From NCBI GenBank assembly GCA_030390025.1, contig CM059430.1, positions 72,664,001 to 72,728,000 on the forward strand: a stretch of 64,000 nt of DNA. Reading direction: 5' to 3'. How positions within the stretch are numbered: the stretch's first letter is position 1; each line of letters opens with the position of its first letter. The notes beneath the pieces are model-generated. The model was not told where the DNA came from, searched no databases, and worked only from the letters and a program-made list of their open reading frames with translations. The stretch comes from Squalus acanthias (lineage: Eukaryota). The translations under genes and the position numbers were made by a program. Positions 1 through 64,000 of this stretch are shown piece by piece.

Positions 1-2575
1 CCCTTTACTACAAGGTTATTAATTAACCCGTTTTCATTGAGATCATCTCTCATTATTCTAAACTCCAGAGAGTATAGGGCTAATCGACACAGTCGCGCCT
101 CAAAGGACAATCCTCTCATTCCAGGAATCAATCTAGTGAACCTTCGTTCAACCGCCTCTAAGGCAAGTATATCCTTCCTCAGTTAAGACCAAAACTGTGC
201 ACAGTACTCCAGGTGTGGTCTCAGAAAAGTCCCTTACAATTGTTGGAAGACTTCCTTACTCTTGTCCTCCAATCCCCTTGCAATAAAGGCCAACCTAATT
301 ACTTGCTGTACCTTCAAGCTAACTTTCATTTACGAGGACACCTAAATCTCTCTGAACACCAACATTTAATAATTTATCACCATTTGAAAAATATCCTGTT
401 TTTCTATTCTTCAAACAAAAGTGAATAACCTCACATTTCCCTCATTATACTTCATCTGCCACCTTACTGCCCACTCACTTAACCTATCTATATCCTTTTG
501 CAACCTCTTTGTGCTCTCCTCACAGCTCACTTTCCCACCTACCTTCGCATCATCAGCAATCTTGAATACTTTACACTCGGTCTCTTCATCTAAGTCATTA
601 ATGTGGATTGTAAATAATGGAGCCCTATGCACTGATCCTTGTGGCACCGCAATAGTTGCAGCCTGCCAACCTGAAAATGACCCGTTTATCGCTACTCTGC
701 TTTCTGTCTGTTAACCGTTCATCTAACCATGATAATATCACCCCAACCGCATGAGCCCTTATCTTGTGTAACAGCCTTTCATGTGACACCTTATCGAACG
801 CCATTTGGAAATCCAAATATACCACATCCGCAGCTTCCCCTTTATCTATCCTGATAACGACATCCTCAAAAAACTCTAATAAATTTGTCAAACACGATTT
901 CCCTCTCAGAAAATCATGTTTGTTCTGCCTAATCATATTATGATTTCCTAAGTGCCCTGTTACCACTTCCTTAATAATGGATTCCAGCATTTTCCCAACG
1001 ACTGATATCAGGCTAACTGTTCTCTCTGCAACTAGCAAAATACTGCGGATGCTGGAAATCTGAAATAACAACATAAAATGCTGGAAACACTCATCAGGTC
1101 AGGCAGCATCGGGGAGAGAGAAACAGAATCAACGTTTCGGGTCGAGGATGAAGTTCTGACAAAGGGTTCTCGACCCAAAACGTTGACTCTGTTTCTCTCT
1201 CCTCGATGCTGCCTAACCTTTTGAGTGTTTCCAGCATTTTCTGTTGTTTTAAATGTTCTATCTCCCTCCTTTCTTGAATAGTGGGGTTACATTTGCTACC
1301 TTTCCAATCCATTGGTACCGTTCTCGAATCTAATGAATTCTGGAAGATCACAGCCTATGCATCCACTATCTCTGGAGGCACCTCTTTCGAACCCGACAGT
1401 GTAGGCTGTCAGGCCCAGGAGATTTGTCAGCTATTAGTCCTATTCGTTTCTCAAGTACTATTTTTCTCGACTGATATTAATTACTTTAGGTTCCTCACTG
1501 CTATTAGCCCCTTGGTTCCCCACTATTGTTGGTATGCTTCTTGTGTCTTCTACTGTGAAGACAGATACAACATAATTGTTTAAAATCTCAGCCATTTCCT
1601 TATTCCCATTAGGTTTCCTCCTGTCTCTGCTCTAAGGGACGAACGCTTACTTTTGCTACTCTCTTCCTTTTTACATACATTGCAATCTGTTTTTTTTATA
1701 TTTCTTGCTGGTTTACTCTCATATTCTATTTTCTCCATTTTTATTCATTGTTGGTCATCCTTTGCTGGTTTCGAAAGCTTTCCCAATCCCCTACTACATT
1801 TTGCAACTTTAAAAGTCTCTTCTTTTAATCTAATACTATCCTTAACTTATATAGTTTGCCATGGATGGATCACTTTTCCCGTGGAGTTTTTATTTCTCAA
1901 TAGGATGTATATCATTCAGAATTTTGGAATATTTCTTCAAATGATTGTCACTGCTAATCTACCATCATACCTTTTAATCTAATTTCCCAATCTACCTTAG
2001 CCAACTCACCCCTCATATCTGTGTAATTGGTTTTATTTAAGTTTAAGATTCTGGTTTCGGACTGAAGTCTTTCACTCTCAAACTCAACGTGAAATTATGT
2101 CATATTCTGATCACTCTTCCCCATATAATATTTTACTATGAGATTACTAATTTACCGTGTGTCATTACCAATACAAGATTTAAAATAGCCCGTTCCTTGT
2201 TGGTTCCATGATGTATTGTTCTAAGATACTGTCTCGAATGCATTCCACAAACTCGTCCTCCAGACTACATTTGCCAATTTGATTTGCCCAGTCTATATGA
2301 AGATTAAAGTATCCCACGATTACTGCATTACCTTTGCTACAAACTCCTATTATTACTACGCTGTCCAACGGTACAGCTACTGTTATGGGTACGATAAACT
2401 ACTTTCATCAGTGTTTTTTGCCCCATGTTACTTCTTATCTCCACCGATACTGAATCTACCTTCTGATTTTCCGAGCCAAGATCCTTTCTCACTACTGTTA
2501 TGTTATCCTGTATTATTCGGGCCACCCCTCGTTTTCTATTATGCCTATCTTTTCGAGGGAGACGAACAGGTCCAT
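1..2575 (-). mobile_element. Decayed CR1 LINE ORF2 (APE endonuclease to RT)
   Basis: Fragments GKSCLTNLLEFFEDV, VYLDFQMAFDKVSH, PQGSV..FTIHINDLD, KIADDAKVGG and EQYIMEPTR, with many stops and frameshifts. Confidence 0.9.
1028..1253. mobile_element. Palindromic Penelope-type short insertion with decayed hammerhead motif
   Basis: Inverted arms of about 70 bp (1075-1147 vs 1169-1240). Near-TSD TGTTCTCTCT/TGTTCTATCT at 1018-1027 and 1254-1263. Same family as the copies at 25376, 34428 and 37476. Confidence 0.75.
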
Positions 2576-2579
2576 AAAT

Positions 2580-4235
2580 ATATGAAGGCATTTAAGATAG
2601 GAAAGGGGGAGAAAATTTGTAAACTAATTCAACCAGGAGGGAATAAAACCCCCGCTCTAGATGGATTGCATCCGTGCATATTAATTGAAATTAGGGAGGA
2701 GATAGCAGAGGCACTATTGTATATATATTCATTACAAATTCATTAGAAAGTGGAATATTGCCTGAGGACTACTGAATAGCTAATGTGATGCCTAGATTTA
2801 AAAAGGGAGCTAGAACAAGTTCAGGAAAATATAGATCAATTTGCTTAACGTAGGTAAGATATTGGAAACTTTACTCAAACATGCAACAGAAAAACATCCA
2901 GAAACCTAAAATATAATAACGTGTAGTCACCACGGATTCCAAAAGTGAAGCTCAGGCTTGACCAACGTTATTGAATTATTTGAAGAAGTAACAGAAAATG
3001 TAGTAAGGGTAATGGAGTAATATATTTGGATAAAAAAAAACCTTCGATAAGGTATGGCATAGTACACGCATGACGAAGCTCGGGGCATGTGGAATCGGGT
3101 GCAAGTAGCAGAATGGCTAGCAAGCTGGCGACAAAAAATAAAACAGAGAGTAGGTGTTAAATGTAATTAAACCGATTGGCAAAAATTGGAAAGTGATGTT
3201 CCAGAAGGATCAGTGCTATGACCACTGTTGTTCACCATTTACATAAACAATTTGGACTCGGGAATTGGAAGCACGATTTCAAAATTTGCGGATGACACCA
3301 ATTTGCGGGGCGGGGTGTAATTAATACAGAGGAGGACTGTGACAAAATACAGGAAGACATTAATAAACTTTCAGAATGGGCGTGTAATTGGCAACTGAAC
3401 GTCAATATAGCTAAGTGCGATGTGGTATATTTTGTTAGGAAGAATAAGGAGGCTACATACTCCTTTGCAAATAATTAAACGGGATCGAAGAACAGAGGGA
3501 TGGGGGCACAGATACAGCAATCACTATAAGTAGCGGCACAGGTTAATAAGGCCATAGAAAAACAAACAAAGCACAGGGGTTCACTTCTAGAGTGATGGAA
3601 TTAAAAAGCAGTGAAGTTATTTTAAACTTGTATAGAACCTTGGTTACAGCACACTTGGAGTACTATGAACAGTTCTGGTCTCCATATTATAAAAACGATA
3701 TAGAGGCACTGGAGAAGGTGCAAAAAAGATTCACTAGAATGCTATCAGATATGTGAGGTTATACCTATCGGGAAAGATTGAATTGGCTGGGGATCTTTTC
3801 TCTTAAAAAGAGAAGACTGAGCGGTGACCTGATAGAGGTCTTTAAGATTATGAAAGGGTTTGATAGGGTAGACGTAGAGAAGGTCCTTCCACTTACGGCG
3901 AGACGAGAACAGGGGGCCATAAATATAAGATAGTCACTAATAAATCCAAAAAGGAAATCGGGAGAAACCTATTTACCCAGAGAGTGGTTAGAACGTTCAA
4001 CTAGCTACTGCAAGTAATAGTTGAGGCGACTAGCATAGATGCATTTAAGAGGAGGCTAGATAAACACATGAGGGCGAAAGGAATAGAAGGATATGGTGAT
4101 GGAGTTAGATGAAGTAGGGTGGGAAGAAACTCCCGTGGAGTATAAACACCGACATGGTCCTGTTGGGCCGAATGACCTGTTCCTTCGCTATAAATACTAT
4201 GTAATACTGCTCTGTAATACTATGTAACACTATAT
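2580..4235 (+). mobile_element. CR1 LINE 3' portion (RT to 3' UTR)
   Basis: Reads KFADDT (aaatttgcggatgacacc), LEYYEQFWSP and KRRLSGDLIEV. Ends in a TACTATGTAA-type tandem tail at about 4195-4235. Confidence 0.88.
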
Positions 4236-4572
4236 AACAGAACTGATCCACACTAACTGGCCTCATCGACTCCCATATGACCAGACAAGGGCCTACCATT
4301 TCCTTTGTTCCCACTTGGAACCTATGAATATTAAAGCATTGATTCCTTCATTTTAAAGGGATTGCAGATTTCAAGAATAGGTGCAGTCTCCAGATACCAA
4401 TGTCTCTCGGTCATTAAAATCACCAGCTCCTTCCTCCCATTCCAACAAATGAAAATACGGTTTATAAACACTTCATTAAATCCAGCTAGATGTGGTCTTC
4501 AGACACCAGGATGGCCAGCTTCATGTAATTGTAACATCACTGGCCATTTGGTGGTGATTATACAATCCCGGA

Positions 4573-4707
4573 TTATGCGCTTTGCTTGTTTATGCTGATC
4601 TCCGCATACTCCGCTCTGGTTTCCTGCTGTTTCCTTCTTCCCGTTTTCTGAGAAGCGGCGAGATCCAGAGACGCGTAAGTCAGTTTACCATCTGTCCCTT
4701 GCTTGGT
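4573..4707 (-). CDS. Exon 7, terminal cytoplasmic exon with ITIM LTYASL and AEYAEI
   Basis: Acceptor gcttccacag|. Translates to TKQGTDGKLTYASLDLAASQKTGRRKQQETRAEYAEISINKQSA*. Confidence 0.9.
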   Translation of the reverse strand, partial: TKQGTDGKLTYASLDLAASQKTGRRKQQETRAEYAEISINKQSA

Positions 4708-7700
4708 CTGTGGAAGCAACAATGAAACATCAGGAGGACCTGTTACTTACACTACCTGTTCCAGGCTGTCAATGCAGGTTACAAAGGTCAAACACCAGTA
4801 CCGGACCATTCTTTTTTGGAATGGGTTACTGCGTTACTCGGCCGTACCTGGGCATAGACGGTACGCTCTTCCTTATTTCTGGGTTTCCCAGTTTTCCTTT
4901 GCCCGCTGAGGTTGAGAGCAGCGTAAGACGGATTCCCCGCCTCTCCTCCTCGCACGGTCTGAGGAGAGGTTTTGGAGAAATATTAGCTGTACATCACATC
5001 ACAAACAGCACATTAAAGTACCACTAAAGGCCAAACACATTGATCAAAGATTGAGTAAGTATGATCAGTGCATATCATTGCTGTAAATGGCATTGTCCGT
5101 GTGATAATGGTCAGATAAGGACAACGGATGCAACTATTTCCCAGCCGGTGCCATTACCCTGAATATTCTTCCACAATCCGTGTTAGCAGAGCTCATACTG
5201 GCTTAGTGTGCCAAGGCCTGACCCGTGTGCTACTGAACAGTTAACACACATCCAAGTTCTGAGTGTGCTGTTTACAAAAAGGAAAATTACCCTCAGTGGC
5301 TCTGGGCCCAGGAAGGGGTGGCGGATTTTTCCCAGGGGACCAACCCCGATCTGCACTCAGAGATCCGGCTGAACAGTTCACGGGTGCGGATGTTGGATGG
5401 GAACAGGACCGAGCTCGGTTATGAGGCTTCACGCGGCTGAATAGTTGCGCAACCCGCACTGACCAGATGCAACTATCAACAACGGTGTCTGCGAGAACTT
5501 GAGGGTTGCATGAATCACCGCTGCACTGAGGGGTCAAATGCTATACCATCGGAGGTGGAGAGGACATGGTGAAACATTGGACCCGGCAGTGATCACCGTG
5601 TGCTCCCCGGTGACCGGGAGCCGTTCTGATGTACCACTGATACCGGTATAACTAAGTTGTAAATGTACAGAACATATGCAACAGCAATCTATTTCTCGTT
5701 GCACCAACATGAAACTGACCTGCTCCTCGAAGTGATCGGGTATATCCTCACTAATCTCTGTACCTGATAGAGAACGAAATTTACATCAGTGATCAATTTC
5801 ATCATGGTCCGGTACGTGACCGCCAAAAGTTACCCAACATTCAATCAAATTGACCAGATTCACCGACCAGTAGAAAGGGGTCTGAGCAGTCACGGTATTC
5901 CCATTATTGGAATATAACCCTTCACATCCAATTCTATTGGTGGGTGAGATGGGGACCATTTTACGGCCGAACACCCCATGTTACGTCCCACCATTTGGTT
6001 GACGAGCTCTGCCCCGCCCGACAGTCCTGCATTAGCGGCATTTATTGTACAAAATTCGCAGCACCACCGTCAGTTAGTGTAAAGAACTAAAATACCGTTT
6101 AGCTTTATGTTCCAACGTGGTGAAATTATTCTGACGGTTCTGTTGGATTTGAGGTCCTGCCCTAGTCACAACACTGGCCCCAGGAGCAATAGACACTGTT
6201 CTCAAAATCTATATCCCAGTCTGGACCCTTTACCCTTTCCGGTGCCGCGGTATTGAACTGTAACTGGACGATAAAACCCAATTCTGAACCAGGATCGTGT
6301 CACGTCTTACCTTCAGTTCTGTCTAATTTGCATCGCTTGACAAGAATTGCCAGCAGTAGAAGTATTAGCACGCCCGCTGCACATCCAGACACCAAGAGGT
6401 AGGGGAAAGTACCGTCAGCTAAAATGGTTAGAGAAAAGGGAATGTTAGCATTTTACAAAGGCGATGATGCTAAATAATTAAACAACGTCAGATATCGGGC
6501 AGCACCGACACGTCACTTTCACCCTCTCTCACGGAGATACTAGGGAGACTCCATCTTTTCTTTTATCCTGATACCTTATTGTCTGTGCATTAAAAGACCA
6601 AAACACAGAGTAAAAACACAGGGAATTTCCGTGTGTGATAATATCAGCATTAATTCTGATTAATTGTCATATTTTAACCAATGATTAGGCAGCTTTCTTC
6701 ATGATGTGTGCATGAATATATGTATGTGGGATTCACTACCTTTGGGTGTGTCTCCAAGTTTCTCTCTCTCTACGTGTATCTTTGCGCAGGAAAAACACCC
6801 AAACGGATAAAAAAAACCTTGGCCAATTCGGGAAAAGGAGTTATGGGAAATTTACTCGAAGCGATGAGGGACGAGTTCCAGTAACATTGGCCATTAGACA
6901 CATCACGCAGGACTCAACCTGCCTTTTGTACTCAGCGATATTATTTGAGGGATTTGTTGGGTTTCAGGTCTGGCCCTCGGCACAACATTGGATCTCGGGG
7001 CGGTGCCAGAGGACTGGAGGATTGCAAATATTACACCCCTCTTTAAAAAAGGGGAGAGGGATAAAGCCGACAACTACAGGCCAGTCAGCCTAACGTCTGT
7101 GCTGGGGACACATTTAGAGACAATACTTAGGGACAAAATTAACTGGAAAAGTAGGGTTTAATAAATGAAATTCAGCATGGATTTGTTAAAGGCAAATTGG
7201 ATTTGACTAGCTTGATTGAGTTATTTGATGAATTAACGGAGAGGGTTTATGTTGTGTATATGGACTTTGAAAAGGCTTTTGACAACGCTTCACATAATAG
7301 ACTTGTTAGCAAAATTAAAGCCCATGGGATTAAAGGGACAGTGGCACAATGGATGCAAAATTGGCAAAGCGACAGAAAGCAGAGAGCAGTGCTGAACAGT
7401 TGTTTTTCAGACTGGAGGGATGTATGCAGTGATGTTCCCCAGCGGTCATTATTCGACCACTGCTCTTTTTGATATATATTAATGACATGGACTTGGATAT
7501 AGAGGGCATAATTAGAATGTTTGCAGACAACACCAAACTCGGAAATGTAGTAAACAATGAGGAGGATAATAATAGACTTCAAGAGGACCGAGACAGATTG
7601 GTAAAATGGTCGGTCACGTGGTGGATAAAATTTACAGAGAAATGTGAAGTGATACATTTTGATAGGAAGAATGAGGAGAGGCAATATGAACTAAATTGTA

Positions 7701-10700
7701 GAATCTTAAATGGAGACCAGAACAGATAGACCAGGGGGTATATGTAGACAACTATTTCATGGTGACAGGACAAGTTCAGAAGGCTGTTAAAATAGCATAT
7801 GGGATTCTTGACTTGATTAATCGAGGATTAGTATTCAAAAGCAAGGAAGTTATGGTCAACCTTAACAACACACGTGTTAGGTCTCAGCTAGAGTATTGTA
7901 TCCAATTCTGGACAGCACAGTTAAGTAAGAATGTCAAGGCATTATAGAGGATGCAGAGAAAATTTACTAGAATGCTACCAGGGATGAGGGACTTCAATTA
8001 TGTGGTGAGACTGGAGAAGCTGGGGATGTTCTTTTTAGAGTAGGGAAGATTAAGAGGAGATTTGTAGAGTGTTCATGAAGGGTTTCGATAGAGCAAATAA
8101 GGAGAAACTGTTTCCAGAGGGCAGAAGGGTCTGAAACCAGAGGACACAGATTTCAGTTGATTGGCAAAAGAACCAGAGGCGACATGAGGACATTTTTTTA
8201 CACAGAAAGTTTTTGTGATCTGGAATGCACTGCCTGAATGGCTGGTGGAAGCAGATCCAATAGTATCATTCAAAAGAGAATTGGATAAATACTTGAAGTG
8301 AAAACATTTACAGGGCTATGGGGAAAGTGCAGGTGAATGGGAAATCGGATAGCTCTATCAAAGAGCCGGCACAGGTACAATGGACAGAATGGCCTACTTC
8401 TGTGCTTTATCTGCGCTGATATCCACCTCGTCCGGCTTCTTTAAACATTTACAGCGAAAGCGCGCTCACTGCACGAGCCTTCGGCATATTCCAAATGTCA
8501 GTGACATTCTGGGAGAAGACAAATCTCCTGACATCTAAAGCAGTTCTGTGCATTCATGTCTCGTCCTTCTCCCCAATTCATCCAATTCAAATACTCTATG
8601 CACGTGTACACAATCTAGCCCCTTCACCATTCAATTAAATCTCCCCGAATTCTCGCTTTTTTAAAGTATAAATGCCCAGACCTTTGAACCTATCGTGATG
8701 ATTTAGGGTTTTTAAACTAGGCATCAGTCTAGTGGCTCTCCTCTGTTCCGTTTCCCAGTGCCTCTATACCTCTCACCATATGAGGGACTAGAACTGGTCA
8801 CAGTGTTGTAGATGAGGGCTGACTACCTCAAGGATATTAGAGGACTCTTTACTTGTATTGGTTTGCCCCTGCTATACTTCCCAATGCTCTATTTTTATTT
8901 GTCTATAGCCTCTCCGCAGTGGTCGTGGACCTTTCGATATTCCTACACTATATCAGCCACGTCTCTTTCCTTCTCAACATCGTTTAATTCAGAGCCTAGA
9001 ACACTATATACATGCTTGGCATTAGCCATGCACACGTGTATTATATTACGTATATCTACGTTAAATGTAATCTGCCAGATGCAAGCTCATTTCCCCCATC
9101 GCATCGAGATGAGATTGTAACCCTTTTTGCTCCTCAACGGTTCTGACACTTGCACAGATATACCATCAGTGAACTTGCGACGCCTTCATCCAAATCAGTG
9201 GTATAAATCGTGAAGTGTAACGGCCATACACCGATCTCTAATGGACCCAACTGTAGCCGGCCTCTACATGGAGTCACTGACATTAACGACAGCACTCTGT
9301 CTATGAGAATTACAACCAATTCCCTAATCAAACCAGGATCTTCCTTCTAATCACACATCATTCCATCTTACTTCGTGCCATACTTTCCGGCCCATCGTCA
9401 AAAGCTTTTTGACACTGCAATGAACACAGTAACCCCCTTCACACTCACTCCATTGATAATGTTCTGGTGAAAGATTAGTGGAGACAGAAAGTCCGTGGCA
9501 GGCCCTTATATATAACACTGATACAGTTCAGGGCAGTAATGAGAATCTGAGGCTCTTACCCGAATCACGAACCGTGTGGCTGTCGTAGGCTGGAGCCCGG
9601 AGAGTGACATGAGACACCTGACAGATATAAACCGACCAGTTCTCCACAGGGCTGAGGGAGCTGGAAACTTGATACAATCCCACCTCGTTCCGTTTTTCCG
9701 TCGTGTTTATCCCAGATGTAATTTCGGTGCCATTTTTATACCAAATGATGTTAAACTCCTCCGGGAAAAAGTCAGCCGTTGTACAGAGGAGTTTGAGGGA
9801 TGGAGAGGGCTGGCGGGTAATCTTCACAGGTGTTGGCGGCACTGGAAAAAAGTAAAGGGTAATTAGTTAAAATCGCTACTCGTGTATTACATTTGGAAAG
9901 GGAAAGAATAGCCACCGAGAAAGGAGAACATGTTGCAGCTGCAGTTTTCTTTAATGGGGAAAAGTCATCGCCATGTTTAACGAACACGTGGTTTGCTTGA
10001 AGCAGTACATGGCAATGTTTCTTTCGTTTTTTGTCTTTATCCAGCACTCAGTCAGGGGAAGGCTCCTCGTCTGTGCACTGAAACGAATTTCAGTCCCAAT
10101 TAAACAGAACACGTCTTGTGCGAGCTCTCAAAACCCTCTGCCCGTGTTTCACTGTGATTTCGACATTTGGTTTTAAATAGGTTTCAGCGTTGCTAACAGG
10201 GAGACATTACATTCTGTAATATGGTTTCACAGACTAGGTGTTAACTTAATGCAACAGCATGAAGAAAATTCCTTTCCAGTCTGGGACTTGTCAAGGTCTA
10301 ACCTGAACGAAGCTATCTGCTCCAGAGCTCACTTAGTCGGTTCATTTCCGAGATAATGTACAGGTCTTGACTCCGGTTCGCGCTCTGCGTGAATAATTTC
10401 AAGTCTTCGTTACTGTTCAGATGTCACGAATAAAAAGATAAACAGGCCAAAGAAATATCAAAATACCCATGCTCCCAATATCTTTCAGTTACGGAGATTC
10501 GTGTCCCTCATTCCTTGCGGATCAAGTAAATTCACTGGACTCCCCTCCTAGTTGGAGCCTTGCTGGCGCAATAAGAATCCTTATTGAGTCATTCATCTGT
10601 TAAGCGCTTTTGGGCTGAGCGTTGCTGAATTGGACTGTCTCAGTGCTCCTTCTCCAATTGTTACCTTCCGGTTAAATTACAGAAGTTGAAGGCAGAAATA

Positions 10701-13700
10701 CACATTACCAGCCGCACTCCAAGCTCTCGATCTCAATCCAGTCCGGTGCCCTTACCCCGCATTCTTTAATATTTTGCCTCAAGTGTTAATTTCCTTTACT
10801 AGCTCTTGTGAAAATCTATCCCACGTTCTAATAACCCTTTGAGTAAAAAAAATATTCTAACCTCCCTTTATTTTTCTACAGCTAATCCTAAATTTGTGCC
10901 CCTTCATCATCAATGGTAACGCCGCTCAAACCCCTTTTACTGGGCCTGCCTTTAACTCGTTTTATCCACAGATTTAGGCCTGACATCACCAAGTAAATAC
11001 TTTTTACACCTTCTCATTGACATCATTACAGTACCCAAAAGAGCAAGCTCATTCAACACTTATTTTTTTTTTACAAGTATGTGATATAAATGGCCACATA
11101 CATGCATAGTATTACATAAGATACACGGAACAGAAACAGGCCATTCGGCCCAACCAGTCCATGCCGGCGTTTATGCTCCACTCGAACCTACTCTCGTCTT
11201 CCCTCATCTAGCTCTATCAGCATATCAGCATAACCCTCTATTCCCTTCTCCCTCATATGCTTATTTAGCCCCCTCTTAAATGCATCTATACTATTTGCCT
11301 CATTGTCCCAAACTCCTCCAACACCATCCCTGGGTATATCCTGTCCCACCGGCAGGACAGAGCCACCAGCGGTGGCGGAACAGTGGTACACAGTCGGAAG
11401 GAGTGGCCTAGGAGGCCTCAACATTGACTCTGGAACGCATGAAGTCTCATGGCTTCAGGTCAAGCATGGGCAAGGAAACCTCATGCTGATTACCACCTAC
11501 AACCATCCCTCAGCTGATGAATCAGTACTCCTCCATGTTGAACACCACTTAGAAGAAGCACTGAGAGTAGCAAGGGCACAGCATTTACTCTGGGTGGGGG
11601 AATTCAATGTCCCTCACCAAGAGTGGCTCTGTAGCACCACTACTGACCGAGCTGGCCGAGTCCTGAAGGAAATAGCTGCCAGTCTGGGCCTGCGACAGGT
11701 GGTGAGAGAACCAACACGAGGGAAAAACCTACTTGACCTCGTCCTCACCAATCTCCCTGTCGATGATGCATCTGTCCATGACAGTATTGGTAGCAGTGAC
11801 CACCGCCCAGTCATTGTGGAGACAAAGTCCCGTCTTCACACTGAGGACATCCTCCATCGTGTTGTGTGGCACTACCACCGTGCTAAATGGGATAGAGTCA
11901 GACCAGATCTAGCAGCTCAAAACTGGGCATCCATGAGGAGCTGTGGGCCATCATCTGCAGTGGAATTGTATTCCACCACAATCTGTAACCTCATGGCCCG
12001 GCATATCTCTCACTCTATCATTACCATCAAGCCAGGGGACCAACCCTGATTCAATAAGGTGTGTAGAAGATCATGCGAGGAGCAGCAACAGGCGAACCTA
12101 AAAATGAGGTGCCAACCTAGGGAAGCTGCAACACAGATTACATGCATGCTAAAAAGCAGAATCAACATGCTATAGACAGGGCAAAGTGATCCCACAGCCA
12201 ACGGATCAGATCAAAGATCTGCAGTCCTGCCATATCCAGTCGTTAATGATGGTGGACTATTAAACATCCCCATCCTCAATCATGGTGGAGCCCAGCACGT
12301 GAGTGCAATAGACAAGGCTGAAGCGTTTGCAACCATCTTCAGCCAGAAATGCCGAGTGGATGATCCATATCGTCCTGCTCCTGAGTTCCACACCATCACA
12401 GAAGCCAGTCTTCAGCCAATTTGATTAACTCCAAATGATATCAAGAAACGGCTGAGCGCACTGGATACAGCAAAGGCTGTTGGCCCCGACAACATCCCGG
12501 CTGTCGTCCTGAAGACTTGTGTTCTAGAACCAGCTGTTCCTCTAGCCAAGCTGTTCCAGTACAACTACAACACTGGCATCTATCCGAAAATGTGGAAAAC
12601 TGCCCAGTTATGTCCTGTCCACAAAAAGCAGGACAAATCCAAACCAGCCAATTATCGCCGCATCAGTCTACTCTCAATCAACAGCAAAGTGATGGAAGGT
12701 GTCATCGCCAATGCTATCAATCAGCACTTACTCACCAATAATCTGCTCATTCAAGCCCAGTTTGGGTTCCACCAAGACGACTCGGCTCCCGACCTCATTA
12801 CAGAGGTGAGGTGAAAGTGACTTCCCTTGACATCAAGACAGCATTTGACCAAGTGTGGAATCAAGGAGCCCTAGTTAAACGGAAGTCAATGGGAATCGGG
12901 GGGAAACGGTCCACTGGCTGGAGTCATACCTAGCACAAAGGAGGATGGTTCTGCTGGTTGAAGGTCAATCATCACAGCCCCAGGACATCGCTGCAGGAAT
13001 TCCTCAGGGCAGTGTCCTAGCCCAAACATCTTCAGTTGCTTCATCAATGAACTTCCCTCCAACATAAGGTCCGAAATGTGGATGTTCGCTGATGACTGCA
13101 CAGTGCTCAGCGCCATTTACAACTCCTCAGCTATTCAAGCAGTCTATGCCCGCATGCAAAAGACCTGGACGACGTTCAGGCTTGGTCTGATAAGTGAAAG
13201 GTAACGTTCGCAACACAGAAGTGCCAGGCAATGACTATCTCCAACAAGCTAGAGTTAAACCATCTCCCCTTGACATTGAACGGCATTACCTTCGGCGAAT
13301 CCCCCGCCATCAAGATCCTGGGGATCACCATTGACCAGAAACTTAACTGGACCAGCCACATAAATACTGTGGCAAAAATAGCAGGTCGGAGGCTGGGTAT
13401 TCTGCGGCGAGTGTCTCGCCTCCTGACTCCCCAAAGCCTTTCCACCATCTACAAGGCACAAGTACGGAGTGCGATGGAATACTCTCCAATTGCCTGGATG
13501 AGTGCAGCTCCAACAACACTCAAGAAGCTCAACACCATCCAGGACTAAGCAGCTCACTTGATTTGTACCCCATCCAAAACCTTCAACACTCACTCCCTCC
13601 ACCACCGGCGTACCGTGGCTGCAGTGTGTACCATCTACAAGATGCACTGCAGCAACTCGCCAAGGCTTCTTCGGCAGCATCTCTCTAACCCGCGACCTCT

Positions 13701-16327
13701 TCCACCTAGAAGGACAAGGGCAGCAGGTGCATGGGAACACCACCACCTGCAAGTTCCCCTCCAAGTCACACAACATCCTGACTTCGAAGTATATTGCCGA
13801 TCGTTCATCGTCGCTGGGTCAAAATCCTGGAACTGCCTAACAAACAACACATTGGGAGTACTTCACCACACTGACTGCACCGGTTCAAGAAGGTGGCCCA
13901 CCACCACCTTCTCAAGGGCAATTTGGAATGGGCAATAAATGCTGTCCTTGCCAGCGACGTCCACGTCCCATAAAGAAATAAAAAAACTACTCCAAGGTTC
14001 GATACAAATATGGCATAACTTCACTACTTTTCAATTCTCTCCCTCTAGAATTAAACCCTAGTGCTTGGTTTGCTTTTCTACGGCCTTGTTAACCTGTGTC
14101 GCTACTTTTAGCGATTTGTCTATTTGTACTCCGAGATCCCTTTGCTCTCCAACCCAACCCAGACCCACACCCTCCAAGTAATAAGTGACCTCCCTATTCT
14201 TCCTACCAAAATGTACTAACTCACATTTATCTGTGTTGAAATTCATTTGCCAATTATATGCCCATTCTGCAAGATTATTAATGACCTCCTGTAATTTGTT
14301 GTTGTCCTCCTCAGTATTTACTATCCCCCCAATTTGGTGTCATCCGCAAGTGTTAGATATTGTGTTTTTGATTCCAAAGTCTAAATCGTTAATTTGAATT
14401 GTGAATAACAGTGGGCCCAGCAGTGATCCTTGTGGAACACAACTACCTACATTCTGCCACTGTGAATACCTACTTTTTACTCCTACTCTCTGCTTTCTCT
14501 CTTGAAGCCAGCTAGCTATCCAATCTGCTACTTGTCCCCTGACTCTGCATTCTCTGACCTTATTCATTCATCTATTATGTGGTATCTTATCGAAAGCTTT
14601 ATGAAAATCTAGATAAACTACATCTCTTGCACGACCCTTGTCTACTGTCTCTGTTACCGTAGCAAAAAATTCAATGAGGTTGGTCAAGCAAGACTTTACC
14701 TTTTGAAATATATACTGACTATTCATTATTATATTTTTCTCTTCTAGATGTTCTTCTATTTTTTCCTTTAGTAGGGATACCATTATTTTTCCTACCATCG
14801 ATGTTGAGCTGACTGGTCTATAGTTCCCTGGACATGTTCTAGCTCCCTTCTTATATATAGGTAAAAAGTAAGCTACATGCAGTGGCTATTAGAGCAGTTC
14901 AGAGACTAGATATTCTGTGGCGAGTGGCTCTGCTGTTGAATCCCCAAAGCCTTTCCACTAACTATAAGACACTGGTCAGGAGTCTGATGGAATACTCCCC
15001 ACTTGCCAGAATGAGTACAGCTGCAATAACGCTGAAGGAGCTCGACAACATCCAGGGAAATAAAAAATTCCGCTTGATTGACAGTCCATCCACCACCTTA
15101 AACATTCACTCTCTCCACCACCGGCGTACCGTGTCTGCAGTGTGTACCATCTACAAGATGCACTGCAGCAACTCGCCAAGGCGACTTCGACAGCACCTCC
15201 CAAACCCGCGACCTCGACCACCTAGAAGGACAAGGGCGACAGGCGCATGGGAGCACCACCACCTCTAATTTCCGTCCAAGTCACACATCATCCTGACTTG
15301 GAAATATACCGCCGTTCCTTTATCATCGCTGGATCCAAATCCTGGAACTCCCTCCCTAACTGCACCGTGGGAGCACCTTCACCACATGGACTGCAGCGGT
15401 TCAAGGAGCCAGCTCACCACCACCTTCTCAAAGGCAACTGAGGATGGACTGTAAATGCTGGCCTTGTCAGCGATGCCCACATCCCGAGAATGATTTAAAA
15501 CAAATAAAGGATAATTCAATAGCTGATTCAGAATAAGAGAACAATGATTGACTGAACTCAGACATCCTGAGTTGTGTCCGGTAATCGGTGCTGCTCCGTG
15601 AGAACAGACAGGATTCACTGCAAATAGGGAGAAAGCAACTACACCGAACCGAACAGAGGGAAAATACCTTGCTGCTCTTTAATTCAATATTTTCTAATCT
15701 GCACCTGTATAATTTTACCTTGGTCCACTAGCCCCTCAGTGACACTCACCATGTACTATAAGCTCAGTCCCATTCCCGTTGGAAATCTTTCCGCTCCAGT
15801 CTCTCACGCTGCAATAATAGACTCCGGAGTCCTGGAAACTCACATGCAGCAGATGGAACTCGGCAGATCCTTGCTTGAAAGGTATCATTTTTTTCCTTTT
15901 GTCTGCAGTTGGATCCAAAGTCCGATCCTGGCCAGCTCTCCGCCAATAAACATCCACCAATGCGGTGGGATCGAAAAGCGGGGCAGAGCAATACATGGTC
16001 ACATTTGCGCCTTTTACCGGAGTCAGCCGGGCAGGGAACTGAAGCACCGAGAGAGAGGCCCCGTCACTTACTGTCAGAAATAAACACAAACACGGGTTAT
16101 AGGCGGTAATAATGATCGGGAGGATGAAAAGAGAGGAAATAACGCTGCAGAAATATTACGAAAGAAAACGAAGAAATTGCACAATAAACATTGAACAGAT
16201 GTGGCCTCTACAAAGCTCGTTGATTTTTTATTTGCACTTTCCGATTTATGAGACAGATATAAATATATAAACCTGTGTAAATAATGCCCAGGGCTAAGAG
16301 GTACGGCAGCACATCAAGTACAGGCAT
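4573..16327 (-). CDS. Spliced gene (7 coding exons, 1056 nt, 351 aa): IgSF receptor with VJ-type V domain + C1 domain + TM + ITIM/ITSM-like tail (SIRPalpha-like / NKp30-like VJ-C1 receptor)
   Basis: Manually assembled exons 16327-16273, 16070-15750, 9841-9560, 6418-6311, 5763-5720, 4958-4848 and 4707-4573. All introns are GT..AG with phases 1,1,1,1,0,0, giving an open frame from ATG to TAA. Orthology is not assignable from sequence alone. Confidence 0.9.
4848..4958 (-). CDS. Exon 6, cytoplasmic: TVRGGEAGNPSYAALNLSGQRKTGKPRNKEERTVYAQ
   Basis: Acceptor ctctcctcag|, donor CAG|gtacgg. Two Tyr motifs (SYAAL, TVYAQ). Confidence 0.85.
5720..5763 (-). CDS. Exon 5, short acidic cytoplasmic exon GTEISEDIPDHFEEQ
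   Basis: Acceptor ttctctatcag|, donor CAG|gtcagt. Its 44 nt convert phase 1 to phase 0, as needed to join exon 6. Confidence 0.75.
6311..6418 (-). CDS. Exon 4, transmembrane: ADGTFPYLLVSGCAAGVLILLLLAILVKRCKLDRTE
   Basis: Acceptor ccattttag|, donor GAAG|gtaaga. Hydrophobic stretch of about 21 aa with no charged residue, followed by KRCK. Not in the ORF track. Confidence 0.9.
6985..8410 (+). mobile_element. CR1 LINE RT and 3' end, in intron 3
   Basis: VYMDFEKAFD, IYINDMD, MFADNTKLG and QLEYCIQFW fragments, plus a CR1-type 3' UTR. Confidence 0.9.
8690..9480 (-). mobile_element. Very old CR1-like RT remnant
   Basis: PLHFTIYTTDLDEG resembles PLLFTIYINDLDEG; otherwise highly degenerate. Confidence 0.5.
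9560..9841 (-). CDS. Exon 3, Ig C1-set domain
   Basis: Acceptor ttttttccag|, donor TCGG|gtaaga. Motifs LLCTTADFFPEEFNIIWYKNG, LYQVSSSL and YICQVSH (C1 signature YxCxVxH). Confidence 0.95.
11110..11300 (-). mobile_element. CR1 3' end (same family as 2580-4235); host of the LINE inserted at 11305
   Basis: Close reverse-complement similarity to 4030-4200; EANSIDAFKRGLNKHMREKGIEGY. Confidence 0.8.
11305..13986 (+). mobile_element. Second non-LTR LINE family (APE-RT, CR1/L2 group), near-complete ORF2 with A-tail
   Basis: APE motifs WVGEFNV, PTRGKNLLDLVLTN and GSSDH. RT motifs NYRRISLLS and MFADD. C-terminus HHRRTVAAVCTIYKMH; 3' end AATAAATGCTG...AAAAAA. Confidence 0.9.
13987..14860 (-). mobile_element. 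CR1 RT fragment (continuation of the element split at 11300)
   Basis: SCLTNLIEFF, VYLDFHKAFDKIPH and VPQGSLLGPLLFTIQINDLD. Confidence 0.88.
14880..15505 (+). mobile_element. 3' fragment of the second LINE family
   Basis: PQSLSTNYKTLVRSLMEYSPL and HHRRTVSAVCTIYKMH; same 3' UTR as 13900-13986. Confidence 0.9.
15750..16070 (-). CDS. Exon 2, Ig V-set domain with in-exon J-like G strand
   Basis: Acceptor tttctgacag|, donor CATG|gtgagt. Motifs LSVLQ, VTMYC, VYWRR, DSGVYYC and NGNGTELIV. Matches ORF 15736..16089. Confidence 0.95.
16273..16327 (-). CDS. Exon 1, signal peptide MPVLDVLPYLLALGIIYT
   Basis: ATG at 16327, hydrophobic leader, phase-1 donor ACAG|gtttat, 202-bp intron before the V exon. 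This is typical IgSF leader layout. Confidence 0.8.
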
Positions 16328-16999
16328 TCTGAGCAAAAGCGATGAACTCGATCACTCGTTTGCTATAAGTCAGCGGGAAACACTGAAGGGTGTGGTGATG
16401 GAGAGATGTGACGATAATAAAGCATTGAGCGTGTTGCCGTATGGCGCACCACAACATATCTGAAGCTTCAATCTCAATGAACTGGTTTCAGTTTTACGTC
16501 AGAGCTGTGAACACACAGTAAAAGTTAAAGCGACCCAGTTTTAATGCTGATCCAGAGAATATGGAACATTTTTGCATCACGTGGAAGTTTCCGAATTGAT
16601 ACATTTCTTGGCTAATCGCAAAGTTGCCCAACTTTTGCGGTTACGTACGTGCAGGTGCGGTGAAAGCGGTCTGTGACTGGCTCCAATGACCCATTTCCCT
16701 TGCATCGTTTGGCCTCAGAGTTCCGGGGCTTTGGTGTCGAACCTGAACCGAAGGACGGGACAACATCGTGTTGTTTATTGAAGTGGTCCCTTGGTATCGA
16801 GGCTGCTGCACAGCAACTGAAGATAGTCCGTCACACATTCAGCAGACAAGGAGCTTTGACATTGATAGGTGCCCTGGATATCAACCAGATTGATAGAAAT
16901 GATTTAGTGGAGCCCCAGGCCAGATTATATGATACGTTACTCAAAGGTTAGTTCCATTTTCTAACCCTTTGGGGGAAGGGATTCTAATTTATGTCCAGT

Positions 17000-19900
17000 G
17001 GATGACTGCTGCTAACTGGCTAAGCTGCTGGTGACAGGCTAGTGCTGCTGGCAATTGCATAATGTTGCTGGGGATTGGGTGATGCTGCTGGGGATTGGAT
17101 GTTTCTGCTTGTGACGATGCGGCTGCTGGTGACAAGCTAATGCTGTTGGCGACGGGGTGATGTTGCTATGGTCATTGAGTGAGGCTGCTGGTGATTGGCT
17201 ATTTCTGCTGGTAACGGAGCGTTTCTGCTGGTAACGGCGCTGCTGCTGGTGATTGTGTGATGCTCCTGGTGACTGGCTAATTCTACTGGTGACTGGGCGA
17301 TGCTGCTGGTGACTGGATGATACAGCTGCTGGTGATTGGGAAGTTGCTGTGGAGTGGGGTTTTCAGCTGGTGACTGGGTGATGGAGCTGGTGACCAGGCA
17401 TTGATGTTGTTGACTGGGTGTTGCTCCTAGTGACTGGGTGATGCTGCTGGTGACCGTGTGTTTCTGATGTAGACTGGTTGCTGCTAGTGGTGACACAGAC
17501 TTTCTGCTGGTGTCTAGGTGATGTTGCTGGTGGTTGACTCATGTTGCTGTTTGGTGAATGGCTTTTTCTATTCATTACTGGGTGTTTTTGCTGGCGATGG
17601 TCCCGCTGCTGGTGACTGGATGATGGTGCTCCTAGTGATTGGGTAATGCTGCTGGTGATTGGGAAATGCTGCTGGTGAATGGGAGATGCTGCTGGTGAAT
17701 GCGAGATGCTGCTGGTGACGGTATGATGCTGCTGGTGATGCTGCTGGTGAATGGGAGATGCTGCTGGTGACTGGGTGATGCTGCTGGCAACTCGGAGATG
17801 CTGATGGTGATTGTGAAACGCTGCTGGTGATTGGGAGATGCTGCTGTTGATTGGGAGATGCTGCTGGTGACGGGATGCTGCTGCTGGTGATTAGCTAATG
17901 CTGCTGGTGACTGGGAGATGGTGCTGGTGATTGGGAGATTCTGCTGGTGACAGGGTGATGCTGCTGGTAACTGGGATATGGTACTGGTGACTGGGAGATG
18001 CTACTGGTGACTGGGAGGTGTTGCTGGTGACAGGGAGAAGCTACTGGTGAGGCTGCTGGAAGCTGGGAGATTCTGCTGGTGACTGGGAGATTCTGCTGGT
18101 GACTGCGTGATGCTGCTGGTTACTGGAGGCTGCTGCTGATGACTGGGAGATTTTGCTGTTGAGGCTTCTGGTGACTGGGTAATTCTGCTGGTAACATTGA
18201 GATGCTGCTGGTGACCGGGTGAAGCTGCTGGTGAGGCTGCTGGCGACTGGATAATGCTTCTGGTGACTGGGAGATGCTGCTGGTGATGAGTGATGCTGCT
18301 GGTGACTGGGAGATGCTGCTGGTGACTGGGAGATGCTGCTGGTGACTAAGGGATGCTGTGAACTGGGAGATTTTGCTGGTGATGCTGTTGGTGACTGGGA
18401 AATGCTGCTGATAGCATTGAGAGGCTGCTGGTGACTGGGTGATGCTGCTGGTGACTGGAAGATGCTGCTTGTAACTGGGAGATGTTGCTTGTGACTGGGA
18501 GATGTTGCTTCTGACTGGGAGATGTTGCTTATGACTGGGAGATGTTGCTTGTGACTGGGAAATGCTGTTGGTGAGGCTGCTGGTGACTGGCTGATGCTGC
18601 TGGTGACGGGGAGATGCTGCTGGTGACTGGGAGATTCTGCTGTTTACTTAGAGATGCTGCTGGTGATGCTGATGACTGGGTGATGCTGCTGGTGACTGGG
18701 AGACGCTGCTGATGAATGGGAGATGCTGCTGGTGACTGGGAGACGTGGCTGGTGACTGTGACATGATGCTGGTGACTAGGGGATGCTGCTGGTGATTGGG
18801 AGATGGTGCTGGTGATTGTGTGATGCCGCTGATGACTGTATGAAGCTGCTGGTGATGGTGCTGGTGATTGGGTGATGCTGTTGTTGACTGGAAGATGCTG
18901 CTGGTGATGAGAGATGCTGCTGGTGAATCGGAGATGCTTCTGCTGACTGGGAAATGGTGCTGGTGAATGGGAGATGTTGCTGTTGACTGGAAGATGCTGC
19001 TGGTGATGAGAGTTGCTGCTGGTGAATGGGAGATGCTGCTGATGATGGTCTTTGTGATTGGGTGAAGCTGCGGTTGACTGGAAGAAGCTGCTGCTGGTGA
19101 GAGATGCTGCTGGTGAGAGATGCTGCGGGTGAGTGGGAGATGCTGCTGGTGAAGCTGCTAGTGACTGGGAAATGCTGCTGGTGAGGACACTGGTGACTGG
19201 GTGTTGCTGCTGGTGACGGGGAGATGCTGCTGGTGACAGGAAGATGCTGCTGGTGAATGTGAGATGCTGCTGGTGACTGGGAAATGCTGCTGGTGATGCT
19301 GATTGTGACTGGGAGATGCTGCTGACGACCGGTTGATGCTGCTGGTGAACTGGATATGCTGCTAGTGACTGGGAGATGTTGCTGGTGACTGGGAGATTCA
19401 TCTGGTGGCTGGGAGATGCTGCTGGTGATTTGGAGATTCTGCTGGTGACTGGGAGATGCTGCTGGTGACTGGGAGATTCTGCTGGTGACTGGGAGATGCT
19501 GCTGGTGACTGGGAGATTCTGCTGGTGACTGGAAGATGCTGCTGGTGACTGGGAGATTCTGCTGGTGACTGAGAGATGCTGCTGGTGACTGGGAGATTCT
19601 GCTGGTGACTGGGAGACGCTGCTGGTGACTGGGAGATTCTGCTGGTGACTGGGAGATGCTGCTGGTGACTAGTTGATGCTGCTGGTGACTGGAAGAAGCT
19701 GCTGCTGGTGAGAGATGCTGCTGGTGAGAGATGCTGCGGGTGAGTGGGAGATGCTGCTGGTGAAGCTGCTAGTGACTGGGAAATGCTGCTGGTGAGGACA
19801 CTGGTGACTGGGTGTTGCTGCTGGTGACGGGGAGATGCTGCTGGTGACAGGAAGATGCTGCTGGTGAATGTGAGATGCTGCTGGTGACTGGGAAATGCTG

Positions 19901-21575
19901 CTGGTGATGCTGATTGTGACTGGGAGATGCTGCTGACGACCGGTTGATGCTGCTGATGAACTGGATATGCTGCTAGTGACTGTGAGATGGTGCTGGTGAC
20001 TGGGAGATTCATCTGGTGACTGGGAGATGCTGCTGGTGATTGGGAGATTCTGCTGGTGACTGGGAGATGCTGCTGGTGACTGGGAGATTCTGCTGGTGAC
20101 TGGGAGATGCTGCTGATGACTGGGAGATTCTGCTGGTGACTGGAAGATGCTGCTGGTGACTGGGAGATTCTGCTGGTGACTGGGAGATGCTGCTGGTGAC
20201 TGGGAGATTCTGCTGGTGACTGGGAGACGCTGCTGGTGACTGGGAGATTCTGCTGGTGACTGGGAGATGCTGCTGGTGACTAGTTGATGCTGCTGGTGAC
20301 TGGGAGATGCTGCTGGTGACTGGGAGATTCTGCTGGTGACTGGGAGATGCTGCTGGTAACTGGGAGATTCTGCTGGTGACTGGGAGATGCTGCTGGTGAC
20401 TGGGAGATTCTGCTGGTGACTGGGAGATGCTGCTGGTGACTGGGAGATTCTGCTGGTGACTGGGACATGCTGCTGGTGACTGGGAGATTCTGCTGGTGAC
20501 TGGGAGATGCTGCTGGTGACTGGGAGATTCTGCTGGTGACTGGGAGATGCTGCTGGTGACTGGTTGATGCTGCTGGTGACTGGGAGATGCTGCTGGTGAC
20601 TGGGAGATGCTGCTGCTGATGCTGTTGGTGCCTGTGAGATGCTGCTGGTGAATGGGAGATGCTGCTGATGACTGGGAGATGCTGCTGGTGATGCTGCTGG
20701 GTACTGGGAAATGTTGCTGGTGAGATGGTGCTGGTGACTGGGTGTTGCTGCAGGTGACTGGGAGATGCTGCTGGTGACTGGGAGCTTCTGCTGGTGACTG
20801 GGAGATGCTGCTGGTGATTGGGAGATTCTGCTGGTGAATGGGAGATGCTGCTGGTGACTGGGAGATTCTGCTGGTGACTGGGAGATGCTGCTGGTGACTG
20901 GGAGATTCTGCTGGTGACGGGGAGATGCTGCTGGTGACTGGGAGATTGTGCTGGTGACTGGGAGATGCTGCTGGTGACTGGTTGATGCTGCTGGTAACTG
21001 GGAGATGCTGCTGGTGATGCTGTTGGTGCCTGGGAGATGCTGCTGGTGACTGGGAGATTCTGCTGGTGACTGGGAGATTCTGCTGGTGACTGGGAGATGC
21101 TGCTGGTGACTGGTTGATGCTGCTGGTAACTGGGAGATGCTGCTGGTGATGCTGTTGGTGCCTGGGAGATGCTGCTGGTGAATGGGAGATGCTGCTGGTG
21201 ATGCTGCTGGGAACTGGGAAATGTTGCTGGTGAGGCTGCTGGTGACTGGGCTATACTGCTGGTAACATTGAGATGCTGCTTGTGACTGGAAAATGCTGCT
21301 GTTGAGGCTGCTAGTGACTGTGAGATGTTGCTGGTGACTGGGAAATGCTGCTCGTGAGGCTGCTAGTGACTGGGAGATGCTGCTGGTGATGCTGCTGGTT
21401 ATTGGGCAATGCTGCTGATGACTGGGAGATGCTGCTGGTGACTGGGAGATGCTGCTGGTGACTGAGAGATGCTGATGGTGAGGCTGCTGCTGATGGGTGT
21501 TGCTGCTGGTGACTGCGTGATGCTGCGGGTGACTGGGAGATGCTGATGGTGAGGCTGCTGCTGATTGGTTGATGG
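17000..21575. repeat. Minisatellite, 20-bp unit GACTGGGAGATGCTGCTGGT, about 4.5 kb
   Basis: Directly visible tandem array, degenerate at both edges and nearly homogeneous at about 19990-20620. Confidence 0.97.
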
Positions 21576-21589
21576 TGCTGCTGTATTAT

Positions 21590-22045
21590 GCGTGTCTTCT
21601 GCATACATTCACTGCTATACTACAGGAACTATTGTTGGGCTAAATTTCCAAGTCAATTCTTCTGTTTTGTACGCATGTGTGTGTTCTATGTTTGTGTGTA
21701 TTTTATGTGTGCATGCTATAATATGTGCATTTTCGTGTTTGTATTATATGCGCTTTTGTTACATGTGGTTATATTATGTGTATGTTTGTGTTATGTTTGT
21801 GTTGTGTGTACATGTTTTATTTGAGTGTGAGCATGTATTTTGTGTGTCTGCCTTTGTGTGTTTTAGTTGCATGTTTTATTTGAATACGTGTTTGTGTGTC
21901 TGTGTGTTTGTGTTACGTTTGTGTGTCTGTTTTCGCTGCTCTTTTCGGGTGATTTGCCAGGTGAAATCTTCAGTTTGAATGATTGTGTGTGCATACGCGT
22001 GTTATATGTTTGCATGTGTATTATGTTTGTGTGAGCAATTGCATA
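21590..22045. repeat. Degenerate TG/T-rich low-complexity tract
   Basis: Runs of tgtgtg and tatgtttg; accounts for the spurious Cys/Val-rich ORFs. Confidence 0.85.
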
Positions 22046-25000
22046 TTATGTTACCAACTCATAATCGTCATCTTAATATTTCTCTCCCAAACTTATCTGA
22101 AGTCTTTCTCCATTGGCCCTCCATCCAGCCACTTACATTCCCTCTGCTGTTTCTCGTTGTCACATCTTGCGGCCAGGGTCACTTAGTCAATTCTCTTATT
22201 TTTAATTTAAAAAAAACTTTCTTTTAAGTTCACGCCTCACTTGGTCGTATCTCTGACAAACAACAGTGCTGGGAAAACACAGCTCCCCGCTGTCATGGGC
22301 TTTTGGCCCTCAGCCCATTCTCACTGGCTGGCCAGCCCGCTTGCAACCACAGTCGGCAGTGCAATCGCCAGTCCAGGCCCCGGCACGGGCCCTGGCTAAT
22401 GCCTCGCTCCCCGCCCCTATCTCCACTTCCCTTAAGTTCCTGTTGTAATTAACTTTGCTTCGCCGTCCATTAGCCTCTGAGATCAAGAACCTCTGCATCC
22501 CAGTGCAATGCAGCAGCCCCTTCCCCGCCACAGTCTGTCTCTGCCGCTTAAATTGCCTACAATTAATATAAAAACAAGGAACACAGAAGAACTATTCTAA
22601 AAGCACATATACCTTCCTTCTCCTTCTCCTCTTCCTTCCCCTCCCCATAGGATCAGAGAATGGTTACAGCACAGAAGGAGGCCATTCGTCCAATCGAGCC
22701 TGTGCCGGCTCCCTGCAAGAACATTTCAGCTAGTCCCACTTTCCCGCCCTTTCCACGTAGCCCTGCAATTCATGTTCCTTCATACAACACCCTTTTGAAA
22801 GCAACAGTTGAGTCTTCCTCCAGCAACCTTTCAGGCAGTGCACTCCAGATCCTAACCACGCTCTGCGTAAAGACATTTTCCTAATCGCCTTTGGTTCTTC
22901 TGCCAATCACCTTGAATCCATGTCCTCTGGTTCTCGACCCTTCCGCCAATGGGAACAGTTTATTTCTATCTACTCTGTCTAGACCCCTCATGATTTTGAA
23001 CACCTCTATCAAATCTCTCAATCTTCTCTGCTCCAAGGAGAAAAAACCCAGACTTCTCTAGTCTATCCACATAACTGAATTCCATCATGCATAGGATCAT
23101 TCTCGTAATTCTTTTCTGCAACCTCTCTAAGGATTTCCCATCCTGCCTAAAGTGTGGTGTCCAGAATTGAACGCAATTCTCCAGTTGAGGCCGAACCAGT
23201 GTTTTATAAAGGTTCATCATAACTTCCTTGCTTTGTACACTATGCCTCTATTTTTGAAGCCCATCATCCTGTATGCTTTTTTAACCACTTTCTAAACAGG
23301 CCCTGCCACCTTCAACGATTTCTGTACATATATCCCCAGGTATCTATGTTCATGAACCTCTTTTAGGATTGTCCCATTAAGTTTATATTGCCTTTCCTCG
23401 TTCTTCCTACCTAAGTGTATCAGTTCTCACTTTTCTGCGTTAAATTTCTTCTGCCACTTGTCCGCCCATTCCACCAGCCTGTCTATGCGCTCTTGAAGTC
23501 TATCACTATCCTCCTCAATGTTTACAAACCTTCCAGGTTTTGTGTCATCTGCAGTGGTCCCAGTACCGACACCTTGGTAACACCTTCCTCCAGTCTAAAA
23601 AGCAACCATTCACCATTTCTGTCTGTTTCCTGTCACTTAGCCAATTTCGTATCCATGCTGCCACTGTCCCTTTTATTCCTTGGGCTTCAACTTTGTCGGA
23701 AAACCTATTATGTGGCACTTTATCAAACGCCTTTTGGAAGTCCATGTACACCACGCCACCGCATTGTCCTCATCAACCCTCTCTGTTACCTCATTAAAAA
23801 ACTCGATCAACTTAGTTAAGCACGATTTGCCTTTAACAAATCCGTGCTGGCTTTCCTTAATGAAGCCACGCTTGTCCAAGTGAGTGTTAACTTTGTCCCT
23901 GATTATCGTTTCTAAAAGATTCCCCAATACCGAGGTTATACTGACTGGCTTGTTGTTGTTGGGTTTATCCTTAAACCCTTTTTTGAACAAGGGTGTAACA
24001 TTTGCAATTCTCCAGTCCTCTGGCACGCCCCCCCCACCCCCCCACCCCCGTAGCCAAGGAGGATTGGAAGATTATGGCGAGTGCCTCCACAATTTCATCC
24101 TAACCTCTCTCAGCATCATGCATTCCATCCGGTCCTGGTGACTTACCAACTTTAAAATTACAGCCAGCTTTTCTCGTACCTCCTGTTTTTCCATTTTTAT
24201 CTCACCCAGTATCTCCACTACCTTCTCTTTCACTATAACTTTGGCCTCATCTTCTTCCTTGCTGAGGGTAGATGCAAAGTACTCGTTTTAGTACATCAGC
24301 AATGCCCTCTGCTTCCATGCATAGAGTTCCTTTTTGGTCCCTATTCTGCCCCACTCCTCCTCTTACTTCCCCCTTATTATTTATATGCCTATAGAAGACT
24401 TTTGAATTCCCTTTTAGGTTAGCTGCCAATCTATTCTCCTACTCTCTCTTTGCCCCTCTTATTTACTTTTTCACTTCCCCTCTTAATTTTCTATATTCAG
24501 CCTGATTTTCACTTGTATTTCCAATCTGACATCTGTCATACGTGGTCGTTTTCTGCTTCATCTTATGCTCTCTCTCTTTCGTCATCCAGGGAGCTCTGGC
24601 TTTAGATGCCCTACCTTTCCTCCTCTTGGGTTTGTACCTCGACTGCTCCCGAACTATCTCCTCTTTAAAGGCAGCCCATTGTTGGATTACAGTTTTGTAT
24701 GCCAATGTTTGATTCCAATTTACCCAGGTCAGACCCGTTCTCAACACACTGAAATTTGACTTCCTCCAATTAAGTATTATTGCTCTAGATTGCTGCCTGT
24801 CCTTTTCCATAGTTAACCTAAACCTTATGATAATATGATCACTGTTCCCTAAATGTTTCCCTACTGACACCTGCTCCACCTCAGACCCCAGAACCAGATC
24901 CAGCAATGCCTCCTCCCTTGTTGTGCCAGAAACGTGTGATCAAGAAAGTTCTCCTGAACACAGTTCATGAAATTCTTTCCCATCTCTGCCCTTTACACTG

Positions 25001-25375
25001 TTATTATCCCAGTCTATATTAGGATATTTGAAGTCGCCCATTATTACTACTCCATAGTTCTTGCACCTCTCTATAATTTCCAGGAAAATTTGCTCCTCTA
25101 TATCTTTCCCACTAGCTGGTGGCCTATCGAATACACCTGGTAATGTAATGGCACCTCTATTATTTCTTAACTCTAACCAAATAGATTCTGTCTTTGACCC
25201 CTCCTGGACATCCTCTCTCTCCAGCACTGTAACATTCTCCTTAACTAATACTGTCACCGAACCTATTTTTTTCCTTCCCTATCTTTCCTGAGCACCTTAT
25301 ATCCAACAATATTTAAAACCCAATCCTGCTCTTTTTTGAGCCAGGTCTCCGTTATCGCCATGACATCATATTCCC

Positions 25376-25699
25376 TAATAAAAACAGACAATGCTGGAAA
25401 TACTCAGCAGGTCAGGCAGCATCTGTGGAGAGAGAAACAGAGTTAAAGTTTCAGATCGATGACCCTTCGTCAGAACTGGAAAAAGTTGTAGATGGAACAG
25501 GTTTTTTAGCAAGTTTAGGCGCAGGGAGAGGGGAGAGTGGAGGAAAGAACAAAAGGGAAGGTCTGTGATAGGATGGAAGGCATGAGCGATTAGGAGAAAA
25601 AAGGGACGATGGTACAAGGCAAAATGAGATGGTAATGGGACATGTTAAGAAACAAAAGATGAGTCTAGATGAAGTGTAAATGACAATGGCAGAATGATC
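25376..25699 (-). mobile_element. Penelope-type short insertion with hammerhead motif, inside the CR1 APE region
   Basis: Perfect 14-bp TSD GACATCATATTCCC at 25362-25375 and 25700-25713. Confidence 0.85.
25441..25477 (-). ncRNA. Minimal type I hammerhead ribozyme motif
   Basis: Minus strand reads AGUU-CUGACGA-A-GGGUC-AUC-GAUCU-GAAAC-UUU-AACU. Core boxes are intact and stems I and II pair; one substitution in stem III (family form GAAACGUU). Confidence 0.65.
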
Positions 25700-27402
25700 G
25701 ACATCATATTCCCATGTGGCTATTTGCGCTTGCAGCTCACCAACCTTATTTACCACGCATCGTACATTTACACATATGCACTATAAACCTGTCTTAGATC
25801 TTCTTGTATTCTCGCTTAATCTGACCTCACCTAATATCTTACTATTTCTTACTGCAGTACCATCTGCCTCTCCCAATCCCTTGGTCACTTTATTTCTCCT
25901 TCCTAATGCTACATCCTGGTGCCCATCCCCCTGCCAAATTAGTTTACACCCTCCCAAACAGTACGAACAAACCCCCCTGCCAGATCATTGGTTCCGGCCC
26001 TGTTGAGGTGCAACCCATTCGACCTGTACAGGTCCCACCTTCCCCAGAACCGGTCCCAATCTCCCAGGAATCTGAAGCCCTCCCTCGTGCACCAACTCTC
26101 CAGCCACGCATGTATCTGCTCTATCCTCCTATTTCTATACTCACTAGCTTGTGGGACAGGGAAAAATCCAGAGATTACTACCTTTGAGGTTTTGATTTTT
26201 AATCTCTTTCCTAGCTCCCTGAAATCTGCCTGCATGATCTCATCCCTTTTCTACCAATCTCATTGGTACCAGTATGGGCCAGGATCCCTGGCTGTTCAGT
26301 CTGCCCCCTCATATTGCTCTGCAGCTGCTCCGTGACATCGTTGTCCCTGGCACCAGGGAGGCAACATACCATCCTGGAATCACGTCTGCGGGCGCAGAAT
26401 CGCCTGTCTGTTCGCTTATCTATCGAGTCCCCTAACACTGTTGCCTTCCCGATCTTCCTCCTCCCCACTATACAGCTGAGCCTCCCGTGATGCTGTGGAC
26501 TTGGCTCTGGTTGTACCCCCGAGAGGAAGCATCGCCCTCACGTGTATGGAGAGCGAGATGCACTCAGGGGAGTCCTACACTACCTGTCTGATCCTCCTTG
26601 TCTGTCTGACGGTCACCCATTCCCTCTTCGCCTGCACACTCTTGTGCTGCGGGGTGTCCACCTCCTGAAACGTGCTATCCATGTAGCACTAAGCCTCACG
26701 GATGCATCGTAATGACGCCAGCTGCAGCTCAAGCTCTGAAACCCAGAGCTCGAGCTCCTCCAACCGACGATACTTCCTGCACATGTGGTTGTCCGGGACA
26801 CAGAAAGTGTCCTGGATTTCCCACATGACACAGGATGTGCATTCCGTGGAACTGAGGTGCCCTGCACTGACTTCATTTATTCGACTATTAACAAAGTTAT
26901 AGAAATAAACTTAAGACTAAAGGGGAGAAATTCAGTACCTTAGCGACTCCAGTTAGCACCTGGTGTGGGCGCTAATGGGGCGCTGAGGCATTACTGCCGT
27001 GGTGAGGTAAATCCAGTGTCACACGCCAAATTCGCCCCCCCCCCCACCCTTAGCGCCGCCGCTATGAGTTAGTGCTGGGGGCTTCAGCACCAGGCAGATT
27101 GTGACATCAGCAATGCTCGCTGGCCTCCCGATCTGCCAAATTGAGGATCGTTCCCTGCCTTTCCATCTTGACCCGACAGTGACAACGAGAGTAGGCGTGA
27201 AGCAGTTGGTAGCCGGCTACAGGGGTTCTGCTTAAAGGGATCATGAGTAATGAGTTGCAGCTGTCAGGTTAGTGCTGTTTCACTGCTTCCTTGTTAGTTT
27301 CACATTGTGCAACAGTTTAAACCAATCATTTAAAGGTTGTTTAGTCTCTGGAGTGTTGTGGCTACTAAAAATTAGTTACACTTCTCCTCACAAACTATCA
27401 AA

Positions 27403-28568
27403 GTGCTACACTTCTTTACATTCATTGGGGCTCTACTGGCAGTCGACCTCGCCCTCCAGGATCTACTGTGGAGGGAGTGCAGGCAACGAGAAAGATTGGA
27501 ACTTGTGGCCAGAGGGAGGACGAGGGCCATCAGGGCTCTTAACAGGAGGCCTTACCCGCCGAGGGTCTTCCGACAGCAATTTTCCTACCTCCAATTAGGC
27601 CAGGAGCAGTGTCTTAGAAGGCTCTGCTTCAGCAAGGAGGTGGTCACAGAAATCTGCCACCTCCTGCAACCAGACCTCGAGCCTCAGATCAGTACGAGGA
27701 CGGCTCTGACAGTGGCAGTAAAGGTCACTGTCACCCTCAATTTCTTTGTCAGTGGTTCATTCCAGTCTGCAACAGGCGATTTAGGTCCCATCTCGCAGTT
27801 CGCCATCCATCCATTGCTGCATCTAGGAGGTCACAGAGGCTCTCAGCAGTAGGAGAAGGGACTACATTTCCTTCCCCATCACCAGAGAGAATGTGGCTTT
27901 GCCAGGATAGCGCAATTCCCCATGGTGCAGGGCGCCATTTACTGCACCCACGTGGCTTTGCGAGCACCACATAGCAATACTGACATCATCCCTATCCGCA
28001 AAGGCAACCACTCACTTTATATCCAGTTGATGTGCGACCACAGACAGCGAATCCTCAATGTGAATGCAACAGCCAAGATTCCTTCATACTGCGCCTGACA
28101 GGTGTTCCAGCACTGTTTCAGCCAGCATATCAAGCTCGCGGCTGGTTGGTCAGCGACATGGGCTATCCGCTCTCCACCTGGCTCATGACTCCCCTCCGCA
28201 ATCCCAACACTCCTGCACAGCACTCATATAATGAGAGCCATGCCGCCACCAGGAACTTCATTGATCAAGCCATCGGGGTGCTCAAGCAACGGTCCCTCCA
28301 GTACTCGTCTGAGCGGGTGTCCCATTTCGTCATTGTGTGTTGCATGCTCTACAATCTGGCCATCATGAGGGCACAACCCTTTCCAGCAGGGATTGCGGGA
28401 CTAACTCAGCAGAAGGAAGAGGGAGAGGAGGAGGAGGACGACGACGAGGAGGCAGGTGAAGACGAGGAGAAGGAGGAGGAGGAACGGGAGCGAGGGAGGT
28501 GGCAGCCACTCAATCGGCCTTCCGGAAGGGAGGTCCTTGACTGTCTCATCAGATTGCAGTTCCAGTAA
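27403..28568 (+). pseudogene. Harbinger (HARBI1-like) DDE transposase, frameshifted
   Basis: CLRRLCFSKEVVTEICHLL, VAVKVTVTLNFFVSGSFQ, GWLVSDMGYPLSTWLMTP, YNESHAATRNFIDQAIGVLKQR and CCMLYNL, followed by an acidic tail. Confidence 0.9.
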
Positions 28569-28723
28569 ATTCAACCAGATCCGCATCATTCCATCCCTGT
28601 CGCAGACCATATCACAACACACAGCTGAAATGAGAGAAAGTACAAAATTATCCGAAGTGAATTAATACATTTATCAATAATCAGTGAACACATATTAACC
28701 ACAGCAATATTTGCTATTCACAC

Positions 28724-29978
28724 TTTTTTTAATCGTCTGTGGACGTCTCTGGCAAGGCCAGCATTTATTGCCCATCTCTAATTGTCATTGAGAAGGTGGT
28801 GGTGAGCTACCTTCTTAAATAGCTGCAGCCTGTGTGGTGAAGGTACTCCCACAGTGCTGTTAGGTAGGGAGTTCCAGGAATTTGACCCAGCGACGATGAA
28901 GGATCGGCAATATATTTCTAAGTCAGGATGGTGTGTGACTTGCAGGGTAACTTGGAGGTGGTGGTGTTCCCATGCGCCTGCTGCCCTTGTCTTTCTAGAT
29001 GGAAGAGGTCGTGGGTTTGCGAGGTGCTGACGACGAAGCCTTGGCGAGTTGCTGCAGTGCATCTTGTAGATGTTGCATACTGCAGCCACGGTACGCCAGT
29101 GGTGGAGGGAGTGAATGTTTAAGGCGGTGGATGGGGCGCCAATCAAGTGGGCTGTTTTGTCCTGGATGGTGTCGAGCTTCTTGAGTGTTGTGGGAGTTGC
29201 ACTCATCCAGGCAAGGGGAGAGTATTCCATCACACTCTTTACTTGTGCCTTGTAGATGGTGGAAAGTCTTTGGGGAGTCAGGAGGTGACACACTCGCCGC
29301 AGAAAACCTAGCCTCTGACCTGCTCTTGCTGCCACGGTATTTATGTGGCTGGTCCAGTTAAGCTTCTGGTCAATGGTGACCCCCAGGATGGTGGGGGATT
29401 CGCCGATGGTAATGCCGTTGTATTCAAGGCGCGGTGGTTAGATTCTCGCTTGCTGAAGATAGTCATTGCCTGGCACTTCTGTGGCGCGAATATTACCTGC
29501 CACTTACCAGCCCAAGCCTGAAAATCGTCCAGGTCTTATTGCATGCGTGCATGGACTGCATCCTTTATTGTGCTGGAATACAATTCTGCTGCTGCTGATG
29601 GCCCACTGCGCTTCATGGATGCCCAGTTTTGAGCTGCTAGATCTGTTCTGAAACCAACCCATTTAGCACGGTGAAAGTGCCAAACAACATGATGGATGGT
29701 GTCGTCAGTGTGAAGACGAGACTTCCTCTCCACAATGACTGTGCGGTGGTCATTGCTACCAATACTGTCATGGACAGATGCATCTGCGACAGGTAGATTG
29801 GTGAGGAGGAGTTCACGTAGGTTTTTCCATCTTGTTGGTTCTCTCACCACATGTCACACGCCCAGACTGGCAGCTATGTCCTTCAGGACTCAGCCAGCTC
29901 GGTCAGTACTGGTGCTACCGAACCACTCTTGGTGATGGACATTGAAGTCCCCCACCCAGAGTACATTATGTGCCCTTG
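28724..29978 (-). mobile_element. Second LINE family copy with internal deletion, nested in the Harbinger element
   Basis: APE part (WVGDFNVHHQEW, GSNDH) is joined at about 29565 directly to the post-RT part; T-run at 28724. Confidence 0.9.
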
Positions 29979-30265
29979 AGGTCGTTAAATTTATTATTGC
30001 ACTGTGTGTGGGTCCTGGGGACCACAGTGCTGGCCGAGACCTGATGGGCAACCTCCCACCACATGGCGCAGAAGACTTGCGGCGAGGGCGTCCTTCCACT
30101 TGTTGGGTAGAGCACTGCCCTCCGTCGCTGCACAGCAGACACCAACTCCTCTAATGTTTGGTCAGAAAATCTGCGGGCTCTCTCCCTATGGCGTGGCTCT
30201 GCAGTCATGAAATCTGCTCGAGTCATCCAGCTCCTTGGGCTTGACCTGCTCCCACTTGCTGACAC
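29979..30265 (-). pseudogene. Harbinger Myb/SANT-like DNA-binding protein, N-terminal part
   Basis: RERARRFSDQTLEELV...WWEVAHQVSA...RTHTQCNNKFNDL; truncated by the LINE. Confidence 0.85.
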
Positions 30266-31897
30266 AGGTTCACAGGCTGCAATGCTGAGAATGAGGTCCT
30301 ACAGCATGAACGGACTTACCCTTTAAGAACTGGAAAGAGCCTGTGGCAATGATGAATGGCGAATAGACTGCACCTGATATTGGTTAGCGCTTTGATGTAA
30401 CACCACTGATCTAGGCCGTTAGCATTTGATTTAACACTCCCATCCTTTCCTTGAGCGATAATTTTGCATACAGCCACATTCATTAGCGCCTGGCGCTCAA
30501 TCTCAAACTTTCCAAAGTTAGTGCTCATTCCTGGGCGATAATGAATTTCTCGCCCTAAGATTCTTACAAGTCGGGCCTACCTTTATCTCCAGCCGCTTCT
30601 CTCGCTCTCGTAGTTAAAGTCTTTATTCACATCATTTTCTGTAGTCATATTAATTAGCTTATCTAGTTAAGTTAGACAGAATAAAACGCTAACACTTTTC
30701 CACCAATCACCTACCTGCAGTTCTGTGACGTAACTCCTTGCCTCTGCTGTTCTTTTGGAATTCGGCGGATTTTTATCCTCTGCCTCTTCCGGTGCTGCCG
30801 ACTCCTTTCAGGTCCCAATCACAGCGCTTGTCTGTCTCTCCAAGACCCATTCCGCTCATTGTCCCCGCATTGCTTCTCTATCATGCCACCACTGCTTATT
30901 ACCTCCAGTTGCTTGTTGGTTCCGCGCCCGCTCCCCTCACCCCCAATGCTGTCCGGTTCTGTGTCCACTGCTTGTGTGCCTGTCTGACTCTCCGTGCCCC
31001 CGACATTCAGGACACCAATTGGCTCTCTGCTGTTTGGGCTACTCATGGCCCTGGTCACCATCACTGTCCATTCCACCTTCGCCTCCGCCTGCAGTCCTCC
31101 CCTTTTTCTACCTCTCCTCCTCACTATTCTCCCCTTCCACCTCCGCCTACTGTCATCCTCTTCTCCTCCCCCTCTATCCCCTCCCTCCAACATTCTTTCC
31201 CTTCTCCTCCACCTTCATTGTTCCCCTCCCCTCTTGCTTTCCTTCTCACCCTCCTGTCCTCTTCTTCGCACTCTTGGTCCCTCTCAGGTCTTTTCACCCT
31301 TCCTCATCTCCTAACTCCCTCAGCCTGCTACTCCGCCAGCACCACACCAGGCTCTACCTTCCCTCCCGCTCTCGCATCTAACCCTTCCTTTACGTTCCTC
31401 CGGATTATTAATCCTACTTTACACCACTTACTCTTGCTCCACATCACCAGAAGGCTATATTTGGTCCTCACTGTCAGGAGCAGATTCGCACCTTCCTCTC
31501 TTGGACAGTAATGTGGCGAAGTGGCCATGGTCCTTATGGAACCTGGCCGATTTTAATGGCTTTGTATAACAACATTAGAAATGGATTAGTAATGATGTCA
31601 AATATTATTTAAAAAGGAACACAATGCATGGGGAAATATTGACGTTATGGCCCACACTAAAACAGGTGAAAGCGAATCGGCAGCCAGTTTTACATCTCTC
31701 CCGACTTTATTTCCATTGATGTAAATCAAAAATGATCTGCCTATTAACCACCACCTGTTTTACACTATTGCACAAAGTAAAAAAAAAACACTGTGACTTT
31801 CAAATGGTGAGAGCATTACATTTATGGTCCCTGATTGTATTAGTCCCGGCTCAAAACATTGATTCACCTGAAGACAACACTTGAGCGTCACTCCTTC

Positions 31898-32044
31898 GGG
31901 GTAATTTTGACATTGGGCAATGCTTTAAAACGGGCCATATCGATTGCGCCCGCCGTTATACACCTTTACGTTGGAAAGGAAAATCAGGAGAGATGGATAA
32001 TGGGCGCTGAATCTATATAGCTCGCCCAAAGTCAAAATTATCCC
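31898..32044. mobile_element. MITE (147 bp)
   Basis: 21-bp TIRs GGGGTAATTTTGACATTGGGC and reverse-complemented GGGATAATTTTGACTTTGGGC (19/21 match). Confidence 0.75.
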
Positions 32045-34427
32045 CACCCCCATTTATGTGCAACTGATGCTAATATATTATAATGATTTGCTTTGGAAGC
32101 AAATCCCAGATTTTACTGTTGGCGGTATGATCAGACAAAGGCTTATTAACTTCATGTCACATTGTTTGTAGTCTACATAGTGGAATTATGAACCCGTTCA
32201 AAATAAACTGGCTCCTTTAAAAAAGTGGATATCGGACAAACACTGCAATAGTAACGTGGAGATGCAGAACCGTTTACTGACAGAATAAGAGAGAAGATGA
32301 TACTATTTGTCTCGTAGATTACCAGAAGCCGCATGATTGTCATCCGACTTGTTTTCTGCACAGCTCACTGGGGTGCAATCTCTCATTTGAGGTAATGAAG
32401 AAAGCAAAAATATTACATAAACATAAAATCTACTCCAAAATGCACCAAATAAAAGCCCACAAATCAAATGTGCAATAAGAAAAGACCATCTGCTACACCA
32501 AATAAATACCCAACACCGGGTACAGTCCACCCAGATCCAAAACCCATTCACCAGATTCAATTAAATATTATTGTTTTGACAAGTGATATTTTTCATTCTC
32601 AATATCTGCAAGCAAATAATCTTGTCAAAACCCTGCTGGAACGAGTTGCGGTTTTTGACGAAAGATCAGCGCCAGAATATTGGGCTTTTACTCTCCCTAG
32701 GTTGAGTAGGCTGTGTTGCACGACGGGATTTGTTCAGACATCCTCTGTGGTTGAAATTCTTTGCTTGAAGCGTCAGTCACTGTTTGCCGAATGTTGCATT
32801 TTAAGTGTAAATGCTGAAATAAAGGTCGCCAATGCTAGTTAAACAGATAGTAGAATTTCCGTGGGAATCTTCCGAGCTCCGCCACAACATCAACGGAGAA
32901 TCTGAACGGCGGACCTGCGAGAGGCACAGAGTCGGCGAGAGGAACTCAACACAGGAGTGACGTCGGAATTCAGAAGTGACGTCGGCACAAGGGATGTGAT
33001 TGTTGAGTAGCTGGTGGGTATTTACTTTATGTGTTTTGTTAAGTTTTAAGTGTATTTCTGCTAAGTAGTTCATAGCCTATTAATTGGAGAGAGCAGGTTG
33101 GTGAGTAGCTGGTGAGTGCTTCTGTTAAGTTGTTAAGTTTATTTTTGTCATGTTGGTACATAGTATATTATATAGAGGCACTGCAGGGCAGCTCAGTCCC
33201 GTGAATTCCACATCCTGTGCCATGTGGGAAACCCTGGACGCCTCTTGTGGCCTGGACGACCACGTGTACGGAAAGTGTCGCCAGCTACAGCAGCTCGAGC
33301 TCTGGGTTTCGGAGGTTGAGCGGCAGCTGGAGTCACTGCAGTGCTTCCACGAAGCTGAGATTTACGTAGATAGCATTTTTCTGGAGGTGCTCACCCCACA
33401 GCTTAAGAGTGCGCAGGCAGAAAGGGAATGGGTGACCGCCAGACAGAAAAAAATGAGGGCCAGGCAGGTAGTGCAGGACTCCCCTGAGTCTCGTTCGCTA
33501 ACCAGTATTCAGTTCTGCATGCTGGTGAGGGCAATGGTTTCTCTGGGGAGTGCAGACAGAGCCAAGTCCACGGCACCATGGGTGGCTCAGCTGCACAGGT
33601 GGGGAGGAAGAAGAGTTGAAGAGCAATAGTGGTAGGGGATTCGAGAGTTAGGGGCATAGCCAGGCGTTTCTGCGGCTACAGACGTGACTCCAGGATGGTA
33701 TGTTTGCTCCCTGGTGCCCGGGTCATGGATGTCCCTGTATGCAGATTTTAAGGAGCTAGGAAAGAGATTAAAAAGCAAGAACTCAAAAGTAGTAATCTCC
33801 AGATTACTCCCGGTGCCACGTGCAAGTACAGAAAGAGGAGGATAGAGCAGATGAATGCGTGGCTGGAGAGATGGTGCAGGAGGGAGTGCTTTAGATTCCC
33901 GAGGCATTGGGATCGTTTCTAGGGGAGGTGGGACCTGTACAAGCCGGACGGTTTGCACCTCAACAGGAACAGACCGAATATACTCACGGCGGGCTTTGCT
34001 AGTGCAGTTGGGGAGGGTTTAAACTTGCTCGGCAGGGGGATGGGAACCTGAGCGTGGATTCTGAAGGGAGAGAAGCAAAGCCGGAAATGGAAGGTAGAAA
34101 ATTAGTAAGCGAGTTTGGTTGACAGAGGAAACAAATGCTCGAAAATAGTCAACCAGGAAGTTTGGCAGTGGTTAATGGTATATACTTCAACGCAAGGAAT
34201 AGAGAGAATAAAGAAGTTGAGCTGAGGGCACATATAGACACGTGGGAGTATAATATTATAGCTCTTAATGAGACATGGCTGAAAGAAGGGCAGGAATGGG
34301 AGCTCAACATTTCTGGTTACAGGGTTTTCAGACGAGATAGAGAGGGGCATAAAAAAGGAAGGGGGGTCGCAATATTGATTAAAGAATCAATTACAGCTGT
34401 GAGGAGGGGGATATCTTAGAAGGATCA

Positions 34428-34609
34428 GATTGTCCTTTTAATTCATCCTCCCACCCCCTTTCCCTGTCTCTGCACCGGCTTGAAACCTGTTACATCTCCA
34501 ACTTTTACCAATTCTGAAGAAAGGTCACAGACCTGAAATGTTGACTCTGTTTCTCTCTCCACGAATGCTGCCTGGCTTGCTGAGTGTTTCAAGCATTTTC
34601 TGTTATTAT
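34428..34609 (+). mobile_element. Penelope-type short insertion with hammerhead motif, inside the CR1 APE region
   Basis: Interrupts CR1 ORF2 with an ATCA duplication; homologous to the reverse complement of 25376-25560. Confidence 0.8.
34510..34546 (+). ncRNA. Minimal hammerhead ribozyme motif
   Basis: CUGAAGA-A-AGGUC-ACA-GACCU-GAAAUGUU. Both core boxes are present and stem II is perfect; stem I is imperfect. Confidence 0.6.
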
Positions 34610-37475
34610 ATCAAATGAGGCCATATGGGTTGAACTGAAAAACAAAAAAGGGGCAATCACACTGCTGGGAGTGTACTACAGACCTCCAAACAGTCAGAGG
34701 GAGATAGAAGAGTAAATATGTTATCAAATTTCTGAGTCGTGCAAAAATAGGGCAGTGATAGCAGAGGATTTCAACTTCCCTAATATTAACTGGGATAAAA
34801 TAAGTGTGAAAGGCAGAGAGGGAGCAGAATTAATAAAATGCATTCAGGAGTACTTTTTCAGCCAATACGTAAAAAGCCCAACAAGAGAGGGACCGGTTCT
34901 GGACCTAGTTTCAGGGAATGAAGCTGGGCAGGTGGAAAGGGTATCAGTGGGAGAGCATATTGTTCGTAGTGATCATAATTCAGTTAGAATCAGGGTAGTT
35001 ATGGAACAGGACAAGGATAGAACAGGAATAAAAGTTCTCAATTGGGGAAAAGCTAATTTTACTAAGCTGAGAAGTGATTTAGCCAAAGTGGACTGGAGAC
35101 AGAAACTTGAAGGTAAATCAGTGTCAGGGCAGTGCGAGGCATTCAAGGAGGAGATATTGAGGGTCAGAGCAAGTATGTTCCCTTAAAGAAAAACGGTGGG
35201 ACGAACAAATCTAAAGCTCCCTGGGTGTCAAGGGGCATACATGGTAGGATGAAGACAAAAAGGGAAGCTTATGACAGATACCGAGGACTCAATACTACGG
35301 AAACCTGTGAGGAGTACAGAAAGTGCAGTGGTGAAATTAAAATGGAAATTAGGAAAGCAAAGAGAGGGCATGATAAAATATTGGGAAGTAAAATCAAGGA
35401 AAACCCAAAGATGATGTATATATACATTAAGAGCAAGCGGATAACTGAAGTAAGAAAAGGGCCTATTAGGGACCATAAAGGTAACCTGCGTGTGGAAGCG
35501 GAAGACATTGGTATGGTTCTTATTGAATACTTTGCATCTGTTTTCACAAAGGAGAGGGACAATGCAGACATTGCCATCGGGAGTAGGAGGGTGAAATATT
35601 AGATGAAATAAACACAGTGAAAGAGTAAGTATTAAGTGGTTTAGCATCTTTGAAAGTTGTTAAATCCCCAGGACCGGATGAAATATATCCCAGACTGTTA
35701 AGAGAAGTAAGAGAGGAAATAGTAGAGGCTCTGACCATCATTTTCCAATTCTCTCTGGCTACAGGTGTGGTGCCAGAGGACTGGAGGACTGCTAACGTGG
35801 TACCGTTGTTTAAAAAGGGAGAAAGGGATACACCAAGTAATTACACGCCAGTCAGCTTAACATCAGTGGTGGTAAAATTATTGGAAAAATTCTGAGGCAC
35901 AGGATAAATCTTCATTTAGAAAGACACGGATTAATCAGGACAGTCAGCGTGGATTTGTTAAGGGAAGGTCGTGTCTGACTAACATGATTGGATTTTTTGA
36001 GGAGGTAACAAGGAGGATCGATGAGTCTAGTGTATTTGATGTAGTCTGTATTGAGTTGAGCAAAGCTTTTGATAAAGTCCCGCATGGCTGACTGGTCACG
36101 AAAGTAAAAGACCATGGGATCCAGGGCAAAGTGGCAAATTGGATCCAAAATTGTCTCAGAGACAGGAAACAAAGGGTAATGGTCGAAGGGTGTTTTTGTG
36201 ACTGGTAGGCTGTTTCCAGTGGGGTTCCGCAGAGCTCAGTACTGGGTCCTTTGCTTTTTGTGGTATATATCAATGGTTTGTACTTGAATGTAGGAAGTAT
36301 GATTAAGAAATTTGCAGATGATACAAGAATTGGCAGTGTGTTTGATAATGAAGAAGAAAGCTACAGACTGCAGGAAGATATCAATGGACCTTCAGGTGGA
36401 CAGAACAATGGCAAATGGAATTCAGTCTGGAGAAGTGTGAGGTAATGCATTTGGGGAGGTCTAACATGATAAGCGAATAAACTATAAATGGTAGAACACT
36501 GAGAAGTGCAGAAGAGCAGAGTGAACTTGGAGTGCATGTCCACAGATCCTTGAAGGTAGCAGGACAGATAGATAAGGTGGTTAAGAAGGCATACGGGTTA
36601 ATTGCCTTTATTAGACGAGGCATAGAATATAAGAGCAGGGAGGTTATGCTTGAACTGTATAAAACACTAGTTAGACTACAGATAGAATACTGCGTGCAGT
36701 TCTGGTCGCCACATTACAGGAAGGATGTGATTGCACTGGAGGGGGTGCAAATGAGATTTATGAGGATGCTTCCTGGGCTGGGAAATTTTAACTATGAGGA
36801 AACATTGGATAGGCTGGGGTTGTTTTCTTTGGAACAGAGGAGGCTGAGCGGAGACCTAATTGAGGTGTATAAAATTGAGAGGCCTAGATAGAGTGGATAG
36901 GAAGGAGCTATTTCCCTTAGCAGAAGGGTCAATAACCAGGGGGCACAGATTTAAAGTAATTGGTAGGAGGTTTAGAGGGGATTTGAGGAGACATTTGTTC
37001 AGCCACAGGGTGGTGGGGTTCTGGAACTCACTGCCTGAAAGGGTGGGAGAGACAGAGAGGCTCATCACATTTAAAAAGTACTTGGATATGCACTTGAAGT
37101 GCTGTAACCTACAAGGCTACGGACCAAGTGCTGGAAGTGGGATTAAGGTGGATAGCTCTTTGTCGGCCGGATAAGATGGACTGAATGGCCTCCTTCTGTG
37201 CTGTAAATTTCTATGATTCTATGATTCGGCGGAAACCCTGGAGATACAGTTGTTTTTAACCTTTAACGAGATTCTTTACGAGCCCGCCGAAGTTACAGCG
37301 GACAATAGGGAAAAGCCTTGTGGACATTCCAGCATTGTGATAATTCTCATGTACATGGATGTAAGTTACCTGTCATTTGATGTATTTATGGGGTTACATA
37401 TAATTACATAGAATTTACAGCACAGAAACCTGCCGATCGTCCCAACTGGTTTATGCCGGTGTTAATGCTCTACAT

Positions 37476-37591
37476 AAAGGTCATCAACTTGAAACGTTAA
37501 CTCTGTTTCTCTCTCCACAGATGTTGCCTGACCTGCTGAGCATTTCCAGCATTTTCTGTTTATATTTTAAGATTTTCAGCATCCGCAGTAT
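37476..37591 (+). mobile_element. 5'-truncated copy of the Penelope-type short element
   Basis: aaaggtcatcaacttGAAACGTTAACtctgtttctctctccacagatg...cagcatccgcagtat; abuts a CR1 3'-end fragment at about 37395-37475. Confidence 0.75.
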
Positions 37592-38439
37592 AGATTCCTG
37601 GGCTTGTTCTATCTGCCTTTTAAAATATAGGAATAACTAGCTGTCTTCAAGTCCGCTCACACTATACCCTCTCTTTAATCGTGTAAGATTCTTCTTCTTC
37701 TAAGTGAGTTCGTTTTAAATACTGGTCCGATTAAATATAATCCGGAATTTTCCCTTCAGCTATTCTGCTCAGGCCCCCACCGCTTGTTGGCCAATTCCCC
37801 AACCTGAACCGCGGGTGTGAAGCTTCCCCATATGCGCCCCAGTTCTCGGCATCGAACCGTTTGAACAGAAACGCTCTGCACCCAAACACATAGAAGGAAT
37901 TCTTGGCGGTACGCAGCCACCGCAAAGGTCTTTATAAGTTAGAAGAAAACAAAAAAACATTCTGTTGTTTGCATTAGAGGGATTGATATGCATCTTGGAC
38001 CTGATTGTAAAATTGAGCAAAGGATTGGACAGGCGGCATTTGGCATATTGCGTGCCCTTCTGAATAGCCCATGCTAAGAATTATATTAGAACCAGGGAAC
38101 GACAGGTGAAGATTCTGTTAGCGAAAGTTTAATCAAATGCGGCTGCTATTGATCTCTCTTTATATTAATGTAAATATATCCAGTAACGTTTCATTTGGAA
38201 CTGATTATGAATTAAAATGACTAATATTTTTAGTTTTTCATCCATTTGTATACTTGCAATAACTGATGCATTGTTATGGTGTCCACAAATCCAAACTGGG
38301 GAATGTACTTCAGGCCAAAAAAATGAAGATGCATTCTGTAAAGCAAAATTGTTAGCATTCTACAAAACTGGTGCAGTGCAGTTAATATACAAATAATTAT
38401 CTTTATAGCAGTTGAATTATCCCTGTGATAAGGACAGAT

Positions 38440-38705
38440 TCTCTCATTTCCCATCTTGCCCTTTCAAAGCTCATCTTGTCAATGAGACCGACCTCCTGCT
38501 GTCTCAACCCAATTGCTACTGAATTGCTGACCACCCAAGTTTCCTTCCTTGCTCACATGTTAGCAGATGTTGTTAACGGTTCAGTCTCCTCAGGTATTGT
38601 CCCCCTTTCCTTCAAATCTTCCGTCTTCACCCCATCCTCAAAAAAGCAACCATTGATCCCTACGTCCTTGCAAACTATTGCTCCAGCTCCAAACTCAATT
38701 TTTAG
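38440..38705 (+). mobile_element. L2-clade LINE ORF2 fragment
   Basis: SMRPTSCCLNPIATELL...VNGSVSSGIVPLSFKSSVFTP, then frameshifted LKKATIDPYVLANY. Typical pre-RT region of L2. Confidence 0.75.
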
Positions 38706-41255
38706 CAGCCAACCTTCTTTCTCCTCTGGTTCAAAACAACAAGTTTCGAGTAAGCACGAGACTTCATGGTGGATTATATAGGACACAGTAAAGGTCAGCA
38801 TCTTCTACTGCATACAGAGAGTGACTTTTTCCGGTTTCTGTACCTTGCGAGCACACTCTGACATACTGTTGAAAACCATGATCCTGTATATACCATATTT
38901 TTACTACATCAAAGGAAAATGTAATAGTTAAGACTGCATGACATAACTATTCCCAAACCCTTTGAAAACAGACTATTCATGTAAACAGTTTTAGTTTCTT
39001 TACTTCAGAACTACTCACCTTAAACAGAACTCCCTCAAATGGATTCGCTACCTGTGTTTTATTACCCTAAAACTAAAGTTACATTTTATTATCGACACTT
39101 ATTTCCATACACAAGCACTTACCGATCAGAAAATAAGCGAACCATTCTTATTTCGACATTTCAAAGCCATCCGTTTTATATCAGAAAGCCTAGAAAGCCT
39201 GTTAATCCAAGATAAGAAGAAGTTTGGCTGTTAAACTTTTAAATCTTATGCTGCCCAACGTATCCAACACTTTTTATGTCTTCTTCTACTGCTCATTTAG
39301 TGAGGTAGACTATTTATACAGTATAAATCAAGACCATAAGCACTCAACTATGTTCTAACTTTTACCCACCATACATGATTTCTAAAGGTAGATGTCCCCT
39401 TTTCAATGTCAGCATTACATCATCTCTTATACACTGCCAGCCATTTAATGTTAGGGTTTTAAACTACAGAAGTAATTCAAGAAATCTTTTACCTTTACTA
39501 GTATCAATCTTAATCAGCCCCTAGTGACCCCTCATGGACTTATTTAAGGTTGTAATCTGAGGAGTATCACATAGCCATCTTAATCCATTCACTCGTCTTG
39601 TCTAAGTTTATCTTGGGTAATATTACACATCATGACACAAACAAAGAATATCATAATACATTGTACAAAGCACTACAGTTTACCATATTTTCCATAAATC
39701 ATGGACTTTAAAGATTGTCCAGCTCTCCTTACCATTATGCATCTTATAGATATTCTCGCTAATATCATTTACCACTAGCTTTCAGTTATTCCATATCATT
39801 GTGATCTCCTGCCTGAATTTTAAAAATCCAAATTCTACATCTATATTTACATTAATTTCCATTCATTTGAAAGTTTCCAGTGCGTTTAACTGTATACTGT
39901 CTCATTAAAAGTTCAGTTTCATTATGGAGTATGAGTGAGTGGCTTGATTAAACATTTCCCTCAATCCCCTGAGCAACATTAACCATTTCACGTCGTGCTG
40001 TTGTCAAATAACTGAGCATTTCTCAGGCCAGTTTTTCAGTGCATCTTCACCACGCATTTCCACATGCTAGTTGCCTCATGCACAACATATCACATTTCCA
40101 CTCCCACTGGTGCCCCAACGACAGACAACACTTGACATCAGTTGCAAGCTATTCCTGGGCTTTTAAGTTATCTGATCAAAAGCTAGGAGGTCTTTTCTCA
40201 ACTCTCCCTGCAAGGTGCCAATGTCTAGGGTAGTGGCCAGGCTATCAAATATATTTTCCTCATTGTTTAGTATAGCCAAAGACACATAGATCTCAAAGAG
40301 AAACCTATCAATTAATGATTCTTAGCAACACTATCCTGACTTTGAATAGTATTTACCTGGATACCAAAGTGAAATCGTTTCTGATATCATGTTATGCAGG
40401 GATGCACTCACACATCTTTTCCTAACCCCTGTTCAGGTTCCTGAAATTCATCCATAATTACCTCGGAAAATTATTTTAGAAAAACTCCATTATATTACCA
40501 TGTCATCTCATTCAGCCCTGGAGAAACATTATGATCATTACCATTTGCACAGTTCCCAAATCAATTCAAGTTTTCAACATATTTTTGTTCATACTATTTA
40601 TACTCTTAATGGTCCTCTAATTCCTCAAAATGTTGTTATTCTAGAGAGCAATTCTGTCTGCAAGATGAAGGATGTTCATTACCTTGAACACAACAGTCTC
40701 CATCCACAAATCTTCTTTCATAACACACAGTTTGGACAGAAAGCACGTAGTATGGACCTTTTCAAAAATAAAATTTGATTATCCACTAAATGTTAGATAA
40801 ATTTCCCTTCGTGAGTACATGAGAATTTATCTGATCAATTTTAATTTCACAAAAAAGTTGTGCCCAGGCTTAGTGGTTTTACAAAGGAGACACACGTAGT
40901 TTCAAGTATGTTTGGATGTAAGTCTTTTATCTTCCCCCTCAAGCAATGTCTCTTGGAAGATAAAAATTTTGTCACCGCTGTGTGACATTCAAGATCCATC
41001 GATAGCTGCAGAAAAGGACTTAAATTTTGAACATTACTGGAGCTCCCACTTTCAAGCTCTGTAGCACCTTGAAGTCATTTCTATATCAAAGAACCACTTT
41101 TGGAAATTTTACACCATCAACACTCACGTGGTCCTGTGCTTAAAAGAAAAACAGCACATTCATTCTGGCTCCTGAGAGCTCAGTGGTTTAATTTGTCAAA
41201 TTCTTATTCACTTTTGTCGGTGTATGGGAAATATCCACTTAAATTAAGAAACCAA

Positions 41256-43695
41256 GGGGGGAAAATTCGGTTGGTTAGCGCCTCCCATTAGTGCCTCTGT
41301 GGGGCGCTCATGGGACGCTAGCAACACAGCGCCCGAGCGTGGCGATTTTTGCGCCAGTCGCGAAATTGAAGTAATTTTGTGGTGTTGCTAAGCACTACTG
41401 CCATGATCTCCTGTGCCCACAGATCATGATGTCATGCAAGCATGCAAGGCCCCGGTGGAGCACTGGACCGGAAATTGATTCACGGCCCCTGCCTTAGGGC
41501 TTGCCGCTAGGGATGACAGGTAGAGGGAATATTTTCACGTCGGGAAGAGGCTGGGGGAGCACTATTTCAAGGCGTGCACTTCCTGCTTTTTCTTGTCTGC
41601 AAAATTTTTGGTATACGCAGGTTGAGAGGGAGAGATACATCTGGAGAGATTTAACGCTGTCCTAAGGATATTTGGTCCTCAGCGCCACTTTTGAGGTTCC
41701 TATTTATTTGAGCCTCATATTTCGCACATTTAGAAGATTTTATGGGGGCTGTAGTAACTCGGGGCGACATCCTCCAGCTTCACCTTCGGAGGCAACAGAC
41801 GCACAGAGAAAAAGTGGCAAACGTGGCCAGAGGCACGATGGCCAACATGCCTCTGCACAGAAGACCTTAGCCTCCCAGGATATTCCGGGAGCAATTCTCC
41901 TATATTCATTTTTCCGAGGACCAGTGTTTACGAAGGCTGCGCTTCAACAAGCAGGTTTTGACTGAGCTCTGCCATCTCCTGCAACCAGATCTGCAGCCTC
42001 AGCTCAGGACCAGGACGTCTCTGTCAGTAGCAGTGAAGGTGATGGTGGCTCTGAATTTCTGTGCCAGCTGCTCCTTCCAGGCTTCAACTGGGGACATAGC
42101 GAATATCTCCCAGTTTGCTGTCCATTGATGCATCCGGGAGGTCACATAATGCTCTGTACAAAAGGAGAAGGCAGTACATCTCTTTCCACATGGGACAAAC
42201 AGCATGAAAACGCATGTGACTTTGCTAGGATAGCAGGCTGCCACATGGTTCAGGGCACCATTGACTGCACGCATGTGGCATTGTGGGCAGGTCATGAGAA
42301 TGCAGAGGTGTTCCAAAACCGCAAGGGCTTCCACTCTCTGAATTTCAAGTTGGTGTGTGACCCCAGACAGCGCATCCTTGCCGTCAATGCCCGCTATCCT
42401 GGCAGCAGCCACGATGCTTTTATCCTGCACCAGGCTGGTGTCTCAGGCCTCTTCCAACTACTGTGTCAACCTAGTGGATGGCTCCTCGGGGACAAGGGTT
42501 ATCCACTCTGCACCTGTCTGATGACACCGCTCCATAATCCCAACAGGCCTGCTGAGCTCCAATACAATGAGAGCCATAGCGCCACCAGGAACTTCATTGC
42601 GCAGGCGTAGGCGTCTTGAAACAACGGTTCTGGTGTCTTGGCCACTCCAGAGGAGCCATGCAGTGCTCTCTCGAGCGAGTCTAACTTTTCGTTGTTGTGT
42701 GCTGCATGCTCCACAACATTGCAATTATGAGGACCCAGTCATTGTCACCAGGGATTGGTGCACCACCTCAGGAGGAGGAAGAGGTAGAGAAGTTGGAGGA
42801 CGAGGAGGAGGAGGAGGCGAAGGAGGAGGATGAATAGGAGGATCAGCAGCTCCAATGTGGGAGGGAGGTGCACAATGTTGCCCCTGCAAAGGTCATCCGT
42901 GAATGCCTGATAAGTCACCGCTTCTAACGAATGACAGAGAAGATGGCTTCTGGGATGAAGAAGCACATCATCGCAAGCATCCCCTATTGCCGGGCAAAGC
43001 TCCAATGAGTCAAATCAGCAAAGTTGTAAAGTGACATAACTTTTTTTTTTAGATTACAAATTCTGTCTTATTTATTCAAGACAAACAATTAGAAATTAGT
43101 CCAACAATTCATAAACTGACAAAACTCGTTCTCACAACATTGAGATAAGCATCAAAACAGTAAACAAATATATTAAGTTGAACATCAAACTTTCCCACAC
43201 ACACTCCCTCCTAATTATTAATAATTTTTAGTTTTCGGACTTCAAGGGTGACCTCCATCACCAGCGCACTTCCCCCCTTCCCACCCTACTGCTCCTCATT
43301 AATGTGGCCCCAGTGGCTGCAGCAAGGCTGGCAGAACGCTGCTGATTCTTGGGTCCAGAGACTGAAAATGGCCTTGAAGGATGCCGTCGACCGGCTCTCG
43401 GCCTGGAGGGCCCGGCTGCAGACTGCACCAACTCTGAATTGGCGGCAGCAGTCTGGGTTGGCTGTGTTGCAGGCCGTGACCAGTGCAATGGCGGAGTGGC
43501 AGTGGTGGGAGCAGGAATGATGTCATCCTGACAGAGGACAGCACTTTCCTGCTCGTCCGACACACTGCCACTCCCACGTGGCAGTGCCTCAGCATCCAGA
43601 GCAATCTTCTCAAGCACAGATTGCTGGCCTGCTGCGGTACCGTGAGATCCCTGGTGGACTGTAGGCCACCCAGCGAGGATGGCAGCAGTCTGTGA
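41256..43695 (+). mobile_element. Harbinger transposon copy 2 (left TIR, transposase, 3' part of Myb gene; right end lost)
   Basis: Left end GGGGGGAAAATTCG resembles the end at 26921. Minus-strand 43250-43690 is homologous to the Myb-gene tail at 60360-60800. Confidence 0.85.
41740..42900 (+). pseudogene. Harbinger transposase, disrupted
   Basis: VQGTIDCTHVAL, NRKGFHSLN, ARYPGSSHDAFIL, WLLGDKGYPL and YNESHSATRNFI. Confidence 0.92.
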
Positions 43696-45441
43696 ATAGT
43701 TACTTGTAATGCTATGAACCTTATTATTTTGAGGAGCAACTTATAAGTAAGAAAATCCATCCTCTAAAAATTCATTTAAATTCTCAGGAACGAAACGGCA
43801 TATTAGCAGGAAATGTTTCAAATGCTGTATATCATTGGATGAAGGAAGGATAATGAGAAGTTTCCAATTGTAGAACATTTTAAGGGTGCACGCGTCGATC
43901 GAGATAGGTTTTCTTTTGAGACTGAAACAGAAATAAATGGAGCTGTAATTCCCAGACACTAACATATTCAGGAGAGTGACTCTGCTGTAAAAGTGGGACG
44001 ATGTCTTCCATGACACCTGTGGGTCACCTGTTCATTTCAGCGGAGTATGCATTCAATTCGTTGGCTGCATGGATATCGGGAATTGCTAAGGCCCCTCAGT
44101 TACGACCACCTGCCTATCAGAAACGATAGTTTTGTTCGACTGTCCGGAGAGATATATATCGAAGCACAATTTTGTTCGAAACGATTCAGAGGAACCAGAA
44201 AATCGCAGGGTTTCACTCGCGCTTCATTATAATCCCGAAAAATGCAGCAAGGTATCGGTCCACCGATGATCTCTAGATTTTAAATTACTTTTTGTTGAAG
44301 ATATGTTCAAGATCTTGACTCTATCCAAACTGCGGGTTGACGTGACAAGCATGGAAATAGGAAAATCCCAAAGAAATAATGTTTGGTAGAACATTGATAT
44401 CGTTAATTGTCCAGACAAGTTGTCTCCTGGATGGCAACAGGTGCAATGGGTGAGGAGAGTGTTATATCATTATGTGCATTCCTGCTTCATCACAGCATTG
44501 TCATTTTGAGTTTTCGAGACACTTCACATCACGTTGTCTAGAAGGGCAACAGGCTTGAATCTAAAGCGAAGCCGGAGCGGGATGGGATGCTGCATTTCAT
44601 GAGCCCTAAATATGCTTTGATGCCTGCAATTTAAATGGGGCCCAAGAACGGAGTCTGAGGCCCGAATCGAGCACACCTCTATGATCCCAAATTCAAGCTA
44701 AGTGAGTGCAGTGTGGGGCGCAAGGCCGCAAGCTGGTGTCAGGCTGTTAAGAGAGAGTGACGGCGTGCTCCAGCAGGGCTGAAGAAGGACCTTAAGCCAA
44801 CGATCAATGTACAAGAAACAATCTACGCGAGCGTCAAGTCTAATCAGGAAATCCCAGAGATTGAATTCCAAAGACGCGAGACCATGTTTAATGCTGTGGG
44901 GTTTTCCTTATCCACAGATTTAATACGTTCTGTCTGTATGGATTTAAAAAAAGACGCATAGGAATAATAGTCAATCAAGTTATAATTTATTAGTAATGAA
45001 AGTGACAGTTTACCACATTAAGAATTTATACAGCCTTTGTCTGTGGAGTGATACTCGTGCAGGACAGGTTGAACATGTCCCGGGTACTGGGAGTTCAGTT
45101 TTCTCGTTTTCTTCTTCTTTACCGGTGTCTTCTCTTCTTTTCTGTTTATATGATCATGTCTCCATTATATAGTTAAAATGGATGTTCACGTGTACAGCAT
45201 GAAAGGTATATCTTTTTTGATTTGCTGACAGTCGTTGGCCATCTGCTCGTGCAATCTTTATTTTAAGTCTCTGAATGGAACAGATAACGAAGCAGTCAAT
45301 GCGGGGTCCAGCAAGAATTGGAAAAAAAATACTTGCTTTGGATTAGTGGTAAGTAATATTTGCGCCACACAGTACGAGGAAGTAGTGTGCTTCAGCTGAC
45401 AACCATTCCAGCTCTTGGGTGCAAGCGAATCTAAGGATGCA

Positions 45442-48400
45442 AACCCGGATTTTGCAGTTGCAATGACGCCGGAACTGTTAGCCTTCGCTGTTATTATGCT
45501 TTGAAACTGATAGCAACTTCTGGCATTCGCACATGCGCAGTATAACGCGGAAATCCAGAATCTGCTGTCAATGATTCCCTTCTCCTTCACCGGGTGTGCT
45601 GTTGAAGTCCCCAAAGACGGCAATTTTTGAGAAATCACTGAACTGATGAGATCTTCCCCTTTAATATCGCTGTTAAAAAACCGAAAAAGTTAAGCCTTTT
45701 TCAATAAGGTGGAATTGGGTTTTTAATGGCGTACTAAGTCATAATTACTGCTGAGCACCCTCTCTAGCACTGAAAACTAATTTTATATTATTGGAATGTG
45801 AATTTTTTCCATTATGATGCAACTTACACACTTTTAGTAGAAAAAAGTTATTTTTCAAGTTTGTTTATGATATCGCCCTCCCTCAGCTGATGAATCAGTG
45901 CTCCTCCATGTTGAACACCACTTGGAGAAGCGCTGAGGTAGCAAGGGCACAGAATGTACTTTGGGTGGGGTATTTCAATATCCATCACCAAGAGTGGCTC
46001 GGTAGCACCACTACTGACCGATCTGGCCGAGCCCTGAAGGACATAACTACCACTCTGGGCCTGCGACAGGTGGTGAGAGAACCAACACGAGGAAAAAAAC
46101 TACTTGACGTCGTCCTCACCAATCCAACTGTCGCAGATGCATCTGTCCATGAAAGTATTGGAAGCAGTGACCACCGCACAGTCATTGTGGAGACAAAGTC
46201 CTGTCTTCACACTGAGGACACCCTCCATCATGTTGTGTTGCGCTACCACTGTGCTAAATGGGATAGATTCAGAACAGATCCAGCGGCTCAAAACTGTGCA
46301 TTCATGAGGTGCTGTGGGCCATCAGCAGCAGCAGAATTGTATTCCACCACAATCTATAACCTCGTAACCCGGCATATCTCTCACTCTACCATTACATTCA
46401 AGTCAGGGGACCAACCGAGGTTCAATAACGAGTGTAGAAGAGCATGCCAGGAGCAGCACCAGGCGTACCTAAAAATGAGGTGCCAGACTGGGGAAGCTGC
46501 AACACAGGACTACATGCATGTTACAAAGTGGGAGCAGCATGCTATAGACACGGCTAAGCGATCCCACAATCAACAGATCAGATCAAAGCACTGCAGCCCT
46601 GAGACATCCAGTCGTGAATGGTGGTGGACCATTAAACAACTAACGGGAGGAGGGGGCTCAAAGAATATCACTATCCTCAATGATGGTGGAGCCCAGCACG
46701 TGAGTGAAAAATAAATTGCTGAAGCGTTTGCAACCATCTTTAGCCAGAAGTGCCGAGCGGATGATTCATATCGGCCTACTCCTGAGGTCCCCACCATCAC
46801 ACAAGACAGTCTTCAGCCAATTCAATTCACTCTACATGATATCAAGAAACGGCTGAGCGCACTGGTTACAGCAAAGGCTATGCGCCTCGACAACATCCCG
46901 GCTATCGTGCTGAAGACTTGTGCTCCAGAATTGACTGCACCTCTGGACAAGCTGTTCCAGTAAAGCTAAAAAAATTGTCATCTATCCGACAATGTGGAAA
47001 ATTGGAAAATTGACTAAGTATGTCCTGTCCAGAAAAAGCAGGACAAACCCAATCCAGCCAATTACCGCCCCATCAGTCTACTCTCAATCATCAGCAAGGT
47101 GATGGAAGGTGTCATCAACAGTGCTTTCAAAAGCACTTTCTCACCAATAACCTGCTGACAGCTGCTCTGTTTGGGTTCCGGCAAGACCACTCGGCCCCCG
47201 ACCTCATTACAGCCTTGGTCCAAACATGGACAAAGGAGCTGCATTCCAGAGGTGAGGTGAAAGTGACTGCCCTTGACATCAAGGCAACATTTGACCGAGT
47301 GTGGCATCAAGGAGCCCTAGTAAAACTGAAGTTAATGGGAATTGGAGGATAAACTTCACTGGCTGGAGTCAAACCTAGCACAAAGGAAGATGGTTGTGGT
47401 GATTGAAGGTCAATCATCAGCCCCAGGACATCACTGCAGGAGTTTCTCAGGGCAGTCTCCTAAGCCCAACCATCTTCATCTGCTTCATCAGTGACCTTCC
47501 CTCCAACATAAGGTCAGAAATGGGGATGTTCGCTGATGACTGCACAGTGTTCAGCGCTATTCACAACTCCTCAGATAATGAAGCAGTCCATGCCCGCATG
47601 CAACAAGACCTGGACGACGTTCAGTCTCGGGCGGATAAGTGGCAGGTAACATACACGCCGCAGAAGTGCTAGGCAATGAGTAGCTCCAACAAGCGAGAGT
47701 CTAACCGCCGCTCCTTGACATTGAACGGTATTACCATCGGTGTATCGTCCACCATCAACATCCTGGGGGTCACCATTGACTCGAAACTTAACTGGACCAG
47801 CCACATAAATAGTGTGTCAACTAGAGCTGGTCAGAGGCTAATTATTCTGCGGCGAGTGCCTCACCTCGTGATTCCCCAAAGCCTTTCCACCATCTACAAG
47901 GCACAAGTAAGGAGCTTGATGGAATACTTTCCACTTGCCTGGATGAGTGCAGCTGCGAAAACACTCAAGAATCTTGACACCATCGTGGACAAAGGAGCCT
48001 GCTTAATTGACACTCCATCCACCACCTTAAAAATTCACTCCCTCCACCACCAGCGTACCGTGGCTGCAGTGTGTACCATCTACAAGATGCACTGCAGCAA
48101 CTCGCCAAGGCATCTTCGGCAGCATCTCCCAAACCCGTGACCTCTTCCACCTGGAAGGACAAGGGCAGCAGGCGCATGGGAACACCACCACCTCCAAGTT
48201 CCCCTCTAAGTCACACACCATCCTGACTTAGAAGTATATCGCCAATCCTTCACTGGGTCAAAATCCTGGACCTTCCTACTTAACAGAACTGTAGGAGTAA
48301 CTTCACCACACAGACTGCAGCGGTTCAAGAAGGTGGCTCACCACAACCTTCTCATGGCAATTAGGAAAGGGCAATAAATGCTGGCCTGGTCAGCAATGCC

Positions 48401-48733
48401 CATATCCCATAAACGAATTAAAAAAATCAGCTTTTACTTTAATCCCATATGTATGTCCCAATAATTATTTCACTCTCTGTAAAATTTATAAAAAGTAAAG
48501 AATAATCAGTGCATTTTACTTCCTGGTTTGCAGTCTGTGAGAATTTTTCAAAGTGATTGGCTGCTTAGATTAATGACATCACTGTTGCTGGATGCTGGAG
48601 ATTCATTTGATTTGGTGCCAGAATGAAACGTGGGTACAGGTGAAATTTACACCACAGAGATCGCTAAATCTTTCTGGTCGGCTTTCTTGGAGAGGCGAGC
48701 GAGGTCACCACCACTTTCTGCAAATTCAGGGCC
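45442..48733. mobile_element. Probable non-autonomous TIR element split by a LINE
   Basis: AACCCGGATTTTGCAG vs reverse-complemented GGCCCTGAATTTGCAG (12/16 match); AT-rich interior on both sides of the LINE. Confidence 0.45.
45874..48426 (+). mobile_element. Second LINE family, near-complete ORF2
   Basis: Collinear with 11500-13986. ALDIKATFDRVWH, SQGSLLSPTIF and MFADDCT; A-tail. Confidence 0.92.
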
Positions 48734-48914
48734 ATTGAATTCAATGTCTAATCATGTACAGAAAGTGAAATAAAGAGAAAATTAAGTTTAGATCACGAGA
48801 GAGTTAAAAGAGACAGAACGTTTTTTTTTAATCATCAACAATAATTAAAATCTGAGATGCCAAACTTGAAAAAGTTAATTTTCAGTGTCATATAGGTTGG
48901 TTAGCATTAATTAA

Positions 48915-49983
48915 AAGTGAGAAGTCGTACAACACCAGGTTATAGTCCAACAGTTTTATTTGAAATCACAAGATTTCGGAGCTGCTGCCCCTTCGTCGGG
49001 TGAAGTGAAGGAATACGAATCGGCAAAGCATATATAGACAGAGAACAATGCCTGTGTAGCGTACAATGTCAGATGACTACAGTTAATCTTTCTGTCTGCC
49101 TTTTATCACACCTCGGCAGAGAAACAATCAGGTCAGGAAGGCATTATGTCAAAGACATAGCAAGATACAGCTAAGACAATGAGGTGGGATCACAGGGGGT
49201 CTAATGTGTTAAATGCAGTCTGTATGGAAAACCATATACTTTAAAATTTTTACTTTTTTTTAAGCTGGAAATCACTTCTGTGAACAAGCCATCGACGACT
49301 CGAGTCTGGATGACTCTACGTCATGTAGCGTGACATGAACCCAAGATCCCGGTGGAGGCTGTCCTCATGGGTGCCGAACTTGGCTATCAGTTTTTGCTCG
49401 ATGATTTTGCGTTGTCGTGTGTCTCGAAGGCCGCCTTGGAGAAAGCTTACCCGCAGATCCGAGGCTGAATGTCCTTGACTGCTGAAGTGTTCCCCGACTG
49501 GGAGGTAACAATCCTGACTGGCGATTTTTGCGCGGTGTCCATTCATACGTTGTCTCAGTGTCTGCATGGTCTCGCCGATGTACCATGCTCCGGTGCATCC
49601 TTTCCTGCAACGTATGAGGTAGACTACGTTTCCGAGTCACATGAGTATGTACCATGTACCTGGTGGGTAGTGTCCTCACGTGTGATGATGGTATCTGTGT
49701 TGATGATCTGGCATGTCTTGCAGAGGTTGCCGTGGTAGGGTTGTGTGGTGTCGTGGTCGCTGTTCTCCTGAAAGCTGGGTAATTTGCTGCGAACGATGGT
49801 ACTTTAGAGGTTAGCCGGCTGTTTTAAGGCGAGTAGTGGAGGCGTGGGGATGGCCTTAGCGAGGTGTTCGTCGTCATCGATGACATGTTGAAGGCTACGA
49901 AGAACATGGTGTAGTTTCTCTGCTCCGGGGAAGTACTGGACGACGTAGGGTACCCTGTTGGTTGGGTCCCGTGTCGCATCATG
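48915..49983 (-). mobile_element. Penelope-like element 3' part (GIY-YIG endonuclease C-terminus + pLTR)
   Basis: TLRQRMNGHR..PVGEHF..GHS..EQKLIAKFGTH. 12-bp TSD AGCATTAATTAA at 48903-48914 and 49984-49995. Confidence 0.9.
48967..49002 (-). ncRNA. Degenerate minimal hammerhead motif in the Penelope pLTR
   Basis: CAC-CCGACGA-A-GGGGC-AGCA-GCUCC-GAAA-UCUU-GUG. Stems I and II pair; the core has a U-to-C change, so this copy is probably inactive. Confidence 0.55.
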
Positions 49984-50553
49984 AGCATTAATTAAGACTT
50001 ATCTTGCCATTACAATGGTACTTATACTGGAATGGACAGGTCCTAACTTTTTATGGCGAGTTTAGTCCATATCTATGAGTTATTTACAGCATTTTCAAGT
50101 CTTTTGTTGCGCCAGAAATTGAGGTCGGAGGCGTACCTCCGGAGTACACCTCGGACCCACAAAAAGAATGCTCACTATATTTAATCGGGCCCCGACAGAG
50201 TTCCCCTTGAGCACTGCAGTGTTCGACAAAGTGTATGACGTCACAAAGGCCAGGAGCACAGCGTATGGCCTCATGCGGAAGGGAAGATACGCTCACATTA
50301 CCTGTCAAAACACAAATTTGCATAAGCCACGCTCACAAAAGCTTCTTTCACGCTGCAGAGGATTGTACGTTGAAATCACCCCTGTTTCTTCAAAGTTGGT
50401 GTTTTTAATGTTTCTAAACCCTTTAAAATATGTATAATATTATGAAAACTTTTAAAGAGTTTTATAGCGTTTTAAAGAGTTTGAAAGACTTTTAAAAATC
50501 TTTAAATAATTATAAATAATTGTAATTACTTTTAATTAAACAGCATAAGTGAA

Positions 50554-50797
50554 ATGGAAGCAGCAAAGAAAGTTGTGATGATGATGAGGGCTCAGAACTA
50601 TACTGACGATGACACGAACCCTCTGCTCAATGAGGCTGAGGCAAAACTCCATCTCAACTGCCAAGTCCAGAGCACCACTCAAAGGACATTGTTAGCTTGG
50701 ATAGAAGTTGCACAGGCTGTTAGCGGTAACTGCACTGTCCCAAGGTCAGCAGTAAAATGTCAAAACAAACTTAATGATTTAACGCAATCTGATAAGG
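50554..50797 (+). pseudogene. Myb/SANT-like domain exon of Harbinger copy 3
   Basis: RAQNYTDDD..LL...AWIEVAQAVS...RSAVKCQNKLNDL, then donor AAG|gtttgt. Confidence 0.8.
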
Positions 50798-52744
50798 TTT
50801 GTACAGTTATTAAAAATTTTAAATGTAAGATTTTGTGAAATTTAACTTTACTACAGTAATACATGTTTAGGTGCACAGCTGTCGTGATGTGACTTGATTA
50901 TGCAGGCATCGCAGCTACTTGTAAAATGCTTGTGCTTTGGAGATGGTCAGAGACACTATTGTGTTTCTAAACATCTTATTTGTACTCTACAGGCTTGAGG
51001 TGTGAAATTTCAATTCCTGAACAATACCCTGTCTTCAAAGCAGCCAGCCGGTCTCTTTCAGCCAACCATGAAGCAAAAACTGAAGATTAATTTTCATTTC
51101 TGTATAAAGTAAAATGGTGCATAATGCCAGAGAACGTGCCATAACAGGCAGTGGTATTGCCGCTCTGAAGGAATTGTTGGAGCAAAAGGAAACGGTCATG
51201 CACTTGAAGGGAATCCGTGGTGGCAGTTAAGTGTCTGGTGCCCAATCAGGCATTGAAATAAGGAAAGGTGAGTTGTTCTGCCCAGCTGTATGTTTAAATC
51301 TGTCAGCTGTGCGCAGTTTATCAGCTTCTGTGATGTGCCAGAACGTACGTCAATATTGCAAAATTTCCACTGTTTCCTTCCCACAGGTGGACAGCTTTCT
51401 TTGCACACACGGTTTCAAGAGTGCGGCAAGTCTGCGGCTGCAGAGAATGTTCACAAGGAACCTGAACAGGGCAATGGGGAAGGGGGTACAGATCAAGCGC
51501 GAATGGTAAGTGAGGTGGGAGGGGAGGAATTTGCACAATGGCATCTATTGGAAGGGGATGGTGTGGACCCTGGGTAGACGGCCGTGCCAACTGGGGACCT
51601 TGGCCGCGATGAAACGGTGCACACCACCTCTCCATCTCCTGGTCCCTCTCTCTCTGTGCGAGGCACAGATAACTGCCCTTCCGCAGCCAGCCGCCAAGCT
51701 GATACTGTGGAGCAGGTGGGAGAAGCAGCAACACGTTTTACACCGCAGGCTGATTTTGACACTCAGGTGCAACAGATTGAAAGCTTGAAGCGAGAAATGC
51801 TCACTCACTCAGCAGGAGAAGAAACTTGACTCTCTTGCCTCCATCGGGCAGGCAATAGAGGTTCATGGGAACACTCTGTGTAATCAGTTGCCCATAGGTA
51901 TACAGACCATCTTTAAGCAGTTGGCCATAACGACTCACTATTTATGGTGTGTTGGCCCAGATGTATCAGGCGATTAATCAGGTTAACGAGTCTATCGTTC
52001 AGCTATTGCAGTTGAATACAGCAGGTTCGGCTGTCGTTCATTTGATCCCCGTAGAACCCCTTTGCCTGCTCCGAGTGCAGACATAGTGCAGGCTGAAGAG
52101 CCAGCAGTTCTGCCAATAATGTTGGAACCAAATGTTGTCTTTCAGCAGCAGCAGCAGCAACCCTGTCAGGAGCCAGCTGCTGAAGGGCAAGAGATAGCAC
52201 ACAGTGGTCTTTCCCTTGGCAGGAGAGGACTCCGGTCAAGGGGAAGGGAAAGGTGCAGGAGACAGTAGTTTGCCACCTTTTGCAGAAGCCCCCTTCTTCG
52301 ACCCTCAGGCATGGATGCAAAGGGGCATATCTGTTAATTGTTCAATGTTTGCTTTTATTTAAATGTTGGTGCTGTGCTATTTCTTGAAATGTATATTTGT
52401 GACTGATAGTGCAATTGCCCATTTTGTTTCACATGTGTAGTCTGTAGTCACCTTAAAGTGTTTAACTCATTTTATTAACAACCAATGTAACATTACAACT
52501 GTTTACAAAGTAGTAAATAACTAGTTTATATTTTGTATTTAAAGTTTTTCTTGCACTAAGAAACTCAACAAAGTCACATAAATTGTTTACATTTTTTACC
52601 AACCAATTTAACATTGCAACTCTTTACAGAGTAGAAAATAGCTAGCTAACAATGTGTACTTAAGACTAAGAACATCAAAAAACTACCGCAAATGTATTGA
52701 AATGAGTATTTGCTACTGCAATAAAAGTTCACAGTTTCACTTAA

Positions 52745-53837
52745 ATTCGTGTCTGGGGAGTTAGGAGGCGACAGTATCGTCACCTCGTAAACATGTTGGC
52801 TACCAGCTGTTCTCTGGCAGCTCTGCTCTCTGCAGCACTTGGGTCCTCCCCATCAGGCCTGCCCGCAGGGACATCAATGTTGGCATCCTTCATGTCCTCC
52901 ATTTCCATGGAAATCTCGTCTGCAGTGTTGAGGGTCAGTTATTCCCGCAGGGAAAAGATGTGCAAAGCGTAACAGTCCACCTTGACACTTTCAAATTTTG
53001 CAAATTCCCCCATACCCGTCCAGGCATCAGAAGCATGATTGTTTAACATTGTTTGTCCTCTCCACCACTAGGCGTGTGGTGACGTATGCACGGTTATATC
53101 TCCTGTTCCTCATTATTTCTCCTGCAGTATGGTGTCATCAGCCACGGTTTTAGCGCGTAGCCCCTGTTGCCCAATATCCATGCAGATACTGGACGCAATT
53201 TACTGAGGGCTTCATGTAAGTCTGAGTGCTGGAGGACGAAGGCGTCATGAGTACTTCCCCGGTGATCTGCATTCACATTTAGGTTCCTCAGTCGGGCTTC
53301 ACAGGCGATCATTACATTTAAGGAATTAAATTCCTTCCTGTTGATAAATGTAACAGGTGCATCAATTGGTGCCTTCAATGCAATATGGGTTCCATCGACG
53401 GCACCAATCACTTTGGGGAAGCCAGCAATTCTACAAAATGCAAGAGAGCTCTCCTTTTGCTGCCGAGGGGACAAGTCAAAGTGGATGAACTCAGAAACCG
53501 TACAGAATATAGCATCTGTGACCTGGTGAATGCAGTCCCTCGTAGTGCTCTGGGTGATGTTGGAAATGTCACCGGTGCCTGACTGAAATGACCCACATGC
53601 AAAGAAGGTCAGTGCTGTCGTTACCTTCATTGCCACTGACAAGTTAGTGTTTGTCTTCAAACGTGTCTGAAGGTCATCCTTTAACATGTCACATAGATGG
53701 TCGGTTGCCACTTTACTAAAGCACAGTCTCCTCACACGAAACTCCTCCGACATCAGCTCAAAAGAAAGCCTCTCCCTATACACTCTCTGGACTTTGTAGA
53801 AGTTTCTCCTGGTCAGGCGACGGTCATGGTTCCTCAC
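52745..53837 (-). pseudogene. Harbinger DDE transposase, disrupted C-terminus
   Basis: 247-aa ORF with VAMKVTTALTFFACGSFQ, GFPKVIGAVDGTHI, GSTHDAFVL and ILGNRGY (the conserved GDxGY Asp is Asn here). Confidence 0.92.
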
Positions 53838-56611
53838 TCTTCTTTGTTGTTCCGTCGGCTTTCGAGTCTCTGTACCAAAATCGCATACAAGATCTGGGCA
53901 AAGTCCTCAAATCACAGGATCATAGAATCATAAGAGCACTTCATCTAGTCCCACTCCCTCGCCCTTTCCCCATAGCCCTGCAATTATTTTTCCTTCAGGT
54001 ACTTATCCAACTCCCTTTTGAAAGCCGTGATTCAGTCTGCCTCCACCATCCTTTCAGGCATTGCATTCCAGATCCTAATCACCCACTGAATAATAAAGTT
54101 TGCCCTCATGTCGCCTTTGGTTCTTCTATCAATCACCTTAAATCTGTGTCCTCTGGTTCCCGGCCCTTCTGCCAATGGGAACAGTTTCTCTCTATCTACT
54201 CTGTCCAGACCCCTCATGAATTTGAACAGCTCTATCAAATCTCCTCTCCATCTTCTCTACTCTAAGGAGAACAACCCTGGCTTCTCCACTCTATCCACGT
54301 AACTGAAGTCCCTCATCCCTGGAATCATTTTCGTAAATCTTTTCTGCACCCTCTCTAAGGCCTTCACATCCTTCCTAAAGTGCAGTGCCCAGAATTAGAC
54401 ACAATACTCCAGTTGTGGCCGAACCAGTGTTTTATAAAGGTTCATCATAATTTCCACGTTTTTGTTCTCTATGCCTCTATTCATGAAGCCCAGAATACCG
54501 GAAGTTGTTTTAACTGCTTTCTCAACCTGCCCTGCCACCTTCAGCGATTTGTGCGCATATACCCCCGGGTCTCCCTGTTCATGCAACCGCTTTAGGACTG
54601 TACCCTTTGGGTTATATTTCCTATCTTCATTTTTTCTACCAAAATATATCACTTCGCACTTTTCTGCATTAAATTTCATCTGCCACGTGTCCGCCCATTC
54701 CACCAGCCGATCTATGTCCTCTTGAGGACAATCAATATCCTCCTCACTGTTCACTATACTGCCAAGTTTTGTGTCATCTGCAAATTTTGAAATTGTGCCC
54801 TGTACACCCAAATCTAAGTCATTAATATATATCAAGAAAAGCAGTGGTCCTGGAACCGCACCCTGTGGAGCACCACTGTGCACCTCCCTCCAGTCCGAAA
54901 GACAACGGATCACCACTACTCTCTGTTTCCTGTCACTTAGACAATTTCGTATCCATGCTGCCACTGTCCCTTTTACTCCATGGGCTTCAACATTTCTGGC
55001 AAGCTTATTACGTGGCACTTTGTCGAAAGCCTTTTTGAAATCCATGTACACCACGTCAACTGCATTGCCCTCATCAATCCTTTCTGTAACCTCATCAAAA
55101 ATTCGATCAAGTTGGTTAAACATGATTTGCCTTTAACAAATCCGTGCTGGCGTTCCTTAATTAATCCATACTTGTCCAAGTAACTGCTAATGTTGTCCCT
55201 GACTATTGTTTCTAACAGCTTCCCCACTACAAATGTTAAACTGACTGACCTGTATTTGCTGGGTTTATCTTTGCACCCTTTGTTGAACAAGGGAATAGCA
55301 AATGCAATTCTCCAGTCCTCTAGCACACCCCGTTTCTAAGTAAGATTGGAAGATTATGGCCAGTAGCTGCGCGATTTCTTCCTTTACATCCTTCAGCGTC
55401 CTAGGATGCATCCCTTCTGGCCTTGGTGACTTATCTACTATAAGTACCTCCTCTTTTTCAATTTTTATCCCATCCAGTATCTATTCTACCTCCTCCTTCA
55501 ATATTCTATGGCAGCATCTTCTGCCTTGGTGAAGACAGATGCAAAGTATTCATTTTGCACCATGCATAGGTGTTATTTTGATCCCTAATCGGCCCCATAC
55601 ATCCTCTTTCGACACTTTTACTATTTATATGCCTATAGAATACTTCTGGATTACCTTATACGTTAGCTGCCATTCTATTCTCATTCCCTCTCTTTGCCCC
55701 TCTTATTTTCTTTTTCACTTCTCCGCTGAACTTTCTATATTTAGCCTGATTCTCAGATATATTCTCGACCTGACATCTGTCATACGCGCTCTTTTTCTGC
55801 TTCATCTTACTCTCTATCTCTTTCGTCATCCAGGGAGCTCTGACTTTAGTTGTCCTACCTTTCCCCCTAGTGGGAATGTACCTCGACTCTATCCGAACTA
55901 TTTCCTCTTTAAAGGCAGCCCATTGTTCCATTACAGTTTTGCCTGCCAATCTTTGATTCCAATTTACCTGAGCCAGATCCGTGCTCGTCCCACTGAAATT
56001 GGCCTTCCTCCAATTAAGTATTTTTACTCTAGATTGCTTGCTGTCCTTTTCCATAGCTAATCTAAATCCTATGATGCTATGTTCACTGTTCCCTAAATGT
56101 TCCCCTACTGACACTTGCTCTACTTGACCTATCGCATTCCCCCAAACCAGATCCAGCAATTCCTCCTTCCTCGCATGGGCTGGCAACATTCTGATCAAGA
56201 AAGTTCTCCTGAACACACTTCAGTAATTCTTCGCCCTCTCTGCCCTTTACACTATTACTATCCCAGTCTATATTAGGATAGTTGAAGTCCCCCATTATCA
56301 CTATTCTATAGTGCTTGTATTCTCTCCAAATTTGCTCCTCCATATTTTTACCAAAAGTTGGTGGCCTATAGAATACACCTAGTAATGTAATGTTACCTCT
56401 GTTATTTCTTAACTCTAGCCATATAGATTCTGTCCTTGACCCCTCCAGGACATCCTCTCTCTCCAGAACTGTAACATTTTCCTTATCCAATACTGCCACA
56501 CCACCGGTTATCTTTCCTTCCCTGTCTTTCATGAACACTATTATATCCAGAAATATTTAATCCCCAATCTTGCCCTCTTTTGAGCCAGGTCTCTGTTATT
56601 GCCAAGGCATT

Positions 56612-57331
56612 GGGCCAGAAATTCGGGTCTCCACGGGTGAGTACGCGCTTTGTACTCACCCGTAGACACAACAAAAGTGCCGGTTTCGCACATGCATTGC
56701 GCATGCGCTGGAAACTAGAACTTCCGTTCCCTTGAAGCGCGCACGCATGGAACTTCTGCTTTTTTTTCAGGTTTCCCCGTTAGGGTAAGTCCCTGGCAGC
56801 TGCGCCGGGAAAAAGCAGGCGCAAGGCCTGCTTTTAACAAGGTAAGTGGTGAATTAAGTCAAATTTAAACATTTTTTCCACAGGTTTATCTTTTTTAAAT
56901 ACTTTAAAGAAAGGTAAGTTTATTTTTAGCTCCGTTAAAAACTGTAATTAATTTTTTCAAAAATTAAAATTTTTGTTTCAAATAGTTAAATCATGTAATT
57001 TATGGTTATTTTAAAAATGTGATGTTTTTAAAAAATGTATTTGAAGTTTTAGTTAGGTTTTGGGGCCGATGTTTATTCATAGATTTGACAGGTCTTCCTG
57101 TCAAATCAATGAATGGAGATTCCCTGCTCCGATTGGCTCTCTATGGCCCACGTGATCCCAGGGGATGCTTCCAACTAACTGCACCCCTGGGATACACAAG
57201 CACTGCACACAGCTGGAGGAGGCCCAGGATCGGAGTTCCATGCGGGCCCACAGCACAATGGCAGGCGCGTTAGATAAGTGCAGGTCGGGGGCTTGCACCC
57301 GTGGGAAGCCTCCGCACAGAATTTCTGGCCC
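56612..57331. mobile_element. Non-autonomous Harbinger-type MITE (720 bp) in the CR1 APE region
   Basis: Perfect TIR GGGCCAGAAATTC / GAATTTCTGGCCC (extends to 16 bp with the flanks); CR1 sequence resumes on both sides. Confidence 0.88.
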
Positions 57332-58870
57332 AATAGTGGCTATTTGCGCCTGCAGCTCACCAGCCTTTTTACTATGCTTTGTGCGTTCACATACATACAC
57401 TGTAACCCTATCTTCGCTCATCCTGTGTTCTCTCTTAGTTTGACCCGCCTAATACCTTTAATATTTCTTAATGCAATCCGTCTCTCCGAATCCTTTCTGC
57501 TCTTTTTTCTCCTTTCTAATGCTACATCCTGGTGCCCATCCCTGTGCCAATTTAATTTAAACCCTAACCACAGCACGAGCAAATCTTCTCGCGAGCCTAT
57601 TGGAACTGGCTCAGTTGAGGTGCAACCCAACCGGCTTGTACAGGTCCCACCTCCCCCTGAAGCGGTCCCAATGCCCGAGGAATCTGGAGCCTTCCCTCCT
57701 GCACTATCTCTCCAGCCACGCATTCATCTGCTCTATCCTCCTATTTCTATACTCACTCGCACGTGGCATCAGGTGTAATCTGGAGATTACTACCTTTGAT
57801 GTCCTGCTTTTTAATCTCTTTCCTAACTCCCTGAAATCTACCTGCAGGAACTCATCCCTCTTTCTACCTAAATCGTTACTGCTGATATGGACAACGACCT
57901 CTGGCTGCTCACACTTCCCCATCAGAATGCTCTACAGCCGCTCGGTGACATCCTTAACCCTGGCACCAGGGAGGCAGCATACCATCCTGGAATCACGTCT
58001 GTGGCCTGAGAAACGCCTGTCTGCTCCCTAACTATTGAATCCCCTACCACTATTGCTTTCCCCATCTTCATCCTGCCCAATGTACAGCTGAGCCATCCAT
58101 GGTGCCGTGGGCATGGTTCTGGCTGTACTCCCCAGAGGAACCTTCGCCCTCAGAACAGAATATTGGTTGGAGAGCGAGATGCACTCAGGAGACTACTTCA
58201 CTACCAGCCTGGTTCTGTCTGGTGGTCACCCATTCTCTTTCTGCCTGCATACACCTTAGATGCGGAATACCACCTCCTGTAACGTACCATCCACATAGCT
58301 CTCACCATCACGGATGCACCGCAGTGACGCTAGCTGCTGCTCAAGCTTCAAAACCCAGAGCTCAAGCTCCTCCAGCTGATGACACTTCCTGCACATGTGG
58401 TTGTCCAGGACATGGGTAGTGTCCTGGATTTCCCACATGGCACAGGATGCGCATTCCAGAGGACTGAGCTGCCCTGCCATGCATTTATTTATTCGACTAT
58501 TAACTAACTTTACAGAAAATTAAGACTGAGATGTACCTAATTCAAGTTAGTAATATAACATAGTATTAACAGTTACTAACTTAACATAATATGAACTGTT
58601 ACTAATCTCCAATCTCCTGCTTTATCCCTAACCAGCTATTTAACCCCAGCTCCTAACTTGAAGAGCCCTTCTCCGACCGCGCTCTTCAGCAGAACTTTGC
58701 AGAAATAAACTTAAAATTTAAAAAAACTCAGCAACGACTCAGAATTCAGGTCCGTCCCTTGCACTGATGTCGCTTTAGGTGTTTCACTCTGACGTCACTC
58801 TTTCAAATTCTGCCTGTGTTGAGCTCTGCTCTCGCAGATCTCTTAATCCCCTCTCAGGTCCTCTGGCGCT

Positions 58871-59035
58871 GGTCTCGGGTCTGCTCTCAACGTGCTTTTT
58901 ATCCCTGCTCAAGTCTGTTCCTTTTGGTCTCGGGCCTGCTCTAACCACACTCTTTATCCCCGCTCAAGTCCGCTCCTTCTGGTCTTGGGCCTACTCTCGC
59001 CACGCTCTTTACCCCCACTCACGCTCAGTTCCGCC
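58871..59035. repeat. Three 55-bp tandem monomers in the CR1 5' UTR
   Basis: GGTCTYGGG starts at 58871, 58926 and 58981 with collinear internal sequence. Confidence 0.75.
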
Positions 59036-60024
59036 GCTTCAAAAGCATGTTTCTCTCTCACAAGCTTCCTATTTAAATAGCTGCAGTACCTGTGTTGGGA
59101 AAAAGTGGAAACAGTTGTAAAAGTCATGTTAATAAAGTAAGTAGGCAGAAATTCGTCTCGGGCGGTAGTGCAAAATGGGCGCTTTTTGGACCGGCCGCCC
59201 GTTATACGCAGCGCCTGATATTCAGTTGCATTAACTGCAATGGTACTGAATATCAGGCGCTACGTAAAAATGGCGACCGATCCGATATCGCCGTTTTGCG
59301 CCAACCCCCGAGACTATTTTCAAGGCAAGAGATTCAGAAGCTAGGGAGGAAACTTTTGAGCAGGACCTCAAAGGCTGTAATTTCTGAATCACTCCAGGTG
59401 CCACGAGCTGCTGAGTATATATACATCAAGATGAAACGGGTTAATGCGTGGCTGGAGAACTGATGCAAATGCGAAGGCTATACTTCCTGCCATATTGGGC
59501 CCAGTTCTCAGGCAGAAGGGACGTGTACAAGTTGGACGGGTTGCACCTGTACACGACTTGGGCTAGTGTCTCGCAGGGAGGTTTACTGGCGTTGAGTGGA
59601 GGGTTTAAACTTACTTGGCTGTGGAAGGTCAACAAGGATTAAGCGTCAGAAATGACAGACACAATGCTTAGAGCAATGGAGAGATAACAGTGTTGGAATA
59701 AAGACTAGTCCAAAAAGTGGAGGAATCACAGCGGGTATAATGCAAAGCAGACTAAAGTGCATTTAGAGTGTATGTACGTAAATGCACAGAGCATGACAAA
59801 TACGGTTGGAGAGCTGCAGGCACAAGTTGCTAAATGGGGTTATAATATCGTGGCATTAATGGAGACCTGGCTGAAATAAAAGCAGGAATTTTAACTTACC
59901 ATTCCTGGCTACAATGTATTCAGGAAGGACAGGGAACAAAAATGAAAGGAGGGCTAGCACTATTGACCAAATACCCTGTTACAGGCCCAGAAATGGATGA
60001 TGTGCTCAAGGTTTGAAAGACAGA

Positions 60025-63020
60025 GGTCTAGAAATTCGAGTGTTTAGCATCGGCTGTTAAGGCCAGTTTTGAAGAAAAAATGGCAGCCACCTCGCTTCTG
60101 CTCGCTTCCAGTGGGTTCCGTGGTGGCCGCCATTTTGGGCTGGTCGAAAGCGATACCATTGCCTGCGCTTGCCGCAGAATTGCAAATGAGGCAGATCGTG
60201 ATGTTAATGAGTGGCAACGCTCACTTGACGCCCGATCTGCCATTTGCCTGTCATCGCACCACTTTGCGGCCTCTCCTTATCACGGCCAGCTGACAAGTGT
60301 TCAACAGCAGGAAGCGATATTTAAAGGTTTCATCAGCAACAAACCCTGTCCAATTCCTTAGTAACTGTCGTTCCTGTGCTTTTCCTCCTCTAGTGCTCCT
60401 ACACAATGCTCCCCCAGTGACTGCAGCATGGCTGGGGGAAAGCTGCTGACTTTCAGTGGGGCAGAATAAAGATGGCCTTGCTGGACGACCTCGACCATCT
60501 GTGGGCCTAGAAGGCACTGCTGTAGACTGCACTACCTCGGAATGTGCGGCAGCAATCTGTGCTGACTGGCTGATAGGCAATGGCAAAGGCAATGGCTGAG
60601 TGGCAGTGCTTGCAGTAGGAATGCTGTCATTCTGAGAGAGGAAAGCAGGTTCTTGCTCTGCAGACACTGCCACTCCCCCAGGACGGTGTCTCTGCATTCC
60701 TAGCCATCTGTTTGAGGATAGATTGTGGGTCAGCGGCGACACCCTTCAAAACCCCTTTGTCACTCGTCAACCAGCGACGATGGCAGCAGTCTGAGCTTCC
60801 GTGGCAGCACAAACAAAGGAAGACTTGCATTGATATAGTGCCTTTCACGACCACCAGACGTCTCAAAACGCTTTACAGCCAATGAAGTACTTTTGGAGTG
60901 TAGTCACTGTTGTAATGTTGGAAACGCAGCAGCCAATTGCACACAGCAAGATCCCACAAACAGCAATGAGTTAATGACAAAATAATTTGTTTCTTTTATG
61001 TTGGTTGAGGGATAAATATTGCCCAGGACCCCGGGGATAACTCCACTGCTCTTCTTAGAAATAGCGCCTTGGGATCTTGTATGACCACCTCAGTGATCAG
61101 ACGGGGCCTCGGTTTAACGTCTGATCCGAAATACGGCACCACCGACAGTGCAGCACTCCCTCAGCACTGCACTGCAGTTTCAGCCTAGCTTTACGTGCTC
61201 AAGTCCCTGGAGTGGGACTATGAACCCGCAACCTTCTGACTCAGAGGCGAGTGTGCTACCAATTAAGCCACAGCTGAGACGGCATGAGAGCTGTTTCAGC
61301 TTGCGTGGCAGCAAGCTGAGCATTCAGGAGAGTTGTCTGTTCTTGCACTGCAGCACTGAGATGTTGGGTCGCTTCCGTCTGTGCTGCAATGGAAGCCGTG
61401 ACATCGCCCATCACATGCAGCATCATGTCTGGGTCCACAAGGTCTCTCATGGAGTTATCCATCATTTGCATCCTGCAAATCATGGGCTTCAAGCTCTGCG
61501 AAAAGCCCTGTCCAATATTAGAGCCGGACTCCTCCATGCTCCTTGACATTGACAAGAGTCTGTCTGACAGGCTTGACATTGCACCAGCATTTCCGTGTGC
61601 ATGCCCATCACCCTTCATCTGAAAGCCGTCTCATCAAGGTCATCATTTGAGTCCTGTGCAGAATAACTCGTGCACAAACTCGCCCTCCGGGGAGCTGGCC
61701 CCTGAGCTACCCGTTCCCCTGGCCTTGCTGCAGCCCACTCATGCCCGGTGCCTTACCATGTTCAGATCCCGCCTTTATTCTACGCTCTATATACTGTACA
61801 GTGCCGTTGTCTGCAAGTGTCAGATCCAGAGACTGTCTGTCTTCTTTTCCATCACTCTGCTCCTCCATTATTTCGGGGACAGACTGGGCTGGTGTGACTT
61901 CTTGGTTATCTGAAAGGAAAAAGGCACAAGGGTCGGGTTGTGGAGTGGGGAAGCAAGATATCCATGCATACGCCATCAGCAGCTGTAAATGAGAAGAGAT
62001 TGTGGGATCAGGGGGAAGTGGGATGCGAGAGGAACGATTAGGAAGTGCCATACCGTCATTATTAGCAACGGCTTGAACTTCTCCCGTTGCCACGGCCTTG
62101 GTCACTGCCCCTTCAATAATGCCAAACATGGATTCCTCCATTTCACTGGGGTTCTTTACAACGGCTTGACGCCTCCCTTCTGCCGCTGTTCAATACTGTA
62201 CTGCGCCATCTTTGCTGTAAGCGAAGTGTGTCGGTGAGTATAGTGCAATGTGTTTGGGTAATGTGCCTTCCATATTTGAATAGCTTCAGTGTGTGCAAGA
62301 TGTGAGATGTGGATGTGAGTGTTGCAGTGGTGGTAAGGTTGTGAAGGTGATGTGAAGGCATGATTTTGAGCTATGAGTGGTGATAGCTAGAGATTGCAGG
62401 TAGCTGAGTGATAGGGTGTGGTGCGTTGAGCAGTGTGTGAAGCTTATGGTGCAGATGGTGGGCTATGGCATTTGCTGAAGCCTTCACTCACCTTGACCTG
62501 CTGTGTGAGGTAATTAAACTTTTTTCGGCACTGGATCCACATCCTTGGAATCACACTGGTTGCGGTGACAGAGTTAGTTATCTCCTCCAAGAGCCTTCTG
62601 CAAGTAGACTTGGATGGCTTCCTGCCAGCATCCGGAAGGCCACACGCCCTCTTTTAAAGGCCACGTCGAAGGGCTACAGTGCAGCATCCGCGAAACTTTG
62701 TGCTCGCTCCCTTGGTTGCTGAGCCAGGTCTTCAGCCTGACTGACAAAGAGATGCTGCTGCAACAAAGCACCTCCCCTTTAAGTACTGCAGAGAGTCAAG
62801 CCCAATCATTTCTGGCAATTAGACTGCACCCGAGAAAGGCCCACCTGTTCATCGGTAAGCCAATCAAAAACGCGTTTTAACTGAGATTCAGAGCTCCAAT
62901 CATAATAATGAGCAGGCAGCACAAATTTTGCTTGCTGCATGCACCGCTTTCAAGGGGCACAGGCAAATAGCCCCGGCACTTGGAACCGCCAATTTTCTGG
63001 CCGAAACCAATATCTAGGCC
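60025..63020 (-). mobile_element. Harbinger derivative retaining only the Myb/SANT gene
   Basis: Ends GGTCTAGAAATTC and reverse-complemented GGCCTAGATATTG (10/13 match). Minus strand 62720-62490 reads QQPRERAQSFADAAL*...CRKKFNYL. No transposase motifs seen. Confidence 0.75.
60815..61276 (-). mobile_element. tRNA-headed Deu-domain SINE (DeuSINE, SacSINE1/AmnSINE1-like)
   Basis: Minus-strand head has A box TGGCTTAATTGG and B-box-like GGTTCATAGTCC. Body GAGTGCTGCACTGTCGGTGGTGCCGTATTTCGGATCAGACGTTAAACCGAGGCCCCGTCTG matches the Deu core as I recall it. Confidence 0.8.
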
Positions 63021-64000
63021 AAAATATATTTGCTTAGAGCTGAGGAGCAGAAGAAAAACTGTTACTCTGCTGGGTGTATGTAAAGACCACCAAATATTAG
63101 TAAGAATATAGAGGAGCATGTCTGCAAGCAAATTTCAGAAATATGTAAATATGATAGGTTACTGATAATCGGGGACTTTACTTATCCTAATATGGACTGG
63201 GGAAACATTGTGAAGTGCAAAGATGGGGAGGAAAACCTAAAATGTATACAGGAGTACTTTATTGATCAGTAAGCAACTTGGCAAACGAGGAAGGAAGCAG
63301 TGCTGGCTCTAGTTCTAGGGAATGGACTGGGTCAAATGGAGCATGTTTCAGTGGCAGAGTATCTGGGAAACAGTGATCGCAATGTCATTATGTTTAGAGT
63401 AGTAATGGAAAGGAACAGGAACAATCAAACGTGAAGATTCCAAACTGGAAGAGGGCCAATTTCAGTGAGTTGAATGTGCATCTGACTCAGTTCGACTGGA
63501 AAAGATTGGCAGACAAAACCGTAAATGAGCAATGGGAGGCCATCAAAGAACAGATAGTGCGGGTACAGACTAAAGACATTCCTTGGAGGGGGACTGGAGG
63601 TTCATCCAAAAATAGAGTTCCCTGGATAACTAAAGATCTTGAGATTAAAATGAAGCAGAAAAAAGGAGTCGTATAACAACAGGTTCATAATTTAGTGGAG
63701 CATCAAGCAGAATACAGAAAGTGCAGAGGAACACTTAGAAAGTGAAATACGAGGAGCAATGTGAATGAATGAGAAAAGAATAGCGGGTAAGATACAAGAG
63801 AACACAGACGTCTTTTATGAACATATAAAGATTAAAAGGATAGTCAAAGCAGGTTTGGGGCCGATTCGGGACCAAAAAGGAAATCTTCTCTTGAAGGCAG
63901 AGAGCAAGGCTAAGGTACTAAATGAGTAGGATACTATTATTGCAGTAAAGGAGGAGGGATTAAAAAAGGATCAAATGGATAAATAGGAGGTAATTGAAAG

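What the first reader, a model, noticed from the sequence alone, without database searches (positions are those of the whole stretch)
4573..16327. Non-rearranging VJ-C1 antigen-receptor-like chain wired to an inhibitory tail
Seen: one exon encodes a complete V domain including a J-like diglycine G strand (YYCSVRDWSGKISNGNGTELIV). It is followed by exactly one true C1-set domain, a TM without a charged residue and four Tyr motifs. No RSS splits V from J. Known: V(J)+single C1 is the layout of TCR and Ig light chains; C1 domains are restricted to a few jawed-vertebrate families (Ig, TCR, MHC, B2M, tapasin, SIRP, some B7); the V end resembles NKp30 (AELHI..D...YVC..GNGTRLVV); mammalian SIRPalpha has V-C1-C1. 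Inference: this is a germline VJ-C1 inhibitory receptor with the architecture proposed for the pre-RAG ancestor of antigen receptors, and may be an uncharacterised chondrichthyan family.
Basis: partly seen in the sequence, partly recalled or inferred. Interest (0 to 1): 0.85.

Follow-up and report, generated by a model that had tools for sequence, protein, structure and literature searches.

The report
Shark SIRP-like V-C1 inhibitory receptor gene
This is an intact-looking gene for an immune-cell surface receptor with one antibody-like variable domain, one constant domain and an inhibitory-type tail; it belongs to a large shark, ray and chimaera gene family that gene databases already predict but that I did not find described in papers.

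Summary
A seven-exon gene lies on the minus strand at 16327..4573. Its exons are a split leader, one exon encoding V plus a J-like G strand, one C1-set exon, an uncharged TM exon and three cytoplasmic exons. One cytoplasmic exon (5763..5720) is needed to keep the frame. All introns are GT..AG and the total is 351 codons. The 64 kb window holds no RSS at the V exon and no other Ig exon.

The gene is not an orphan. Its six main exon peptides are colinear with RefSeq models of 358-360 aa in two other sharks (V 78-80% identical). All 65 family-profile hits are chondrichthyan. They carry mixed automatic names: SHPS-1/SIRPalpha-like, tapasin-related-like, NCR3LG1-like, Ig lambda-like. The family includes paired short-tailed forms with an Arg in the TM.

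SIRP orthology is not shown. The family profile scores Ig light chains, SIRPalpha and UrIg2 about equally. Only one of the four Tyr motifs is a canonical ITIM.

No RNA support was obtained: the four runs laid gave zero depth on exons C1 to cyt3.

First readers of this scan noted the same kind of gene on other DNA of this genome.

Verdict: a real gene and a new variant of a known kind. The "pre-RAG ancestor" reading is untested.

The parts
16273..16327 (-). Leader exon (55 nt). ATG at 16327, MPVLDVLPYLLALGIIYT plus 1 nt; donor ACAG|gt, phase 1. This is the split leader.
   Evidence: Translation and splice context. It resembles the N-terminus of P0151, MPVLNMLRYLLALGISYS.
15750..16070 (-). VJ exon (321 nt). 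It holds the end of the leader, a V-set domain and a J-like G strand (NGNGTELIV) in one exon, with no RSS. The NGT in the J-like motif is also an N-glycosylation sequon.
   Evidence: Pfam V-set E 5.5e-9. AF2 model pLDDT 92.9. Foldseek neighbours are VHH, VNAR, NKp30, V-lambda, PD-1 and TCR V. No heptamer. 80% identical to P0157 and 78% to P0159.
9842..15749 (-). Intron 2 (5.9 kb), filled with LINE endonuclease/RT fragments. It holds no Ig exon.
   Evidence: ORFs; Exo_endo_phos_2 at 11303-12049; no Ig pattern.
9560..9841 (-). C1-set exon (282 nt, phase 1-1).
   Evidence: Pfam C1-set E 2.9e-12. AF2 model pLDDT 94.5. All 49 listed Foldseek rows are MHC class II beta2 domains, TMq 0.77-0.87. Hallmarks FFP, xVxH and a 13-residue Cys-Trp gap are present.
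6311..6418 (-). Stalk, TM and stop-transfer exon (108 nt, phase 1-1). The TM core is uncharged and contains a GCAAG (GxxxG-type) motif.
   Evidence: 69% identical to P0159 residues 225-259.
5720..5763 (-). Small cytoplasmic exon cyt1 (44 nt, phase 1 to 0), TEISEDIPDHFEEQ.
   Evidence: tblastn of P0003 and P0042; sequence and splice sites; 86% identical to P0151.
4848..4958 (-). Cytoplasmic exon cyt2 (111 nt): NPSYAALNL ... RTVYAQ.
   Evidence: 73% identical to P0157 residues 273-309.
4573..4707 (-). Cytoplasmic exon cyt3 (135 nt including the TAA stop): KLTYASLDL (canonical ITIM) ... AEYAEISI. It is a tandem duplicate of the cyt2 module.
   Evidence: 71% identical to P0159 residues 312-352. 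cyt2 against cyt3: 36% over 36 aa, ungapped, E 2e-8.

Best explanation
The locus is an intact-looking gene for the inhibitory form of a non-rearranging VJ-C1 immunoglobulin-superfamily receptor. It is one member of a large, paired (inhibitory / short-tailed, TM-Arg) multigene family of cartilaginous fishes. In design the family most resembles SIRP.

Proposed working:
- The membrane-distal V domain, with CDR-like loops and a J-like G strand, binds a still unknown ligand.
- The single C1 domain is the stalk and probably a cis-pairing surface.
- The uncharged TM recruits no ITAM adaptor.
- After ligand engagement the two tandem Tyr modules of the tail are phosphorylated. Each module is YxxL followed 23 residues later by xxYAxx.
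- The phosphorylated modules dock tandem-SH2 phosphatases (SHP-1/SHP-2) and dampen activation.

Shown: the exon anatomy, the domain types, family membership, and paired forms in a related shark. Inferred: expression, the ligand, dimerisation, phosphatase recruitment, and the cell type.
For: - Gene model: seven exons with GT..AG borders, phases 1,1,1,1,0,0, and 1056 nt giving 351 codons plus a stop.
- Domain types: V-set and C1-set by Pfam and by confident AF2 models with Foldseek neighbours.
- Colinearity: each of the six exon peptides matches consecutive segments of P0159 (Heptranchias perlo, 360 aa) and P0157 (Heterodontus francisci, 358 aa), with nothing extra between them.
- Family size: the V exon gives 249 hits at E <= 1e-3 and 50 at E <= 1e-10 in the representative library.
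- Family range: 65 of 65 family-profile hits are chondrichthyan, nearly all with precomputed C1-set.
- Placement: the window V lies in a 21-row clade (SH-aLRT 96) of shark and ray sequences.
- Paired forms: P0159 (long tail) and P0175 (8-residue tail, TM NFCRFLLGL...) are 86% identical over 228 ectodomain residues and then diverge. Several other short-tailed members share the R-F/L-[IL]-LG TM motif.
- Tail duplication: cyt2 against cyt3 gives E 2e-8.
- SIRP resemblance: many members carry the SHPS-1-like automatic name. The family profile hits SIRPalpha 2wng at 89.8 bits.
Against: - No RNA evidence. Two runs of one study hold 0.39 and 0.35 of 72 sampled words of 15700-16400, and their kind is only guessed to be RNA. 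In those runs and two others depth is zero on exons C1, TM and cyt1-3. Only LINE parts are covered, at 90-95% likeness.
- Only one of the four Tyr motifs is a canonical ITIM. The -2 residues are P, T, L and A, and the second motif ends in T after splicing.
- No AATAAA or ATTAAA lies within 2 kb downstream of the stop.
- The ligand, cell type and dimer state are unknown.
- The RefSeq models used for colinearity are themselves predictions.
Confidence: 0.75

Rival explanations
1. It is a true (co-)orthologue of tetrapod SIRPalpha: the same gene lineage, binding CD47, in which cartilaginous fishes have one C1 domain and tetrapods two.
For: - It has the V-C1 order, an uncharged TM and a four-Tyr tail built of two modules.
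- Many family members are auto-named SHPS-1-like or SIRPbeta-1-like.
- The family profile hits SIRPalpha at 89.8 bits and SIRPgamma at 80.5 bits.
- The pairing of inhibitory and TM-charged forms resembles SIRPalpha/SIRPbeta.
- PMC9652883 (passages read) says the origins of SIRPs are unknown and lists them only for mammals, birds and lizards, so a fish homologue is an open slot.
Against: - Per-stretch scores of the same profile are no better for SIRPalpha (48.9 and 41.6 bits) than for Ig light chains (52.3-59.3) or UrIg2 (43.7).
- No SIRP V domain is among the best 60 solved-structure hits of the V exon. TCR alpha V, light-chain V, PD-1 and VNAR are.
- There is one C1, not two.
- Automatic names within the family are inconsistent.
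- No synteny could be examined.
Confidence: 0.2
2. It is a surviving relative of the un-split VJ-C1 gene that the RAG transposon invaded.
For: - VJ lies in one exon with a split leader, followed by one C1 and a TM, which is the layout of a TCR or light chain.
- By sequence the V exon's best solved relatives include TCR alpha V and light-chain V.
- The family occurs in chimaera as well as in sharks and rays, so it is old.
- A weak anuran V-C1 relative exists: P0127, E 1.1e-6.
- Unchecked notes of this scan place paralogues inside Ig light-chain arrays.
Against:
- PMC2785349 already notes that one cannot tell descent from a precursor from descent from an antigen receptor itself.
- Sharks are known (recalled, not from a call) to carry germline-joined Ig genes, so a joined VJ can be secondary.
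- The J-like motif lacks the F/W of FGXG.
- UrIg/UrIg2 are the published candidates (PMC12227049).
Confidence: 0.15
3. It is a silent or decaying copy in a birth-and-death gene family: it looks intact but is not expressed.
For: - Depth is zero on five of its exons in four runs.
- No canonical poly(A) signal lies within 2 kb of the stop.
- The introns are loaded with transposable elements, and a 4.5-kb minisatellite starts 0.7 kb upstream of the ATG.
- Scan notes report paralogues with a dead C1 exon (unchecked).
Against: - All 351 codons are open across seven exons and all twelve splice sites are canonical.
- The peptides are 60-80% identical to orthologues throughout, including the short cyt1 exon.
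- 0.39 and 0.35 of the V/leader words occur in two small contig sets of transcriptome-like size.
- Contigs show presence, not absence.
Confidence: 0.1

Closest known systems
SIRPalpha / SIRP family (mammals, birds, lizards)
   Same: An N-terminal V-set domain with a J-like G strand is followed by C1-set domain(s) that carry the same three hallmarks. The TM is uncharged and the tail has four Tyr in two modules. Sister forms with a charged TM residue exist. Many family members carry the automatic name SHPS-1-like.
   Different: It has one C1 instead of two. By sequence the V domain is no closer to SIRP V than to TCR, IgL or PD-1 V. Only one motif is a canonical ITIM. The gene family is much larger. 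CD47 binding and synteny are untested.
UrIg and UrIg2 of elasmobranchs (PMC12227049)
   Same: Both are non-rearranging genes with VJ in a single exon, a split leader and C1-type domains, in the same animals. UrIg2 (9dmx) is among the top solved-structure hits of the family profile at 100.1 bits.
   Different: UrIg has three C1 domains and is secreted. UrIg2 has nine or more C1 domains. Neither is described there with an ITIM tail or as a paired multigene family: the paper has 0 occurrences of 'ITIM' and 'SIRP'.
NKp30 (NCR3)
   Same: The V domain is compact with a GNGT...L.V G strand. NKp30 structures rank 3, 8, 13 and 20 among Foldseek hits of the V model.
   Different: As recalled (not from a call), NKp30 has no C domain and has a charged TM that couples to ITAM adaptors. 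This gene has a C1 domain, an uncharged TM and a Tyr-motif tail.
Ig light chains and TCR chains
   Same: The V(J) + one C1 layout and the split leader are shared. Light chains give the highest per-stretch scores with the family profile, 52-59 bits.
   Different: There is no RSS and no separate J segment. The gene has TM and signalling-tail exons of its own. Identity in V is only about 20-25%.
Anuran V-C1-TM genes, auto-named SIRPbeta-1-like, tapasin-related or NCR3-like (P0127 and relatives)
   Same: They have a V domain with GNGTRL(I/V)V, then a C1-set domain and a TM.
   Different: They are only distantly similar (E 1.1e-6, 36% in V). They have a short tail and a Lys in the TM. Only anuran relatives were found.

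Membership tests
SIRP family | N-terminal V-set domain with a J-like G strand | tested here: met
SIRP family | Two membrane-proximal C1-set domains (SIRPalpha, beta, gamma; PMC2785349) | tested here: not met
   One C1 exon only. No further Ig exon lies in the 64 kb. Orthologous models of 358-360 aa are colinear.
SIRP family | C1 hallmarks: (F/Y)(F/Y/H)P, xVxH after the F-strand Cys, and 13 residues from Cys(B) to Trp(C) | tested here: met
   FFP, CQVSH and 13 residues are seen in the translation. The criteria come from PMC2785349.
SIRP family | V and C1 sequences group with SIRP rather than with other V-C1 proteins | tested here: inconclusive
   The family profile scores SIRPalpha at 48.9 and 41.6 bits per stretch, light chains at 52-59 and UrIg2 at 43.7. 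SIRP V is absent from the best 60 hits of the V exon. No tree with SIRP sequences was possible.
SIRP family | Inhibitory tail: four Tyr forming ITIMs that bind SHP-1/SHP-2 | tested here: inconclusive
   Four Tyr lie in two duplicated modules, but only LTYASL fits the ITIM consensus. Binding is not testable here.
SIRP family | Binds CD47; lies in the conserved SIRP chromosomal neighbourhood | not testable with these tools
Rearranging antigen-receptor chains (IgL, TCR) | V and J are separate segments flanked by RSS | tested here: not met
   V through J is one open exon. No heptamer lies in 15601-16200.
NKp30 (NCR3) | A single V-type domain with no C domain, and a charged TM residue (definition recalled) | tested here: not met
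   A C1 exon is present. The TM has no charged residue.
UrIg / UrIg2 | A VJ exon followed by three (UrIg) or nine or more (UrIg2) C1 domains (PMC12227049, sections read) | tested here: not met
   There is a single C1. The VJ single exon and split leader are shared.
Unnamed chondrichthyan VJ-C1-TM family (RefSeq models, mixed automatic names) | Colinear leader-VJ-C1-TM-tail architecture and sequence clustering | tested here: met
   One search shows colinearity and 60-80% identity. One search places the V exon in an SH-aLRT 96 clade of 21 rows. The C1 tree gave no starred set. In one search, 65 of 65 hits were chondrichthyan.

The most novel reading that the evidence does not exclude
Cartilaginous fishes carry a large, ancient family of germline VJ + single C1 + TM chains. 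The chains come in inhibitory and adaptor-coupled forms and pair through their C1 domains into TCR-like dimers. The family is a sister lineage of the chain that RAG split. It would then be a living, non-rearranging, paired 'proto-TCR' system, with SIRP as its tetrapod remnant.
Probability: 0.12. Interest if true: 0.85.

Novelty: new variant of a known kind. Interest (0 to 1): 0.5.

Why it matters
C1-set domains are confined to antigen receptors, MHC and a few associated proteins. Germline genes with an un-split VJ exon next to a C1 domain are actively sought as clues to how Ig and TCR arose; UrIg and UrIg2 are recent examples.

This gene shows the minimal TCR/light-chain layout (VJ, one C1, TM) wired to an inhibitory-type tail. 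It belongs to a family spread over sharks, rays and chimaera, with paired adaptor-type forms.

If the family proves to be the fish counterpart of SIRP, it would fill the gap noted in PMC9652883, which says the origins of SIRPs are unknown. If it proves sister to Ig/TCR chains, it bears on the pre-RAG receptor. Either outcome can be reached with trees, synteny and expression data that already exist publicly.

The interest is tempered. The models are already in RefSeq. The design is a variation on SIRP. Nothing functional is shown here.

Tried and rejected
RNA support
- The look-up of sequencing runs on 15700-16400 gave 5 rows. None is on record as RNA.
- Read laying on 4050-9950 with X1-X4 gave zero depth on all five exons in that stretch. 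The only joints were inside LINE copies. No splice junction could be confirmed or refuted.

Outgroups for V and C1 trees
- The C1-region search with P0003 returned only 6 family members out of 31 candidates.
- The P0127 search returned only anuran relatives.

Synteny
- The window holds no conserved flanking gene.

Structure re-ranking
- The pdb_via and pdb_via_wide libraries were not on the machine.

Arg-TM exon
- I searched the window for an alternative Arg-TM exon like that of P0175. None was found. The only hit is a weak read-through of the C1 donor.

Rejected readings
- NKp30, UrIg/UrIg2, NITR and B7 membership are rejected. For NITR the second domain here is C1-set. For B7 the V has a J-like GxG strand; that criterion is recalled.

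Papers
- Fu et al. 2019 (PRARP), Ohta et al. 2019 and Flajnik et al. 2023 (UrIg) are not held. I know them only from reference lists and recall, and they may mention such genes.
- I did not ask for supplements. Table S1 and fig. S1 of PMC12227049 could list related models.

Atlas look-up
- The look-up gave only generic V-set clusters (antigen-receptor fragment, PD-1, NITR-type). I treated it as a lead and drew nothing from it.


Full report
**What is there**

The gene lies on the minus strand. I read each candidate exon with its flanks and checked borders and lengths in a script.

| Exon | Coordinates | Length | Notes |
|---|---|---|---|
| leader | 16327..16273 | 55 nt | MPVLDVLPYLLALGIIYT, |
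| VJ | 16070..15750 | 321 nt | |
| C1 | 9841..9560 | 282 nt | |
| TM | 6418..6311 | 108 nt | |
| cyt1 | 5763..5720 | 44 nt | |
| cyt2 | 4958..4848 | 111 nt | |
| cyt3 | 4707..4573 | 135 nt | includes the TAA stop |

- All six introns are GT..AG.
- The intron phases are 1,1,1,1,0,0.
- The sum is 1056 nt, that is 351 codons plus the stop.
Everything below was done exon by exon.

**Observation check**

V exon
- The exon runs uninterrupted from FR1 to YYCSVRDWSGKISNGNGTELIVH.
- Pfam calls it V-set (E 5.5e-9).

C1 exon
- Pfam calls it C1-set (E 2.9e-12, 47 bits against a cutoff of 21).
- It carries the three C1 hallmarks set out by Hatherley et al. 2009 (PMC2785349, passages read).
- These are FFP at the BC loop, xVxH after the F-strand Cys (CQVSH), and exactly 13 residues between Cys and Trp.

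Structure models
- AF2 models of the two exons, each with a family alignment, are confident: pLDDT 92.9 and 94.5.
- All 49 listed Foldseek rows for the C1 model are MHC class II beta2 domains.
- The V model's neighbours are VHH, shark VNAR, NKp30 (rank 3), V-lambda, Ig-beta, PD-1 and TCR V. Their E-values all lie between 1e-8 and 3e-7, so this ranking does not discriminate.

Other checks
- No RSS is present.
- tblastn of the two exon peptides found no other Ig-like exon in the 64 kb. A six-frame pattern scan found none either.
- The TM core has no charged residue.

- The cyt1 exon is needed to keep the frame. I found it only by tblastn with a homologue.
- The second Tyr motif reads TVYAQ|T after splicing.
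- Only LTYASL is a consensus ITIM.

**It is a member of a large family**

- A HMMER scan of 1.84 billion representatives with the V exon gave 249 hits at E <= 1e-3 and 50 at E <= 1e-10. The best were 53-68% identical.
- Look-ups named them as RefSeq models from Scyliorhinus, Cetorhinus, Heterodontus, Mobula, Mustelus, Heptranchias, Carcharodon and Callorhinchus.
- A profile of six full-length members found 65 proteins at E <= 1e-3 among 7171 candidates. All 65 are from sharks, rays or chimaera.
- Their automatic names are inconsistent: SHPS-1-like, tapasin-related-like, NCR3LG1-like, Ig lambda-1-like, CD276 homolog, and MHC class I- or II-like.
- That search only sees relatives that share exact 5-mers, so the absence of other vertebrates there proves nothing.
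- One anuran V-C1-TM gene, auto-named SIRPbeta-1-like, tapasin-related-like or NCR3-like, is a weak V hit: P0127, E 1.1e-6. Only anuran relatives of it were found.

**Support for the exon model without RNA**

- Each of the six exon peptides aligns to consecutive parts of P0159 (H. perlo, 360 aa): V 21-125 at 78%, C1 127-218, TM 225-259, cyt1 261-274, cyt2 276-311, cyt3 312-352.
- The same holds for P0157 (H. francisci, 358 aa, V 80%). Nothing lies in between.
- In a V-domain tree of 71 rows the window sits in a clade of 21 shark and ray rows with SH-aLRT 96.
- The C1 tree of 74 rows gave no starred set that holds the window.
- These trees have about 100 columns and a quick search, so only this coarse placement is claimed.
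- RefSeq also predicts C1-skipping isoforms: P0004 against P0151, P0006 against P0007, and P0001. The phase 1-1 C1 exon would allow this. I could not verify them.

**Paired forms**

- In H. perlo the long-tailed P0159 and the short-tailed P0175 are 86% identical over 228 ectodomain residues and then diverge.
- P0175 has a TM reading NFCRFLLGL... and an 8-residue tail.
- The same R-F/L-[IL]-LG motif recurs in other short-tailed members.
- This is the signature of paired inhibitory/activating receptors.
- The window itself holds no such exon.
- An unchecked scan note reports a TM exon with an Arg 11.8 kb beyond the window's end.

**Tail**

- cyt2 and cyt3 are duplicates: 36% over 36 residues, ungapped, E 2e-8.
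- Each carries YxxL followed 23 residues later by a second Tyr.
- From recall, SIRPalpha's tail has a similar two-module layout with similar spacing. I did not hold its sequence, so this is a resemblance and not a test.

**Is it SIRP?**

- The family profile against all solved structures gives these totals: the 'IgA1 heavy chain' entry 2rcj_C 100.3 bits, UrIg2 100.1, SIRPalpha 89.8, CD276 80.8 and SIRPgamma 80.5.
- Per stretch the scores are close:

| Target | Bits per stretch |
|---|---|
| lambda V-end + C | 53.4 |
| kappa chains | 52.3 and 59.3 |
| SIRPalpha d1-end + d2 | 48.9 |
| SIRPalpha d3 | 41.6 |
| UrIg2 | 43.7, 25.3, 27.3 |

- By sequence the V exon's best solved relatives are contactin and Robo Ig domains, TCR alpha V, light-chain V, TCR gamma, PD-1 and VNAR. 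Neither SIRP nor NKp30 is in the best 60.
- The ectodomain is therefore about equally far from light chains, SIRP and UrIg2. Orthology with SIRP is neither shown nor excluded.
- Membership fails on the two-C1 criterion.

**RNA**

- Two contig sets of one 2017 study hold 0.39 and 0.35 of the 72 sampled words of 15700-16400. A third set, from another organism label, holds 0.19. None is on record as RNA.
- I laid those three and a fourth on 4050-9950. All gave zero depth in every bin containing the C1, TM, cyt1, cyt2 and cyt3 exons.
- Only 4050-4246 and about 6808-8580, with traces to 8777 and at 9172-9368, were covered. These are LINE copies, mostly at 90-95% likeness.
- This result counts against my reading or is at best neutral. 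The V/leader part may be present in those data without the downstream exons. I cannot say whether that reflects low expression, another transcript form, or DNA in the runs.

**Literature**

- UrIg (VJ + 3 C1, secreted) and UrIg2 (VJ + 9 or more C1, TM) are the published non-rearranging shark genes (PMC12227049, introduction and UrIg2 section read). That paper has no occurrence of 'SIRP' or 'ITIM'.
- PMC2785349 proposed the SIRP link to antigen-receptor origins.
- PMC9652883 (passages read) lists SIRPs for mammals, birds and lizards and says their origins remain unknown.
- Six searches found no paper describing a SIRP-like or VJ-C1-ITIM family in cartilaginous fish.
- The library lacks most J Immunol papers, including three that may bear on this.

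**Scan context**

- First readers noted many VJ-C1-TM-ITIM genes elsewhere in this genome. Some are on the same piece, 0.6 Mb beyond and 10-11 Mb before this window. Some are on other pieces, and some are said to lie inside Ig light-chain arrays.
- These notes are unchecked. They agree with the multigene picture from the protein databases.

**Verdict**

- The locus is a real, intact-looking gene.
- It is a new variant of a known kind: a SIRP-like, non-rearranging V-C1 paired receptor with a single C1.
- It is already predicted in databases, but I did not find it in print.
- Interest is 0.5.

Noticed in passing
window 17024-21552: A 4.5-kb minisatellite with a 20-nt unit (GCTGCTGGTGATTGGGTGAT-like), about 230 copies at 73% matches, and strong GC skew. 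It starts about 0.7 kb upstream of the gene's ATG. On the minus strand it gives long artefactual ORFs rich in S, P, Q and H.
   Followed up: partly
window 27403-28568 (+), 41966-42610 (+), 53094-53837 (-): Three copies or fragments of a PIF/Harbinger-type transposase (Pfam DDE_Tnp_4, E 7e-14 to 4e-21).
   Followed up: partly
window 625-1074, 6988-7947, 11303-13548, 23673-24906, 34755-36891, 45890-48140, 54395-56538: Many LINE fragments: Exo_endo_phos_2 at 11303-12049 and 45890-46714, and RVT_1 at 54395-55123. Two lie inside introns 2 and 3 of the receptor gene. Related copies are abundant in the contig sets laid.
   Followed up: partly
RefSeq models P0004/P0151 (Heterodontus), P0006/P0007 (Mobula), P0001 (Scyliorhinus): Predicted isoforms join the VJ exon directly to the TM exon and skip C1. 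The phase 1-1 C1 exon of the window gene would allow the same. If real, the receptor would toggle between V-C1 and V-only forms.
   Followed up: no
window 15750-15790 (J-like motif) and family alignments A3/A4: The J-like motif is NG(T/N)G(S/T) in most members. An N-glycosylation sequon (NGT) therefore sits on the G-strand bulge, which forms the V-V interface in Ig and TCR. A glycan there could prevent antibody-like V pairing.
   Followed up: no
window 6311-6418 (TM exon) and family members: A Cys inside a small-residue GCAAG / GCAGGG (GxxxG-type) motif recurs in the TM of many long-tailed members listed. It may be a TM dimerisation surface. No stalk Cys for an interchain disulfide is present.
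   Followed up: no
window 15700-16400 against 4050-9950 in runs X1 and X2: The same two contig sets hold about 0.35-0.39 of the sampled words of the leader/V stretch but nothing of the five downstream exons. This is unexplained. It could reflect a V-only transcript, fragmentary assembly, or DNA in the runs.
   Followed up: partly
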